The position numbers and the translations under genes are program-made. A stretch of DNA of 63,104 nt, the filler included, from Psammoneis japonica (Eukaryota), in the NCBI GenBank assembly GCA_008632985.1. It is 4 parts of 4 records of this genome, joined end to end, with 100 filler letters (N's around TTAATTAATTAA, not from the genome) between each part and the next. Parts side by side here need not be neighbours in the genome. Positions count along the whole stretch, not along the records: positions 47,617 to 63,104 come from QPGO01000490.1; 3 more parts are not named here. One strand, written 5' to 3'. The notes below the pieces were generated by a model that saw only the letters and a list, made by a program, of their open reading frames with translations, did no database searches and was not told the DNA's origin. Every line of letters starts with the position of its first letter. Positions within the stretch are counted from its first letter, which is position 1. Of this stretch, positions 1 to 63,104 are shown piece after piece.

Positions 1-2050
1 GTCAAGCCAGCCAGCATCACAGACAGAGTGGGAACAGCCTTGCACTTGTGATCATCATTGTGAGCATCTGCTCCTTTCCAGGGTCCTGCAACTCCCAACA
101 ATGTGCCCAAGCATCATGCAGCCAGCAGCCATTTCTTTGAATGGTGCAAGAATGGTGACTGATGCTCCACAGGGTCCTGTGGGTGCAAGAGTGTCAAGCA
201 TTTCTACTCTGTTGGCTCAGTGGTTGCAGCCAACAAGGGTTCTCAAGCCACCCCACCCCCCATTGGATGTGGCTTGAGCAGACTGGACTCAATGGCATGA
301 CAGTGCAGAGTGAACTGATGGCATGCATCAGAACACCAGAAATGGAAGCTGCCACGCCCAAGAATCCTTCATTCCTGGAGCATGGAGCATTGACAAGAAA
401 GGTGCAGCAGCATTGTCTGGCAGTCATTGAGCAGCAATGGATGGCGCGCCAAAACACAGCACAGATGTAAGCCAGTGATGTGATCCTTCATTGCCATTTT
501 GTCTTTGGGCTGACAGGGGTCTCATCCTGCCTTCTCCTCAATGACAGGAGTGCAGCTTAAATGGAAGAACCTTCATTGCCAACAATGGCATCAGAATCAT
601 GCTGATGCATGGATTTCTTCACCTCTGGATTGTGACAAACCAATCCCAACACATCCAACTCACTTCGCCACTTGACTCAAACACACTTGTGAGCACTTCT
701 GTCATCACATGTGGCACGTCTTCTAAAAGTCATGCTTCAGAGAAGTCTCCCAAAGAATGGCAGTTTTCTGAGCATTGCAGGGTCCCACTGCAGTCATCAC
801 AGGGATCCAAGCATGCTCATGAACAAAGATGCCTCTGGCTTCTGAAAAGAAACCCATTTTGGCCCTGCCTTTCCAACACAGAGATCTTCTCAAACCAAGC
901 AGACAACATGCACCACACCATCACTTGATGCTGCACCTTGTGCTGCAGTCAGTTTCAGACCGCCACAGATGGCATTTTCCCCACTTTTGATGCTCATTGC
1001 AAAAGTTGACACATGTGTGGAAATGGGTGCTGCTTTTGGTGCCCACAGAGACAGGTGCCCAACAGTTTGCTGCAGCAGCAAAATCTCCCCTCCATCAACT
1101 GTGTGGGCACAAAGAAGCTTGTTTGGCCTGGGCAACACTGAACCAAACGGCCTCCATCCATGATGCATGTTCAACAGAAGCTTGCATCTTTTGCAGCATG
1201 CATGCAGACAAAAGGTTGTTTTTGTCACGCCCTTTGTGACACTCAAAGGGCTGCAACACGTCGCGTGATGCACCAACGGGCAGATGGCAGATGGAAGCAG
1301 CTCAATTGAGATGAATGAATTCTTCCCTTTTTCGTGCTTGTGACTGATGCCTGTCTTCCTTCCACCATGACCCACGTCCAACAAAAGAGTTGCTTGGCAT
1401 CATTTTGCCACGACGCACTTGGCATCTCCGAAATTGACAAGACCACTCAAGGTGGGGTTGTCGCCAATGCCAGGATGGCATTTTCTGCTGCAAGCAAGTT
1501 TGGTTTCCATGACAAGTGCTGTTTCATTTTTTCCAAGTTTTTCCACATGGATCAGTTCTTCCTCTCCTGGTGGTTTGGCACGACCAAGAGATTCTTCCGA
1601 GCTGATGATGATGAGCGCCTTGTTCATTGCCTTGCTCCGTTGTCTCCTGCCATGCTGTCTCACAGTTCCATCCTGCTGAGAGGAGAAGCATTGATGACCT
1701 GCACCATGTGTTTGGAAGAAGAGCATCCCATTGCAGTCAATTGCTGCTTTTGGAACAAGGTGCCTCCCACCTGGCTTCAAAGGACACATGAAACATGTGC
1801 AGCCAAGAGCGCGAGCCAAGCATCAGTGTTGTCATCATCATTTGTTTCTGTCTGTCAGTGCTGCTCAATGAGAGGCTCCAGTTGTTGCTTTGTTGTTCAC
1901 TGCTCACCCACCATCATTGCAACTCTGGCTGCTTTTTTCAGCGGGAGGTGTTGGCGCGTTTGCGCAACTCTGTGCCCGATCCATGAGAAACAGAGTGGTC
2001 AAAGTCGGCATTGAAGGGCATCTCATTCATGTCCAACCTCGAGAAATGGC
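1..2050. repeat. Degenerate repeat/TE block, TpA-depleted (also CpG-poor in the first ~1.2 kb); family not identified
   Basis: Almost no TA dinucleotides until ~2080; short Cys/His-rich, Tyr-free ORFs in all frames; contains a TRIM LTR fragment. Confidence 0.7.
1192..1271 (-). mobile_element. Partial solo LTR of the TRIM family seen at 35009-35456
   Basis: Reverse complement matches gcatcac..cgacgtgttgcagcc.tttga.tgtcacaaagggcgtgacaaaa.caaccttttgtctgcatgcatgctgca in the TRIM LTR. Confidence 0.75.
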
Positions 2051-2411
2051 GGTCATCCCCGGGAATTGGAAAGGGTTTCTTACGGCAGTCTGAATAAGAC
2101 AGTCTCAAATCAGGTGTTGTGTTTCTAACTGCTGTGTGTGTGAGATCGATTTTTGAAATTTTGATTTTTACGCCGATCGCGTAGCGCTTCGTCCTGTCTG
2201 GCCGTCGCAAATCTCCCTCCAAGACGCGTTCTGCATGATCGCGCTGGCGCGACACGACCACTTCCAACTTGCATGCGGGAAGAAGACTCATCGTTGTTCG
2301 CGTTTTTTGTTGTTGAACTTGCAGGGAAACAAACGCAAAAACAATATATACCCCTCAAACCTTTGTATTGCGTTTATAATAGTCGTTAAGGTGTTTCAAA
2401 GTAAAAGGGAG

Positions 2412-2483
2412 TGAGAGAGATTTTCAGAGAAGGAGACGAACGAGAGAGAGAGAGAGAGGAGGAGGAGAAGAAGAAGAAGAAGA
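2412..2483 (+). repeat. Compound (GA)n/(GAG)n/(GAA)n microsatellite in the presumed 5' UTR of the LRR gene
   Basis: Visible directly in the sequence. Confidence 0.85.
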
Positions 2484-2543
2484 ACTTCTGTAATTGAAAT
2501 TGCTTGAAGAGTAAGAACAACAAAGAAAAAGAGGCGAAACATC

Positions 2544-5170
2544 ATGGCGGAAGAAAACGGCGATACCAGTGGCCGAAACAATTCAAGTAAGTCTTTGTAA
2601 ACTCTTGACAATTGAATCGCAAGTGTAGTCGCCTAACGCCTCTCCCGCATAACTGCCACCTTCTCTTCATAGCATCTCGCCGTACCAAAAACAAGAAGCA
2701 TCATTCCTCACGTCAAGCAGACAATGGCGTAGGAGAGCAATCAGAGCCTTCCAAAAAAAGAACTACTCCTTCTAGTCGCCGCCACACAAATGGCAACAGC
2801 AGCCACCGCCGCCGGAGCTCTTCCCCCGGTATTTTGCCAGTCAGTTCGTCTCGCAAGGTAATTGCGGTGGAAGATAAGCAGTCCAGCACATCACTGGATC
2901 AAGAGTTTTTGGCACAAGAATCCTTTACAGCAACGAGACAACGACAAGCACGTACCAACGAGGACGCCAAGCTTCAATCCGTAATGGAGGACGATGTGGC
3001 GGCGAAAAAACGAGTCTCCAAAAGGAAAGCTCCGGCTGCAACAACACCGGGTGCAGTGGCTATGCACGCCGACTCATCGGACAATGCCGTGTTGCTTCAA
3101 AACATAATGGACGATGATGCCAAGAAACGAGCTGCAGGATCGCTTGGTCCGGCAACGACTGTCGTTTCTGAAAAGCAACGACGCAGTACTGGACCGGCGC
3201 TTGCTCCCGCAGTTGATTATGAAGAAGAACCTCAAGACGATGGTATGGAGGACGAATATTACAGCAAGACCTTTGATTCGGATGATGACGATAAGATTGA
3301 CCAAGACAAGGCTCCTGAAGAAGAACAATTGCAGCCCGAGCAACAGGTGGCACACGGACGCGGGGTGGCGCCCGACTATCGGCACGTGGCGGAGGATGAT
3401 GGACGCTTGGCGGTAGCCGTTGCCGTGGAAGACGACGAGGACAATGTTGATTATATTCCTTCCGCTATTGAATACGACCCAGACGCCAAACCACCCCTCT
3501 ACAAGAATCGACGATTCCAATTGTACGGAGCACTGGCTGCTTTGCTTCTCTTGGGCATTGTCGTGGGAGTCGTTGTAGGCGTACTGGTCGGCAGCGACAC
3601 GTCACCCCGAACCCTGGCGCCCACGGCGACTCCCACCCTGATGCCAACGTCACAAGAACGCGGTGAAATTGTGGAACGATTCGTGGCACTCGTGGGCAAT
3701 GCTGTCCAACAGCCCGGCACACCGGAATTCATGGCGACGGATTGGATTTTAAATCAAGATCCCATGGGACTCAATGAAGACTCGGAGAATTTGACACAAC
3801 GATTCTTGTTGGCACTCTTTTATTTCTTCACTACACAAACTTCTGATTGGCGTACCTGTGGGGCTCCTTCTTTAGATGAAGATGAGAATTGTATCTTTGA
3901 TGTCTTGGGATTTGGCTTTGATTCAGACAGTCAATTCTATACCGGGATTCCCGCGATTCGATGGCTATCTGGCAAATCCGAATGTGAATGGATTGGAAGC
4001 ATTTGTGACGATGTGGGCACAATTCGAGCCATTGACATGTGTGAGTCAATAATCAAGAGTGCGAATGAATTGTGTTTTGTCCGTCTACTCATTCGCTCAC
4101 TGAATTCTGTCATTCAACTACACTTTGCACAGGGGGCAATAACATTACCGGACCACTCCCGCCGACGCTAGCCAAATTTCCATTCTTGCAAAGCATCTCC
4201 ATGGCACATAATCAATTCACGGGAAGCATTCCAGAAGAGTACGCCAGTATGCGCCACCTTGCAAACTTTGAATTGCATTATAATGCCTTGACGGGAACGA
4301 TATCTCCTTCCTTTTACGACGCCAATGCGCTGCAGAATTTCAATGTCGCTAGCAATGATTTGGACGGACCGATTGAGGGTGCGCCAGGATTGACTATTGA
4401 TATGTTGGAAGAGCTAAAAGGATTACATCTCTTTGACAATGACATTACGGGGAGCTTTCCAACCGGTATCGGCAATTTGAAGTTCCTATCATTTATGCGC
4501 ATTTCGGATAATCAGTTTGACGAGCAGCCCATTCCAACGGAAATGGGACTGCTCACGTCTCTCCAGGAAATGTGGCTTGATGGCAACAAATTCAACAGCA
4601 CAATTCCAATTGAATTGAGTACCATGGAGAAATTGAGTGAGTAACATAGTGCTGCGTGGTGTGTATTGGAGTGATTATGGTTGTAGTCGGAGGATACGCA
4701 TCAAACTCAAAATCGGTTCACTCTATTTCATGTTTACAGCCGATTTGCGTGTCAACAACAATCGCCTCACGGGTCAAATTCCAGAGTCGCTCTATGAATT
4801 GACGGATTTGGTCTTGTTGTTTTTGGAAAAGAACCAACTCACGGGACCTCTCAGTCCTTCTGTAGGACGCTTGATTGACTTGGAACAACTCCGTTTACGA
4901 GAAAACTTGTTGTCAGGCGCCATACCGTCCGAGCTTGCACTTCTGTCCAAAATGCTGCTAGTCTTTTTGCACCGCAACAAATTTGAGGGTGCCGTCCCGC
5001 AAGAGGTGTGTGCTAACGTTGGGTGTGGAAGGCTTCAGTTTGTAAATGCCGATTGTGGAGGACCGACACCGCCCAATCCATGCGAGTGTTGCACCTCGTG
5101 CTGTGATCCCTTTGGAATCCCACCAGGGGTTTGTCTTTCGACCAACTTTTTGGATTGTCGGCGTGGCTAA
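2544..5170 (+). CDS. Single-pass membrane leucine-rich-repeat protein (diatom RLP-like family), 4 exons: 2544-2586, 2673-4040, 4133-4636, 4740-5170
   Basis: Low-complexity N-terminus, TM helix LYGALAALLLLGIVVGVVVGVLVG, QRFLLALFYF and W..SECEWIG cap, plant-type LRRs (LxxNxLTGxIP), C-terminal ADC..C.CCTSCC; GT-AG introns join ORFs 2612, 4072 and 4637. Confidence 0.88.
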
Positions 5171-5605
5171 GATTGACAACGTCAAGATTGTCGTGTGGCG
5201 GTTTTCATGTCGCAGCCGAGGCAAAGGCTGCTGCACTTGTGATTTATCGAAAATTAGCTGTTTTTTTTTCCCAGGATATCATTGTTGTGAAGAGTGGCCA
5301 TGTTCCACCTGCTTTTCTCTTGGTCGTTGATTTCGTGGGTATGGTACTGGAGATGGTGGTGGCATACTCAGGAGGAAACAACGCTGCAACGCTTTACAAG
5401 CGACAAGCTCCTCCCCAACACGAATCCTCATAAATGCATGGGCGTTGCTCTTTTGCAAATGTTAATAGGTACACATAGTGTTAATGAGACCGTGTGTTCA
5501 TTCGAGACAGTAGTTAGCAACACTATTGCATAGATAGTTTTTGCATTCCGTTGGCGCATCTCCAGCGAGTTCAAAACAATCCGGAGTTACCGTCACAACA
5601 TAAAA

Positions 5606-6827
5606 CTATATTGAATCTTGTACAATCACAAATTCTTCTTCTGAATCACTGCAGCTACAAGAATACACGGCGATGGTACCCCAATCCATTCCGCCACCCG
5701 AATCGTGCAATTGTTTCACATCATCATTCAAAGTAGCAGTATCGGTTGGTGCATGCTTGTCGACGTGTAGCAAATGCAAGAGGGACGGCATGATTTGAAA
5801 ATTAAAGTTGCGCTTCTTGTGACATTTGGGACACGATGGAATGGCAAGGTTCTTGCTCTTTGGGACAGAACTAACATGCCATAGTACAACAAATAATGGT
5901 GAGAGTGTGATTAAATTAGTCCACACCAACGACAACAAATAACACAATAACGTACATGGACCAAATGGGATTGCCCGAGCCCTGTCGAATCACATGATTG
6001 GGATAGAGCTTGACGTTTTTCATAAATCGATTCAAGGCTTGTTCATCACGACCCACGGATTCATCCTTTTCTCGACAAGTAGTGGTCGCTCGTTGCTGTT
6101 GTTGCTTTCCATGCCCCAGTGCCGTCAATATTTCTTCTTCGTCCTCTTGCTCCATGTACCGTGCCAGCATTTGTTGAATCTTGTCGTCATTTGTATTGGT
6201 AGTACTGTTATAGTCTTCGTCAAAGTCATAGGCTTGAATCGTCCAACAATCAAAGGAGTTTTTCGTGTCGGTTTTGTTGGCATTGTTTCTGTTTGACTCT
6301 GTCTGACTCTCGATGGGAACTTGCTTGTTGTTGTTATCCATTATTTGCTCCATGGCCTTGACCATGGCTTCTAAATCCTTCTCCGTAGTATCATCGTTTT
6401 CATCATCACTCATGTCCCAATCATTATCATCCAATAAATCGTGTTGTTCTTGTCGTGGCGCAGTAGCTGGTTCCGCGTCATCGTTTGTTTCGTTCTTCTT
6501 TTTGTAGCCTTGTTTACAACGCAACGCACAATACACTCCACCACCACCCAAACTAAACTTTGACTTGTCAAACAACGTCCGTGTACAAGAGGCCCGGTTG
6601 CATCCATAAACACTTGTTGTTGTTGTTGTAACGTCGTCATCATTTACCAAAATGGAAACCATGTGGTGCATGCGTGCTTGACACACGGCGCAACTCGGTT
6701 GTCGTTGCAACGAAATACCACCAATAAAGGACCATGAACCTTCGACGATCTCATCCATGTCACGGCATTTTGATAATGGTTCATAAAGGTAGACTTGTTG
6801 CTGTGGGTGATTGGTCGACGACGCCAT
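5606..6827 (-). CDS. PDCD2/PDCD2L (Tsr4-like) protein, one intron near 5880-5955
   Basis: N-terminal CxxC; C-terminal PDCD2_C motifs CPKC..R.F.FQIMPSLL and GMDWGTIAVYSC...EEFVIVQ. Confidence 0.8.
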
Positions 6828-7289
6828 GGCCACTCGTTTTTGTTCTTCTAGCTATGGCGATATTTTTGGAAATTCAATGATATCATCGTTCTTGAAAGTA
6901 CTATAATATCAAATTGAAGCACAACGGAAAAGAGGCCACAGTATTATTGAGATCAAGATAAATTTCGGAAACGTTCACATCACCGCGAGCGCTTTAGAAG
7001 TACTTTCGACTTTCATTATGCCGCCTACTAAACACCAAAGCGCCGTACTTCTCCCGATCTACCCTGCTGCTATGAGGCAAATCCTTTAGCATGTCATCTG
7101 TCAATGGGAAGATCAATCGCATCCTTGTATCCTTGTACATGTCGTATACTTTGTCTCAGTTACAAATGGAAAGTGTGGTGCATAATGCATAAAGTGACAA
7201 TCCCAGAAACGGTTTCCTTCCCTTTCTATACTCATCAAGCAGGCTAATGGCGTGATCCATCATGATGTCATATTATTTATGCTTTTGGG

Positions 7290-7990
7290 GATTTCTCTAG
7301 AGTAATCTTGCGGTTTCGGGCAGTCTTCCAACCTATCGTCTTTGAAAGATTCAAGGTCACTCGCATTTTCGTCCATCAAATCATAGAGGCATCATTGCCT
7401 TCCTTCCCACATCCAAGTCCCATGTTGAACGTTCCCAATTTCGGTTTTGCCAATCCACTCGGCAGCATAATCCGTGCAATCGAGTTTCGCAACACGACAT
7501 GCCCCTTGTTTGCCGCATTGTCAAAGACACCAAGGGTCATTTTGAGCACTTTGTGAAGTAACGGTTCTGTTCCCTTTCTCTAGTAGATATCAGTATGTCG
7601 CATGCTTTCTACACTTTCAAAGGCTTTTGCTTCATCTACTAAAATGCATGCCCGGCATGTTTGTAATTGGCACATTTTCAAGATGCACAAAAAACAGTCG
7701 TGTTTAGAACAAGTCGACTGCCATGTGTGCCGAATGACGCTTTTCCATTTTGCAAGACCTGTGTTGTTTCTTTGAGTGCGTTCTGTAAGTGTAATAATAT
7801 TTGCCCATGATTCGTCGTAGATCGCAATCAGCCGTTTGAGAGATTTTGTTTCGAATGAGGAACAATAATGACTCTCGGCGGTCATCGATTCTTGTTTTTT
7901 TTGTGTTATTAATTCTGGGTTGTTTCAAACAGTTTAACGATGCTTGAAGTACTGTACTGATACTTGCGCTGAGGAATAACAATTTCACAA
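7290..7990 (-). pseudogene. Possible decayed or misassembled coding remnant of unknown function
   Basis: Broken reading frames with protein-like stretches (SLLFLIRN / RLIAIYDE); no intact ORF. Confidence 0.2.
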
Positions 7991-8257
7991 GGAAGTCTTC
8001 TAGAACAAAGTTCCTGGCATTGGGCTAGTTGTACGACTAGTCTACTACTGGCACCAAAGTGTTGGCGAAATAGTTCGTTTCTCCCCAAGACACTAGTGAC
8101 TCATTTATTACGTGGGATTCCACAGAATACCATAGTTACAGTACCGGCAATGCCGGGAACTGCAGGGGATCGGAAATATCCGAAATCTTCCATGCTGGTC
8201 CCGCCTTTAGACAATTTTCACATTTTTGCTTCTCACAAATTCACATTCTTTGCAATC

Positions 8258-8890
8258 ATGAAGCTCTCCGTCGTTGCTCTCTTTGCGCTTTCTCTTGCTT
8301 TCTACTCTGCTTCTGCAGAGGCTCTCAAGAGTGAAAGCCCTGGTGCTGTCACCAAAACGGGCGGGCTTCGAGGCTTATCCGAGCCAGCTGCAGAACCCGC
8401 GGAAGTGGTGGTCTACGAAGAAGAAAGCGAGGAAGAAAAGAAGCCCGCCAAGAAGGCTCATAAGAAGGGCAAGGGCAAGAAGAAAAAGAAGAAGCCCGCC
8501 AAGAAGGCCAAGAAGCCCGCCAAGAAGAAGCCTGCCAAGAAGAAGAAGAAGCCCGCCAAGAAGCCTCTCAAGCCGGCTCTTGCAGACAAGGTTGGCAGCT
8601 CCTCTAGCTCTTCCACAGGTACTCCTGGTGACTCTTCATCAGGTAGTACAGGCAAGCATCGTGTCAAGAAGGCTCACAAGCCGGCCCGATATGCAGGCGG
8701 TGACAGTGGCTCGTCTGGAAGCGCATCTAGTTCGTCTTCAGCAAGTGAAGGTGGTGATCCTGCCAAGCATCCTTACAAACCGGCACATGCAGGTGACGAC
8801 AGTAGCTCCTCCTCTGGAAGTACCACGTACGGTGTCTCTTCTTCATCCGGTACTGTCTCGAAAACCCCTGGCGACTCTCACCCCTACTAG
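8258..8890 (+). CDS. Secreted Lys/Ser-rich low-complexity protein, silaffin/cell-wall-protein-like
   Basis: Signal peptide MKLSVVALFALSLAFYSASAEA, LRGL (RXL) motif, acidic stretch, KKPAKK repeats, GDSSS poly-Ser repeats, HPY motifs. Confidence 0.8.
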   Translation: MKLSVVALFALSLAFYSASAEALKSESPGAVTKTGGLRGLSEPAAEPAEVVVYEEESEEEKKPAKKAHKKGKGKKKKKKPAKKAKKPAKKKPAKKKKKPAKKPLKPALADKVGSSSSSSTGTPGDSSSGSTGKHRVKKAHKPARYAGGDSGSSGSASSSSSASEGGDPAKHPYKPAHAGDDSSSSSGSTTYGVSSSSGTVSKTPGDSHPY

Positions 8891-9901
8891 GCACGTGCTA
8901 CCGTCGTGAAAATTAGAAAATGCCATGTCGCTCGATTGGGTGTCTAGAAAATGATGCAACGCGACGTTGTTGGCAACATTGCAGAGGATGCGTCCTTATT
9001 TGCTTCAGTATGATACTACTAAAGGACGGTATATTATCAATATCATGACAAGGTGTAGCTTTTACTTTAGCTTAGTTCTGATTGTTTTGTGTTGCTTTTG
9101 TTTGAGGACGGTGGAGGGTGGAGGACTTGAAGGAATGCTCCTCTGGTGGCAACAACTAGGATTGGTTGTGTAACTGGCGATCGGAATTCCGTAATTCGGC
9201 TCCAAAAGAATGCCCGTAACGTTGCGATTCAATATAGAGTTGACTCTAAAGGAGTGGAAATTGTGCAATCATGGCCACATCATTTGTGACAGGAAGTGTG
9301 TTGCAAATTTTTCGACGACTCACGATGACCAGAAAGGTGCAGATTAAATCATAATTTCTTTTGATATCTCATCGGTACATTTTTGTTGTAAATTTGTTTT
9401 TGCTGAGGCAAGAATCTTTGTTTGTAGTGGCGGCGCCATTGTCGATCGTAGGCCGTACATTAGAATGAATGGAAAGCGTCCTCTCGCCAACTGAATTTGT
9501 GACCAACATTTTTCAATACATAAATGCCTGTATATATCTATTATTCATCCTTTTGCTGCAGAAAGACATATTAGAGTAGTATGACATTTTAGTACCTTCT
9601 ACTCGTGCGAAAGATCGATTTCGCGCGATTGTCGTGCTGCCGCGGCTACTGTATGTCACGCCTATTCACCACTCACCATCCACCATCCCCACACCATCTC
9701 GAACTTCGATCATTCTGTAACTCTCTGCTAAGGTTACTCTAGAGCTAGAGTAGAGACTAGTCCTACCGGTGCTTGTATTGCATTCGAAAGGGCATTCTTT
9801 GCCCTACAACCACTCTCTAGAGACCATCAATAGTATTCGTACAAAATATATCTTCATCAAATCATAACTGTATTGGAGAAATCATAAAGAGAATATATAT
9901 A

Positions 9902-11559
9902 ATGACGAAATCCGGAAAGAATAACAAATCCGCAGCTCAGAGTGCAAGCACCATGAATCAAGAGCGTGCGTTTCTGACAAAATTGTTTCAAGCTGCTCTG
10001 GAAGGACATGGCGACAAGGTCAAGAAATATGTACTGGATTATTCTCGTCAGCACACCGATGTATCGAATTTTGATGTATTGTCGCAATTCAAAGACGGCG
10101 AAGGACGCAGTGCCATTCACTTTTCCTGCATGAGCGATCCAAAAGAAAAAGCAGATGAAGATATTGTCGTTTCACTCTTGACGAGTTCCGACGATTGGCA
10201 ATTCAGCCAAGACGAGTTGACAAGTATCGTTCGTCTCAAGAACAACGACGGTTTGACGCCGTTAATGTTGGCATCTCGTCATTCCAATCAAGACGTGGCA
10301 CTGAAACGAGTCGATTTTTTGCTCGACACGGGCGGCAACAAATTGGCCTTGGCACGATCCCATGCCGGAGCCACGGCCCTGCATTATGCAGCGGGCGTCC
10401 ATGCGTCACGGGCCATGATTGAACGGCTCGTTCAAGCGGGCAGGGTTGCACTTGAAACCAATTCCAAACGGGGAGGGACACCACTTCATTGGACGGCGGC
10501 CGCTGGCTCGTCGAGCTCAACCGAAACACTCCAAGCTCTGCTAGACTGCAACGCTGACGTGAATGCTACCAATGAGCAGGGATTGACGCCAGTTGTGTTG
10601 TCTCTAGCTGCCGGAGATGATGTGAGTTCGAAACGATTGATACAAGCGGGAGCCAAGTTTGACATGGAGTTGTCCGGGGGGGTGACTTTGTTTCACATGG
10701 CAGGTACGTGTATATGCTGCCTTTCGTCGCAACTATTGCATTGACTCTTGCACTCACCGACTCGTATTGTACAGCGGACCTCAACATGGTTGGGACTCTA
10801 ACAGAAATGCTAGAAAAGTTGGATTCACAAGAACGTGACTCCCTGTTGAACAAGAAAAACGCGCAAGGCGAAACACCGCTCGACGTGTGTGCGCAACAAG
10901 GACATGTCGGTTGTGTAATGCTGTTGCTAGGTGGAGAGAATACTACCAAGGAGGAAGCAGAGGCGTACATTGAGAAATACAAGGCAACGCACAAGCCAAA
11001 AGAAAAGACGGCAGCCCCAGAAAAGCAAAAAGAAGAAAATACGGTCTCCTCGTCCGAGGACGAAACAGAAGCGCGTGGAAGACAACTGGCGGAACGAATT
11101 CAAAAGGAATCAGCGACAATATCAGATGGTGATCGCGAACGTGCTTTGGAAGTAAAAAAGAAAGGCAACGCGTTATTTGCTCAAAAGGAATACGAAAAGG
11201 CTATTGAACAATACTCGCTTGCTATGGATGTTGATCCTTCAAATGCAACCTTGTACTCGAATCGATCCGCTTGCTACATGGAGTTGGGTCGCCACAGCGA
11301 GGCACTTGAAGACGCCTTTACTTGTCTGTATTTGAATCCGACATGGCCCAAGGCGTTTTACCGAATAGCAATCGCAAGGTACGCATTAGGTCGGTACGAG
11401 GATGCTGCCGTAGCAGCATGGGAAGGATTAGAAAAGGATAACAGCAATGAAGAGTTGAAACGATTGTTGCAGAAAAGTGTCAAGCAGGGCAAGAAGGAAC
11501 ACCAGGCACTGAGCGAGAGCAAAAAGGGTAATGCAACGAAGGAAGAAGGCAACTCATGA
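9902..11559 (+). CDS. Ankyrin-repeat plus TPR (STI1/SGT-like) protein; intron 10704-10774
   Basis: Ankyrin motifs GLTPLMLA, GATALHYAA, GGTPLHW, GETPLD; TPR motifs KKKGNALF..KEYEKAIEQYS, LYSNRSACY, WPKAFYR. Confidence 0.9.
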
Positions 11560-11722
11560 CGTTGTTATACATAGTTTTGATTACACGTGTAGTGTGCTTT
11601 GATTTCCGTCTCATTTTATGCTTGGTCAGAGAGCATGGTAGCATTTTGTGAGAACGATCGAATATGCGCCCGTGTTGTGGCAAAATTATAGGTGCCGGAT
11701 AGCGTCGCTTCGCCTTTTTTCT

Positions 11723-13402
11723 TTATTCTGAATTCATGTCTTCGAACGGCTTACGTCCATACAGTAGAAAACAGCTCCAAACTGCTTTGCACCAACAAAA
11801 GGTGCTGTGGACAAGTGGTGTAAGTAGGTGGAGAAGTGAGAGCTGATGATTTTGCATGACGCCCACACTCAAGCACGCGTTGGCCGTCTTCCTCTGTGGT
11901 AAGTTGCGCTTAGCCAACAGACTGGAATCTTCATTCTTGCACTCTTCGTTAGTGCCATCACAGCACTCCCTAATACGTTCAATGCACTATAAAGACCACG
12001 TCACCAAGGCTGCCAATTCTGTGTTGGGGTGCAGGCGAACCTGCGGTACACATCTGCGACAGCCACGAGCTTCCCGTTTCCCGGATGAGGTGACTCTAGG
12101 TTCTTGACAAAGTTCCAGAAAGCCACAGTATCATCCGGTTGATCCCACTCGGGAAAGACATCATCTCTCATGGTTTGGCGAATAGCATACCACAGTGCAT
12201 TATCACCGCAATAACGAACATTTTCGCTAGCAGGTTTTTCTGTTGGAGCCCAATGCCACACGAGATCGCCCTTTTCAGTCGTACCATATCGAGATTGCAA
12301 TTGACATGTTACCATTGCACTAATAGTGCTTTTATTTCTTTTCGTCCAGCCGCCCAAATCCTTTTTGGCTGCTACAAGAAGCGCAAACACCGCCCAACCA
12401 TCGTGCCAGAAATTACGATTTCGTTGCAATCCATATATGATTTAGTGGCCTTCTCGTTGTCAGACGCAACACCGTATCCAAATCCGTTACTTGAAAGAAG
12501 GGTGTCGCATATCTTGTCGATAACGCTAGAAAGATTTTCTTGTTGCTCATGAAACAATGATTTGTTTGATTGCAGCTCAACGCATGCCAACAATGCCACA
12601 GCCTGATCAACCGCTCGAAAATACTTTTGATTTGTTTCTTCCGAGACACCCTCTGTGGCTTTCCCCAACTAGCCGACAGTCGCAGCAGGTCTCCCCCGCC
12701 TTGGGTTTTGCTGGTCGTAAACCATTTCTCGTCGGATTCACTCCAAAACTCTTCCACAAGGTTGAGTGCGACATGTTGGAGCTGCGACTGATAGGTTTGA
12801 AAATAGACCTCTTGATTTGTCTGTTGAAAGAATTCTACTAATCGAGACCAGAATATGACTGCAATCGCATGCTGGATACAACGGTGTTCTGCGCTTTCAC
12901 GATAATAATTGACTTGATGAGGAATCAAGGATTCATCATGCTTTGTCGCGTCCAAGAAGGAATGATCCCATTGTCCGCTGTACGATCGACGTCGAAAAGA
13001 GGTCCCATCCCAAGAGTATTTCCAAAGTGAATCGGCAATGTGAATTGCATCCAGAATCAGTTCTTCCTCGTCGTCCGTCTGTGAAAGCGCAGCCAATTTC
13101 AGAGAAGCAAAGCCGGTGGTAGGATCGTAAAGGTCCGTTTCGACATTCAATGAAACAGGAGCCTTTTGCATCGAATCGTGCTGGTGTAAACCCTTCAACA
13201 AATCTCTGGAGAGGGACAAGGCCCTTGCCGATTCTTGATGGATCACATCTTTCTGAAGAGACAATGAAGAAGGCGGTACTTTCTTGTTTCGCGCTTCACA
13301 TCCGATTCTTCCAGCATGGAAGCCATACACTGCTAGCACTCTCAAAAGCAAGCAACAGCGTATGAATAAGAGCAATGTATTGATTGGATTACGGCAACGC
13401 AT
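11723..13402 (-). CDS. Uncharacterised protein with N-terminal signal/transit peptide, split by about 3 apparent frameshifts
   Basis: Consecutive overlapping minus-strand ORFs 12413-13402, 12372-12668, 12001-12429 and 11723-11917 with normal coding composition. Confidence 0.55.
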
Positions 13403-13721
13403 CCTACCCTACCATCATCGTTTGCGTTTTGCGTTCCTTGAAGACCAAGAAGTGCGCGAAAAGATACGCGTGACACAGGTCGGTGTCAAATTTCAATAAA
13501 AAAAACAAGATTCCCTTTTCTTCGTGGGATTCACATGAAGATCCTACAGAGTTGCTGACGTTGAGGAATTTCAAAACGAAGCATGCGCTGACTCAGTGAA
13601 TGATGCGAGACATCAGACATCACACCGCTACTGTATCAAAACAAGAGAGTTCGTTGTTGATGCTGCAGTATCATCACTGAGAGACGCGTGTCAAATCGTG
13701 ATACATCAGTGATAGAACATC

Positions 13722-14760
13722 ATGGTATCGGGGCTTCTACGACTTGGCACTGTCGTCCTTGTCTCTCAGTGCAGTGCTGCATTTGTAATACCTTCAGCAA
13801 GCGCTTATTCATCCTTTTCACCAGCGTCGACCTTTTCGCAACGACCGACTCTTCTTCAGCACTCTACTAGCAGAAAGAACAAAAGCAACCTTAAACATGG
13901 GACTCTTGAATTCTCTAACAAGTCTTCGTGGTGGTGCAGACGTCGTGGAAGCAGTCTCGTCGACGCTCACGTCAGGCCCGTTCGGCGTACTAAGTCTATG
14001 GGGTGTAGCTGCAAGTGTGGTTGTGCCCCTGACTTTGTATCGTCAAGGGTTTAGCTTTCGGTTGGATATGGATATTCGGTACTCGCCATGGGAATAGCCA
14101 TGACTCGCGCCTTTGGAATCAATCCTGTACCATCCTCCATGGCAGACACGTCGTCTCTCTTGGTGAGCGCTGTCATGTTTTATGGATTCCGTCTAGGCAC
14201 GTATTTAGCGTTTCGCACCTTGACGGTGAAGAGCAACAAGAAGAAATTGAAGGAATTCGACAAGAGTCCTCGATTGAAACGTATTCCATTGGCACTCGGA
14301 GTCTCGCTGTTTTATGCCTTGCTGACAAGTCCTGCACTGTACGCACTTCGCAATGTTTCTGAAAGTGCCGTCACCATGGGAGGAATTGGCTTGGCGTGGT
14401 TTGGTGCGCTTTTGGAAGCCCATTGCCGATGGACAAAAGTACATTACCAAACGTGGCAAGGATCAAAGCAAAGACTTTGCGGGTCCCACGTCGGGAGTTT
14501 ATCGTATTTGTCGTCACCCCAACTACTTGGGAGAAGTATTGTTTTGGTTAGGCTTGGCCGTCAGCGGTGTGGCGAGCTTTGGTTCCAACGTTATTCCATA
14601 CGTCACGACCAGTCTTGGATTGTACGGTATTTACTCCATTATGACTTCGGCATCGAAACGGTTGGATCAACAACAGCTTGAAAGGTATGGGGACAAGAAG
14701 CATATGACAAGTGGAGGTCCGACGTTGGAGCGCCGATCTTTCCATTTGTCAACAAAGAAT
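13722..14760 (+). CDS. DUF1295 / steroid 5-alpha-reductase-like membrane protein, probably plastid-targeted; frameshifted in the assembly
   Basis: Signal peptide plus SAAF; YGFRLGTYL, ADGQKY and GVYRICRHPNYLGEVLFW motifs spread over four frames. Confidence 0.8.
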
Positions 14761-14959
14761 AGAGGGGAAAAGTCTCGTATTAAATTATGTTGTCATACAG
14801 TAGTAGTGCTAGTAGCCCCAATTTCATATAAATGTTATTACTATTTCTACTCCAGCCCCGCCATTTCCTAGAGGCTAGAGTGCACTCTAGCTACGCGCTA
14901 GGGAGACACAAAACTCAATGAGCCTAGAACCCCGTCTTGGACGTTTTCGCGTGGTCTCT

Positions 14960-15920
14960 CCTTGTCGCTGAGCTGACGTCGACTTTTTGAGACTGCTTTC
15001 TGTTTGCGTTGTGGAGAGATGGTCCAGGTGAATGCATCAACTCCACATTGAATGTGATTCCAAGCGTAATGCTCTACATAGTAGCCCTTTCCTGCAAATG
15101 GTATTGGCAAATTGCGTTCATGTGGAGCCAACGAGAAGGACTTCAGAAACAGAAGTACAGCACCTTAGCTCTGTTTTCACGTGTTTTCTAATACCATTAC
15201 CGTGTGTATCACAGCCTATGTTCGGTTTGTTACCATTTAGAGCAGAAATTGGTGTTTGTAGGTACCAAGGGCTTGGGTCCAACACAAAAGCCTTCCAAAG
15301 ACAATTCCTGAACCACTGTGCCCCGCGCCAATCTGTACCGGTACACATTGCAAATCCACCCTTGTTTTTACAGGATATGTGCGAAGAGCATGTATCCGAT
15401 GTCAGTAAGCAAATGGGTCCAATCCATTCCTTCCAAAGTATTCTAGTATGGACTCTCTTGGAGCTGCGTTCTTCAGTGTTGCGTGCACTCCCGCTTCTGT
15501 TTTTTCGCAGGTGGCTTCTTTTCCGAAGCAGCACTTTGTTCATCTTGAGACGAAACAGTACCTTGCGTGGGATGATGAACTGGGATTGGATTCACCATCG
15601 ACGAGACTTTCGAATTCACCATCTCAGCCTCCAAAAATGCATCAGCGGCGAAACAGGCGGCACTTGCCGTGTCCAAAGAAAAGCCACTTGAGGATCGAGC
15701 AGAAGAGCTTCCTGCAGCCCGTGGGGGACCCAACACTGCTACACTGGGGGATTCTTCAGTTTGAGAACGCTCACGTCCTCGTCACCTCCTTCTTTATTCA
15801 CATTTATTTCCTGATTGAGCTCGGAATCATCGTCTCTGCTTTTGGATTTCGAATCATCACCTCCGCTTTTGGTTCCGGGTCGTGGATTACGGCTGCGGAG
15901 CTGCATCGCGCAGGTTATGC
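14960..15920 (-). CDS. Partial (3') gene with acidic/low-complexity region and Cys-rich, possibly zinc-finger, C-terminus; 5' end in the gap
   Basis: ORFs 15473-15736 and 15118-15543 with several Cys pairs; product not identified. Confidence 0.4.
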
Positions 15921-16020
15921 NNNNNNNNNNNNNNNNNNNNNNNNNNNNNNNNNNNNNNNNNNNNTTAATTAATTAANNNNNNNNNNNNNNNNNNNNNNNN
16001 NNNNNNNNNNNNNNNNNNNN
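15921..16020. other. Assembly gap with artificial TTAATTAATTAA spacer
   Basis: N-run with a six-frame stop linker; identical linkers at 31771-31870 and 47517-47616. Confidence 0.97.
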
Positions 16021-16183
16021 AAACAATCTTTCGAGAGGCATCGAGATGTATCGAGAAAGGAGAAGAGGTTTCTAGAAAGTGTCATCGTTGACATCCTTTT
16101 GACACTTTTGACACCAGGTTGACACCCACGAATGAATATACGAATGAATATAGATGACCGTGATATTCGGCAATGCATGCACG

Positions 16184-18431
<2,248 letters not shown>

Positions 18432-18610
18432 CAAGGCACTCTAGAGCTAGCTTTGAACCAACGATCATATCCCAAACTGTGATCGCTAAATGCTCCTTTG
18501 AGAGAGAACGGGCGGAGGTCTATCACATGCGTTGTTAAATTAAAATGCGTTTGTGTGTATTGAATATGGATACTACTAGATATTATGATGGTCTATTAGA
18601 TTGGTCACGA

Positions 18611-20725
18611 TCAATCCCTCTCATTCATTCCATTTCGATTATTCCGTTCTTCAATTTCATCCACAAAGGACAATTCCCAAAATCCCTCGGGGGTCGACGG
18701 GGCGTATGCCGGGCACGATGCCTCGAGCATTCCATCAAGGAGCTGCGATCAAAGACATCACCACCGGGTGCGTTGCACAAGGCATTGACAAAGGCTTGAC
18801 ATTCGGCGCACGTGTGACCCGGCAGTGGCACGACGCTCCTCACGGAACGAACCACCTCTTGATAGCNNNNNNNNNNNNNNNNNNNNNNNNNNNNNNNNNN
18901 NNNNNNNNNNNNNNNNNNNNNNNNNNNNNNNNNNNNNNNNNNNNNNNNNNNNNNNNNNNNNNNNNNNNNNNNNNNNNNNNNNNNNNNNNNNNNNNNNNNN
19001 NNNNNNNNNNNNNNNNNNNNNNNNNNNNNNNNNNNNNNNNNNNNNNNNNNNNNNNNNNNNNNNNNNNNNNNNNNNNNNNNNNNNNNNNNNNNNNNNNNNN
19101 NNNNNNNNNNNNNNNNNNNNNNNNNNNNNNNNNNNNNNNNNNNNNNNNNNNNNNNNNNNNNNNNNNNNNNNNNNNNNNNNNNNNNNNNNNNNNNNNNNNN
19201 NNNNNNNNNNNNNNNNNNNNNNNNNNNNNNNNNNNNNNNNNNNNNNNNNNNNNNNNNNNNNNNNNNNNNNNNNNNNNNNNNNNNNNNNNNNNNNNNNNNN
19301 NNNNNNNNNNNNNNNNNNNNNNNNNNNNNNNNNNNNNNNNNNNNNNNNNNNNNNNNNNNNNNNNNNNNNNNNNNNNNNNNNNNNNNNNNNNNNNNNNNNN
19401 NNNNNNNNNNNNNNNNNNNNNNNNNNNNNNNNNNNNNNNNNNNNNNNNNNNNNNNNNNNNNNNNNNNNNNNNNNNNNNNNNNNNNNNNNNNNNNGGTCGT
19501 TTTGCACTTCTCGTATTCTTGTTGTCGGTATGACTCTTGGGCGACTCACATGAGGAAGATTCACGAGAGGTACGCTGACGATTCGGGCCCAATGTTGTAT
19601 TATCGGAAGTTCCACGCATTGGCGACTTCAACTCGTCCCCATCATGATTCTCCTTTTCCTCTTCGACGGGGCGTTTCGAGGAGTTGTTTCTCTTTTCGCT
19701 CGCAGCAACATTGTTGTCTAGCGGTTGGAGCGCTTTTCTGGGAGTCTCGCGACGCAACCGCGGTGACGGGATAATCTTGGCGGTAGTAGTGGTGGTGGGT
19801 GGCTCAGGATGAGTTATTGCTGGTTGCACAACGGTCGGTATGGTTTCTGCTATAGAAACTCCACGCTCTAGCCATTTCTGTAACTGTTGCTTGTGTCGAT
19901 TCGATTGCTCTTGCCACGACCCACACTGCTCTTGGAGTGCCTTGTTTTCCTTTTGCAAGGTCGACAGGACGTTTCGAGACGTAAATTTTTGGCTCGCAAC
20001 GATGCATTCTCGTCTCGACTTGCTTGAAGAGCCGACTGCGCGGATTTCAGTTCTTGTTGCAATTCTGCCAACAAATCCTTCTTGTTATTGTCCTCCCTAC
20101 TCAGCAGTGACACAGACTCCTCCTCGTCAAAATCATCATTACTCAAGGGTGATAGCACATTATTTTTGTTGTTGTTTTGCGTATTCAAAAGTGACTGCGA
20201 TAACTCCTCATTCTCATCGTCCTGGCGAGATGAGTTCGCCTCTAGATTTGAATCATTGACGAGCATGGAGCGAGCTTCTGGCGTACTGTTGCCAGTGACG
20301 GGATTTTTTGAGGCGGTTTCTTTGTGAGGCAACGTCTCTGCAGTATTGGTATGCTTTTCTCGTGGAACTGATTTTACTTTCTCGGTATCATGTTGCTTGG
20401 AACGGGCCGCTTCTGGCATATGTATGGTGTGAAGTGGCAGAGTCTCAACGTGCTGTTGCATATGATCGCTATGGGATTCTGGTGCAAGTCTACTGTTGTG
20501 CGTGACGGTAATATTTGTTGGGGCGGTATGGCGTTTGTTGTGAGACAGCGTTTGCTGTTGATCGGCGGCATGCTTTTCTGCTGGGGCGGCATCAAGTTTC
20601 GTGTCTGCTTTTGTTGTGACGCTATTGTTGTTGTTGTTGTTGCTGGAGGAGGATCGCTTTCGCTTGCGACGCTTTCGTCGTCGTGCAGACGGCATCTGAT
20701 CCCACAAGGAACCGTTTAAACCCAT
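18611..20725 (-). CDS. CtIP/Sae2 (COM1)-like DNA end-resection factor, spanning gap 18867-19494, with frameshifts
   Basis: Coiled coil followed by C-terminal SAE2 motifs GHTCAECQAF, CSRHR and TPEGFWELSF. Confidence 0.75.
18867..19494. other. Assembly gap
   Basis: N-run. Confidence 0.99.
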
Positions 20726-20771
20726 TGCGTCGTGAGAGTTAGACGACGCTGTTGTCGCTCATTCTCATGGT

Positions 20772-20803
20772 GCTGTTGTTGTTGTTGTTGTTGTTGTTGT
20801 TGT
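20772..20803 (+). repeat. (TGT)n microsatellite
   Basis: Visible directly in the sequence. Confidence 0.85.
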
Positions 20804-21029
20804 GATCGTGTGTGGAGCGCGCCGGATTGTCTACGGGTATTTCTACGTGAAATCAATACCTGGAGTTTGAATTAGTGACTCAGTAGACATTCTACGCAAT
20901 TCTACGTACGACACTTCTACGTTCGCACCGATAGCGCACCACCCCCCGCTTCGTGTTACCGGTAGTGTTGCGCTCTCACAATTCACAATCGCAACAACAT
21001 CAAAAGCTCAAAGCAGCAAAGTACTAACC

Positions 21030-21857
21030 ATGAAGACAAACAGCGTTCTCTATTCGGTTCCTCTCACCACTACGCAGACAACGTCTCAGCAAAAGGAGGA
21101 TATTGTCGAAAAGCTCCATGGCGTTTTGGCCAATCTCCGTCGCAACCGCGATGAAGAACACCGCAAAAAACAACTCGCCGCGGAACGTCTATCCTTGATT
21201 CAACAAGAACGAGAGGCTATGGAAAAGAATGTACATTCGATTCAACAAGCTCTACTAAAGCTACAGCAGCAATCCAATCCCAACGAGATTGCAGAGCTGC
21301 AAGCCCGTGTGGAACGGCTTTCGCAAGAGGTGCGTGCGTAGAATTAGTACTTGTTTCTACGTGGGATACCGTGAGAGAAGCTTCCATCTCGTCACTTTGA
21401 TTGTATCGATATACTACTAACCACGTCATCTTCATTCGTCACTATTCAGGTCCAATTCCAACACAATGAGCTTTTGGGAAAACGCGACAAGGTTTCCCGC
21501 CTCAGAGCGACCGCAGCTCAAGACGCCAAGCAACGTGAAGCCACCTTGGTTTCGGCTCGTCATGCCCTGCAAGTTCGTCGTGGCCGCAAGATTGTAGCGG
21601 TGCCGACACCACGAGAGCAAAACATGGATGCCATGAAAGCGCTACTTTTAGCGGATGACAACGATCATTGGCACAAATGGCCCAAGGTGATTGAACAACA
21701 AGCCATTGCTCTTTCCATGGAGGCGGCCGATGTACACCGCCAGTGCGAAACGATCTCGAGGCGCATTGCGGGATACAAAAAGCATCTTGGAATCATCACG
21801 TCGTCAAGCGAGGAGGAATCTGTTCCAATGGAGGAACAAGAGGCTCTTGAGAATTAG
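21030..21857 (+). CDS. Coiled-coil hypothetical protein; intron 21330-21449
   Basis: ORFs 21030-21341 and 21474-21857 joined by GTGCGT..ATTCAG; heptad-rich sequence. Confidence 0.7.
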
Positions 21858-22153
21858 AGAGAAATTGGATTCCATGTACTTGTACTTGTCCGAGCCTATT
21901 TTTGTACTCTTGTCGATTCATTCCACGAGCGATGTATTTCCGAGTCCCTCGACAAGCTTGCACCAAGCAAAACCGCAGAGAAGGGGCCTTCCTTGAAGAA
22001 CGTGTCAAGCGAGAACTATATATACATCGGATTGGATTGACCCATCCAGTCACCTTGTACTTCTTGCTGTTGTAGACACGTGTGTATTTTACTATAGTAG
22101 AGATTGGCTTCTATTCGCAGTACCGTAGCTCTTGCCTATGTCTCCCTATTTTG

Positions 22154-25100
22154 CTATTCCTTCTTCGAGGAGCTCACGCCTTGCGTTCGGCCGCAAACAT
22201 GCATATTCACCACTCCATCGGTAGGATCCTGCACTCCCAAATCATTCAACAAGTCAATCGCCCATCCACTCTTTTTCTTTCCTTGATTGGTCTTGTAGTG
22301 ATAATCGACACGGCGACTCATGAAAACAAGAGCTTGATCGCGTCCCACCGTGGCAAAGAGACCCTTGCCAGAACTGGCATCGCCGTCCTTGCCCACCAAA
22401 ATGGAACGCAGCGCGTCGGGAGGAGTCATGTACAGTGTCACGAGCTCGCGAAGATTGTCCCAATGAGAGTGGTTGCGGCCGGCGAGAAGCGCCACTCCAC
22501 GAAGGGCGTCCACGTCGCGAATCAAAATGACGGCACCCACAGTCGATACGAGATAGTGTTGGAGCAAACGAGCCACCAAAATGTCATAAAGGCGCATAGA
22601 GAGGGCGGTCCAGAAGGCAGACAGCGATTCGGCAGACAGCGCCGCTTGGACGTGTACAAACTGCCACGCAAACAAAAGCAAAGTGACTTGACTGCCGGCG
22701 AGTTCGGCGTATCGAGAGACGCTCCAGCGGGAATGGCGTAAGGGCCCTATTGAGAGACAGTGCAGAAAGAGAAAGGTGAGATTCGAAAAGCGTGCAAGTC
22801 AACAAAAACCATTCCACAATAAGCTTACATTTGAGGTACCCGTAATGTGATGAAGAATACGGTTTCCGCCCGTGGCCAACATGCTCTCGCCACCCGTCAC
22901 CAAGATCCACTGAATATGAGTGCTGAGTGTATCGAGCGCACGGAGAATCGCAGCCTCACCACGGCTTTCCAATTCGGCAAAGAAGCGTGCACGACGATCA
23001 GTGGCGGCTTGCATGCTTTGCAGGTCTTGAGAGTTGTTAAGAATCTCCCATACACGAGCGCTTCCTTTTCGGTTCTCGGCCCACAGCTCCCGATCAAAGG
23101 CCTTGATGGCGCTGTGAATGCGTTCAATGCTTACCCAAAAAGCAGGATCCACGCCGAGATCGTGGGGTGGCACGTTTTCGTCAAATGGCAACTGCGGCGG
23201 ACCCGAGGGCGGAGCCTTGTTAAGTGCCTCGCCAAGACTCTCGAGAATAGGGTACATGAATGCGTCTCCGTAAAACGAACACATCTGATCGTAAATGGAC
23301 GAAATCACGCGAGCCGTGTCTTCTCCGCCCTTTTCGCCCGAGCCAAACATGAGACAGGCGCGGGCCAACGAGTCTGTTGCATGAATGAGTGGTTGACGAA
23401 GGACGGATTGCTTGAGTGGGCCACTCAATATTTCCAAGAGTCCCTTCTTCATCAAAGTCTGCTTGCAGAGCGGTAGCACCGGTGCTCGGTATTCTTCCAT
23501 GATGAGTCCCACTATCGTCACGGGAAGTAAACCGATCGCTGAAGCGCTGACGAGTCTGAGGTACCAGCAACGTGAAGCCCAGCTGGTCAATTGGAGAATA
23601 ACAATAGTGATTCAACAAGCGAAGCTCCAGGTTCAAGTAGCCACGGCGGTGGCTGCCGCTCAAAGCACTCTCTTGCGAGGCAAGGAACTGAATGAGGGCT
23701 GTGGCAGCGTTCGATGTCGATCCGCCTTCCTCTCCACTGAATAACAAGAAAAAGCAAATAAAAAAGGAGGTCAGTCTCTGAACACAAAAAACTAAAATCT
23801 AAGGAAAATTCCACTTACATGACTCCGTCTGCGTCCACCAAACCACCGCTGCTACTAACCACCATCTTCTTGGATGCGTCCTTCAAAAGATGAAACAAAC
23901 CCGCTGCCTTTTCATGCATCACGACAAAGGTATCCAACTTCTTGGCACCCGCTTCAAAGTCACCCCTTCGGTCAATGCTTTGCATCAAGCTATTGATTCG
24001 TGCTTGAAGGCCGTTGCGCGGGTCACTAATGACACGCTGAAGCAAGGCACGCGCCACTTGCAGGGGCATGTCCTCGTTACCAACTGCCGCAGCTACCGCC
24101 GCGTCTCCGCCCTCTGGTTTCTGTCCAAACACGTGCGCAATCAGTTCAAACTCAGCCGTACATACTTCACTGACACGATGAAAGAGACTAGACAGGGCGC
24201 TTCTCGTCGCGTCCATGTCGAATTCGGATTCATCATCACTCTCCTCTTCTTGCTGCTTGCCGGGTTTGAAAAGTTCGGGAAACCGCGACGTGACCACCAT
24301 TTCCACATAACGTTTGTGCAGGTTTCGCCCAGAATCAAACAGCAACAAGGCTTGAGCAAGCTCTCGCAACTGTACCCAATCGATTCGTCCCGACTTGGTA
24401 TTGTCGCTAAAGTCATAGGCACCGCCCTTGGTGTAAATTTCCGAAAAGGAATTCAAGAGACGGGCCTCCAGTGCCGAACTGGTCGCGCAATCAAATTGGC
24501 GTAAGATCAAATCTTCTAGAAGAATTTGGATCGGTCGGGCGTCAAGCCCCGATACTGCCGCAGCCGCGTGGCGCATTGGCGCGACTCTTGACAACGGCCC
24601 TCAATTGCCGCAACGCCTTGGCAGCTTCCAAGGACTGATCAGTTCTGGTAAAGAGCGGATCCATACGACACGATGCAACCGGAATCAAGCCTCGTACTTC
24701 CTCATTGACACGCAATTCTTCTCCCGACATGGCTTCTTGTTCAGCTAGATTCTCCATCATCCACCACCTCCGAATCAACATGGACGCCGATTCACACTGC
24801 CGACGCTTGGCTTCGGCGTATTCGAGCTGCTGACCAATCTGCAACGCCGCCCGTCCCTTGGATCGAAATTGTTGCTGAATATCCTCGGCTTGCTGAGCCG
24901 CGTGGCGTGCAAACTTGCTGTGCGCCTCGAGGCGAATCTGGTAGGCATCCTCCGCCTCGGCCGCGTCCTCGTGGCATCCGCCACGGCCAACGACGTCAGA
25001 TCCACCAGGGAACTGCACATTTGACTCGCCTGCTGCAAGACATCTGACATTTCTTCTTCCTACACCGTAACAAAATTTATGAAAATCGTGCGAGTGAGTG

Positions 25101-25672
25101 GAACCCTGAACCATACAGAGAACCAACACTTTTAAAAATACATAAGAGTCTTCTTACCTCTGATGATCCAATCAATAGTTTATCCAACAGCCCCAACAAG
25201 TCCAGATCGGCCTCTTCTGGACAATACACATAAAGCTCCAACACCCTCTGCCACCGCGCGAGTCGAATTTGCGTTCTCTCGCTTGTGTCAATCCCGGCTT
25301 GTGTGCCACCTTGAGCTGATCTAGAATTTCCCTCGCTTGTGACTTTAACTTGTCTACCGCTTGCTGTCGTTCTTGCCGTCTCGCTTTGCGCGCTTGCATA
25401 TCATCGTCCGTTTCAAAGTCATAGGTCCGAATCAGCTTGGCGTCTCGCTTGAGACCGGCCTTGATTCTCGCATTGTGCAACCGCACATCGTCTTGTGCGG
25501 CAACCAACAGAGCCTTCAGGGAGGATTCGTCCGAGACGTTTCGTAAGTAATACAGCATGGGTTCCGTGCCGAGGGGATTAAAGAGGTATTCATCAGGAAT
25601 CCATTCCATTACGTCCTTTTCTGGCGATGGCCGCAAAGGGCTCAAACTGATCAATCTGTTCGCCATTGGCAT
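22154..25672 (-). CDS. Exocyst component Sec10/EXOC5-like, multi-exon, frameshifted in the assembly; inclusion of the 25160-25672 exon is uncertain
   Basis: ALQIGQQLEYAEAKR N-terminal Sec10-like segment, EFELIAHVF, C-terminal VSTVGAVILIRDV; minus-strand introns near 22745-22824, 23740-23818 and 25060-25157. Confidence 0.7.
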
Positions 25673-25999
25673 CATTTCTTCGACCTGCTGCCGGTGTTTT
25701 ATTCTGTCGTGTCGACATGGCGGATAGCTATTTAACGTTTCTCGAAGATAGTGTCTATGAACGCAGTCTAAGCTTATGGGACGTGACAAAGGCAACACTT
25801 CGTCTTTATCAGAGTGCTATAACACACTAGTTTTCTTGCCAACGCCGCAATGGTTGCGGGCGACATTGTCTCCAACGCTCCCGTAGCACTAGTATTTTAA
25901 CCCACTGTCACGTTGGATCTACAGAGGCAGGTACCACAAATGAAAGTATTCAATTCTGGTGTATTGATAATAATGTGAATAAAACTATACGTGATTGAA

Positions 26000-28900
26000 A
26001 AAATCTGAACGAATTGAATCGATGACCTGTCCTGGCTCGGACTCGATGGTTGGCAGTTTTGTTCTCCATGTGCAACCCCCCTCCATGAAATTGATGCTGC
26101 GGTTCTGGATGACAAGAGTGCAAGAGCAGAGGTTCTTGCCACTCATGGTTCAAAGAGAGGCTGACTCTTTGATGAAAGCACACTCTCCTTTTCAATGTTG
26201 CATGGTTTGTGGTGGAGAGAGACTGACATGATTGACACCATTTGTGGCAAGTGCACATGGCTTCTGTGTGCAATGCATCATCACAGAGTTTGCTTCTCCT
26301 GAACCAGAAAGGCACATGAGATCCATGGCAAAAAAGCATTTTTTGGTGCTGTTGACTCAAGAAGGATCATGAAATTTTCTTGGCCAGGCATCAGACATTG
26401 AACGGAGTCAAGTGCAGTTGTTTTGCTGTTGGTGCTCTGCTTCAGCACAAGGTGACTTCCAAAAAAACCTTGTGTGCAATTGCTCCCCACTTTGTCAATT
26501 TGTGACAGAGCTCCCCAGAAGAAATCAAAAATGCCAGCTCTTGTGTGAGCAAGAAGATCAACATCTTCTCTTGGGGCTGCATCTGATGTTTTCTGGCACT
26601 GACAAAGCACATGATGTGTCGAGTCCAGAGCTGGGCTGACACATGTGCCCATCATTCAAGGAAATCACAGAGCAAAAAGATTGGATGAGACACCCCACCC
26701 TTCTTGCCCGACAGAACATGCCAACACAAGAAGCATGTTTGAGCAGCAGACAACAATTGCTGTGCACACACAGCATGCTCTCAGTTCTCAGTGCAACCCA
26801 GACAACAGGCCAGTGGTGCTCCGTGGTGCTGGTTCAAACAAGCAGTTGAAAACACAGTTGAGTGGAGCAGGAAGGAAAAGGCAGCAGTGCCACACAGGGC
26901 CAAGAGGAGCTGTGCAAGCTCTTCTGTCTTTTGTTGTTAAATGGAGTGGTGCGCTGTGCTTGTGGTTTTCATGCTCTGGGGGACAAAGTTGGTGGGGGCA
27001 GCAGCTTTGGTTGTGTGGTGCTTTGTCAGCAATGTGAAGAGAGGAGAGGCCAGGCTGGATGCTCCAGTCTTTTGCTCCACATTGCTGCAAGCATTCTTGC
27101 CTGAACATCCTTGTTCTTTGTGTCTTCTGTGAGAATGTGACCCTCACAATAAAACACCATTGCATGTTTGTCCCATTCTCAAGCAAAATCTCAACAACAC
27201 GTGCATTGTTCCTTCTTGCTTTTGTCGTTGGGGTTGAGAATGTCCATGTTGGACCCAGCCTGCTGTGTGAGCCTTCTCAGCATGTTGGCACAACCTCTGC
27301 AGTTGGCTCAGCTTGCCGTGGGCATTGAAAACTCAACCACATGCCAAGTGTTCTGTGTGCTTCTGCTCACAGTGGCAGAGTGTTGCCCATGTCATTGGGC
27401 TCAACAATGGGCCATGTGCTGCATGTGCCACACAGCAAGCTGCAGACAGAGAATCTAAAATTTGAGCACATGCACATGCTGTCAACTGAAGGATTGCTGC
27501 ATTCCATCAATCTGTTGGTGGACAAACAGCTTGACATGACCAGATTTTTTTCAAAATTTTAAGCTCTTTGCCAAATGTTTTCTGAGCTCTTCTGCCCTGA
27601 CTGTGTCAGAGCCTTGGCTTTGTTCTCCCCTTTGTGCAGAACACAGCCATCTGGAGCACTTCAATGCAGAAGGCATGGGAGAAAAAGAACATTCCTGTCA
27701 AAAACAGTTTGACCCAAAAAGATGCAGAAGAAACAGAACAATCCTGTCCAGAGTGCTTTGAATGTTGTTTGGCCCTTGCCCCCCCCCCCCTCTCTGGCTC
27801 TGGTGGATGAAAAAAAATGAACAGCTGCAACACACAAACAGAAATGAGTGCACTGGCTGGAGGAGCAACAAAACAAAACACAACAACAAAACAACAATTA
27901 ACAACTTGGCACAGGTGAGGACATGGACATTCTGGATGTCATCTGCTGGGCCACAACAGGCACACAGAGAAGGTGGTTGTGATGGCAGTGCTTGTTGCCA
28001 TGCACTGCCTGTTTCTAAAATCAAGTTTGCTGCATTTTCTGTCTTGAGAACATCATCCATGACCCCTCTCATCTCAATGTTGAAAGCACCAAGATCAGTG
28101 GCTCATCTTTGTCTTTGTTCACCTTCTTCTTGCAACTTGGCCAACAAGAGAGCTGCAAAACTCTTGGCAAATCTCTTGCTTTCCTCAGCACAGTGGCAGG
28201 AATGGCAGCCCAGGCCTGGCTGTTGTTCCCAAACAATGAGTGTGCACTCAAGTTGCCTTTGTTGGCCTGAGCCCCACAAGACAAAGATCAGCACAGGCAT
28301 TTTGATTTCATCAACTTGGTTGGTGGTGGTGTGGCTCAGCATGTGCTTGCAGCTTTCCAACAAAACACCCATCTGGGCTGTGGCTCTCATCCTTGTCAGC
28401 TCCTCTGGAGATCCAGTGAAGACTGTTGATGCAGAAGCTTCTGCCAGTTCAGGAACAAGCAGGCTCTTGCTCTTTAAAAGAAAAAATCACTTTGACCTGG
28501 CTGCTTTTGGTGACAAGCCTTTGGCATTCCTGACATTTCAACTCATGACAGATGCTGCCACTCCTGCGCTGTGCCTGAAGAATGGACTTGACAAAAGAGC
28601 ATGAACAATGGCATGGGTGCACAAAAGAGAAGAGAAAGAAAAAAATTGCATGCTTCACTTTGTGTTTTGTTGTGAGCAACTGCAACTCTGCAGCTCTTGG
28701 ACTTTGTGGTACAAAACACCCACACAAGTGTGCTTGGGTGAAACTCAAATTGTGGCAGCTGTGCAGCACAACTTTGTTTTGTGTTTGTTGGCTGTTCTGC
28801 TCTTGGACTCATGGAGACAACAGTGCCCCAGCAGGTGGCAACATGATTGCTGTTGCAAGCAAGGTGTGAATGATGAGAGATGGCCACAAAATTGTGTTGC

Positions 28901-29210
28901 TTGAGCATTTTGTTGGAGGTTTCTGAAGACACAATGGCGCTTTTGGGTGGAAGATCACTGCAGCACTCACATTTTTGTTGAAGGGCTCTCAAGCCTGAGT
29001 GTGACAGCAAAGCAAAGTGCAGGGCAGTTTGAAGATTGTGGCAAAAGCAATGAGAAAAATGAGGCTGCTAAAACAGGAACCTCACATTCTTCAGTGTGCT
29101 GCAATCTGACTCTGACTCACTTCCTTTCTCAGCCAGCAGCCAACAGCAGCACTCCTGAGTGCAAAGCTCCAACCAAGTGCTTCTCTTGGACAAGTTTGTT
29201 GTACACACAG
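26000..29210. repeat. Heavily degenerate repeat/TE block depleted in both TpA and CpG; family not identified
   Basis: Abrupt compositional change at both ends; TG/CA-rich; ORFs are Cys/His-rich with almost no Tyr. Confidence 0.75.
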
Positions 29211-29365
29211 CCCACTCTAGCTAGAGTGGCTGGCTGGCATGTCCACTGAAATGCGTCGAAGCTGGCAGTCTGCCCGTCGACCATCATTGCTCTCTCATCA
29301 TCACGCATCGCAGATCGCATCATGCAGTAATAAGTGTTGAACGATCGCCATGACAATAACAAAAG

Positions 29366-30551
29366 ATGAATATGAACGACAGTGGCGACTCTAATCCAAC
29401 AGTAATACGTGACTTGTCAGGGTTGCGAAAGAAAGCATCGAAGATCTTATCAGAGTTGGATGAAGAAATCAAAACCCAAGAAGCAGAAACAACAGCATAC
29501 AAGTCTTGGGTTCGTGGCCACGTTGATCTTGAAAAAGAAGAACAAATAAAGCTTCCAACAGAATCATGCCGTTTCTTTGATTTGAATGGGTTTCTAATGA
29601 TAAAGAATTTTGCTCTAGCGCTCGAAATTGACGATATGAAGTGCCAAATGCAAGAGCTGACTCGAGACTGGAATCCCTCGCAGAAGACTGCATCGTTTCG
29701 TACCGATGAAGAATCCAACAAGACGCAGGGATCGGACGATTACTTTTTGGAATCCGCATCACGAGTTCATTTCTTTGCGGAACCACATGCCTTGAATGAA
29801 AACGGAGAGCTATTGCCAGAGTATCAGGGAGACAATAAGATGAATGCTCTCAACAAGGCGGGTCACGGTATGCACATGATACCCGGGGCTTTCTCCGATT
29901 ATTGCACCAGCACCAAAGTACGCGAGTTGGTTTCCAGTTTGGGTTGGACCGATCCGGTAGTACCACAAAGCATGTATATATTTAAACAAGCGAAAATCGG
30001 TGGTGCGGTGAACTCTCATCAAGATTCCACCTTTCTGTACACGACGCCACGACAATCGTGTTTGGGTCTGTGGCTAGCTCTCGATGACGCCACGTTGGAG
30101 AATGGATGTCTTTGGGTGAGACCCAAGTCGCACTCCGAGTCGGTGAGACGTCAATTTTGTAGGAATCCAGAATACTTTGGACAAGACGCCATTAACGCTG
30201 GTTCCAATGTTGCTACTGGGGATTTGCGCAAGGACAAAATGATCATGGAGCATTTAGTGGAAGATCACGAGGTGCCTTGGGAAGGACTCTTGCCGGACAT
30301 TCGGAATTGCCGCATTGTAAGGACTCTTGGATGCAGGATTTGTTCCAGTCGAGTGTCAAGCCGGTGATTTGCTGGCCTTTTGCGGCGAGTTGGATCATTT
30401 GAGTCTCCCCAATCATTCCAATGCTCCACGACACACCTTTCAGCTGCATCTCGTGGAGGGACCCGAGGCGGGAGTCACGTGGTCAAAACAGAATTGGTTG
30501 CAATATCCTCCGGACAAGCCTTTCTTGAGCATTGCAGGAAGTAGCGACTAG
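29366..30551 (+). CDS. Phytanoyl-CoA dioxygenase domain protein (PHYHD1-like); one apparent frameshift near 30320
   Basis: QSMYIFKQ.KIGGAVNSHQDSTFLYT, GLWLALDDATLENGCLW, HLSLPN.S..RHTFQLH, NWLQ. Confidence 0.9.
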
Positions 30552-30946
30552 GCCTACAATTATTTCAGGGACACTGAATAGGGGTTGTATAGCATGTTGG
30601 CATATGCATGCATGCGGTCGAAAGGTTGTGTCCTCTACTGTTCCAAAGACAGAGACTACGCATTCTGCACTAGTAAAGTTAAACTAGACTACCGTGTTTT
30701 CCGTAAGTCAAAACCTAAAAGCCCTACAAGCCGTTCTCAGGCATTGCCACATAATGCCGCACGTTCATTGTGGTGAAGAGGAGGCGCTACCGTACCGACA
30801 CTTGGACCGCGAGGGAAAATTGTTGGACAANCAATACAGTAGTTGCTACACGCTACACATGCAGAGAATGCCAGCAATCGCTTTCTAGGATATTGTAACG
30901 TACTTATGGGTTCCAAATTATAGCCCCTGCACTGTAGAGGAACAAA

Positions 30947-31770
30947 CTATGGTGTCGTGCTTTTCTTGTGGTACCTTTTCCGTACATATCGCTTCAGAGC
31001 GTCCCGCTCAATTGCTCTTCTAGACTTCATACCCGGTTCACTCTTTGTCGTGTCGACGGATGCAAAATCACTCGCCCGACTGTCAACATCAAAATCGTGA
31101 AGCCATTGCGTGGCTTCTCCCAAGTTGGCGGTTTCCGTAGACATGGAATCGTCCATATGCCGCGGTGAACCAAAAATACCCTCTTCTTCCGAATGGTGTT
31201 CACGAATCGAGGGGAAGCCATTGCTCTTTTCGTCCATGGGTATGAAACCACTGTCTTCAAATCCATGGTCTCGATTGACACCGTTCTTCTTTTTTTTGGC
31301 GACGATCTTGTTCTTTGCATGTCGCGTGTACGCATCTCGTCCTTGAGACGAGCCACTTCCATGTTTTTGTCACGCAACTCGGCTTCCAGCTGACCCTGTC
31401 GAGCAACCAAATCATCATTCTTGCGAGTCAAATAGTCTACATTAGCGCTGAGTTCATCATCTTGGCTGCAAACTCAGCATGACGCTGAGAAGAATCGCGG
31501 TGCGATCGCTCCTGATAATAGCTCTTGATTTCTTGAGCCGATGCAATAGCCTTGGTCGCAATCGTCTTGGCGTGCTCCAATTCCTCCTCGCGCTTTTCCA
31601 GAATCTCCGTCAGTGAGTCGAGTTCTCATCGCGATGTGATACCTCTTCAATCAATTGCTCTACGGCGTCGTCCACTTGGGCCTTTTTGTCCTGTCTACTC
31701 GCTTGAGCTCCCGAGCTGTGCTTTCCAATGATTTTTCTGAATCGCCAGCGTGCTTCCAACTCTTTCATAG
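30947..31770 (-). CDS. Partial coiled-coil protein (3' part), frameshifted; 5' end in the gap
   Basis: Overlapping ORFs 31027-31431 and 30947-31237 with coiled-coil composition. Confidence 0.5.
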
Positions 31771-33614
31771 NNNNNNNNNNNNNNNNNNNNNNNNNNNNNN
31801 NNNNNNNNNNNNNNTTAATTAATTAANNNNNNNNNNNNNNNNNNNNNNNNNNNNNNNNNNNNNNNNNNNNAAAATGAAAATTTCAACCAATGTGCCTTTG
31901 TGTGTTCTTCTGCAAACAGGAACGAATCGCTCCAGTGCTGCTGGAATTGAACTCCGAGTGGAAGAAGCTCAATCCGAGCAGTGCTTCAAGAAGGAACACT
32001 GTGTTTCATCTACAAAACAAGAAGATTCGTTCTAACACGATCCATCTCAAGTGCCTCAGGACCAAGGACTCTGCAAGTGCACAGCATTGTCAAAATGTCT
32101 GCACCATGTCATGACTGGATAAAATTTCAGGTCATGAGTCGATCAGGTCCAAGAAACACATCTGCTGTTCAAGGAGAGACTGTTGGAGAGTTTTTAGAGA
32201 CCAACTCAACGAGCCTCGAGTCTGAAGACCAAGAAGGAACAGTTGAAAAGTGCTTCAAGAGTCTCTTGACTCATGTCTTCTGAGGAAATGCACTTCAGAA
32301 TCAGAGTCATTGTTTTCGAGATGATCTGAAGAAACCAAAGGCTCTCAGCAGCGAGAGAGTGCCCGTTAGACCCAAGAGGTCAATGAAGAGTGTCCACACA
32401 ACCCTTCAATCGATTCTAAGTTGGATCTGTCAGGAAACTGAGCTGTCAGCTGTCAGCTGTCACTCGCACCACAAGGATGGTGACATCAGTCGACTGCCCA
32501 CAATGCTGAAATGCTGGAACATGCTCTTGATGAGCTGATTGAGTTTTGAGTCATCTGGAAGTCATTTGTGACGTCTGTGACAACAAACCATGTCAAATCA
32601 GGCTCTGATGGCGGAGTTGATTCCAAAACCAAAATGGCTCCAAATTTGGTTCCAAAAATGGTCTCCTGCATGGCACCTGAACAATCCAAAGTGAATGAAA
32701 GGTGCAATCTTTGAAAAAAGAACACCTGCATCACGGATTGAAGCCATTCTGAAAATGAGCTGGCAAAAGAGTGCAAGGGTGACTCTGAAAGAGACCCAAA
32801 AATGCACCGTTCAAATGGCAGTCGCACGTGGTCATGTCACGACAATGAAAATGCCGTCAGCAAAAAAGAGTTGAATGTCATGATTGATCAGGCGGTTCAA
32901 AAAACACTCAAAGCGAGTTCCTCAAACAAAGAAAAAGAGCATGAGGGCAAAGAATTGGATTTTGATGCCCTCAGTGAAGAAAATTGCTAATTTGATTGGA
33001 TGATCCAGAGTGAATCCAAAGAATGATTTGTGTCTGTTCACGAGTTGTGTGCTCTGCTGGATGTCAGGAAGCCCAGAAAAAAGGCAGAAATCATTTGCAC
33101 TGGTCCAGGAGTCATCATTCACATGAATGCTTCCTTGGGGAAGGAGAGAAACAAGCATCTGCATGTTCCTGTCGATGGCGGAACATCATCAACCATGATT
33201 TTGTGCAAATTTGTGCGAAAGTTGAGAACACAAGAATCCGCCACCAAAACTTGGGGAACCAAGGGCGAGCTCTTTACGACTGACAGCAAACACCGAATTC
33301 AGTTCTCACCATGCAAATTTAAGACATGCTGATGTTCAAACAGCATGTGTTGATGGCACAGCATCTTCTTCAAGTCCATGTGACATGATCATGAGACGAG
33401 ACTTAATGTCCAGTCTTGAAATCACATTGGACTGTGCAGCTGAAGAAATTAAAGAGGAAGAAGCAACTGCATCTGTGAAGAATGTTGATCCACTCTTCGA
33501 AGCTGATGTTTCCAGCTGAGTGCCGATCACATTGAAAAATGTGATGCCGTGAATGGAGTTGACAATGGAGCCAATGGTCCTCGACTCACATTGTCACACT
33601 GCCAATCTCAAGAC

Positions 33615-34004
33615 GGGTTCCAGCCCCAGGTGGGACTTTTTGTGACATTGGGCCCGCAGAATTCTACGTGCGAGCTCCGCAGTAAAATTGTTGAGCAATG
33701 CACACATGAATGATCGCCAACAGAAAAAGAGGCAATTTTGCGAACGCATCTCCTCCTCCACACTTGAAGTGCATTCTTTGCAGTGTGCCCGGGTGCACTC
33801 TTTAGACATTAAAGAACACACCCAGCGCATTTTTGTTGACACAAGTGCAGATGACAGAAAGCCTTTGGCTTCACAAAACAGGCAGTGTGGAACAATTTTT
33901 TACAGTGGAACACGCAGAAATGTGCGCGCGAAACATGCGACGGATGACAAAAAACAATTGTGTCACAGTTCAGCAGTGCGAGGTCCCACCCAGAGCTGGA
34001 ACAC
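33615..34004. mobile_element. MITE-like insertion with ~20-bp imperfect TIRs
   Basis: gttccagccccaggtgggac ... gtcccacccagagctggaac; flanked by ATCTCAA on both sides; absent at the homologous position of Gypsy 2 (~59065). Confidence 0.65.
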
Positions 34005-34437
34005 ATCTCAACAATGTGACAGCTGCGGCAACTCATCTGACTCCAGAGGAGCAGAAGCCACTGATCTTCCCTTTGAAAAGATTTAAATCTCTTTTCAATG
34101 GTTCTCTGGGCGAGTGGACCGGAAAACCTCGCAGTGAAATCTGGCTCAAAACTGCATCATGCAAAAGGTTTCCCATTTCCACAAGCCTTGGAGGCAACTC
34201 GCAAGGAGATTGAAAGGCTCTGCAAGCTAAAAGTCCTAAAGAAAAATGAGCCATTCTGAATGGACAGCTCCAACCTTTAAAAAACAGAAAAATGGTTGAA
34301 GCTTGGTTTCTGTCTGACTTTCGTGAACTGAGTGAGAGGCCAGCACGTGCGCCGCATCCTCTGCCAAATGTTCAGGACATGCTTGAGAAACCAGAAGGTT
34401 TCATGTGCATGGCCTCACTCGATTTGAATGTGGGACA

Positions 34438-34601
34438 CTGTCACATCAAATTAAAAAGGCACATGTTGTGCCAACACAAAAATCATGCCGTCTGCTGCCA
34501 CTGCCTGAAAGAACCGTGCTGTCACATCAAACTAAAAAGGCACATGTCGTGCCAACACAAAAATCATGCCGTCTGCTGCCACTGCCCGAAAGAACCGTGC
34601 T
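34438..34601 (+). repeat. 81-bp tandem duplication at the Gypsy RT / Copia gag junction
   Basis: ctgtcacatcaaa...gaaccgtgct occurs twice, period 81. Confidence 0.85.
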
Positions 34602-37600
34602 CATGCACAGATTGCTGCTGCGAAGCACACCGGACGGGGTCGATTTGCTTTTGACCAGTGCATTCAGTGCCATCAAAAGGCTCACAATGACTTGTCTGAG
34701 CTTGATGAGCCGGCAGCCGAGACCAAGAAGGTCTCTGACTTTCTGAAGGGTGTTTCCGACCCCAGGTTGGAAACTGGCAAGAGTGCAGCGGATGGAGACC
34801 CGACGAAGCCAGCGGATTTCGAGGCATGCCAGCAGTGTGTGAAAACTCTGGTGGAAAATGCTGAGAACCGCAACGCTGACACTTGCGGAATCACACCCAT
34901 CCAATGCCGCAACAGCCGGCATGGAAACCCTGGCGGAAAGCACCAACCCAAGAAGGACAAGCCCAGGATCCGGGCAGGCCATTGTCCTGTTGAAGAGTGG
35001 AGTGCTCTTGCAACACACAGCTGCCAATGAGAGTCAATGCATCACGGCGACGTGTTGCAGCCTTTGAATGTCACAAAGGGCGTGACAAAACAACCTTTTG
35101 TCTGCATGCATGCTGCATTGTGAATTCGTGGCGGAGTGGTTCATCGTGTGACCATTGGGCAGGAGGCCAGGGGTTCGAAACCCTGAGTGGGAGTTGTCTG
35201 CAGCAACGTTGATCACTGTCGAACGCGCAAAACTCTGTGCAGTTCTGTGTGTTCCTTCGTGCGCACCCACACTGTTCCGCCAAAACCGTGCAGTGTCAGC
35301 ACACGTTAGTAAAGAGCCGCATGGACGCGTGACACATGGGGAGGAGTGCAACACACAGCTGCCAATGAGAGTCAATGCATCACGGCGACGTGTTGCAGCC
35401 TTTAAATGTCACAAAGGGCGTGACAAAAATGACCTTTTGTCTGCATGCATGCTGCACTCTTGACGGTCCTGAGCGGGAGCAAGTTCAAAAGCTCCGCGAT
35501 GCCAAGAAAGCCGAAAAGAAACGCAAAGCTGCTGCTGCATCCTCTCGGAGGCTGAGTCGGTTGACACCGAAACTCGCGCTGTGAAGAAGGCGGCCATTGC
35601 CGAGCCTGGTTCTCAACCTGCTGATGAGCCAAAGGACTCCGAAGAGTCTGGCAAACCTGCCGCCAATGCAGGCACCCACCTCGGATGCAGCACACATGAG
35701 AAGCCTCAAAAGAAGGAATGGGCAGTTGTGCCAGTGCTGGAGGGCATGGAGCTGAATGTTGCCAAACCTGCTGGCACCATGCATTTGTCTGAGCGATTCT
35801 CAAAGGACACACACGTCTCTTCATCATCTGCTGGAAATCCAGATGATGAAGCAACCACTGATTTGGACTCGCGCGCTGACACGTGTGCTGTTGGGCCCAA
35901 TTTTACAATGTGCTCTGACATCGACAGAACTGTCGTGGTGCACCCTTGCTCCGAAGAGTGCGCACCAATGGAAAACATTCCCATTTGCACGGCTGCTGCC
36001 GTGAGGGTTGATCCAACTGATGGACAGCCACACCCACTGCCAGTCCATGAGGCTGTGTTTTTCGGGGACAAGATGACTGACACTCTCCTGTGCCCCAACC
36101 AACTGCGAGCGAATGGACTGATTGTCCACGACACCCCTCGCCAGTTTGGTCCAACTGGCGCACACTCTGTCTCTTTCTCTGACTCAAAGATCAGGGTGCC
36201 ATTGCAAATGCGAGGTGTTGCTCCAGTCTTTGATTCACACAAGCTGACAAAGGAGGATCTGGAGAACCCCCCCCGGCTGGAACTCACATCACCCCTGAGA
36301 TGGGAGCCTTCTGCTGATGCCCTGGCGCAAAAGGAGGAAGCGCGTGCATGTGCCAGTGTGCCAGTGTGCGCCAAGGACCAGCAAAGTCGGATGGACGGTT
36401 GACGATGATGAATGCGACCAGGTGTGTCGCTTCCATTCATTTGTGCCAAACGCCCCATCATGATGAGAACGTCATTGTGGATGCCAATGATGACGATTCT
36501 TTGTGTCACCGCCTGGTTGCTCAGGTGAATGTCTCCCACAACGACATTGAGGGAGACGGGCCACACGACCGGCATGACCTGGACGTCCACCCGGATTGTG
36601 CCGAGCGGAAACGGGTGCATGCGCTGTCGACCTCGAGTCGTGCATCAACCATCACACCCAAGATGCTTTCTAAAAGGTGGGACATTGGCCTGTCGGCCGC
36701 TGAGAACACCCTCAGAGTGACGACCCAGGCAGGGGTCTGCAATGTCTGCACACCATCCAAACGGAAAGTCCGGAAGAAAGCCCCTTGGCTTGAGTTCCCT
36801 GCTGTCAAGGGACGCTTGCACTCTGACCAGATGTTTTTGAAGGTCAAATCGACACATGGCGAGATGGGAGGAAGTGCGTTCACCAACGGAAGAGGGTGTG
36901 ACAGGCTCCATCCTTGGAAGAGGAAACAGGACCACCCGAATGCCATCATGTTGTTCACACACGACGTTGGCGCACTGCAAGTCCTTGTGTTGGATGGCGC
37001 GCCGGAAATGGCAGAAGGCCAGACCAAAGAGATCTGCAAGGAATGCAGGACACACCAGGAGGTGTCCACCCCGTGCAGCCCCTGGCAGAACCCAGCCAAG
37101 GCATCCATTCGTGAGTTGAAGAAGTGAGTCCGCGTGACTCTACGCCGGACTGGCACTCACAGGCGACTTTGGTCTTATGGCGCCAAATGGACATGTGACA
37201 TCCAACGCATGATTGCGAAAGGCATGTCGGACACGGGGGGACGAGTCCCAGAAGAGGAGGTGACAGGATCAACACCTGACATTTCGTCCCTCTCCCTCTT
37301 TGATTGGCGGCAACCTGTCCATTGCTGTGTGCCTGTGGCAAAGTTCCCACACGAGAAGAAGTGCATTGGCCGTTGGCTCGGAGCAGCTGACAATTGCACT
37401 GATGACATGGCGTTTGTCATTTTGCCTGAATCAGGCAAACCCATCATTCGGAAGGATGCGTGGGCCATGCCGGAGGATGACCTTAAAACTCCAGCGATCC
37501 AGACGGATCTTGCATTGGTCGATCAAGCTTTGATCGAACGGCTTGGCATCCTGGAACAGGGTGCCAGTGCTGACTTCCCTGAACTCCCTGACGACTTCAT

Positions 37601-40219
37601 GGACAAATGGGACGACACCGTTGAACCCGTGGAACAAAACACTTCCAAACCAGAAGCTGATGAGCACACCCTGGAGGGGCCAGATGAGTGTCTCACAGCT
37701 CAAGTCATGTCACCACGCGGAGGGGAGCTGACTCATGCTAGGGTCATTGCACGCAAACGAGATTGCAACGGGGTTCCCATTGGCACTGGGAACGACAACC
37801 CTGTCCCAGACTCGAGGATGTGCAATGTGGAATTTCCTGACAGATCCACTGATTCCTGCACTGCTGACGTGATTGCAGAGAACCTGTTTGCTCAGATCAA
37901 CTCTGAAGGGAATGCCTGCCAGATTGTGAAGGAGACAGTCGATCACCGACGTGATGCCCGTGCCGTGACGGCCGATGACCGGCACATGACGACTGAGACT
38001 GGCAGGCATGCTCCTGGGAGGACAACCACAGGCTGGGACCTGCAAGTCGAATGGAAGGATGGGACTGCATCCTGGGTTCCTCTCAAGGATTTGAAGGAAT
38101 CCAATTCAGTTGAGGTTGCTGAGTGTGCTGCAGCGAACAAAGCAGCCAGTGAACCAGCTTTTAACTGGTGGGTCCAAGATGTCTTGCGTCGCAGGTCAAG
38201 GATCCTGAAGAAAGTCAAGTCGCGCCACTGGAAACGCACGCATGAGTTCGGAATTGAACTCCCGAAATCTGTCAAGGAAGCCATGGAGACAGACAACAGA
38301 ACGGGGACTGACTTCTGGTTCAAGGCTGTTGAGAAGGAAATGCGCAACGTCATGCCTGTGCTCGAATTCCGCGATGACAATGCTGCACCGGTCGGGTGCA
38401 AACACATTGATTGTCACATGATTTTTGACATCAAGAGCACCCTCCAATGCAAAGCGAGGTTTGTGGCCGGAGGCCATCAGACTGATCCACCCAAGGAATC
38501 AACCCATTCCAGTGTGGTGTCGCATGACAGCTTCAGGACAGCATTCACTGTGGCAGCTCTGAATGACCTGGAGGTCCTGAGTGCTGATGTTCAGAACGCC
38601 TGCTTAAACGCGCACACTGAGGAAAAGTGTCACACTGCTGCTGGCCTGGAATTTGGGAAGCAGAGCAAGGGAAGGCCGGTGATCATTGTCCGTGCCTTGT
38701 GTGGTCTCAAGTCTTCAGGTGCAAGATTTAGGGAACATGTGGCAGCTGCTCTGTGAGATGCTGGGTTTGAGTCTTGCAAGGCTGACCCGGATGTCTGGAT
38801 GTGAGCTGCGGTTAAGCCGGATGGCTTCAAGCACTGGGAACATGTGCTTGTCCACGTGGACGACTTGTTGTTTGTCTCCCATGAACCTCAGAAGGTCATG
38901 GATTATGTGAGCTCCAGGTGCACGCTCAAGGATGGAAGTGTCTGCGAGCCGGAAGAGCACTCAGGCGCCCAGATCAGAAAGCACCAGTTGTCTGACTCGG
39001 ATGGCAAGACACGCTGGGCCATGTCCTCTGACCTTTGTGTCAAAAGGGCATTAGCTGATGTTGAGTTGGAGCTTAAGAAAACTGATGGGCATCTTCCGAC
39101 GAAGGCGTCGATGCCCTTGAGCTTGGGACACAGGCCTGAACTGGACGGCTCACCCAAGTTGAACGCCAAAATGGCTGACTGCTGCCAAGGCCTCATTGGT
39201 GTGCTGTGATGGGCAGTTGAACTGGGGCAAGTGGACATTTTTGTTGCTGTCTCGCTCATGTCCTCCCACTTGGCGGCACCACGAGTTGGACACCTGGACG
39301 AGGTGCTCCATGTCTTCGCATGCTTGAAGGCTTGCTCTGAGTCTGCGCTGGTGTTTGATGACACTGAGCCTGTCTTTGACGAGAGTCGCTTTGCCAAGTG
39401 TGATTGGGAAGAACACCACCCTGGCACAGCTGAACCAATGCTGCTGAATGTGCCGGAGGCACGTGGGAATGGCGTGACCACCACTTTCTTTGTCAATGCT
39501 GATCACGCCGGATGCCGTGTGACGTGCAGGTCCCACACTGGGATCCTGACATTCAACAACGAGCTCCCATCTTGTGTTGCTCTGAGTGGCAGAATGCCAT
39601 GGAATCATCCACTTTTGGGTCGGAGTTTGTGGCTGTGAAGACTGCAGTGGAGCAAATTGAAGCCTTTCGCCATGAGCTTCGGATGCTCAGAATCCCCATG
39701 GATGGGGCCACTGATGTTTTCTGCGACAATGAGGCTGTCTTCAAGAACTCAACTAAACCAGAGTCCACTTTGAAGAAGAAGCACAATGCAACTGCCTGTC
39801 ACAGGACTCGTGAGGCACAAGCCACTGGAACAGTGTGCATTGCTTGGGAAGACGGGTGCACAAATTTAGCGGATGTGCTGACCAAGTTGTTGCCTGGACC
39901 AAAGCTCTGGGAAATCACAAGTCATGTCCCATGGTGAGTCCCAAAAGGGGACAAACCGAACGGGTTTGCCGTGCAGGTGTGGCTTTTCCCACCCCCCAAA
40001 ATGAAAATGCTGCCCTGGAATGGGGCAGCATCAGGTTGCATTTGTCTGTCGATCTGGCCCGAGCGGAGCTGGTGTCAGTTCAAGGGGACTGAACAAATGC
40101 TGACACACTGTCATGAACACAGGCAGTTTATGTGCCATTGGCGATTGGTCCACTGTTGCTTGTTCAGTGACCCCAGCAGTGCAACATCTCACAATTCTAG
40201 AACCTGTTGATGCTGTTCA
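34460..40219 (+). mobile_element. Copia B (CoDi-like), 5'-truncated and pseudogenised; putative 3' LTR from 40090 (TGAACA..TGTTCA, end uncertain)
   Basis: Order gag, protease (DLDSRADTC), integrase, RT (KARFVAGGH, HVDD for YVDD), RNase H (NADHAG, SEFVA, DNEAV, NLADVLTK); PPT AAGGGGAC; in-frame TGA stops. Confidence 0.88.
35009..35456 (+). mobile_element. TRIM (miniature LTR element): LTRs 35009-35117 and 35347-35456, 4-bp TSD CTCT
   Basis: Direct repeats TGCA..TGCA, PPT GGGGAGGAG, CTCT on both sides; removing it restores the Copia gag frame WSAL|DGPEREQ. Confidence 0.9.
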
Positions 40220-41934
40220 ACACTCTGTCTTGTCTTGCACCCAATTCTTGGCCATCATGGTGGCATTCATTCAGTCTGTCGGTCTGTCTGTTGACAGGGA
40301 AGTGTGACCTTCGTCCAAGGGGTCAGGCCGGATTTTTGGTGTGTGTCACAGAGAGGGTGCATGTTAAAAAGCATGTGTTAGAGCGAGCAGACTGCACGTC
40401 AAAAGGAAACGTCCATGTGACAATTAAAATCCAACTGACAGATGGTTGAAGTGCAAAAAATCCACAATGGAATTCACAGCCATCACAGGATTGATTGTCA
40501 AGATGAAATGGTCACATCCTTGACCATCATCAATTGCTTGTGAAACGTGGCAGTGCAGCAGAGCAATGTGGCACATGAAGCAAGCCCGCCAAACTGCACA
40601 AAATCCACAAGCAAAGTGAACGCCAGAAACAAGAGCACACATCAAGCACTGGGAAACATGATCCGCACACTTGACTTGCAACACACACCTCTGGATGCTG
40701 AGGATCCTTTTGCTGGAATGTCATCAGCAGCAGCATTTGCAGCACATTCTGTGCATCACACCACTGTGCAAGCCACACCTGGACAAACAGTCTTTGGCAG
40801 AGACATGATGTTCAACGTCCAACATGTCGCAGACTGGAAATTCATCCAGCAGCGAAAACAAAAAATCATGAACAAAAACGACGCTCGAGAGAATGCTTGA
40901 CGTGCTCCTCACACGCACAGAGTGGGGGAGAAAAGATGCTGCACAAACCGAACGGGTTTGCCGTGCAGGTGTGGCTTTTCCCACCCCCCAAAATGAAAAT
41001 GCTGCCCTGGAATGGGGCAGCATCAGGTTGCATTTGTCTGTCGATCTGGCCCGAGCGGAGCTGGTGTCAGTTCAAGGGGACTGAACAAATGCTGACACAC
41101 TGTCATGAACACAGGCAGTTTATGTGCCATTGGCGATTGGTCCACTGTTGCTTGTTCAGTGACCCCAGCAGTGCAACATCTCACAATTCTAGAACCTGTT
41201 GATGCTGTTCAACACTCTGTCTTGTCTTGCACCCAATTCTTGGCCATCATGGTGGCATTCATTCAGTCTGTCGGTCTGTCTGTTGACAGGGAAGTGTGAC
41301 CTTCGTCCAAGGGGTCAGGCCGGATTTTTGGTGTGTGTCACAGAGAGGGTGCATGTTAAAAAGCATGTGTTAGAGCGAGCAGACTGCACGTCAAAAGGAA
41401 ACGTCCATGTGACAATTAAAATCCAACTGACAGATGGTTGAAGTGCAAAAAATCCACAATGGAATTCACAGCCATCACAGGATTGATTGTCAAGATGAAA
41501 TGGTCACATCCTTGACCATCATCAATTGCTTGTGAAACGTGGCAGTGCAGCAGAGCAATGTGGCACATGAAGCAAGCCCGCCAAACTGCACAAAATCCAC
41601 AAGCAAAGTGAACGCCAGAAACAAGAGCACACATCAAGCACTGGGAAACATGATCCGCACACTTGACTTGCAACACACACCTCTGGATGCTGAGGATCCT
41701 TTTGCTGGAATGTCATCAGCAGCAGCATTTGCAGCACATTCTGTGCATCACACCACTGTGCAAGCCACACCTGGACAAACAGTCTTTGGCAGAGACATGA
41801 TGTTCAACGTCCAACATGTCGCAGACTGGAAATTCATCCAGCAGCGAAAACAAAAAATCATGAACAAAAACGACGCTCGAGAGAATGCTTGACGTGCTCC
41901 TCACACGCACAGAGTGGGGGAGAAAAGATGCTGC
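39951..41934 (+). repeat. 992-bp apparently identical tandem duplication (39951-40942 / 40943-41934)
   Basis: Identical ORF translations offset by 992 nt. Confidence 0.92.
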
Positions 41935-42486
41935 TCGAGAAAGACTCACAGAAACTAGAACAGCCCCATGTTGGACCACATGCAACAACAACGGCACACA
42001 CTGATGGCACAGCACAGATCAAACACGGTGACGTCATTGACGCTGTCAACATCCGTCAAATTGCACCGTTCAACAACTGACTCTGATGTGCAATTGGGGA
42101 GGCGAATGCAACATGCATTGTTGTGCACATCATGTGTGCACACACAGAGATGTTAAACAAGTTTGTGCTTCAATTGCACGTCAATTGTGGGTTCGTACGA
42201 AGGACAGATCAATCACATGGAATTGATCGGATGTCGAAAATGGCAAATGCGGTCGCACGATGATGTTGACATCCAATGTGTCAATGTCAATCGCACCTGG
42301 ACAATCTGTTGTCACAATCTTGTTCTCTGAAAAGCCTCTTGTCTGCAGGAACAGTGCAAGTGCTTTGGGCCATTGAGAACCCATTTGGAGAAACCCAAAA
42401 TGATTGAGTGGAAACAAATCTCATAATTTGTCACTTTTCACACTTGACTCTGCTTTTGTTTGCACTCGTTCTTCGAGCATGGTGCA

Positions 42487-44559
42487 CGGCCCTTCTCTGT
42501 CCTGATGATGATTTCTCAGATGAGGCTGTCCCAACAGATGTTTTCCATGCTCACCTCAATGCGATCAGCTCCCGCTCTCTCACTCCGGAGGAGGCTGCTC
42601 TTGACCACATCGAATGGGAAGAAGGCGAGCAGCATCAACTGGACCAATTTCATGCTCTTGGTGTGCATGGCCCTCCCCAACCACGTCCCCCTGGAGCAAA
42701 TGTCATGCATCTGCATTGGGATTGCATGGTGAAGCCGGATGGACAACGTCGTTCTCGGCAATGTGGAGATGGTTCCAAGTCGGCAATGCCGGCCTTGCAT
42801 GAGTTGACTTCCACATGTTTGTCGTGTGTGGAACGTTCTGTCAAAAAGATGTTCTTTGCTCTCAGCGCAGCCATGTCGCATCGTGTCTTCAGCAGTGATG
42901 CTTGGGATGCCTGTGCTCATTCTCCTGGTCCTTCACAGCCGGTTCTTGTTGCTGTCAATGACGCACATGCTGCCTGGTGTGAAAAGAGATTTGGCAAGAA
43001 AGCACCCTGCCATTGTGTTCTCCTGCTCAAGCATGCTCTTCAAGGCCACCCTGAAGCTGGTGTCCTCTGGGAAAAGCGCGTCAATTTGATTCTAACAGGT
43101 GTGAAACTTCTTTTCTGCAATGCCGCTCATGACAAGTGCATCTGCTCTGGTGAATGTGATGGTGTCAAGGTCCTTCTGCTCCGTCAGGTTGATGATTTTG
43201 CACTTGCTTGTCCCTCTGAAAAGATTGCAAAAGAGATCTGCGACCATGTTGGCAAGGCTCTCCAGATGGAAAATGAGGACACTCCTCCGTTCAAGCATTT
43301 GGGCTTGGTTGCTGAATTCAATGGCATTGACATCATCCAAAATGACGACTCGATTGCTGTCAATGTTGCCAGTTACCTTGATCGTGTTTTCAAGACCCAT
43401 GGTTGGGATGATCCCGCTGCGAATGAATCTGAGTCTGATTTCAAAGCTGCACCTGTGCCGGTTGATTGCATCCCTGACCTGTGTGCTGCTGAAGGTCCTG
43501 CAGAGGGTGCTCCTGAGTGTGATGCTCTCTCCGAGTCCCAGGGTTTCTCTCACTGTTCTGTTCTGGGTGAATTGGTCTTTGCTCACTCGTGTTGTTGTTT
43601 GGATGTTGGTCATCCTGTTGTTGCCTTGTCCAAGTTTTCCAAGGCTCTGGCTGAGATTCATTGTGATTCACTCAAGTGCATGGCCAAGTGTTTGTGGTGC
43701 GCCAAACATTGGGGGCTGATGCATGAGAAGTCCAAGCGTGATCCCAGTCTGCCTCCTCGTGATTGTGAATGGCTTGAGGACATGTGATCCATCTCTTCCG
43801 GACTTCCCTTGTGCTGATGACCTCTTCCAACTCCAAGGCTTCATTGATGCAGCACATGCCAATGAACTGTGGCATCACCATTCTGCTGCCGGACACGTGC
43901 ATGTCCTTGCTGGTGCTGCAATTGATTGTCATTGCCGCGCGCAAGTGATTGCTGCCACCAGCTCCATGGAAGCTGAATTTCTCACGGCTGTTGCTGGTGC
44001 AAAACAGACCCTGCACCTCCGCATGGTTCTGGAAGAATTGGGCTTTCCTCGACGTGGTGCCACTCCCTTGCACATTGACAACTCCTCTGCCATCCAGATG
44101 ATCAATGACAAGGTGCCTGCAGAGCGATCCCAACACATTGATGTTCAACATTTTGCCATCCAAGACTGGTGTGACACAGGCAAGATTGTTGCTCGGCATG
44201 TCCCGGGTGTCATTGACCCTGCCGATGTGCTGACCAAGGCTGTGGGTTGGATGCTTCATGCCTGCCATGCCCGCCGTTTGATGGGACACTGCCATTGATT
44301 GTCATTGGGTTGTGTGGATTGAGTCTTGGGTGTGTCTCTCTTTTCTCTGTTTTGTTCTTTGCCACTCTGGCCCTCTCTTTTTATTCGGATCATCTCTTTC
44401 TTTCTTGTCGAGCATTGCATTGCTCATCATGGGAGGGTGACAAACATCCAAGATGGGGAGTGCACTCCCTTGTGTTGGACAGACTGGCATGGACAGCATG
44501 GAGAGATCCAATGATCTCTCCTTTGCTCACTTTCTTTCTCATCCAGCACACGATTGTCA
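42487..44559 (+). mobile_element. Copia C fragment (RT-RNase H plus putative 3' LTR 44438-44559), abutting the Gypsy 1 LTR
   Basis: HALQGHPEAG, LRQVDDFAL, FIDAAHA, MEAEF, IDNSSAI, DPADVLTK; PPT GGGAGGG followed by TGACAA..TTGTCA. Confidence 0.8.
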
Positions 44560-44639
44560 TCTGTCCTGGACATCCGTTAGATTGTCTTGATGCCACCAGT
44601 CCGCAAGTGCCGCCAACGAAAGCTTTTTCATGCACTGAA

Positions 44640-47516
44640 TCCCATCACACAGCAACATCATGACACCACTCACCCGCCCACCCAAGGACCACCACTTGCC
44701 CACATTGCAAATGAGCCTTCTCTTGAGCGCTCCATCATTTTTACCACAACCCGCACTGCGCCTCTGTTGTGCATGAGAGCATCATTCAGTCTCTTGGCAA
44801 CACTGCTGCTTCCCTGTTTGGTGTGGATGGTTTGATTGAGTTTGGTCAAGCATCATCAATTGGTCAGCTGTCTTCCTCAGATGGCTCGTCTCTCCCATGA
44901 TTGGGATGCTCACACCTTGAAGCAGCAATTGACAACATCCATCTCATTCTGTCACCTGCAGAAGCATCCAGCTGGGATGGACCACTGCTTGACAATGACA
45001 TTTCTCCCTTGTGTCTGTTTGTGACATGTTGCAGCATCAAGGCATGTCATGCAAAAACTCAGTTTCCATCCAACGTCCAACAACCAGAGCAAAGAAAACT
45101 TGTTTGAAGCCTTGCCTGACAATGCAATTGACACTGTTAAAAATGAAATGGAAGATGTGTCCTTGGCTCCCTTGTGTGGCGGTGTGTGTTTGAACAATGA
45201 CAGCAGGTTGGGCAAGGTCTGCCCTTTTCCAGCCACCAAAGCATTTGTGAACTTGCTGTCTCTGAGCACTCTCAATGGTGTTTGTGTGAAGCTTTGCAAA
45301 ATGGCAGACCACTGGCAAGCTCTGCTCCATTTGTGCAATGACATTGCATTTTTCATTGAACGACATTGCAGAACAAGCACTTTTCAGCTTGGAATGCAGA
45401 TGCCCCATTGACAAAAACTGGTGGAAACTCTGTCTGGAGTGTTCCCCCATCCCAAGTGTGAGTTGACACCCGTCAATTTAGAAAGTGCAGCAGGGGGGCT
45501 GGGTGAGAAAACTCTCCTGAATCCCACCTGCTGGACACCCACATGTGGGCAAAAGCTGACAACATGGCAGACCCAAAGAATCCATTTGGAAAGTGCTTGG
45601 CAAAGGGACCTGATGACAAGTGTGTCTTGGTGGGTGAGTGGCACAAATGCACTTGCCAAGCCAGAGTGGCCAATCTGCAAAAACAATTCCCAGAGTGTCT
45701 GATTGTGCATGCAGACAAGACTGGCAGGACAGCATCCATGGGATCTTCTTGCAGGGAGCCTGTCACAGTCACCTCAGCCCATGTTGCATTTAAAGAGTGG
45801 CACAACAAGTCCAAGTGGAGAGTCCTTGGGCACATTCCTGATCTTGAGAAAATGTTGCAGCAGTCCATCAATGCACATGAGTTGGAGAAGGGAAGCAGCT
45901 TGCACGACCATCACAAGGTCTTGTGGACAATGCCCCAGCTGCTGTTGGACATGATGCAATGCAGTGGCTTCCAATGCAATGCCAAGAGCAAAGACTGCCT
46001 GGTTGGTTGCTGCGGAGGCAAAAACTGTCGCCAGTGCTGTTTGCAATTTTGCATGACTGGACATCATGAGCTGGATGACCCATGGAAGGAATGCAAGCTT
46101 GTTTGGGAAAGCAGCATTGTGAGGGCACAGGCAATCACCAGGGACAAGGAACTCTCAGACAAAGAGAGGGCTCATTGGGAAAGGGAACTTGATTGTGCAA
46201 AGCAACACAACATCTCCACAAAGTGTTTGCTTCATGCCAACTTTGGAGAGCAACCATTTGGAGTGACCCTTTGCATGGCAAGCAACATGATGCACTGATT
46301 TGAGAAAAGGAACTCTGCAAAGAGAGGTTGTGGAGTCTTCATTGACAGCATGACCAACTCTGTGAGAACAGAGGTGGGTGGAATCATGGAAAGGATGTTC
46401 AGCAAACACTGATGATCCACTTGCAAATTTTTAAGAACAAATTTCAAAGGCGGTGCAACTTCACTTGCATTTCTAAATTTTTGTCACCAGGCCTTGATGG
46501 CACTTGTTTTCTGCCTGTTGCTGCTTGCCAAAGAAGGTTGTGATGCACGCACTTTGTGCTTCTTGTGCAAAGACACAGACAAACTGCCATCACCTGAAGC
46601 AAGACTCATTCCAAAATTCAGATTCAATCATTTCCATCAACCAAATGAGTGCAACAACACCAGCCGTGGCCAAGAAGATGAGTGCAATGCACGCACTTTG
46701 TGCTTCTTGTGCAAAGACACAGACAAGCTGACATCACATTGAGCAAGACTCATTCCAAAATTCAGATTCAATCATTTTCATCAACCAAATGAGTGCAACA
46801 ACACCAGCCGTGGCCAAGAAGATGAGTGCAATTCTGACAACAATGCAACCAACACACGGCGCATCATGCTGGAGGACTCTGTGAACCACCACCAGAATCC
46901 AGACAGCAATGTTGACAAGGACAGAGACAAGAACAACCATGGTTGGAAGAACAGCGAGATGCGCAAACCACTTCAATGCAGTGTTTGTCAGCGCACACAG
47001 CTCCTGGAAGATCTGCTGACATTCCATGCCTGGCGATGCAACTTGGCAACTCCCCCTGGACAGCGCAATGATCTCAACAAAATTGTGAAGAAAATGTGGC
47101 ACTTGGCATCATGCTCAGTGCATTTTTTACTTCGGCATGAAGGAGCCGCACGGAAGCTGCAAAAGCTGCACAAACTGCTGTGCCTCCTGACATTCCTGTG
47201 TTTTTCCTGACATGCAACGAACTTTGATGCCAGGTTGGGCAAGTTCCTCCTAAAGAGCAGCTGGCAACTGCACGACAATGCAGCTTCAAAGTGTTCTTCA
47301 TGCAAGTGGCCTCCCACATGGAAGACCAAATGCTCGTGCACCACACCATTGTCGCAAATGCATGGATGTTGGAAGACAAGGCAAAACAATGAGTGTCCGG
47401 TCCAATGTCTGGACACCATCTTGGCGGGAGCTCCTTCTCAATTTGGCAAGCAAAATGCAAAAGGCTGTGTCCTTTCATTGGTTGGGGAAACAAACCCGCT
47501 GCCAGGTGCACCCTGT
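44640..47516 (+). mobile_element. Degenerate DNA-transposon-like coding remnant (Plavaka/CMC-like), TpA- and CpG-depleted
   Basis: ORF 45543-46298 with DCLVGCC..CRQCC..LDDPW..FGEQPFGV..NMMH, reminiscent of Plavaka-type transposases; weak recognition. Confidence 0.4.
46543..46832 (+). repeat. ~144-bp tandem duplication
   Basis: atgcacgcactttgtgc...gaagatgagtgcaat occurs twice. Confidence 0.85.
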
Positions 47517-47807
47517 NNNNNNNNNNNNNNNNNNNNNNNNNNNNNNNNNNNNNNNNNNNNTTAATTAATTAANNNNNNNNNNNNNNNNNNNNNNNNNNNN
47601 NNNNNNNNNNNNNNNNAAGTCAGGAGGTGTCCACCTTCTTTCCGAGGAGTCAGATATGTGCTTTAAAAGGCTTGCTCGAAAGAAAATGTGAATAAACAAT
47701 CTTATACCTTTTGTTCGTATGAATTTGTTTAGAAGTTCTCTACTTGCGGAAGGGACCCTTCCAACTTCCAATACATGCAACCCACGAAAGTCGGATCCAT
47801 TCTATTT

Positions 47808-48250
47808 CTAACCATTTCCAGCCGCACTAACCTGCGAAAGAAATGTACACAGTCATATGATGAGTCTGGGGTTCTCTCGGAAACAGCGAATTCAGCACAG
47901 GCCAAGCACAGGAGCGTGGCACGACCAACATTGCTTACCCTTGGAATATCGTTGAGCTCTGTCAATTCGCCGAGTTTCTGATTAAATTCCTCAATTCTTT
48001 CGCGGTGACTTTTAGATGCAAGCTTCTCCAAATCCTTCTTCTCGCGTTCCAATTTCCGTTTCATGGCTCGTTGCTCTGCCTCCGTCATGTCATCATCCAC
48101 GTGACTTGCTCCCTCGTCTTCCTGTTTATTTCGTTGTTTCGCTTTCTTTTCATCCTCGCTGCGATGTTTTGACTTTCGACTCTTCTTTTTCGATTTCTTC
48201 TTCTCTCCCTTGAAAGATAGAGATCCTCCTACAAACGCTGTTTTCGTCAT
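47808..48250 (-). CDS. FAM32A-like (DUF1754) small nuclear protein; intron ~47832-47938
   Basis: GGSLSFKG.KKK, MTEAEQ, KSHRERIEEFNQKL..L.E.NDIPRV; last exon VSAAGNG*. Confidence 0.82.
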
Positions 48251-48373
48251 CGTGGCTGCTGGTACGCGTTGTTACTTGTTACGGTACCGGTGTGTTGGGA
48301 GTTGCCGCGGGATGCGGACGCGACATCGTGATCGCGCAGCTATGAGATACTGTTTTTTCGCTTCTTCTGCGGT

Positions 48374-48447
48374 GCCTGCTTAGCTCAGTTGGTTAGAGCA
48401 TTTCATTCGTAATGAAAAGGCCGCTAGTTCGAATCTGGCAGTAGGCT
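48374..48447 (+). tRNA. tRNA-Thr(CGT)
   Basis: Acceptor GCCTGCT/AGTAGGC, D-arm TAGCTCAGTTGGTTAGAGC, anticodon stem TTTCA/TGAAA with loop TTCGTAA, GTTCGAAT T-loop, downstream T-run. Confidence 0.93.
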
Positions 48448-48496
48448 TTTAATTTTTCCTGCAGGAACCGCATGTGACGAATCATCACTGCACCAC

Positions 48497-49367
48497 GAGC
48501 ACAGCACACATCATTTCAAGCCAGAGGGCAAGAAAACGATGAGTGATGCACAGGATGGCATGCAATGGCTGTTTGAGTCGAGAGTCTGCTCCAATGACAC
48601 GCATTTCATCTAATGTGACAGGCTCCAATCTTGTGCATCACAGACGTTGGCTTTTCGCACCAAAGACATTGACTTTTTTGCCCCCCCCCCCCCCCCAAGC
48701 GGGGAGGACATCGCATGGCAGCAGGAGGCACCACCAGGAGAGGGTTGTGCACAGCAGGCCCAGCATCTGCCACTTTGACGCTCTCTTGCACAGTGCTGTT
48801 GAACTTGAAATTCCAGGAGCCAGGCAGGATTTTTTTTGGCTGGGGCTCAACAAGAGAGCTTTTGTGCGCAGCTCTTGGCCTTTGGCGGAGCAGCTGCACG
48901 CTCGTTGCAAGCCATTTGGTCAGAGCATTTCATTTTCACAATGAAAAGGCTGCCAGCTCAAATCTGGCCCAGCTCAAATCTGGCAGCAGGCTTCGACTTT
49001 TGTGTGAAGACTCGCCGCACCACGCGCGCAGGAGCCGTGCACGTGAGCACATCATTTCAAGCTTCAAGCCAGAGAAGGGCATGAAAACGATGAGCGATGC
49101 ACAGGATGGGGTGCAATGTGGGTTTGAGTCAAGAGTCTGCTCTGATGACACATGCCTTGTGTCATCCAGTGTGGCTGGCTTCAATCTCTCGCATGGCAGA
49201 CATGCCAACTTTTTGCTTCCCCCACCACAAAGCAGGAGACACCCTCGAGCAGCAGCACCACCAGGGGGCCTGCAAGAAGGGGTGTTTGCAACAGGCCCAG
49301 CATCTGTGCTGCTTTGGCACTCTCTCACACAACATTGTGAAGCTTGAAATCCGAGAAGCCGGGCAGG
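48497..49367 (+). repeat. Diverged ~540-bp tandem duplication of the tRNA plus downstream flank; second unit continues at 61210 beyond the Gypsy 2 insertion
   Basis: cacatcatttcaagc..gatgcacaggatgg..gagagtctgctc at ~48505 and ~49047; caggatttt continuation at 61210. Confidence 0.7.
48916..48992 (+). pseudogene. Mutated pseudocopy of tRNA-Thr(CGT)
   Basis: ttggtcagagcatttcattttcacaatgaaaaggctgccagctcaaatctggc..agcaggct aligns to the tRNA and has a 16-bp internal duplication. Confidence 0.85.
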
Positions 49368-51503
49368 TGCACTGTGCTCGAAGAACGAGTGCAAACGAAA
49401 GTAGAGTGGTGTGCGAAAAGTGGAAATTGTGAGATTAAAATTTGCTCTGTGATTTTTGGTTTCTCCGAACGAGTTCTCAATGGCCCAAAGCTTCTGCACT
49501 GCTTCTGCAGACAAAAGGCCTTTCGGAGAATGCATTCGTGACAACAGATTGTCCGGATGCGATTGCTGTTGACACGCAAGATGTCAACATCGTCAATCGA
49601 TCGCACCTGCAATTCTCGACATCCGATCAACTCTGTGTGATCGTTCTGTCCTTTGTGCGCATCCACGACTGTGGTGCGATTGACACACAAATGACGTGTG
49701 ATCACAAATGTGTGTGTGACAGTCGCATGCTGCATTCGCCTCCCCAATTGCACATTGGAGTCATTTGCAAGTGGATTGTTCGACGGACATCGACAGTGTC
49801 AACAATGTCTCCACTTTCACTGCATTGTGCCATTGGCAATGACTGTTGTTGTTTTGCACGGGCAACACAGGGCCGTTCCAATTTCCAAATGTCTTTTGAG
49901 AGTGACATTGTTTGTTTCTCACTTAACATGTGCATGCACAGCACCATGTCGAGTGTTCTCATTGACGTTCTTGTTGATGTGAACACAAGGACTGATTGTC
50001 CTGGAGCAAGTGTTTTTCCTGACATCGATTGCACGTGGCATCGTGCCCAGTGCTTAATGTGCGCTCTCAATTGTGGCGTTCACTTGCTTGCTTGTGGATT
50101 TCATGCAGTTTGGCGGGCTTGCTTCATGTGCCATGTTGCTCTGCTGTGCTGCCACGTTTCACAAGTGACAACAAACGATGGTCAAAGATGTCATGACAAT
50201 TTCGTCTTGACAATCAATCCTGTGATGGTTGTGAATTCCATTGTGGATTTTTTTTTTTTTTGCACTTCAACCATCTGTCAGTTGGATTTTGATCGTTGTT
50301 TGGACGTTTCTTTCTGACATGCCGTTGTTGTTTTGTCATTCCGAAGGCACTGGTTTCGTGCACTGAGTGGGTGAATGTCCATTTTTCTTTTCTTTTTCTA
50401 GATCTTTGGCACATCTCGTGTGTCGACATGATGCACATTTTAATGTCTTGCCTTGTACATTGTACAATGCAACCGCACGGGTGTTGTGAGATTGTCTTTT
50501 GCCAGTGTGAAGTGGACACGTATGATGTGCGCCAATCTGTCACTGTTTTTTCCTAAATCGTCCTTTAAAAAGGCGATTTTATCCTTGTGACTTGAGCATT
50601 TTTTGATCTCGCTCGCCTCCACGAAAAGTGTTCGCATGATGTGTCGCGTCCGACAATTTGGAGGGAATGTCTTTGTCCCGTTTTAACGGCAGGACATTGT
50701 CGCAGGATTCAATTTTCTATGGCAAGTCGGCTGATCGCGTCTGTCGCGACGATGTTCGCCTTGCCCTCGTTGCAATCTAATTCGGGACTGAAGTTGTCAA
50801 CGCACGACTTTGTCCGTTGTGTCTTGTGATCCGTGTGTGCACAAATCTGTTGGCCAAACAGCATGTTTCGGAATTTTGTGAGTGTTTTCACTGTGGACAG
50901 AAGTTCTTTTTTCCGTTGTGACACACAATGTTGAAATCCGTGTATGATGACAACACAGTTTTTGATTTGACATGCTCCACATTTTCGGAGACTTTTCGTT
51001 CCGCACTTGCACTTTTGCCGTTTGACCTTCATTGAGGTGAATTTGGCTGGTGTTGTGCAGGAGATCGTTGAGACTGCATGTCTCGACAACAGCAACGCAT
51101 GACAACGAGATGTCGCAGTGTTCTTTGCGTTTTTCTCGTGTTGCGATTGCTTGAATCGCCTCCATTTTCTTTGCAATCGATTGCATGTCGTCACGCATGG
51201 AAGTCTTGACAGTTTGTTTCAAGTTAAACAGTGAAGGACTTTTGTTGTTGACCTTCTAAGCGACTGTTCTAGTCGTTTGAATGCCGCACTAAGCTGTTGC
51301 TTGCACAGGTGACATTTTGAAGTTACTTTTGTCAGGCACAAACGATCACATGTGGTCGTTCTGACAACTTCAAACCTGTCATGAGTTCACTCAAGTGTTG
51401 CACAAAAACATCTGGGGCTCTGTAGATTCTCATTGGAAGTCCACAGTGCTCATTTTCTCCCCACGGCATGATTTTCGTGTGAGCACGACGTGTGCTTTTT
51501 TTA

Positions 51504-54500
51504 TGACAGGATTTGAACAGGATTTGGATGCGCGCGAAGCATCGCGCGCTGTTTAGTTTACCGCGCACAGTTTTGTGTGCTTTAGTTCTGCGCGTTCACG
51601 CGCGATGCAGTTTGCTTTCGAGCCACAAGGCTCACAAGAATGACAACAGCAGCCCAATCACACCGACTTGCACGTCTTTCGGCTCCTGCAACGGTCTCTG
51701 AGCGGAGACTCATCTGCTGTTTAGACAGCAGCAAGGAGTCATTGTTTGAATTCTTGCCATTTGCCTTCAACTTCTGTCAGATTAACAGTCTTGCTCATTG
51801 TCAACCCATTGAGCAACCGCCATCGTCGTCGTTGATTTACCAACCACGCCATTTCAATTCCACGTGGACCTCCGTATGTGTTCTACATGCATCGGCAAGT
51901 CTACGCGCATTCAATGCCAGGGCATCGGCAGGAAGTTAACGTCACCGTCAAGTCTCCTTACCGCTGGATGTCTGGATTGATCATGCTGCCTTTGATCGCT
52001 GAAGACACACATTCAACGGTCACATCCAAGTCTGTCCTTGATCCTCATCCCTTGACACACCTGTTCATCGGTTGACGGTCAAGAACCCCACATGTTCAAG
52101 GATCTTCGTCGCTGGAGACATGTGTGTGCACGCATGTCTTCACGGCCAAGAACCTGCACCTGCTCTTCGGACCACGGTTTTGCTGCCACTCTGCAAGCAC
52201 ACCGAGTCCATTGCACCTGATCTGCCCCGGACCACTGGTGCTCCACAGCTCCACTGGGTCCACGAGGACGACTGTGAGAGCAAGCAGCCGTGATTGCAGC
52301 CCACGTTGGGGCGAGGGTGCTTTCCCGCGTTTGTTCATTCGTCCACAGCGCCTGACGCCTGCGTCAACTGGCCAGCCTGATCGGGAAATCCAACCGACAT
52401 AAAATGAGAACGGTTCGGGGGTCTTGTCCACCTCTGGTCAGCTCACCTGCAGGGGTTTACAACCCGCCACTCCGCTCGCAAGCAACCCAAAGCGCCGCCA
52501 GCTGCGGGTTCAGACGTGCCGGCACAACTCTACGGACCGGACAGGAAGTTTAGCACTTGACAACGAACGGGATGACAAAGCCCGGCGACTTCTGATTTTA
52601 AGACAGTTCAAGATTTCAAGTCAAGTCTGTTTCAAGTCAAGTCCATTCTCATCCAAGTTTTCGAGTCTGCCTTCGCTTCCCAACCAGAATTGATTGTCCT
52701 GACACCACTTTTGTCTGCCATGGTTCTCACTCGTCAGCAACAAACCGATGGTTTCGAGCACGTTGTTGGAACCGTGCTTGCTCAAGGTGCTGGGAGTCCT
52801 CTTCGTTTGGCTTTGGCCCAAGACGGCACGGACTCGTGTCAGGAACTGTTCACATTCATGCCGTCCCAAATCGACTCGCTTGAGCGCGACAACGGCACTG
52901 ATGTGATCCCTTTGCCCCGTGGCCATGAGAACATGTTAGCAGCACTGGCTGGCCTGCACATTGTCAAAGCACACAAGGGTCTTGACGTTGCCAACGACTC
53001 CTCTTTGTTCACGCATGACGAGTTCCTTGCCTGCCGCCTCAGCCCGGACTGCATGTCCTCTGTGTCCATCGGCAGCTCACCCCTTGCACCTCCACATGTC
53101 ACCAACCCGACCAAGGCACGCGACCCAGTGCGAGACTTCAAGCGAGGCATCAAGCGTGATCCCACCGCTTTCACGGCTCTCAAATCCGACAAGCAGTGGC
53201 ACACTTGGCACACCTCACTTGTGGCACAGGCCCGTGCCCAAGACGTCGAGTGCATTCTAGACTCGTCGTACAAACCGACCAGCCCCGAAGACAAACTGCT
53301 CTTTGCTGAACAGCAAAAGTGCATGTTCGCCATCTTTGAATGCATCCTTCTCACCGACAAGGGCAAGGCTCTCATTTGCGAAAATGTGGGGTCTTCTGAC
53401 GCACAGACCGTCTGCCGCTCCTTGTCTGAGCACGCGCTTGCCTCCACCCGTGCATCTGTCGAGTCCTCCACCCTGCTCACGCACCTCACCACCGCACGTC
53501 TTGGTGATGGCACTTGGAAAGGTCCGACCCACGGGTTCATCCTTCATTGGCAAGATCAGTTGCGCAAGTGCGAGGCACTCATCCCCGCCAGTGACCACTT
53601 CTCCGAAGGACAGAAGCGCGTCATGCTCGAGAATGCCATGCACCCTGTCGAGGAACTCCGTGCTGTCAAGAACCAAGCTGATCAGCATCGTGCGCAGAGT
53701 GGCAAGAGCCTCACATGCGATCAATGCTGTGGCTTGCTCCTCTCCGCGGCAGCTCAGTGCGACAGCACGTTTCAACCCAAGACGACACCTCGAGCTCCCC
53801 GACGCGCCACATGCGCACACGACGTCTGCTCCGAGGAACCGTCCGACGATGTGTTCTACGACATTGACAGTGATGTTGACGTCCTTCAAGCCAATGCTGC
53901 CTGCACCCGCGGTCCCAGCCTCACCGGTGTCCAATGGAGACGTCTCCCTCCCGACCACCAACGGCTCTGGGATTCGTTGCCCGATTCCTCCAAGGCGATC
54001 ATCATTGAGCACTCTCGCCCGCCTCCCCGCAACCCGCGAGCCAGCAACTGCCATGAGTCTGTTGCGGCCAACCTTCACGGCCAACACCTTGGGAGTGACG
54101 GTGATGTCAACTTGTCCAACACGACTCCTGCTGACTGTGGTGACTCCGCCACACATGTGGACGCCACTTCGGACAATCCCATCCTGGCGCACCTCACCAA
54201 GCGCAAGCCACTGCCACCCGGCGATCTGCAACGTCTGTTGTCTCCTAACCACGCCCCCAATGCCAGTCGACCGGGGCCATCCGCCGCTTCCTCTGCCCCA
54301 CCAGCTTCTGCAGATGACATGGAACTTAACGGCCGCACTTGCCGCCGCGTCAACAACCACAATGTCATTTGCTCTGCCTCTGCTCATCGCTCCACACGCA
54401 CTGGCGCTCTAGTCGATCGTGGGGCCAACGGCGGCATTGCTGGCGACGACGTTCGCGTCATCACACGCACCTCTCGCCAAGTCGACGTTCAGGGCATTGA

Positions 54501-57500
54501 CGATCATCAATTGGTGGACATCCCCATTGTCACTGCTGGTGCCGTCATTGAGACCCAGCGTGGTCCCGTCGTCGCCATCCTCCATCAGCACGCACACACG
54601 GGAAAGGGCAAGACCATCCATTCCTGCGGCCAGCTCGAATGGTGCAAACAGGATGTCAACGATCGCTCTGTCAAGGTGCCCAACGGCTTGCAACGTATTG
54701 CCACTCCTGATGGCTGTGTCATCCCCATTGACATCAAGGCTGGCCTGCCTCATGTTGCCATGCGACCTTGCACTGACGCCGAATGGGACACCCTGCCCCA
54801 TGTCATCCTCACCGGTGATGACACATGGGACCCTTCCGTCCTCGATCACTCTGTCACTGACAACGACCAGTGGTGCGACGCGATCTCTGACCTGCAGGAC
54901 GATCCCACTGCCAACCTGTTTGACAAACACGGCAACTACCGTCACCGTGTCGTTGTCAACGAGACCATCTTGTCCGCTTCCTTGTCTGCCGATCACGCGT
55001 CCGCCCTCGATGATCACCTCATTCCGAACGACGACGTGTTCCACGAGTGTCATCTGCATGCGATTGACCCCCAGGGCGATGACGTTCCACCTCCGGAGCG
55101 CACTGTCCAGCCCAAGGACCCCCCCTTCGAGTCTCTTCGGCCTTGCTTTGGCTTCCTGCCTGCCGATGCGGTCCGTCGCACTTTTGACTGCACCACGCAG
55201 TGCACCTGCATGCCCGCCGGCACACACCTTCGCAAGGCCTGCAAATCACCCAATCCCACCCTCAATGTGCACCGCCACAACGAGCCTGTCGCCACTGACA
55301 CCGTTCATGCCGACACCCCGGCCGTCGACTCTGGTTGCACCAGCGCCCAACCATTTGTTGGCACCGAGTCTACCGTCACTGACGTCTGCGGCACTAAGAC
55401 GGACAAAGAGTTTGTCAACACACTCGAGGATCAGATCCGTGAACGTGGTGCCCCATCCAAACTCATTGGCGACCGTGCTCAAGTTGAAATCAGCAACAAA
55501 GTGCTCGGGATCCTACGCGCCCTCTTCATCTCCAGCTGGCAAAGTGAGCCTCACCAGCAACACCAAAACTTTGCCGAGCATCGACACCAGACCGTGAAGC
55601 ACATGGCGAACACTGTCATGGACCGTTTTGGTTCGCCCGCCCACACATGGCTGCTGGCGCTCATGTGCGTGTGCTTCACACTCAACCACACAGCGTCCCC
55701 ACGTCTCCACTGGCGCATGCCCCTCGAGACTCTCACTGGATCCACCCCGGACATCAGCCCATTGCTTCGCTTTCACTGGTGGGAACCAGTGCACTTCCAC
55801 CTCGATGACTCCGATTGGCCGTCCGAATCCCGTGAGTTGCGCGGACGCTTCGTTGGCATTGCTGAGCACGTCGGCCACCAGATGACCTTCAAGATCCTGT
55901 CTGACGAGACTCAGAAGATCCTCTGCCGGTCCAACGTTCGCTCCGCCACCCCTGATCCTGCCGTTCGAAACCTGCATCTTGATCCTCCTGATGGGGAGCC
56001 ACCTGAACCCATCATCAAATCTCGCCATGACGACAACCCCGTCGATTCTCCTGATGGGGAGATCAGGACACCCAAGATGCCAGTTTTCGATCCGCAAGAC
56101 ATCATTGGACGTACCTTCCTCATGCAGCCACAAGAGGACGGACAACGCCACAGAGCTCGCATCGTCAAGGCCGTCGAAGACCACGAATGGAAAGTGAACG
56201 GCAATCCCGAGCTCACTAAGTTCGTCTGCTCTGTCAACAATGACGAATACGAGGAAGTCCTTGCCTGCAATGACATCATGAATCACATTGAGCAAGAAGA
56301 CGAAGACACCACCATTTGGAAATTTCGACGCATCGCATCACACGAAGGACCTCTGAAGCCTCACGACCCAACCTGGAAAGGCTCAAGCTACAACATCATG
56401 CTTGAATGGGAAAGTGGGGAGATCACGTCCGAGCCTCTTGCCATCATCGCCAAGGACGACCCCGTCACCTGTGCCATCTGTGCACGAGAGAACGGACTCC
56501 TAGACACGGATGGCTGGAAGCGGTTCCGCACTATCGCGAGGCGCCAAAAGAAGCCATTTCGCATGGCCAACCAAGCCAAGCTTCGCTCCTTCCGCACTGC
56601 ACCTCGCTACAAGCACGGATGCGAAGTTCCCCGGAACTACAAACACGCCATGTCACCAGACGAACGCAACGGCAACCGCAAGTGGGGAGACGCAACTAAT
56701 CTCGAGATGGACCAACTCGACGAATGCGAAGTCTTCCATGACTGCGGGCCCTTCAAGTCTTCCACTCCTCCTGCGGGACACAAGAAGATCCGAGTGCACC
56801 TGGTGTTCGACGTGAAACACGACGGTCGCCACAAGGCACGACTCGTAGCCGACGGGCACCTCACGGACGCACCTGTCGACAGTGTGTGCTCCGGAGCAGT
56901 CTCCCTCCGTGGCCTTCGGCTGATGATTTTCCTGGCCGAACTCAACGAGCTGGAGACATTGGCCACCGACATTGGCAATGCCTGCCTTGAAGCCACCACC
57001 AAGGAGAAGCTTTACATTGCAGCTGGACCCGAATTTGGCAAACTCGAAGGACACATCCTTGTCATCCACAAGGCACTGCATGGACTGCGCAGCTCCGGTC
57101 TCCGCTGGCACGAGCGCTTCGCCGACTGCCTGCGAGCTGAAGGCTTCTTCCCCTGCCGCGCCAAACCCGACATTTGGATGCGCAGGGACGGCGACCACTG
57201 TGAATGCATTGGCGTTTATGTGGATGACCTCGCCATTGCCATGAAGGATCCTCAATCTTTCATCGACACTCTCACGGAAAAATGCAAGTTCAAGCTCAAG
57301 GGTGCGGGACCCATTGAGTTCCATCTGGGTTGCGACTTTTCCCGGGACCCCGACGGAACCTTGTGCCTGTCTCCGCGCAAGTGCATCGAGCGCATGGTCG
57401 ACAGCTGCGCCCGATTGTTTGGGGAGAAACCTGCCACCAATGCCCTGTCACCTCTAGAGAAGGGTGACCACCCCGAACTGGACACTTCCGAACTGCTGGG

Positions 57501-58612
57501 ACCCGATGGCATTCACAAGTTCCAGTCTCTTGTTGGTTCACTCCAATGGGCAGTGTCCCTTGGTCGAATTGACATCACCACGGCTGTCATGTCACTCTCT
57601 AGCTTCCGAGCTGCGCCCCGTCAAGGCCACTTGGATCGTGCCAAACGCGTCTGTGGGTGCCTCTCCAAGATGCGACACGGTGCTCTCCGCGTTCGCACGG
57701 AAGAGCCCGACTGTTCGGATCTCCCTGCTCCGGCCTGTGAATGGATGCATTCCGTGCATGGTGAAGCAGAAGAGATGATCCCGAAGGATGCTCCACCGCC
57801 CCTTGGCAAGTTCGTCACTGCCACCCACTGCGTCGATGCAAACTTGCACCATTGCATGCTCACCGGATGCTCTGTCATGGGAATGCTCCACTTCCTCAAC
57901 AAATTCCCGGCTGATTGGTTCTCCAAGAAACAAGCCACCGTGGAGACTGCAACCTGCGGATCTGAATTTGTTGCCGCAAGGAATTGTGTTGAGCAGATTG
58001 TCGACCTGCGCATCACCCTGCGCTGCCTTGGCGTCCCGATCCGTAATGTCAGTTGCATGTTCGGTGACAACAAGTCGGTTGTAGACAGTGCCACCATCCC
58101 GCACTCCAAGTTACACAAGCGACACACCGCACCATCGTTCCACCATGTGCCTGAGGCAATTGCCTCTGGTTGCCTTGAGCTCCACTTCATCGAGGGCTCC
58201 CGCAACCCTGCTGACATTCTCAGCAAGCATTGGGGTTGCTCCCAAATCTGGGACCTTCTCCGCCCCCTCATGTTCTGGAACTTCATCCCATCCGAAGTCG
58301 AATCTGTTTCTGTGGCTCCTCAAGCAAACTGGGGAGTGACAGGATTTGAACAGGATTTGGATGCACGCGAAGCATCGCGCGCTGTTTAGTTTGCCGCGCA
58401 CAGTTTTGTGTGCTTTAGTTCCGCGCGTTCACGCGCGATGTAGTTTGCTTTCGAGCCACAAGGCTCACAAGAACAATGACAGTAGCCCGATTGCACCGAC
58501 TTGCACGTCTTTCGGCTCCTGCAACGGTCTCTGAGCGGAGACTCATCTGCCATTTAGACAGCAGCGAGGAGTCATTGTTTGAATTCTTGCCATTTGCCTT
58601 CAACTTCTGTCA
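51504..58612 (+). mobile_element. Copia A (CoDi-like), full length; 276-bp LTRs 51504-51779 and 58337-58612, 5-bp TSD TTTTA
   Basis: LTRs TGACAG..CTGTCA, PPT GGGGAG, TTTTA on both flanks, single gag-pol ORF. Confidence 0.95.
52720..58389 (+). CDS. Copia gag-pol polyprotein (~1889 aa), open but hypermutated (Tyr to Cys/His)
   Basis: Protease LVDRGANGG, integrase TDTVHAD..SEPHQQHQNFAE, RT KARLVADGH and YVDD, RNase H VDAN/SEFVA/DNKS/NPADILSK. Confidence 0.92.
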   Translation: MVLTRQQQTDGFEHVVGTVLAQGAGSPLRLALAQDGTDSCQELFTFMPSQIDSLERDNGTDVIPLPRGHENMLAALAGLHIVKAHKGLDVANDSSLFTHDEFLACRLSPDCMSSVSIGSSPLAPPHVTNPTKARDPVRDFKRGIKRDPTAFTALKSDKQWHTWHTSLVAQARAQDVECILDSSYKPTSPEDKLLFAEQQKCMFAIFECILLTDKGKALICENVGSSDAQTVCRSLSEHALASTRASVESSTLLTHLTTARLGDGTWKGPTHGFILHWQDQLRKCEALIPASDHFSEGQKRVMLENAMHPVEELRAVKNQADQHRAQSGKSLTCDQCCGLLLSAAAQCDSTFQPKTTPRAPRRATCAHDVCSEEPSDDVFYDIDSDVDVLQANAACTRGPSLTGVQWRRLPPDHQRLWDSLPDSSKAIIIEHSRPPPRNPRASNCHESVAANLHGQHLGSDGDVNLSNTTPADCGDSATHVDATSDNPILAHLTKRKPLPPGDLQRLLSPNHAPNASRPGPSAASSAPPASADDMELNGRTCRRVNNHNVICSASAHRSTRTGALVDRGANGGIAGDDVRVITRTSRQVDVQGIDDHQLVDIPIVTAGAVIETQRGPVVAILHQHAHTGKGKTIHSCGQLEWCKQDVNDRSVKVPNGLQRIATPDGCVIPIDIKAGLPHVAMRPCTDAEWDTLPHVILTGDDTWDPSVLDHSVTDNDQWCDAISDLQDDPTANLFDKHGNYRHRVVVNETILSASLSADHASALDDHLIPNDDVFHECHLHAIDPQGDDVPPPERTVQPKDPPFESLRPCFGFLPADAVRRTFDCTTQCTCMPAGTHLRKACKSPNPTLNVHRHNEPVATDTVHADTPAVDSGCTSAQPFVGTESTVTDVCGTKTDKEFVNTLEDQIRERGAPSKLIGDRAQVEISNKVLGILRALFISSWQSEPHQQHQNFAEHRHQTVKHMANTVMDRFGSPAHTWLLALMCVCFTLNHTASPRLHWRMPLETLTGSTPDISPLLRFHWWEPVHFHLDDSDWPSESRELRGRFVGIAEHVGHQMTFKILSDETQKILCRSNVRSATPDPAVRNLHLDPPDGEPPEPIIKSRHDDNPVDSPDGEIRTPKMPVFDPQDIIGRTFLMQPQEDGQRHRARIVKAVEDHEWKVNGNPELTKFVCSVNNDEYEEVLACNDIMNHIEQEDEDTTIWKFRRIASHEGPLKPHDPTWKGSSYNIMLEWESGEITSEPLAIIAKDDPVTCAICARENGLLDTDGWKRFRTIARRQKKPFRMANQAKLRSFRTAPRYKHGCEVPRNYKHAMSPDERNGNRKWGDATNLEMDQLDECEVFHDCGPFKSSTPPAGHKKIRVHLVFDVKHDGRHKARLVADGHLTDAPVDSVCSGAVSLRGLRLMIFLAELNELETLATDIGNACLEATTKEKLYIAAGPEFGKLEGHILVIHKALHGLRSSGLRWHERFADCLRAEGFFPCRAKPDIWMRRDGDHCECIGVYVDDLAIAMKDPQSFIDTLTEKCKFKLKGAGPIEFHLGCDFSRDPDGTLCLSPRKCIERMVDSCARLFGEKPATNALSPLEKGDHPELDTSELLGPDGIHKFQSLVGSLQWAVSLGRIDITTAVMSLSSFRAAPRQGHLDRAKRVCGCLSKMRHGALRVRTEEPDCSDLPAPACEWMHSVHGEAEEMIPKDAPPPLGKFVTATHCVDANLHHCMLTGCSVMGMLHFLNKFPADWFSKKQATVETATCGSEFVAARNCVEQIVDLRITLRCLGVPIRNVSCMFGDNKSVVDSATIPHSKLHKRHTAPSFHHVPEAIASGCLELHFIEGSRNPADILSKHWGCSQIWDLLRPLMFWNFIPSEVESVSVAPQANWGVTGFEQDLDAREASRAV

Positions 58613-61600
58613 TTTTATTTGACACGGTGGCATTCCATGTTTGAATCAAGTGGATTGCACACATGAAACGTTCTTGCTTCAACAGTGTTTCCTGAATGTT
58701 GGGTGAAGGATGCACCACCTGCACGAACCTTGTGCCAAGCTTCTGAGTGTCGGGTGCGGTCGAACTCGACCTGTTTTCTTTGGACAATGAGTCTCAGAGC
58801 GACTCATTCAGAGCAATTTCATTCTTAAGACTTCAATCTTTCACAACAGGTCAAACTCCTTTTGATTGGACGCCTCCAAAGACTGTGATGGGAGAAGGTT
58901 CTCACGCGTCGTGGAATCGCGTCAGATTTTCCACGATGAGATCCACTGATGTTTCCCATGCATTCGTCTGAGGAACTTTTCAAAATGATTTCAACCTCTC
59001 AAGAAGAAGATTGAGATGGTTGTGTTCATTTGGGTTAGATGCATCGCCGCAGTTGTCACTTGGTTAAGATCGATGGCGTGACAATGTGAGTCGAGGACCA
59101 TTGGTTCCGTCACTGACTCCATTCACGGCGTCACATTTTTCAATGTGATCGGTTTTCAGCTTGAAAACATCGGCATCGAAGAGTGCACGAACATTCTTCA
59201 TAAGGTGATTGCTTCTTCCCATTAGATTTCTGCATTTGCGCAGTCCAACATGACTTGCAGGACTGGACATTGAGTCGCGTCCCATGATCACATCATTTGA
59301 ACCTGAAGAAAATTTGGTGTTTTCAACATGTGCTGTTTGAACATCAGCATGCCTTAAATTTCACATGGTGAGAACTGAATTCGGTGTTTGCTGTCAGTCG
59401 TAAAGAGCTCACCCTTGGTTTCCCAAGTTTTTTGGCGGTGGGTGTTTTGGTTCTCAACTTTCGCACGAATTTGCGCAAAATTGTGGTTGACGATGTTCCG
59501 TTGTCGATCGGAACACGTAGATGCTTTTTTCTCTCCTTTCCCAAGGAAGTGTTCACACAAATGATGACTCCTGGACTGGCATGAATTATTTCTGCCTTTT
59601 TTCTGGGCTTCCTGACATCCAGTGAAGCAAATAATTCGTGAACAGACCCAAAATTGTTCTTCGGATTCAGTCTGGATCATCCGATCAAATTGGCACTTTT
59701 CTTCACTGAGGGCATCAGAATCTGATTCTTTGCCCTTGTGCTCTTTTTCTTTGTTCAAGGAACTCGCTTTGAGCATTTTTTGAACCGCCTGATCAATCAT
59801 GACGTTCATCTCTTTTTTTGCGAGCGGCATTTTCGTCATCGCGACGCGACCGCGTGCGATTGCCATTTGAACGGCGCATTTTTGGGTCTCTTTCAGAGTC
59901 ACCCTTGCACTCTTTTGCTAGTTCATTTTTAGAATGGCTTCAATCCGTGATGTGGGCATTCTTTTTTCAAAGACAAGACCTTGCATTCACTTTGGATTGT
60001 TCTGGTGCCACACAGGAGACCATTTTTGGAACCAAATTTGGAACCTTTTTTATTTTGGAACCAACTGCGCTGTCAGAGCCTGAGTTGACATGTTTTTTCG
60101 TCACGGACGTCATGAACGACCTTTAGATGACTCAAAACTTAATCAGCTCATCAAGGATGAGTTGCAACAGTTGATTGTTTTGGACAGTAGACTGGTGCTG
60201 CCATCCTTGCGGTGCGAGTGATGGCTGACAAATCAGCGCTCGGTTTCCCGCTAGATTCGACTTAGAATCCATCTGAGGGTCGCACAGACTCTCATCATTG
60301 ACCTCTTGGGTCTAACAGAGGCTTTCTTGCTGTCAAGCAGCTCTGGTTTCTTCAGATCGTCTTGAAAATAACAGCTCTGATTCTGAAGTGCAGTTCTTGG
60401 AAAGACATGAGATGTGAGACTCTTGAGGTACTTTCCAACGGTTCCATCTTGCTCTTGGACTCGAGGCTCGTTGATTCGGTCTCCAAAAACTCTCCAACAG
60501 TCTCTCCTTGCATGCTAGACGCATTTCTCGGACCTGATCGACTCGGAACTTGCACTCTCTGCAACCATGACTTGGTGTAGATTTTTTGACAATGTGGTGT
60601 GCTTGAGAGCCCTTGATCCTTGGGTGCTTGGAATAGACCGCATTAGAGCGAATCCTCTTGTTTGGCAGACGAAAAACAGCGTTCCATCTTGAGGCACTGC
60701 TCGGCTTGAGCTTCTTCCGCTCGGAAATCGATTCCAGCAGAACTGATGCGATTCGTTCCTGTCCACAGAAGAATTTGCAAAGGCACATTAGTTAAAATTT
60801 TCATTTTCCGTGCTTTTTACCTTCTGTGGTGTGTATACACAATGCACTATGCTCGAAGAACGAGTGTAAACGAAAGTAGAACAGTGTGCGAAAAGTGGAA
60901 ATTATGAGATTAAAATTTGCTCTGTGATTTTTGGTTTCTCCGAACGAGTTCTCAATGGCCTAAAGCTTCTGTACTGCTTCTACAGACAAAAGGCCTTTCG
61001 GAGAATATATTCGTGACAACAGATTGTCCGGATACGATTGCTATTGACACGTAAGATGTCAACATCGTCAATCGATCGTATTTGCAATTCTCGACATCCG
61101 ATCAACTCTGTGTGATCGTTCTGTCCTTTGTACGCATCCACGACTGTGGTACGATTGACATATAAATAATATATAATCATAAATATGTATATAACAGTCG
61201 CATACTGCACAGGATTTTGGCAGCTCTTGGCGCCTTTGCCCCTGGGCCTGTGCACTTGTTGCGAGCCGTTTTGGAGCTCGGCCACTGGGGACTGTGCATG
61301 CAAGATCATGATCTGCACCCCAGTGCTTGTCAAGCACTTCATAATCATTTTTTAGTGCACATGTTTTGTGGTGGGAAACTTGGCTCCATCTTCCCCTTGT
61401 GAGAATCATTCGAAAGCGGGGCAAACCTGAAAGCGTTGAGAATAAATCATCATATGCTAAAATGTATGTCATTCAATTAATGAATCCAATTGGATATATA
61501 TTCATATTTTTATATCTATCGTTTCTTAACCACGATTGATAATTATGCAGAAATTAATGTACCATTTAGTACTCTCTACTTAGAGCATGATGTTGTGTTG

Positions 61601-61776
61601 ATGTTCTCAAATCGTGGTTCATTCTGCGATGTCGGCAAGAGCGATTGACAGCCATTTTGCCATGCTGCTGTCTTGTTTCTTTGTTGGAATTCAAGTGTCA
61701 GGCCAAAACGAACATAAAACCCAGAAGTGCATCGAGCACAACTAAACCCCCGAGACGCAATTGACAGCGATCCGCT

Positions 61777-63104
61777 ATGAACGAGAACCCGCCCTTATCG
61801 TCTCTCACGTCTTTTTTGCGGCCTCGAACGTCGCACCATGATACAGCGAGTTCACCGCTCTTTTCGGCTTCGGACTATTCTTTTGGCGAGGACGACGTAA
61901 CGAAAGAGGAACCAACCTATGTTTCTGTCGGGGAGTTTCTGTCAAGGTTCCGTGATCATGGGTCTGAATCACTTTGCAACGCTTATGAGTAAGTTCAGTG
62001 CAAGTTAGTTCTGCAACATACCGTTTGCTCCTGTTTTACAAGATTTATATAAGTGCTATGTTAAACGTGTGACAAAATTTCGTGACAGAGCGAGCCATCC
62101 CCACAATACGGCTTTTCACTCCGGGGCTGTAACAACAACGCTATGTGAGGATGTATTTTCTCTCGTCGACCTACAGGTCAACGCACTACATGACTATGTT
62201 GCGGGCTTGGAGCTCCTGAAAACCAAAACCGGCGACACAGTTTTGATAGATGGGCTGTCTTTTGTCTTTAGAAATCTGTGGTACAAGCAACGTCAATATC
62301 GCGATAACTTTCTCCTGGATTTGAGTTCATCTTGTGCGGCGGCCAACGACTTTCTGAGAATGGTAGAAAGAGCTGAGAGTCTGGTTGAACATTTAAAGGA
62401 GAGATACGATCACCTGCAATGGGAACGATCAGAAGTAGAATCAACTGAAGACCCACGAGTGGCGGGGCTCTCTGAGAAGATGGCCGATCTTGTTCGCCTA
62501 TACAGTGGCGATGCTGTAATTGCAGCACAGCGCGTTCACGTGTTTCTTTTCCAATCTGTCAATCGATCATCCATAAAATCTGATATGTTTAGTCGGAACT
62601 GGGAAGAGCTGACTCACAATCAGCTCACGCTGAGCCTGGTGAAAACAGTAGAAGATTACTTGTCCGATTCCCAGCAATACCTTTGCAATGAATTCCTTTG
62701 TGTCAAGGCTATTGACGCGGCGGTGAAGGCCACTGTTTGCTTTTACGTCAGGTGTCTCGTCCTGAAAGCCGACACCGTCCGCCACAAAATGCGAAATTTG
62801 ACGTCTCACGGAGGTCGACTTGCGTTCAAGAACCCGGCTAGGGCTCTTACTCGAATGATGTATGACATTGATATCATTCAAGATTACTTTCGAGAGCTCG
62901 CAAAGGATTCTTCGGCACTTTCTCGGCTTGTTGAGCAGGAAGTGTCGGTCCTCATTGCGATTCATGAGTTCTTGGGAGTTGCCGTGGGGAAAGTCGATGC
63001 TGAGAGCTTGGAGCATCTGATTATTGTTCTTCATAAAAAGACAGGGGGGAGCCTTATGGTAACTACGTATTTGTTGGAGGATATGTGGTTTTTGTTTGCG
63101 CCTG
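61777..63104 (+). CDS. Probable exocyst Sec6/EXOC3-like helical protein, multi-exon, runs off the window end
   Basis: Open frame from 62176 (after ..ctacag) reads CAAANDFLRM..MFSRNWEE..LVKTVEDYLSD.QQYL, resembling the Sec6 C-terminal domain; upstream exon at 61777-61988; normal TpA content. Confidence 0.55.

What the first reader, a model, noticed from the sequence alone, without database searches (positions are those of the whole stretch)
48374..48992. Functional tRNA-Thr at the block boundary, with a mutated pseudocopy 540 bp inside
The tRNA keeps all its TAs, and TA depletion begins within ~30 bp downstream. In the duplicate every aligned TA is CA (ttag->tcag, gtaa->acaa, ctag->ccag, gtag->gcag) and CpGs have decayed. 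The tRNA structure fixes TA as the ancestral state, giving an independent polarity control and showing that non-TE duplicates are hit. Known: tRNA genes act as heterochromatin barriers in yeasts; a similar role here is inference.
Basis: partly seen in the sequence, partly recalled or inferred. Interest (0 to 1): 0.75.

Follow-up and report, generated by a model that had tools for sequence, protein, structure and literature searches.

The report
tRNA genes border TA-erased DNA blocks
In this diatom-like genome a working tRNA gene sits exactly where a block of DNA stripped of TA steps by a targeted mutation process begins, its dead copy inside the block shows the direction of the mutation, and most other tRNA genes examined sit at such edges too, which hints that tRNA genes both attract and stop this kind of mutated DNA.

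Summary
Observation confirmed. tRNA-Thr(CGT) at 48374-48447 is intact. A tandem copy about 530-550 bp downstream has 4 of 4 well-aligned TA changed to CA and 3 of 3 CpG decayed. The unit has no dispersed copies, so it is not a SINE. Pseudocopies at six other tRNA loci give the same polarity (34 of 36 TA changed). The scan had already noted TpA erasure and a tRNA-pseudocopy polarity control on other DNA of this genome; a B. natans preprint reports the same signature. New here is the genome-wide test: 31 of 36 other tRNA loci have an erased block within 400 bp, against 25% for unerased non-coding DNA, and the edge lies at the tRNA rather than at the next protein gene. Limits: tRNAs explain under 0.5% of about 10,000 edges; at this locus a spliced FAM32A gene starts under 200 bp away and could set the edge; two unnamed element families and local duplications cluster at tRNAs, so attraction explains part of the association. 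Best reading: tRNA loci nucleate blocks and the occupied tRNA gene stops them. A yeast-type barrier is plausible but unproven.

The parts
47517..47616 (.). Artificial spacer between two separate contigs (C491 | C492); the erased DNA to its left is not known to be adjacent
   Evidence: N runs; C492:754 = window 48370
47808..48250 (-). FAM32A-family gene, divergent from the tRNA, with a GT..AG intron at 47832-47938; TA content normal
   Evidence: 288 homologs, many labelled FAM32A, the named ones diatoms; Pfam FAM32A only 17.3 bits, under cut-off 22; a contig of run X2 skips exactly this intron and reaches 48282; TA o/e 0.52 for 47617-48373
48374..48447 (+). Intact tRNA-Thr(CGT) gene, 5 TA kept
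   Evidence: only Thr-CGT among the 30 loci typed by ARAGORN
48446..48457 (+). T-run, probable Pol III terminator; holds the last TA (48450) before the block
   Evidence: sequence; terminator role inferred from general knowledge of Pol III genes
48452..48908 (+). Spacer of unit 1 and junction to unit 2; single-copy, TA-erased, CpG-decayed
   Evidence: TA o/e 0.04, CG o/e 0.45; no dispersed copy; contig depth about 41-71 against over 5,000 in the LTR element
48903..48992 (+). tRNA-Thr pseudocopy: 4 TA to CA, 3 CpG decayed, 2-bp insertion in the anticodon loop, 16-17-bp internal duplication
48993..49367 (+). Spacer of unit 2, 263 of 334 aligned bases identical to unit 1; ends in the 4-bp target-site duplication
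   Evidence: TA 0 and CG o/e 0.42 for 48909-49367
49368..49734 (+). tRNA-proximal 367-bp LTR of a young element inserted into unit 2: 26 of 28 TA erased, 0 of 21 CpG changed
51504..58612 (+). Copia-type element nested in the LTR element (276-bp LTRs, 94.6% identical; ORF 52576-58389 with RVT_2)
60843..61209 (+). tRNA-distal LTR, essentially unerased (28 TA, o/e 0.82)
61210..61345 (+). Second copy of the target-site duplication and erased continuation of the tandem unit: the far end of the roughly 1-kb block that existed before the insertion
   Evidence: alignment score 32 against a maximum of 30 in 2000 shuffles (alignment); TA o/e 0.16, CG o/e 0.38

Best explanation
A region-targeted TpA-to-CpA/TpG mutator, with slower CpG decay, erases silent blocks of this genome (shown as a sequence signature; the enzyme is unknown). 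At this locus the tRNA plus about 460 bp was tandemly duplicated. The duplicated DNA became a roughly 1-kb erased block, and a young LTR element with a nested copia landed in it later (order shown by the target-site duplication and by deeper CpG decay in the flanks). tRNA loci get such blocks more often than ordinary gene ends because they duplicate locally and attract mobile elements (partly shown). The block then ends at the tRNA because the Pol III/TFIIIC-occupied gene is refractory to the silent state that licenses the mutator, so DNA on its far side is shielded (inferred; barrier-like). tRNAs are one minor kind of edge among many.
For: 31 of 36 other tRNA loci abut a block, against 15.6% of unerased and 24.6% (bootstrap 16-35%) of unerased non-coding positions. 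Block before next ORF: 41 of 71 tRNA sides against 42 of 178 ORF ends, median gap 48 against 311 bp. At one-sided loci the tRNA is nearer the block than the ORF in 15 of 20, and 9 of 22 keep over 600 bp of unerased ORF-free DNA behind the tRNA. Both orientations serve (16 upstream, 19 downstream erased sides), as for the S. pombe tDNA barrier (PMC2040200, abstract). 8 of 36 are unerased or nearly unerased islands with blocks on both sides. The domain is positional: proximal LTR 26 of 28 TA erased, distal LTR spared. An element copy upstream of tRNA-Lys(TTT) is unerased for 4 kb while the other side of that tRNA is erased from +108. Nucleation: own pseudocopy in the adjoining block at 7 of 32 tRNA loci against 2 of 63 probes at other edges, p=0.006; element families D and U at 10 of 36 loci.
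Against: About 10,000 edges genome-wide against 42 tRNA edges: the cell does not need tRNAs to make edges. TA and CpG levels in the first kb inside tRNA edges equal those at other edges (p=0.15 and 1.0). The CpG ramp near tRNAs also occurs at random edges (0.64 to 0.35), so the halo is not tRNA-specific. 5 of 36 tRNA loci have no block within 400 bp, and the two sides are not significantly anti-correlated (p=0.18). At this locus there is no downstream halo and the FAM32A start codon is about 200 bp from the edge. The unerased elements beside tRNAs may simply be young. No chromatin data were available.
Confidence: 0.5

Rival explanations
1. No barrier. The mutator acts on inserted or duplicated DNA, and such DNA starts right beside tRNA genes because elements target Pol III genes and tRNA loci duplicate. 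The edge is simply where the foreign or duplicated DNA begins.
For: All 5 genome-wide matches of the family D terminal motif follow a tRNA 3' end directly. A sixth copy led to a tRNA-Gly(GCC) missing from the first list. Family U lies upstream of five tRNA loci. Here the duplicated unit begins at the tRNA. Precedent: TRE3, Skipper-2, Ty3 (PMC5006619, PMC5911963, passages).
Against: 21 of 26 loci without D or U, and 16 of 21 also without a pseudocopy, still abut a block. The first 500 bp inside tRNA edges are 1-2% covered by hits in the random sample and 8-11% by any other locus held (a small sample, so rare families are missed). Identical LTRs are treated differently by position, and some D and U copies are unerased.
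Confidence: 0.25
2. Selection only. The mutator reaches the tRNA, but purifying selection keeps its TA steps; insertions are tolerated next to tRNAs (internal promoter, no UTR), so blocks pile up there.
For: tRNA TA steps are structurally constrained (alignment). Thr-CGT was seen once among 30 typed loci. Erasure reaches the terminator here.
Against: Selection on tRNA bases cannot keep neutral TA behind the gene: over 600 bp of unerased ORF-free DNA at 9 of 22 one-sided loci. TA o/e is 0.22-0.24 at 25-200 bp from tRNAs against 0.03-0.05 deeper. The contig of run X1 covering the tRNA shows no change in it (one contig).
Confidence: 0.13
3. At this locus the edge is set by the active FAM32A promoter, as at most edges in the genome; the tRNA merely lies inside the protected zone.
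For: A spliced contig reaches 48282, 92 bp from the tRNA. Start codon to edge is about 200 bp, against an ORF-end median of 273-333 bp. Over 99% of edges have no tRNA.
Against: It does not explain the other loci, where the tRNA is the outermost element and the next ORF is often far away.
Confidence: 0.12

Closest known systems
TpA-specific hypermutation in Bigelowiella natans (Mettrop et al., bioRxiv 10.64898/2026.01.13.699255; parts 1-3 of 5 of the text read; term search)
   Same: TpA to CpA/TpG transitions confined to regions; TpA-poor, CpA/TpG-rich clusters as the long-term trace.
   Different: There it was measured as new mutations in integrated NCLDV and virophage DNA. Here about 42-46% of sampled DNA is erased, host tRNA duplicates are hit and CpG decays too. 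The preprint has no passage on boundaries, barriers or diatoms and one on tRNA (editing enzymes only).
tDNA heterochromatin barrier, S. pombe cen1 tDNA-Ala (PMC2040200; abstract and outline seen)
   Same: A tRNA gene at the limit of a silent domain, in either orientation.
   Different: There shown by mutation and ChIP and needing TFIIIC and Pol III. Here only a mutational footprint, at dispersed kb-scale blocks, in a stramenopile, with no chromatin data.
tRNA-targeting retroelements TRE3, TRE5, Skipper-2, DGLT-A, Ty1, Ty3 (PMC5006619, PMC5911963; passages) and Dada DNA transposons (PMC3706591; parts 1-2 of 4)
   Same: Elements at fixed short distances from unrelated tRNA genes, often in tandem.
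   Different: Families D and U have ORFs with no Pfam match and family D had no protein homolog. They lie beside intact tRNA genes, whereas Dada inserts inside them.
Repeat-induced point mutation (RIP) of ascomycetes (recalled; also described in the preprint's discussion)
   Same: Dinucleotide-specific transitions in duplicated DNA, including host duplicates.
   Different: Opposite polarity. One copy of the tRNA and one of two LTRs are spared, so targeting follows position rather than pairing.

Membership tests
tRNA gene (RF00005) | Cloverleaf over the gathering score, anticodon, downstream T-run | tested here: met
   67.7 bits against 29, no broken pairs; CGT; T-run
tRNA-derived SINE | Dispersed copies of head plus body | tested here: not met
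   Genome search finds only the locus, its tandem copy and tRNA-Thr(AGT) on C50; single-copy depth
B. natans-type TpA hypermutation | Transitions concentrated at TpA, giving CpA or TpG | tested here: met
   36 of 73 T/A in TA against 33 of 452 other T/A at other tRNA pseudocopies; 27 of 56 against 4 of 168 in the LTR pair
B. natans-type TpA hypermutation | Confined to regions | tested here: met
   TA o/e 0.52 next to 0.04 across the tRNA
B. natans-type TpA hypermutation | Measured target is DNA of viral origin | tested here: not met
   The target here is a host tRNA duplicate and an LTR element; the preprint itself suggests wider foreign targets
B. natans-type TpA hypermutation | Raised new-mutation rate; same enzyme | not testable with these tools
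   Needs mutation-accumulation lines and genetics
tDNA heterochromatin barrier | tRNA gene located at the domain limit | tested here: met
   (domain read from the TA footprint, not from chromatin)
tDNA heterochromatin barrier | Independent of orientation | tested here: met
   16 upstream and 19 downstream erased sides
tDNA heterochromatin barrier | Needs TFIIIC and Pol III; the silent state spreads when the gene is removed | not testable with these tools
   No ChIP, methylome or mutant data
RIP | C-to-T (CpA to TpA) polarity | tested here: not met
   TA is lost and CA/TG gained
RIP | Both copies of a duplication are mutated | tested here: not met
   Both spacers are erased, but the distal LTR and the functional tRNA are spared
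tRNA-targeting retroelements (for family D) | Fixed distance from unrelated tRNA genes | tested here: met
   Terminus about 5-15 bp after the 3' end at six tRNA genes
tRNA-targeting retroelements (for families D and U) | Reverse transcriptase or integrase domain | tested here: inconclusive
   No Pfam family in three ORFs; the family U ORF is cut off and whole elements were not all read
Dada transposons (for family U) | Insertion inside the tRNA gene with a 6-7-bp duplication; DDE transposase | tested here: inconclusive
   Adjacent tRNAs are intact; far ends not fetched; Atlas lead to CxC/KDZ clusters at 0.89 is weak

The most novel reading that the evidence does not exclude
Pol III-occupied tRNA genes act as true barriers to a DNA-editing genome-defence system in a diatom. 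The TA-erasure map is then a fossil record of chromatin insulators that can be read from sequence alone, and new families of tRNA-seeking mobile elements use the barrier as a safe harbour, one side of it shielded from the mutator.
Probability: 0.35. Interest if true: 0.82.

Novelty: new variant of a known kind. Interest (0 to 1): 0.62.

Why it matters
tDNA barriers rest mainly on yeast genetics. A mutator that writes the extent of silent domains into DNA gives a sequence-only assay for boundary elements in a distant lineage, and it constrains how the unexplained TpA mutator is aimed: by chromatin position, not by sequence or pairing (one LTR erased, its twin spared). The pseudocopies give structure-anchored polarity. 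The two unnamed element families beside tRNA genes would extend tRNA targeting to diatoms.

Tried and rejected
SINE: rejected. Strand bias of the mutator from 4 of 4 CA: not supported (22 CA: 10 TG at other pseudocopies, many from one array; 9 CA: 16 TG in the LTR). Block nucleated by the LTR element: disfavoured, because the flanks on both sides of the insertion have deeper CpG decay (0.38-0.45 against 0.83-1.5); an older, since-deleted element cannot be excluded. tRNA edges older or deeper than other edges: not found. A tRNA-specific halo: TA and CpG are higher near tRNAs, but the CpG ramp is general, and the far window was used to pick the sides, which inflates the contrast. Cross-species test: a metagenome scan gave 2 tRNA-Thr(CGT) loci of unidentified organisms with no erased DNA, which is uninformative. 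No RNA holder was listed. Identity of the D and U ORFs: Pfam, one protein search and two Atlas calls gave nothing firm. A third shared upstream motif matched 7 places, 3 of them near listed tRNAs: inconclusive. Controls with U6, 5S or Pol II snRNA genes were not run, since no more genome DNA could be fetched. Literature searches for a tRNA-boundary link to TpA erasure or to diatom methylation found nothing relevant; most subscription journals are not in the library. One search was seen as a listing only and is not used as support.

Full report
Setting. The window joins four separate contigs by 100-nt spacers; contig C492 begins at 47617. The genome held is 91.4 Mb in 597 contigs. The gene next to the tRNA is a FAM32A homolog whose named relatives are diatoms, so I call the organism diatom-like. 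A two-state model trained on 20 of 59 random 10-kb stretches puts 46% of that DNA in a TA-erased state; a window rule on all 59 gives 42%.

The observation. tRNA-Thr(CGT) at 48374-48447 is intact and keeps 5 TA. The last TA is at 48450; 48452-49367 has 1 TA against about 49 expected from composition. The copy scores 20.6 bits in Rfam and is far above shuffles (62 against a maximum of 24; whole unit 176 against 36; 1000 shuffles each). The four TA-to-CA changes and 3 of 3 CpG losses are real. Two TA at the ragged ends do not align cleanly. A contig of run X1 has CA where the window has TG at one ancestral CpG (48951-48952), which fits independent decay of that CpG on opposite strands in two alleles. 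The 531-bp unit has no dispersed copies and lies at single-copy depth, so it is a local tandem duplication and not a SINE.

Polarity elsewhere. Six other tRNA loci carry their own pseudocopies (21 aligned segments, 14 from one array on C310). Of 36 TA steps 34 are changed (22 CA, 10 TG, 2 CG). Transitions hit 36 of 73 T/A in TA against 33 of 452 other T/A. Without the C310 array it is 15 of 16 TA changed. ARAGORN reads one C310 copy as tRNA-Ala(TGC) because the TA at the anticodon edge of Thr(TGT) became CA. Earlier notes of this scan report the same polarity from other host duplicates, including a tRNA-Glu copy.

History of this locus. A 367-bp LTR pair (49368-49734, 60843-61209) with a 4-bp target-site duplication interrupts unit 2, and the unit continues after the far LTR (score 32 against a maximum of 30 in 2000 shuffles, a modest margin). 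A copia element is nested inside. The proximal LTR has lost 26 of 28 TA and 0 of 21 CpG. The distal LTR is essentially spared, and 5 of the 32 differences fall outside TA steps. Both flanks of the insertion have CG o/e 0.38-0.45 against 0.83-1.5 inside. Inference: a block of about 1 kb made of the tandem duplicate existed first; the element landed in it recently; the mutator is fast, recent and positional, and nearly saturating 0.9-1.3 kb from a tRNA whose far side is untouched (TA o/e 0.52). X1 record 4 stops at 49367 and runs on for 241 letters that do not fit, possibly an allele without the insertion; I could not read those letters.

Genome-wide test. The Rfam search gave 42 matches (63 of 3479 candidates scored, so a lower bound). 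Removing three C310 pseudocopies, collapsing three near-identical Ser-GCT loci and leaving out this locus gives 36. A 500-bp stretch with at most 2 TA starts within 400 bp on one side at 23, on both sides at 8, and on neither at 5. Null rates for at least one side, from the 59 random stretches: 15.6% of unerased positions, 24.6% (bootstrap 16-35%) of unerased positions outside ORFs of 120 aa or more, and 51% of all positions, most of these inside blocks; exactly one side 19% of all positions. Walking outward, a block comes before the next ORF at 41 of 71 tRNA sides against 42 of 178 ORF ends (p=5.5e-7; with other ORF settings 42 of 70 against 39 of 133, p=4e-5), at a median of 48 against 311 bp. 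At 22 one-sided loci (2 dropped with both distances zero) the tRNA is nearer the block than the ORF in 15 of 20, median relative position 0.09 (KS p=3.5e-5), and 9 of 22 keep over 600 bp of unerased ORF-free DNA behind the tRNA. ORF calling by length misses short exons and UTRs, and labels for the nine lowest-scoring loci were assigned by eye.

Results against a simple barrier. There are 64 edges in 590 kb, about 10,000 genome-wide, against 42 tRNA edges. The first kb inside tRNA edges does not differ from other edges in TA (p=0.15) or CpG (p=1.0). TA and CpG are higher 25-200 bp from tRNAs than deeper, but the CpG ramp is seen at random edges too, and this locus has no downstream halo. The two sides of a tRNA are not significantly anti-correlated (p=0.18). 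Here a contig of run X2 lacks exactly the FAM32A intron and reaches 48282 (the run's kind is not on record), so an active promoter probably lies within about 100 bp of the tRNA, and this locus alone cannot assign the edge to the tRNA.

Attraction. Family D: all 5 genome matches of its TA-bearing terminal motif follow a tRNA 3' end (an erasure-tolerant pattern gave 5 matches, 4 of them at tRNAs and one on C103 about 38 kb beyond the tRNA). A further copy predicted a tRNA-Gly(GCC) on C43 that ARAGORN confirmed, while three other copies checked had no tRNA upstream. Units of 4.6-6.5 kb stand head to tail and carry a 640-960-aa ORF with no Pfam or protein match. Family U lies upstream of Lys-TTT, Lys-CTT, Met, Phe and Ala-AGC genes. 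Own pseudocopies lie in the adjoining block at 7 of 32 tRNA loci against 2 of 63 probes at other edges (p=0.006; 0.014 without this locus). The association survives removal of these loci: 21 of 26, then 16 of 21.

Mechanism. Shown: polarity, positional targeting, order of events here, the tRNA-edge association, tRNA-linked elements and duplicates. Inferred: the erased state marks silent, CpG-methylated chromatin; Pol III/TFIIIC occupancy excludes it and halts it. I give 0.5 to nucleation plus barrier-like stop, 0.25 to attraction alone, 0.13 to selection alone and 0.12 to the FAM32A promoter setting this edge. Adenine deamination is the preprint's proposal for the enzyme; nothing here tests it.

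Known systems and novelty. The signature matches B. natans TpA hypermutation (10.64898/2026.01.13.699255; parts 1-3 of 5 read; its supplements were not seen and might bear on boundaries). The placement works like a S. pombe tDNA barrier (PMC2040200, abstract), with membership untestable here. The elements recall TRE3, Skipper-2 and Ty3 (PMC5006619, PMC5911963, passages) and Dada (PMC3706591, parts 1-2 of 4), with membership unresolved. It is not RIP. Searches found no paper linking tRNA genes to edges of TpA-erased DNA, and look-ups showed single-locus notes but no genome-wide test. Verdict: new variant of a known kind; interest 0.62.

Noticed in passing
G000 C29:537298-546650 (L141), C43 (L136), C103 (L122, L140), C83 (L127), C167 (L112), C18 (L129), C135 (L137): Family D: unnamed 4.6-6.5-kb units with a short terminal direct repeat and a 640-960-aa ORF of no known family, in head-to-tail arrays that start about 5-15 bp after the 3' end of six tRNA genes. 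Candidate new tRNA-targeted mobile element.
   Followed up: partly
G000 C222 (L113:4080-8074), C25 (L105), C40 (L108), C167 (L112), C22 (L130), C49: Family U: element with an ORF of at least 770 aa upstream of five tRNA genes that share the same A-box start; weak Atlas lead to CxC/KDZ transposase-associated clusters (0.89).
   Followed up: partly
L042 (G000 C310:35097-37600): tRNA-Thr(TGT) followed by at least 14 partial or whole mutated copies within 2.4 kb; one is called tRNA-Ala(TGC) by ARAGORN because of a TA-to-CA change, so the mutator can create false anticodon calls.
   Followed up: partly
L136:228-498 (G000 C43): Two tandem tRNA-Gly(GCC) bp apart plus fragments; the upstream one has a TA-to-CA change. 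This locus was missing from the Rfam genome search.
   Followed up: no
window 60843-61209 against 49368-49734: Twin LTRs 11.5 kb apart: one lost 26 of 28 TA, the other almost none, with CpG untouched in both; TA erasure is much faster than CpG decay.
   Followed up: yes
G000 C16:81277, C185:55724, C310:34980, also C15, C76, C89, C260: A near-palindromic 20-bp motif about 100-120 bp upstream of three tRNA genes and at four places not near listed tRNAs.
   Followed up: partly
L141:4400-6400: About 2 kb of unerased DNA at the junction of two family D units inside an otherwise erased array, with no tRNA seen there.
   Followed up: no
window 31871-33611 and 59064-60807; 42162-42487 and 49367-49691: Older, more erased relatives of the LTR element on the neighbouring contig C491 (inverted, 76-93% alike).
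   Followed up: no
window 39951-41940: Apparently exact 992-bp tandem duplication inside erased DNA; recent or an assembly artefact.
   Followed up: no

Follow-up and report, generated by a model that had tools for sequence, protein, structure and literature searches.

Differences between the two LTRs of a retrotransposon insertion in the diatom Psammoneis japonica fall mostly on TpA dinucleotides

Organisation of the locus

The window, i.e. the whole stretch of DNA that was analysed, is 63,104 nt long, filler included, and comes from the diatom Psammoneis japonica (assembly GCA_008632985.1). As listed in Table 1, contig QPGO01000490.1 (47,617-63,104) carries an LTR retrotransposon, called here the outer element, which is interrupted by a Ty1/Copia element and is itself inserted in an older block devoid of TA. 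The whole finding is contained in this contig, which begins at 47617, just after an artificial join.

The outer element displays direct LTRs (TG...CA), a target-site duplication (TSD), an empty site and a polypurine run, as an LTR retrotransposon should; its minus orientation was deduced from the polypurine-tract-like run. CAGG is present on both sides and, in the reads, a contig from run X1 links position 49363 straight to 61210, with 4 shared bases and 11846 nt skipped. These two observations led us to conclude that 49368-61209 is a single insertion with a true CAGG duplication, which bears out the preliminary description, where both LTRs had been assigned to one insertion. The insertion is still polymorphic in the sample. 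Run X1 is possibly the sample behind the assembly, so that the empty-site evidence cannot count as independent of the source of the assembly; all the read evidence (runs X1 to X4) comes from one sample, maybe that same source. The 'Gypsy' label of the outer element is a weak one, as it depends on a single weak RT_RNaseH match (PF17917, E = 1.8e-5, 25.3 bits for a cut-off of 24.8), its only domain match; a domain search of 11 other minus-strand ORFs gave no accepted family.

The two parts of the target block amount to 888 nt with 0 TA and are at single-copy read depth; the block is without TA in the empty allele as well, as judged from read contigs. The nested element has the characteristics of the Ty1/Copia type: RVT_2 after the integrase region, LTRs of the TG...CA type and a 5-bp TSD, TTTTA. 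Its polyprotein has 1576 homologues at E <= 1e-5.

Table 1. Coordinates of the features along the window
Feature	Position	Strand	Remarks
Outer family, second copy (diverged)	31871..42487	-	separate contig; TpA-stripped; 3' LTR 42107-42487
Different nested Copia within the second copy	36798-39916		
Artificial contig join	47517..47616	.	44 N + 12-base six-frame stop linker + 44 N
Older TA-free block, target of the outer insertion	left part 48612..49367, right part 61210..61341	.	
TSD CAGG, left copy	49364..49367	.	4 bp; the 4 bases common at the empty-site contig joint
Left LTR (3' LTR of the minus-oriented outer element)	49368..49734	-	TpA-stripped: 2 TA; 26/28 sites altered
Polypurine-tract-like run	49735..49745	-	11 purines on the minus strand, adjoining the left LTR; inferred from sequence reading
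Outer element, 3' internal part	49735..51498	-	degraded; TpA-poor, about 12 TA/kb
Remnant ORF with RT_RNaseH match	50712..51218	-	PF17917
TSD TTTTA of the nested Copia	left 51499..51503, right 58613-58617	.	5 bp
Nested Ty1/Copia	51504..58612	+	rho(TpA) 0.15; GC 0.566
LTRs of the nested Copia	51504-51779 and 58337-58612	+	
Copia polyprotein frame (P0001)	52576..58389	+	1937 codons, uninterrupted; RVT_2 E = 5.6e-24
Outer element, 5' internal part	58618..60788	-	TpA-poor; altered sites reach at least 60776
Unmutated tract	60789..61209	-	right LTR + 54 nt of adjoining internal sequence with 5 TA
Right LTR (5' LTR)	60843..61209	-	28 TA
TSD CAGG, right copy	61210..61213	.	

Nature and direction of the differences between the LTRs

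Aligned without gaps over 367 nt each, the left and right LTRs show 32 differences: 19 are G in the left and A in the right LTR, 12 are C in the left and T in the right, and one is the reverse (left T, right C). Thirty-one are therefore G/C in the left LTR and A/T in the right one (binomial p = 1.5e-8), and the GC content of the two LTRs is 0.471 and 0.390, respectively. The counts made by hand in the preliminary description were reproduced exactly: the 28 TpA of the right LTR read as TG (16), CA (9), CG (1) or TA (2, in GTAG and TTAA) in the left one. Twenty-seven differences are within the 56 bases of the right-LTR TpA dinucleotides (hypergeometric p = 1.6e-20). The five others, at LTR positions 39, 40, 41, 239 and 240, agree with the 'about 5' reported earlier, as do the lack of indels and the retention of CpG (21/21 CpG of the right LTR are kept in the left one). 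Outside TpA, differences affect only 4 of the 168 A/T bases and 1 of the 143 G/C bases. The pair gives about 2.6 hits per TpA, with no transversion and no CpG change.

A pairwise comparison is blind to direction. In ascomycete fungi, RIP converts CpA/TpG to TpA and the DNA becomes AT-rich; a similar C-to-T process acting at CpA/TpG of the right LTR, with TG/CA as the ancestral state, would give the same differences. It had been argued earlier that a single TA allele opposite both TG and CA favours TA as ancestral. That conclusion is supported by what follows, but the argument itself does not settle polarity since RIP at CpA on both strands yields the same picture. Two other observations go along with a RIP-like scenario. 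The indices of the right LTR alone are borderline RIP-like (TA/AT 0.74, (CA+TG)/(AC+GT) 1.06), and the second copy of the outer family, at the 26 changed LTR sites, has TG or CA at 20 and is identical to the left LTR at 15. The preliminary description had suggested that copy as a reference; the comparison was run and gave this 15/26 match, but the copy is unfit as an outgroup. Its contig is TA-stripped and the copy has itself undergone mutation, so the match does not refute TA as the ancestral state. We attribute the agreement to a context preference steering independent hits alike, and the numbers are small; it nevertheless counts against the explanation that we favour below.

Four independent lines of evidence show that TA is the ancestral state at the altered LTR sites. 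The first comes from the nested Copia, the polyprotein of which contains 0.46% Tyr, 3.46% Cys and 4.96% His, as against means of 3.84, 0.97 and 3.56 for 120 homologues (minimum Tyr 2.86%). In the 51 conserved-Tyr columns (Tyr in at least 70% of 60 homologues), the nested element has Cys 29 times, His 8, Tyr 7, Phe 5, Arg 1 and Trp 1; in each of the other residue classes, 74-95% of the columns keep their residue. Second, two copies of the outer family show 42 TG-versus-CA dinucleotide discordances in 1723 aligned nt, against 3 to 8 in each of five other double-transition classes in the same alignment. LTR positions 39-41 are an example within the outer pair: GTG in the left LTR and ACA in the right one are each one step from ATA. 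Likewise, the 15 differences between the nested Copia LTRs are all in pyrimidine-purine dinucleotides (TA, TG, CA, CG), with four TG-versus-CA discordances. Third, the TA-rich LTR is the abundant form in the low-depth reads. All three low-depth runs (X2 to X4) gave contigs of the right-LTR form, which depart from it at 1 of 264, 7 of 327 and 4 of 247 nt, and no contigs in the left-LTR bins; in run X1 both the TA-rich and the TA-poor forms are abundant. One low-depth contig runs into internal sequence, where it has CTAA and TTAG; the window copy has CCAA and TTGG there, and the second copy CCAA and TCAG. Fourth, relatives have normal TpA: rho(TpA) is 0.50-1.15 in 79/79 metagenomic Copia relatives as against 0.15 in the nested Copia, and their GC content is 0.44-0.52 as against 0.566.

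Tyr columns, TG-versus-CA excess and abundance of the TA-rich form led us to regard the RIP-like C-to-T scenario as refuted, and we give it next to no credence. The anomaly in the window is, besides, a lack of TpA in transposons and not an excess (TA/AT is 0.4-0.9 in gene DNA), and the genome belongs to a diatom rather than a fungus. Once polarised, 31 of the 32 changes took ancestral A/T to G/C in the left LTR, and one, in the right LTR, took TA to CA.

Extent and context of TpA loss

Almost all the transposon DNA of the window is without TpA, and the block edges are sharp: there are 128 TpA in 28.4 kb of transposon blocks and 1046 in 28.3 kb of gene DNA (4.5/kb versus 37/kb). In the repeats, TA/AT is below 0.1 and (CA+TG)/(AC+GT) is 1.6-2.1. 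When TpA sites are sorted by the number of strands that read T-A-Y, the counts for transposon versus gene DNA are 76 versus 178 (no strand), 45 versus 519 (one) and 7 versus 349 (two). The survivors point to a 5'-T-A-Y target. Older blocks (1-2000, 26000-29000 and 45000-47000) lack both CG and TA, methyl-CpG deamination being visible there.

Platforms that read native DNA miscall modified bases, and the pattern is restricted to repeats. One could thus imagine that bases modified at TpA in silenced DNA were misread and that the TA-free blocks are unreal. However, X1 contigs, which average about 214 nt at a depth of about 50 and look like short reads, reproduce the TA-free sequence (4 other letters in 583 nt for the single-copy flank) and include left-LTR-like contigs at 95% likeness or more. 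Alleles or copies can also have TG or CA at the same site, an outcome that a systematic miscall would not give. An artefact seems to us scarcely conceivable.

Editing of the transcript, or of a single-stranded reverse transcription intermediate, by an ADAR/ADAT-like enzyme before integration has some points in its favour. It is retroelements that are hit, a 5' T is preferred as it is by ADAR and tRNA adenosine deaminases, and, on the sense strand of the Copia, Tyr has gone to Cys 29 times but to His only 8 times. But both LTRs are made from one template during reverse transcription, so that 26 differences cannot predate integration, and the hits on both strands within the left LTR (16 TG, 9 CA) make a single-stranded intermediate a poor fit. 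The Copia bias is accounted for by the base before the codon (after a purine, Cys 13, His 7, Tyr 1; after a pyrimidine, Cys 16, His 1, Tyr 6), and it is reversed in the minus-oriented outer LTR. Furthermore, the single-copy flank is TA-free, TG/CA and TA/TG changes separate the two alleles (at 48951-2 and 61343), and the favoured 3' neighbour is a pyrimidine, whereas ADARs favour a 3' G. We consider editing before integration very improbable.

The analysis establishes the polarity of the change, its sequence specificity, its restriction to transposon blocks and the fact that both strands are affected; it also points to a rate that would exceed that of other sites at least 100-fold.

Possible mechanism and relation to known systems

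The explanation that we favour, and hold to be probable, is that of a young, polymorphic insertion, the LTRs of which were identical at the start and the left one of which was hypermutated at TpA in chromosomal DNA. At integration, both LTRs would have been in the TA-rich form now retained by the right (5') LTR. A mutation process would then have acted on the left (3') LTR and on nearly all the other transposon DNA of the window, changing A:T to G:C specifically at 5'-TpA-3', with 26 of the 28 left-LTR sites becoming TpG after a presumed top-strand hit or CpA after a bottom-strand hit. The T before the target A would be required and a pyrimidine after it favoured. After a hit on one strand the partner strand would offer no TpA, which would make double hits rare. 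The right LTR may have been spared because targeting is local, e.g. tied to transcription starting inside the 5' LTR. Such sparing is not a rule for every element, since the LTRs of the nested Copia are stripped about equally (4 and 5 TA).

That the left LTR was changed in place presumes that the right one was not overwritten later. With the same polarity, both LTRs could have been TA-poor from the outset or have become so, and the right LTR plus 54 nt could then have been replaced through ectopic gene conversion by an intact copy, or through short-read polishing that pulled the assembly to the abundant TA-rich form. Either event would leave the sharply bounded unmutated tract that is found between mutated internal DNA and the TA-free flank: after changed sites at 60764 and 60776, 33 intact TA follow through 60789-61209, and the tract stops where homology to other copies stops. 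Over 264 positions, the right LTR also departs just once from an abundant read contig, and both LTR forms are abundant in X1. Against this, a conversion event is without positive evidence, polishing would be expected to affect both LTRs, and the absence of transversions and CpG changes is as expected if the pair were very young and had diverged by one process only. Overwriting is in our view unlikely, though it keeps some weight.

As to the chemistry behind in-place hypermutation, the candidate is a TadA/ADAT-type deaminase that would convert adenine to inosine in DNA. Such deamination has a precedent in tRNA deaminases, which require a U before the target A, and it is also what was proposed for the alga Bigelowiella natans (see below). 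TpA being self-complementary, a modified thymine (e.g. oxidised to a hydroxymethyluracil-type base) copied as C, i.e. T-to-C in R-T-A, would have the same sequence signature as A-to-G in T-A-Y. Nothing in the sequence speaks against it; we rate it as rather improbable. The role of the process would be genome defence directed to silenced transposons.

RIP shares with the present case dinucleotide-specific transitions on both strands, restriction to repeated or mobile DNA, rapid wrecking of coding capacity and sharp borders. It differs in direction: TpA goes here to TpG/CpA and the GC content goes up (LTR, 0.39 to 0.47) without any stop codon being made, the opposite of the C:G-to-T:A change, TpA enrichment and CpA/TpG depletion that define RIP in repeats. 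The present data show no sign of a duplication-sensing or premeiotic step. In animals, editing by APOBEC3 (on cDNA) and ADAR (on repeat RNA) occurs before integration, on one strand, and leaves the same edits in both LTRs. A deaminase-type signature on retroelements, a nearest-neighbour preference and a reading as defence are common to these systems and ours. Here, however, in place of a single-strand signature common to both LTRs, there are 26 TpA sites at which one LTR departs from the other, with hits on both strands, and APOBEC alters C, not A. Deamination of methyl-CpG in methylated transposons also feeds TpG and CpA, but 21/21 CpG are kept in the LTR pair and Tyr to Cys/His changes are beyond its reach.

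The closest known case, and the one earlier report of repeat-directed mutation erasing TpA, is that of the unrelated alga B. natans. According to a preprint by Mettrop et al. (bioRxiv 10.64898/2026.01.13.699255), integrated NCLDV and virophage DNA undergoes de novo A/T-to-G/C hypermutation at TpA only, with sharp regional limits, in foreign DNA only and orders of magnitude faster than the background. The authors report that reverse transcriptase and DDE domains are over-represented in the TpA-poor coding sequences of that alga, propose adenine deamination, and state in the Discussion the 5' T preference of ADAR and tRNA adenosine deaminases (bioRxiv 10.64898/2026.01.13.699255). The resemblance extends to the near-exclusive A/T-to-G/C change on TpA, giving TpG or CpA by strand, and to the confinement to foreign DNA there and to mobile DNA here (4.5 versus 37 TA/kb, sharp edges). 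The differences are the host (a diatom, Stramenopila, versus Rhizaria), the targets (here LTR retrotransposons and relics), a depletion near saturation (rho(TpA) 0.0-0.3, the viral region of B. natans having 0.45), a preference for a 3' pyrimidine, none being found stated for B. natans in the portions of the preprint considered, and the type of evidence (comparative here, de novo mutations in lines there).

A broader possibility, which we put forward only tentatively, is that diatom genome defence includes a natural adenine base editor that would act on chromosomal DNA and convert T-A-Y to T-G-Y on either strand of transposons till TpA is nearly gone, abolishing Tyr codons and never creating stops. 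Guided by transcription or nascent RNA, it would spare the promoter-bearing 5' LTR and erase the body and the 3' LTR. Were the chlorarachniophyte to have it too, the system would be an ancient one of SAR, the larger group to which both algae belong, and fungal RIP in mirror image.

A second lineage, and the first among stramenopiles, in which invading DNA undergoes A:T-to-G:C hypermutation directed at TpA would widen the B. natans case. The LTR pair is a natural experiment that provides a specification for an enzyme hunt, namely integrated DNA, both strands and a three-base preference; the enzyme sought would be a natural DNA adenine editor. There are also consequences for the way such genomes are read. 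Dating by LTR divergence would badly overestimate ages, as this pair is 8.7% diverged without ordinary substitutions. DNA free of TA is without TAA and TAG in six frames, hence long spurious ORFs and, in dead elements, polyproteins that look intact. The GC content of transposons is raised by the process. Finally, copies mutated independently end up with similar TG/CA patterns, which can mislead the building of consensus sequences and the phylogeny of copies.

Structure and origin of the two unequal LTRs

The two LTRs of the outer element are 367 nt each and align without gaps. Of the 32 differences between them, 19 have G in the left LTR and A in the right one, 12 have C in the left and T in the right, and one has T in the left and C in the right. 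The right LTR contains 28 TpA; at the same sites the left LTR shows TG (16), CA (9), CG (1) or TA (2). These are exactly the counts of the preliminary description, which had also reported the lack of indels and the retention of CpGs (all 21 right-LTR CpGs are present in the left LTR). The GC content is 0.390 on the right versus 0.471 on the left. Twenty-seven of the differences fall on the 56 bases of the right-LTR TpA (p = 1.6e-20) and 31 run in one direction, i.e. G/C on the left and A/T on the right (p = 1.5e-8). The load of the left LTR is about 2.6 hits per TpA, versus changes at 4 of the 168 other A/T bases, all four again A/T to G/C, and at 1 of the 143 G/C bases. The observed pattern is confirmed and the interpretation initially given to it is supported. 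CpG decay is excluded for this pair, the CpGs being intact.

Both LTRs have TG...CA termini and CAGG on the flank. Contigs from four public runs, all from one sample that is possibly the source of the assembly itself, were placed on 48000-62500. One contig of run X1 (828 nt, depth 42.8) joins 48781-49363 directly to 61210-61455, omitting 11846 nt and with 4 bases common at the joint; it is the exact pre-insertion allele. The region 49368-61209 is therefore one insertion whose 4-bp duplication is genuine, as first proposed from the shared CAGG, and the sample still carries it as a polymorphism. It lies entirely within the contig starting at 47617. The window was joined from contigs that had been assembled separately, and adjacency across the artificial spacers is therefore not biological.

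The insertion target is an older block of 888 nt in total, with zero TA and single-copy read depth; the empty allele likewise lacks TA, and no Pfam families were found in the block. When empty-site reads were compared with the window, the flank alleles differed by TG versus CA at 48951-48952 and by TA versus TG at 61343: the two haplotypes of this old TA-free flank seem to have kept mutating separately.

Coordinates of the main features of the window
Feature	Position	Strand	Remarks
Artificial spacers	15921-16020, 31771-31870, 47517-47616		identical 100 nt: 44 N, 12-base six-frame stop linker, 44 N
Peroxidase ORF pair	16761-18428		each with partial haem peroxidase domain (PF00141); before 628-N gap 18867-19494
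Second outer-family copy	31871-42487	-	LTR 42107-42487; separate contig; 18-27% diverged; holds different nested Copia
Tandem duplication in second copy	39951-40942, 40943-41934		992 nt, 100% identical
TA-free target block	48612-49367, 61210-61341		888 nt
Outer element	49368-61209	-	LTRs 49368-49734 (left), 60843-61209 (right)
RT_RNaseH remnant ORF	50712-51218	-	E = 1.8e-5
Nested Ty1/Copia	51504-58612	+	LTRs 51504-51779, 58337-58612; 5-bp duplication TTTTA
Tyr codon of the YVDD motif	57217-57219		codon 1548 of the Copia polyprotein frame (P0001)

A weak match to an RT_RNaseH remnant is the sole domain match of the outer element, no other Pfam family being found there, and this single match weakly supports the label Gypsy given earlier. 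An 11-purine run on the minus strand adjoins the left LTR. The strand of the RNase H remnant and the purine run indicate that the element is minus-oriented, which makes the right LTR the 5' LTR and the left one the 3' LTR. The nested Copia has an unbroken 1937-codon frame, at 52576-58389, with an RVT_2 domain. That the second outer-family copy holds the same Copia is ruled out, the two Copias sharing 25-37% amino-acid identity. The perfect tandem duplication in that copy may have arisen recently or may be an artefact of assembly.

The host genes of the window include LRR, ankyrin, TPR, peroxidase, Sec10, PhyH and Sec6 genes. The named relatives of the PhyH gene (50-77% identity) are from Cyclotella, Thalassiosira, Fragilaria, Seminavis and Nitzschia, so that, together with the other host genes, the genome is that of a diatom. 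The two neighbouring peroxidase ORFs may be parts of a single gene, divided by an intron or a frame change.

Polarity of the TpA differences

The preliminary description took TA as ancestral on the ground that a single TA allele stands opposite both TG and CA. RIP would yield an equal picture, and the pair cannot polarise itself. The second copy, which had been proposed as an outgroup, is unusable as a polariser, being TA-stripped like the left LTR. It matches the left LTR at 15 of the 26 changed sites, the only contrary-looking result on polarity; this agreement, on small numbers, can be attributed to its TA-stripped state and to a context rule that tends to steer independent hits to the same strand. 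The claim that TA is ancestral was nevertheless borne out, by four independent lines of evidence.

The first line is given by tyrosine codons, which always include TA. The Copia polyprotein was aligned with 60 homologues of more than 1800 residues, drawn from 120 listed of 1576 matches, and the 51 columns with Tyr in at least 70% of the 60 were considered. There the nested Copia has Cys 29 times, His 8, Tyr 7, Phe 5, and Arg and Trp once each, while all other residue classes are retained in 74-95% of their own columns. Its overall composition is 0.46% Tyr, 3.46% Cys and 4.96% His, versus means of 3.84%, 0.97% and 3.56% for the 120 listed homologues, among which the lowest Tyr value is 2.86%. 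The tyrosine of the YVDD reverse-transcriptase motif is among the only seven conserved ones kept, with a TAT codon in an otherwise most mutable context; its retention may be fortuitous or a vestige of earlier selection.

The second line comes from sites with TG in one copy and CA in the other. Such sites are informative because each form is one step from TA and two from the other. In 1723 aligned nt of the two outer-family copies, 42 sites are discordant in this way, versus 3 to 8 in each of five other double-transition classes. The left LTR and the LTR of the second copy show five, and the second copy keeps TA at two further sites. The Copia LTR pair shows four, and all of its 15 differences lie in pyrimidine-purine dinucleotides (TA, TG, CA, CG). 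The sole 'reverse' difference between the outer LTRs (positions 39-41, GTG on the left and ACA on the right) is also a TG-versus-CA discordance.

Reads provide the third line. In the low-depth runs X2-X4, where only abundant sequence assembles, contigs of the right-LTR form were found in three of three runs, deviating at 1 of 264, 7 of 327 and 4 of 247 nt; across the left-LTR bins there were no contigs. One of the right-LTR contigs extends into internal sequence and has CTAA and TTAG at sites that read CCAA and TTGG in the window copy, and CCAA and TCAG in the second copy.

The fourth line is metagenomic. A scan with the mutated Copia protein alone found no relatives; one with the alignment A1 as query gave 79 related Copia loci. 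All 79 have a rho(TpA) of 0.50-1.15 (median 0.73) and a GC content of 0.44-0.52, versus 0.15 and 0.566 for the window Copia, with the proviso that one of the two search patterns contains Tyr and is biased against mutated copies. Taken together, the four lines rule out a RIP-like reading in which TG and CA are ancestral.

Extent, context and strand of the TpA loss

The TpA loss of the left LTR is part of a pattern seen across the window. The transposon blocks counted (1-2000, 26000-29000, 31900-47100, 48611-49734 and 51504-58617) hold 128 TpA in 28.4 kb (4.5 per kb); gene DNA of the window holds 1046 in 28.3 kb (37 per kb). The transposon blocks have a TA/AT of less than about 0.1 and a (CA+TG)/(AC+GT) of 1.6-2.1: as RIP indices, the values run in reverse. 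The blocks 1-2000, 26000-29200 and 45000-47000, with 0-4 TpA and 2-23 CpG per kb and a (CA+TG)/(AC+GT) of about 2, resemble older remnants of transposons, with TpA hypermutation and CpG decay both complete; no Pfam families were found in their ORFs.

Summed contig depth was 36,000-160,000 over the nested Copia region (51388-58647), 3,800-25,000 for the outer family and about 50 in the unique flanks. By these depths the nested-Copia family seems to be extremely abundant; those of its abundant forms that lie within 95% identity seem TA-poor too. Among some 30 listed Copia read variants (contigs at least 95% alike), two restore TA, three exchange TG and CA, and the majority have CG against TG/CA. 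Differences of CG versus TG/CA can also result from double hits on TA, which makes the CpG differences in the nested and outer LTR pairs ambiguous as to relative age and as to whether the composite element was copied as a unit.

Surviving TpA in the stripped blocks follow a context rule. Relative to gene DNA, TTAA is up 7.2-fold and CTAA/TTAG 3.7-fold, ATAG/CTAT is down to 0.07 and ATAC/GTAT to 0.15, and ATAT is absent (0 versus 86). TpA sites at which T-A-Y is read on no strand number 76 in stripped blocks and 178 in gene DNA; those with one such strand, 45 and 519; those with two, 7 and 349. Of the 16 TG outcomes in the LTR pair, 13 have a pyrimidine 3' of the A; of the nine CA outcomes, eight have a purine 5' of the T. 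At the Tyr columns, a purine before the codon goes with 13 Cys, 7 His and 1 Tyr kept, and a pyrimidine with 16 Cys, 1 His and 6 Tyr kept. Since outcomes follow the preceding base, the excess of Cys over His (29 to 8), which looks like a sense-strand bias, reflects context and does not point to RNA editing; the strand bias of the minus-oriented outer LTR is opposite to that of the nested Copia. CG, the product of hits on both strands, was the outcome at a single one of the 26 changed LTR sites, and one of the 51 Tyr columns has a CGC codon; double hits are expected to be rare if the first hit deprives the opposite strand of the 5' T that it needs.

Conversion of TA to TG or CA never creates an in-frame stop, its only effect on stops being to turn TAA or TAG into TGA, CAA or CAG. 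This accounts for the survival of an intact 1937-codon frame in an element where 44 of 51 conserved tyrosines are gone. It accounts likewise for the numerous long ORFs that overlap one another on either strand and in several frames of the stripped DNA, TA-free DNA being devoid of TAA and TAG in any frame; 53261-54412 (+) and 53257-54408 (-) are an example. Most of these ORFs are spurious and would mislead gene finders.

Possible mechanism and relation to known systems

If the second copy is used to locate the ancestral TpA sites, mutated ones occur in the outer element as far as 60776 at least; in 60789-61209 all 33 TA are intact except for one TA-to-CA change at 60882. The intact tract corresponds to the 5' LTR plus 54 nt and its inner edge is sharp. 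An edge-of-domain effect is unlikely: both alleles lack TA in the 132 nt past the LTR, and the apparent 16-kb transposon island on the left is a separate contig behind an artificial spacer. By analogy with somatic hypermutation, which has a 5' boundary, targeting may be local and tied to transcription starting inside the 5' LTR, sparing the promoter and the first 100-200 nt. The LTRs of the nested Copia, equally stripped (4 and 5 TA), bring no support to this view; provided that they lie within the outer transcript, they do not speak against it either. The right LTR may instead have been overwritten by ectopic gene conversion from an intact copy, or the assembly may have been polished towards the abundant TA-rich form. 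Either would leave the polarity and the process unaffected and make the pair weaker as in-place proof and as a clock.

The change is A:T to G:C at 5'-T-A-(Y). It acts on both strands, is restricted to transposon sequence and appears to be at least two orders of magnitude faster than change at other sites. That it acts on integrated DNA is indicated by the differences between LTRs of one insertion and between alleles of the single-copy flank. RIP is excluded, its direction being opposite, and so is pre-integration editing by APOBEC or ADAR, since the LTRs differ and both strands are hit. The chemistry is probably enzymatic deamination of adenine to inosine in DNA; enzymes of the TadA/ADAT type, which deaminate adenosine in tRNA, need a U in front of the A they target. 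A modified thymine in TpA, then miscopied as C, is possible and would leave an identical signature. As to deamination, an ADAT2-like enzyme is the candidate proposed for the analogous process in Bigelowiella natans (10.64898/2026.01.13.699255).

In that preprint, 231 of 302 de novo mutations lie in two integrated viral regions, where essentially all are A/T to G/C, all at TpA, at about 1000 times background; TpA-poor genes are enriched in reverse transcriptase and DDE domains (10.64898/2026.01.13.699255). The mutation signature is the same as in the diatom. As far as the available text of the preprint goes, the present case differs by its diatom host, its LTR-retrotransposon targets, the near-saturation of the depletion, a visible 3' pyrimidine preference and the internal control offered by the LTR pair. 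In the literature searched (open full texts) nothing was found on TpA hypermutation in diatoms, the B. natans preprint being the sole match, and term searches of the accessible text of works on diatom mutation rates and transposons (PMC6604790, PMC2806351, 10.1101/2025.10.24.684338) found no relevant passage. We file the diatom case with the very recently described kind of TpA hypermutation reported in B. natans in 2026.

Follow-up and report, generated by a model that had tools for sequence, protein, structure and literature searches.

Nearly all TA steps in the dead transposable elements of this stretch of the Psammoneis japonica genome now read TG or CA, and the locus raises the question of what removes TpA from such repeats, in which direction the change runs and what decides which TpA sites are spared. 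The whole analysis rests on one 63-kb window, the entire stretch of 63,104 nucleotides that was examined, and compares TpA sites in five TpA-poor domains with those in control DNA, with an exact 992-bp duplication counted once. The TpA-poor domains have 176 TpA in 32,045 bp and the control DNA 1086 in 29,310 bp; densities are 1.9-10.3 per kb across the five domains and 37.1 per kb in the gene-bearing DNA, where the long control segment has domain hits to LRR, PDCD2_C, ankyrin/TPR, DUF1295, peroxidase and Sec10. As repeat copies have a common ancestry, these site counts are not fully independent. Domain borders are sharper than ~500 bp, each falling inside one 500-bp bin, as exemplified by the abrupt left border of D2, with 31 TpA in 25501-26000 and none in 26001-26500. 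The coordinates of the domains and elements are listed in Table 1.

Table 1. Domains, elements and element copies in the window, in window coordinates.
Feature	Position	Strand	Remarks
Domain D1, TpA-poor	1..2080		4 TpA; CpG depleted too
Control DNA, gene-bearing	2081..25988		TpA o/e ~0.56, CpG ~1.0
Domain D2, TpA-poor	25989..29068		8 TpA; CpG o/e 0.05-0.4
Domain D3, TpA-poor	31871..47516		nested retrotransposon remnants, two weak RVT_2 matches; flanked by assembly gaps
Second copy, internal region of outer element	31871..33597	-	81.5% identity to 59078-60807 in reverse
Third copy, LTR of outer element	42170..42486	-	2 TpA, o/e 0.08
Domain D4, TpA-poor	48612..60842		relic, outer element and nested Copia
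Outer LTR retrotransposon	49364..61213	-	4-bp target-site duplication, 49364-49367 and 61210-61213
LTR copy A, 3' LTR of outer element	49368..49734	-	2 TpA, o/e 0.08, near saturation
Remnant ORF, RT_RNaseH	50709..51218	-	PF17917, 25.3 bits, cut-off 24.8
Nested Ty1/Copia element	51504..58612	+	LTRs 51504-51779 and 58337-58612
Copia open frame, RVT_2	52576..58389	+	1937 codons; extends 53 bases into 3' LTR
LTR copy B, 5' LTR of outer element	60843..61209	-	28 TpA, o/e 0.82, almost unmutated

Observed to expected ratios (o/e) of dinucleotides confirm that the loss is specific. TA falls to 0.09 in the repeats from 0.56 in the control and CG to 0.59 from 1.01, CA/TG is the sole class that goes up (1.61 versus 1.18), and the remaining seven classes, including AA/TT (1.18 versus 1.17), differ by at most 0.05. 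The excess of TG/CA in the repeats, 26.9 per 1000 tetramers, is close to the sum of the TA loss (16.3) and the CG loss (10.1); these repeats show CpG decay as well (CG o/e 0.05-0.6). The silenced repeat domains of this diatom-like nuclear genome have undergone A:T to G:C hypermutation of the DNA itself, at TpA only, and we are highly confident of the signature and of its origin at the DNA level. Contigs from an independent assembly of public runs agree with the TpA-poor sequence, 4472 of 19,056 being at least 99% alike, and may derive from the same sample as the window; the runs, compared as assembled contigs, have 836 variable places, 40 of which were listed singly.

The direction of the change is readable in the nested Copia element, which is bounded by a 5-bp target duplication (51499-51503 and 58613-58617) and has 15 mismatches in 276 between its LTRs. 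Relative to 120 homologues, the protein of its open frame is poor in tyrosine (0.5% versus 3.0-5.0%) and rich in cysteine (3.5% versus 0.5-1.7%) and histidine (5.0% versus 2.6-4.6%). At 51 columns with a Tyr consensus, defined against 60 outgroup proteins, it now has 29 Cys, 9 His, 7 Tyr, 4 Phe, 1 Arg and 1 Trp, with a conserved Tyr replaced by Cys or His at 38 of the 51. Conserved residues of other kinds survive at 78-100%, and 43 of 47 Lys codons and 22 of 24 Asn codons are retained versus 7 of 51 for Tyr. The pattern of replacement indicates that the change runs from TA to TG or CA. The private changes of this copy relative to its family are mostly CG to CA or TG, and CpG decay is a separate, slower process; the element has a TpA o/e of 0.10-0.15 with a CpG o/e of ~0.9, and loss of TpA therefore need not be preceded by CpG events. 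Because the Copia family is GC-richer than its metagenome relatives (70.9 versus 44.7 CG per kb), the gain of TG/CA on the sense strand is uninformative against that baseline.

The outer element provides a direct comparison of twin sequences. It has both LTRs and a 4-bp duplication, and a contig from run X1 links position 49363 straight to 61210, so that the empty site is also present in the same sample. The insertion is polymorphic; the flanks of the empty-site contig and the window disagree in 5 of 828 letters (0.6%), whereas the LTRs differ by 8.7%. The only part of its pol is an RT_RNaseH remnant; the large inner ORF is that of the nested Copia (RVT_2). With this one match, at 25.3 bits just over the cut-off of 24.8, the earlier label of Gypsy for the outer element is plausible but weakly supported, and Ty3/Gypsy-like is how we provisionally describe it. 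LTR copies A and B align over 367 columns without gaps. All 32 mismatches are transitions, and at 31 of them G or C in A stands against A or T in B (12 C/T and 19 G/A). With copy B used as a proxy for the ancestral state, our script scored 25 of the 32 as TA in B versus TG or CA in A, and a hand count gave 27. Among the 25, the changed A is followed by T in 12 cases, C in 9, G in 1 and A in 3, and the changed site therefore reads TAY in 21 of 25 by script and in 23 of 27 by hand, the latter being the figure that had been given in an initial, sequence-only reading of this DNA.

The LTR pair alone does not establish a preference for TAY because the TpA sites of copy B are already rich in TAY; when both strands of every B TpA are counted, 21 of 40 A's followed by Y and 4 of 16 followed by R have changed (Fisher p=0.079). 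The third copy of this LTR adds evidence of recurrence. At 17 sites that are TA in B and TG or CA in both A and the third copy, 6 have opposite products, TG in one and CA in the other, showing independent hits on an ancestral TA. The second copy of the internal region has 40 aligned TG/CA pairs, together with 18 TA-versus-TG/CA events, 11 of which are at slow YTAR sites. Copy B is itself untouched although mutated DNA adjoins it on both sides, an observation that a simple domain model fails to explain; its sequence could have been assembled from other copies of this ~800-copy LTR.

The flanking bases of the surviving TpA define a rule. The 176 TpA in the repeats comprise 14 RTAY, 61 YTAY or RTAR (mixed sites) and 101 YTAR, whereas the 1086 in the control comprise 362, 537 and 187, respectively (chi-square p=1.3e-32). 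The sequence-only reading had proposed that TAY is favoured and YTAR relatively refractory, with TTAA, CTAG, TTAG and CTAA prominent among survivors; these four account for 101 of the 176, and the normalised, window-wide counts bear out the preference and sharpen the 3' order to T>C>G>>A. The NTAN comparison of repeats with genes that it had called for, run within the window, gives survival relative to control that rises from 0 for ATAT (0 versus 89 sites) through ATAG (0.023), ATAC (0.037), GTAC (0.063), ATAA (0.094), GTAA (0.146), CTAC (0.148), CTAG (0.183) and CTAA (0.523) to TTAA (0.963). Within single domains, survival is lowest for RTAY, intermediate for mixed sites and highest for YTAR in four out of five; in D2, the exception, RTAY and mixed sites tie at 1 and 1. 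The ranking is the same with 71 unmutated metagenome relatives of Copia as the baseline, and with an internal Markov expectation derived from the repeats themselves (o/e 0.00 for ATAT and 2.68 for TTAA).

TA is its own complement, and the loss rate of a site is therefore the sum of the rates on its two strands. An additive two-strand model with one parameter for each base 3' of A accounts for survival with R2 of 0.90-0.96 under two baselines, the rates, in -ln(survival), being roughly 2.6-2.7 for T at +1, 1.4-1.5 for C, 1.0 for G (about a third of the rate for T) and 0-0.3 for A. Under this sum RTAY sites disappear, loss at mixed sites falls mostly on the TAY strand, YTAR sites persist longer and TTAA is nearly exempt. 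Strand choice agrees with the rates derived from survivors. Where a mixed site has changed, the strand affected is the TAY strand in 16 cases and the TAR strand in 4 (p=0.012), and Tyr codons that follow C or T have become Cys in 16 cases and His in 1, versus 13 and 8 for those that follow A or G (Fisher p=0.026). It follows from the strand choice that the base 3' of A matters and not the base 5' of T; the attack rate on the A of each strand is set mainly by its 3' base, in the order T > C > G >> A. A bulk comparison of products, YTGY+RCAR with YCAY+RTGR, is uninformative about the rule (YTGY/RTGR 1.26 in repeats, 1.21 in control and 0.98 in Copia), as it is swamped by background TG/CA, CpG decay and element composition. 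The 71 metagenome relatives have TpA o/e values of 0.35-1.02, and none has YTAR-enriched survivors, the lowest (L030, o/e 0.35) having a YTAR share of 0.08; because the seed peptides contained Tyr and would miss mutated copies, these relatives say nothing about the prevalence of the process.

A DNA adenine deaminase is, on about an even balance of probability, the agent that we would propose from these patterns. An enzyme of the CDA fold, TadA/ADAT-like or other, would be recruited to silenced chromatin and deaminate DNA adenine to hypoxanthine, in a process confined to sharply bordered domains, outpacing CpG decay and of the same kind as the TpA hypermutation of Bigelowiella natans. The T at -1 would fit a TadA-like identity, and the preference at +1 for T (2.6-2.7) over C (1.4-1.5) is unlike that of wild-type TadA. 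A Pfam scan of 64 ORFs in the window gave no hit to a deaminase family. Conversion of TA to TG or CA removes TAA and TAG and never makes a stop codon, so that dead elements retain giant, kilobase-long open frames that gene finders can call. We consider it possible, though less likely than not, that diatoms and chlorarachniophytes share an old chromatin-guided DNA adenine deaminase across SAR, distinct from the housekeeping ADAT2/3. If so, the shared enzyme would be a natural adenine base editor with the fingerprint 5'-TA-3' and T>C>G>>A at +1, by which transposons and integrated viruses would be erased within the lifetime of an insertion polymorphism without a stop codon ever being created.

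The attacked base may, alternatively, be the paired T. The site is palindromic, which makes the A and T readings identical in every count, and sequence alone supports both alike. In this alternative, which we hold to be unlikely but well worth weighing, a TET/JBP-type dioxygenase would mark the thymine of TpA in silenced repeats as 5-hydroxymethyluracil (5hmU), oxidised on to 5-formyluracil (5fU), and the modified base would sometimes mispair with G to give T>C. TpA decay would then be the by-product of an epigenetic mark, like CpG decay with 5mC, and the flank rule, read from T, would be ATA > GTA > CTA >> TTA. 5hmU pairs well with A, however, and 5fU is a modest mutagen whose changes are not T>C alone. 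Dinoflagellates belong to the SAR supergroup. Their TET/JBP homologues are described as making repeat-enriched 5hmU (PMC11572971), but such marking is not known from diatoms or from this organism. The rate of ~6e-7 given in the B. natans preprint text is low enough for a dense, weakly mutagenic mark, but the same text places the events in 11 of 15 lines, with 2-45 per line, a distribution that resembles enzyme bursts rather than steady leakage (bioRxiv 10.64898/2026.01.13.699255). With thymine as the target, moreover, the saturation of LTR A and the untouched state of LTR B would require the mark to differ between twins.

Much less probable is error-prone patch repair, in which T:G mismatches left by 5mC deamination in methylated repeats would bring in mismatch repair together with a polymerase resembling Pol eta; its miscopying of T at WA motifs would give A>G. 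CpG decay is indeed seen in the repeats, and the hotspots of Pol eta include TA. Its WA motif also includes AA, however, and it makes many transversions, whereas there are none in the 32 LTR differences, AA/TT o/e is unchanged (1.18 versus 1.17), Lys and Asn codons have been kept where Tyr codons were lost, and Copia has been depleted of TpA with its CpG almost intact. Pol eta had been entertained in the sequence-only reading, and we have dropped it on these grounds.

Slightly less probable again is that retrotransposon RNA was edited by an ADAR-like enzyme and the edited copies then reverse transcribed and inserted, an option that the same reading had judged the poorer fit. A U 5' of the edited A is preferred by ADARs, and animals do have hyper-edited retroelements. 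But both DNA strands are hit, as documented by Tyr changing to His (9) as well as Cys (29) and by both T>C and A>G changes between the LTRs, and this rules out editing of the RNA of the element. The discussion of the B. natans preprint mentions the hyper-edited animal retroelements, but according to its text the mutations in that alga arose in integrated DNA during culture (bioRxiv 10.64898/2026.01.13.699255). ADAR editing is also at odds with the difference between the twin LTRs of a single insertion, with G at +1 being a poor context, and with the stripping of the relic at 48612-49363, which has single-copy depth (54.9 versus ~51 for unique DNA) and, from 48781 to 49363, 0 TpA in 583 bp.

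Least probable of all is that LTR B gained TA by RIP-like C>T, or that TA in modified DNA was miscalled as TG or CA in what is a draft assembly with gaps: C>T at CpA gives exactly a TA-versus-CA/TG pattern and two copies alone cannot polarise a change, but every repeat is poor rather than rich in TpA, conserved Tyr has become Cys or His against the outgroup proteins, three-state TA/TG/CA sites occur among the LTR copies, and the independently assembled contigs, maybe from the same sample, match the TpA-poor sequence. Pol eta, ADAR and RIP have thus all been rejected as poor fits to changes that are transition-only, occur on both strands and destroy TpA.

TpA hypermutation itself is already known from B. 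natans, and the addition made here is the flank rule together with the saturation of LTR retrotransposons in a diatom-like genome, which suggests that the process is widespread in the SAR supergroup and so in a large slice of marine primary producers. The flank rule, additive over strands and with TTAA immune, can be compared with the in vitro signatures of candidate deaminases or thymine dioxygenases. Dating of insertions by LTR divergence is invalid in genomes with TpA hypermutation, and a natural enzyme that edits A to G in DNA specifically at TA would be of interest to builders of base editors.

Among known systems, RIP of ascomycete fungi makes C>T changes at CpA, creates TpA and stop codons and hits both members of a duplicate. 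It resembles the process in the window as a dinucleotide-specific transition hypermutation that ruins repeats, with a skewed signature and sharp domains. The process in the window, in contrast, destroys TpA, raises GC and cannot make stop codons, and its twin LTRs keep 28 and 2 TpA; with a TpA o/e of 0.09 in the repeats and the opposite polarity, fungal RIP was rejected as the agent. CpG decay by 5mC deamination, which these repeats have undergone too, is another source of TG/CA. TadA and ADAT enzymes convert A to I, which is read as G, and TadA-derived editors act on single-stranded DNA after engineering; in algae, the family is not known to act naturally on DNA in a chromatin-targeted manner.

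The family shares with the process in the window a T or U directly 5' of the target A. According to PMC12296453, TadA-family enzymes want U before A, wild-type TadA depends on UACG, with C at +1 where the window has T as the best base, and TadA-8e prefers UA without a downstream preference. In the tRNA substrates of eukaryotic ADAT2/3 (PMC8266599), A34 is followed by G, A or C but in no case by U, a repertoire that can be deduced from the genetic code given the eight ADAT amino acids. This is nearly the reverse of the DNA preference in the window, where T is best and A worst, and is a caution for ADAT2/3 as the candidate enzyme. Dinoflagellate 5hmU, as described in PMC11572971, is enriched on repeats, a dioxygenase inhibitor activates the marked transposons, and an old report for C. 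cohnii has 5hmU preferentially replacing T in TA and TC dinucleotides. It is like the process in the window in being directed to repeats, in occurring in the SAR supergroup and in its preference for TA (also TC), but is unlike it in being a silencing mark for which T>C decay is not reported.

The closest counterpart is B. natans, in which TpA hypermutation was described in 2026 (Mettrop et al., bioRxiv 10.64898/2026.01.13.699255), the sole description that we found for diatoms or elsewhere; a term search of two diatom transposon papers gave no mention of TpA, hypermutation, dinucleotides or deamination. As stated in the preprint text, two integrated viral regions acquired 231 de novo mutations, of which 230 were A>G/T>C, all 230 at TpA, at ~6e-7 per site per generation, and ADAT2/3 was put forward as the candidate enzyme; its main text makes no statement of a flank rule or of TTAA immunity (bioRxiv 10.64898/2026.01.13.699255). 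Common to B. natans and the window are changes that are nearly all A>G/T>C and confined to TpA, restriction to domains that are foreign or mobile in origin, a lasting deficit of TpA alongside a gain of CpA and TpG, and TpA-poor 'genes' enriched for reverse transcriptase and endonuclease domains. B. natans is, however, a rhizarian whereas the genes of the window look diatom-like, and the targets studied there are an NCLDV and a virophage insertion with a TpA Rho of at least 0.45 whereas those in the window are LTR retrotransposons at an o/e of 0.03-0.15. The mutations in B. natans were watched as they arose, whereas those in the window are inferred from sequence, and the flank rule can be applied to the 231 de novo mutations published for that alga.

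TpA has almost disappeared from five sharply bordered domains of the window, with 176 sites in 32,045 bp of repeats and 1,086 in 29,310 bp of control DNA. These counts include just one of two exact 992-bp tandem copies (39951-40942 and 40943-41934, 100% identity) inside a repeat domain, a duplication that could be genuine or an assembly artefact. As host genes, the window carries LRR, PDCD2_C, ankyrin/TPR, peroxidase, Sec10, PhyH and Sec6 genes. Named relatives of the PhyH protein come from diatoms (50-58% identity) and no match reaches 100%, in line with a diatom or near relative and not with Bigelowiella natans. Arrays of 8-bp units at 15902-16030 and 18840-19500 flank runs of N (15921-16020 and 18867-19494), and in the 18-21 kb region the GC content is only 0.35-0.37.

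Mobile elements, remnants and TpA-poor domains, with positions along the window
Feature	Position	Strand	Details
Outer LTR element	LTR copy A 49368-49734; LTR copy B 60843-61209	-	11.8 kb; TG..CA ends
Target duplication of outer element	49364-49367; 61210-61213		4 bp
Remnant ORF of outer element	50709-51218	-	RT_RNaseH match, 25.3 bits (cut-off 24.8)
Ty1/Copia element, nested in outer element	51504-58612		complete; 276-bp LTRs; 5-bp duplication
Copia open frame	52576-58389		1937 codons; RVT_2 domain; extends 53 bases into 3' LTR
TpA-poor domain	1-2080		
TpA-poor domain	25989-29068		
TpA-poor domain	31871-47516		
TpA-poor domain	48612-60842		treated as two domains: the outer element plus the relic on its left; the nested Copia

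The TpA sites that survive are strongly biased in their flanking bases. With sites classed as RTAY (TAY on both strands), mixed (YTAY or RTAR) or YTAR (TAR on both strands), repeats retain 14, 61 and 101 and control DNA has 362, 537 and 187, respectively (p=1.3e-32), so that the sequence-only reading of TAY as favoured and YTAR as relatively refractory holds across the window. The bias also persists after normalisation of NTAN tetranucleotides in repeats to control DNA. No ATAT remains where ~97 are expected, and relative survival then rises through ATAG (0.023), ATAC (0.037), GTAC (0.063), ATAA (0.094), GTAA (0.146), CTAC (0.148), CTAG (0.183) and CTAA (0.523) to TTAA (0.963). The order of the classes is the same in four of the five domains taken singly, the fifth being a tie with 1 and 1 sites, and the context ranking is unchanged when the baseline is a set of 71 unmutated relatives of the Copia element from metagenomes or a Markov expectation built from the repeats themselves. 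An additive model, in which the loss rate of each strand's A depends only on its 3' base and the two strands are summed, fits the ten contexts with R2 of 0.90-0.96 and gives rates of 2.6-2.7 for T, 1.4-1.5 for C, 0.9-1.0 for G and 0-0.3 for A; an A at +2 provides some extra protection.

The two LTRs of the outer element align without gaps over 367 columns with 32 mismatches, all transitions, and at 31 of the 32 LTR A has G/C and LTR B has A/T. By script, 25 differences are TA in B and TG (16) or CA (9) in A, with T (12), C (9), G (1) or A (3) located 3' to the changed A; counting by hand gave the same 23 of 27 in TAY as originally noted. The TpA sites of LTR B are, however, mostly TAY from the outset and, with both strands counted, 21 of 40 of its adenines followed by a pyrimidine and 4 of 16 followed by a purine are changed (p=0.079). 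The pair alone is therefore insufficient to establish the rule, and the original warning of a small sample was justified. The Gypsy label given to this pair is plausible but thinly supported, as the one RT_RNaseH match barely exceeds its cut-off. At 49695-49696, both bases of one TpA differ, TA in LTR B and CG in LTR A, so that two changes in succession are required, the later one no longer at a TpA. LTR B, the 5' LTR of this minus-strand element, is essentially unmutated, keeping 28 TpA with TpA-poor DNA on both sides. It may have been shielded as an active promoter, converted from a young copy or assembled from reads that belong to other copies.

Two copies do not provide the ancestral state, and RIP-like C>T change at CpA would yield identical pairs. 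Polarity from TA to TG/CA is established by the Copia protein and by a third LTR copy (42170-42486), comparison with which reveals six sites at which TA, TG and CA are all present. The Copia protein has 0.5% Tyr, 3.5% Cys and 5.0% His, versus 3.0-5.0%, 0.5-1.7% and 2.6-4.6%, respectively, in 120 homologues. When aligned with the 60 of these homologues that have at least 1700 residues, the window protein has Y (7), C (29), H (9), F (4), R (1) or W (1) in the 51 columns with Tyr in at least 70% of sequences, and retains 78-100% of the other conserved residues. Among dinucleotides, only TA and CG decrease, only CA/TG increases, and the CA/TG gain roughly equals the sum of the TA and CG losses. 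TA>TG and TA>CA create no stop codon at any frame position, TAG is destroyed by both and TAA only by TA>CA (TA>TG gives TGA), which explains a frame that runs on into the 3' LTR. This dead Copia has 38 of the 51 conserved tyrosines replaced by Cys or His, yet its 1937-codon frame stays open and would be called by gene finders.

As TA is palindromic, counts of survivors do not distinguish a pyrimidine after the A from a purine before the T; the products do. In four non-overlapping repeat pairs, 16 mixed sites changed on the TAY strand and 4 on the TAR strand (p=0.012). The sense strand of a Tyr codon is always TAY, and the antisense strand is TAR after C/T and TAY after A/G; the former have become Cys 16 times and His once, the latter Cys 13 and His 8 times (Fisher p=0.026). 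Both results locate the rule 3' of the changed A or, read on the other strand, 5' of the changed T, and the product shares are consistent with the rates that the survivors gave independently. Where a site has two good strands, they are used about equally.

TpA decay and CpG decay are separable. The Copia element has a TpA o/e of 0.10-0.15 with CpG at ~0.9, whereas older repeats have lost both (CpG o/e 0.05-0.2), as have those at 1-2000, 26001-29000 and 44001-47000 (CpG o/e 0.05-0.24), and TpA loss is therefore the faster. When public contigs were mapped onto 48500-62600, one 828-nt contig (same sample, run X1) fused 49363 to 61210 with a single copy of the target duplication, and as it joins both flanks exactly, the outer insertion is heterozygous or polymorphic. 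The flanks in this empty-site contig carry 5 differences from the window in 828 letters, versus 32 in 367 between the LTRs, and dating by LTR divergence would badly overestimate the age of the element. Summed contig depth is about 64,000-149,000 for the Copia family (51326-58861), ~6,600-21,000 for the outer element and ~51 for unique DNA which, at face value, would be a very large expansion of the Copia family. Where nearly all other Copia copies differ from the window copy, the family usually has CG and the window copy CA/TG; such places are private CpG decay. Either the many copies each reached saturation on their own, or they come from a master that was mutated beforehand. The relic at 48781-49363, left of the insertion, holds no TpA in 583 bp although its depth is that of a single copy, and current copy number does not, therefore, define the target.

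Together, these data demonstrate a DNA-level, TpA-specific A:T>G:C process that obeys a flank rule and acts on both strands within repeat domains. Deamination of adenine to hypoxanthine would be the simplest chemistry. Alternatively, the thymine of TpA, rather than the adenine, could be the modified base, an explanation absent from the Discussion of the Bigelowiella natans preprint (see below). Dinoflagellate TET/JBP enzymes place 5hmU on repeats, and older work reported a preference for TA and TC (PMC11572971). Pol eta, ADAR and RIP are rejected on the features tested in the LTR differences, Tyr columns and dinucleotides; of the earlier interpretation, the context rule and the case against ADAR stand and the Pol eta option falls.

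As regards adenine deamination, TadA-type enzymes require a U before the A, but the details differ from the rule seen here, with wild-type TadA preferring C at +1 (PMC12296453). From the genetic code and the eight ADAT2/3 amino acids listed in PMC8266599, A34 is followed by G for Thr, Ala, Pro and Ser, by A for Leu, Ile and Val and by C for Arg, and by U in none. If a deaminase is responsible, we would expect a dedicated paralogue or another enzyme with a CDA fold in place of the housekeeping ADAT2, the enzyme proposed for B. natans (bioRxiv 10.64898/2026.01.13.699255). In that chlorarachniophyte, mutation-accumulation lines showed A>G/T>C hypermutation restricted to TpA in two viral regions integrated into the genome, and ORFs for reverse transcriptase and endonuclease were depleted of TpA over the long term (bioRxiv 10.64898/2026.01.13.699255). 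The main text of that preprint (bioRxiv 10.64898/2026.01.13.699255) does not use the words context, flanking, trinucleotide or tetranucleotide, and a full-text literature search returned no other report of TpA hypermutation, and none for diatoms. TpA hypermutation is a recently described phenomenon, which P. japonica extends to a second lineage, with retrotransposons driven to saturation and a flank rule expressed in numbers.
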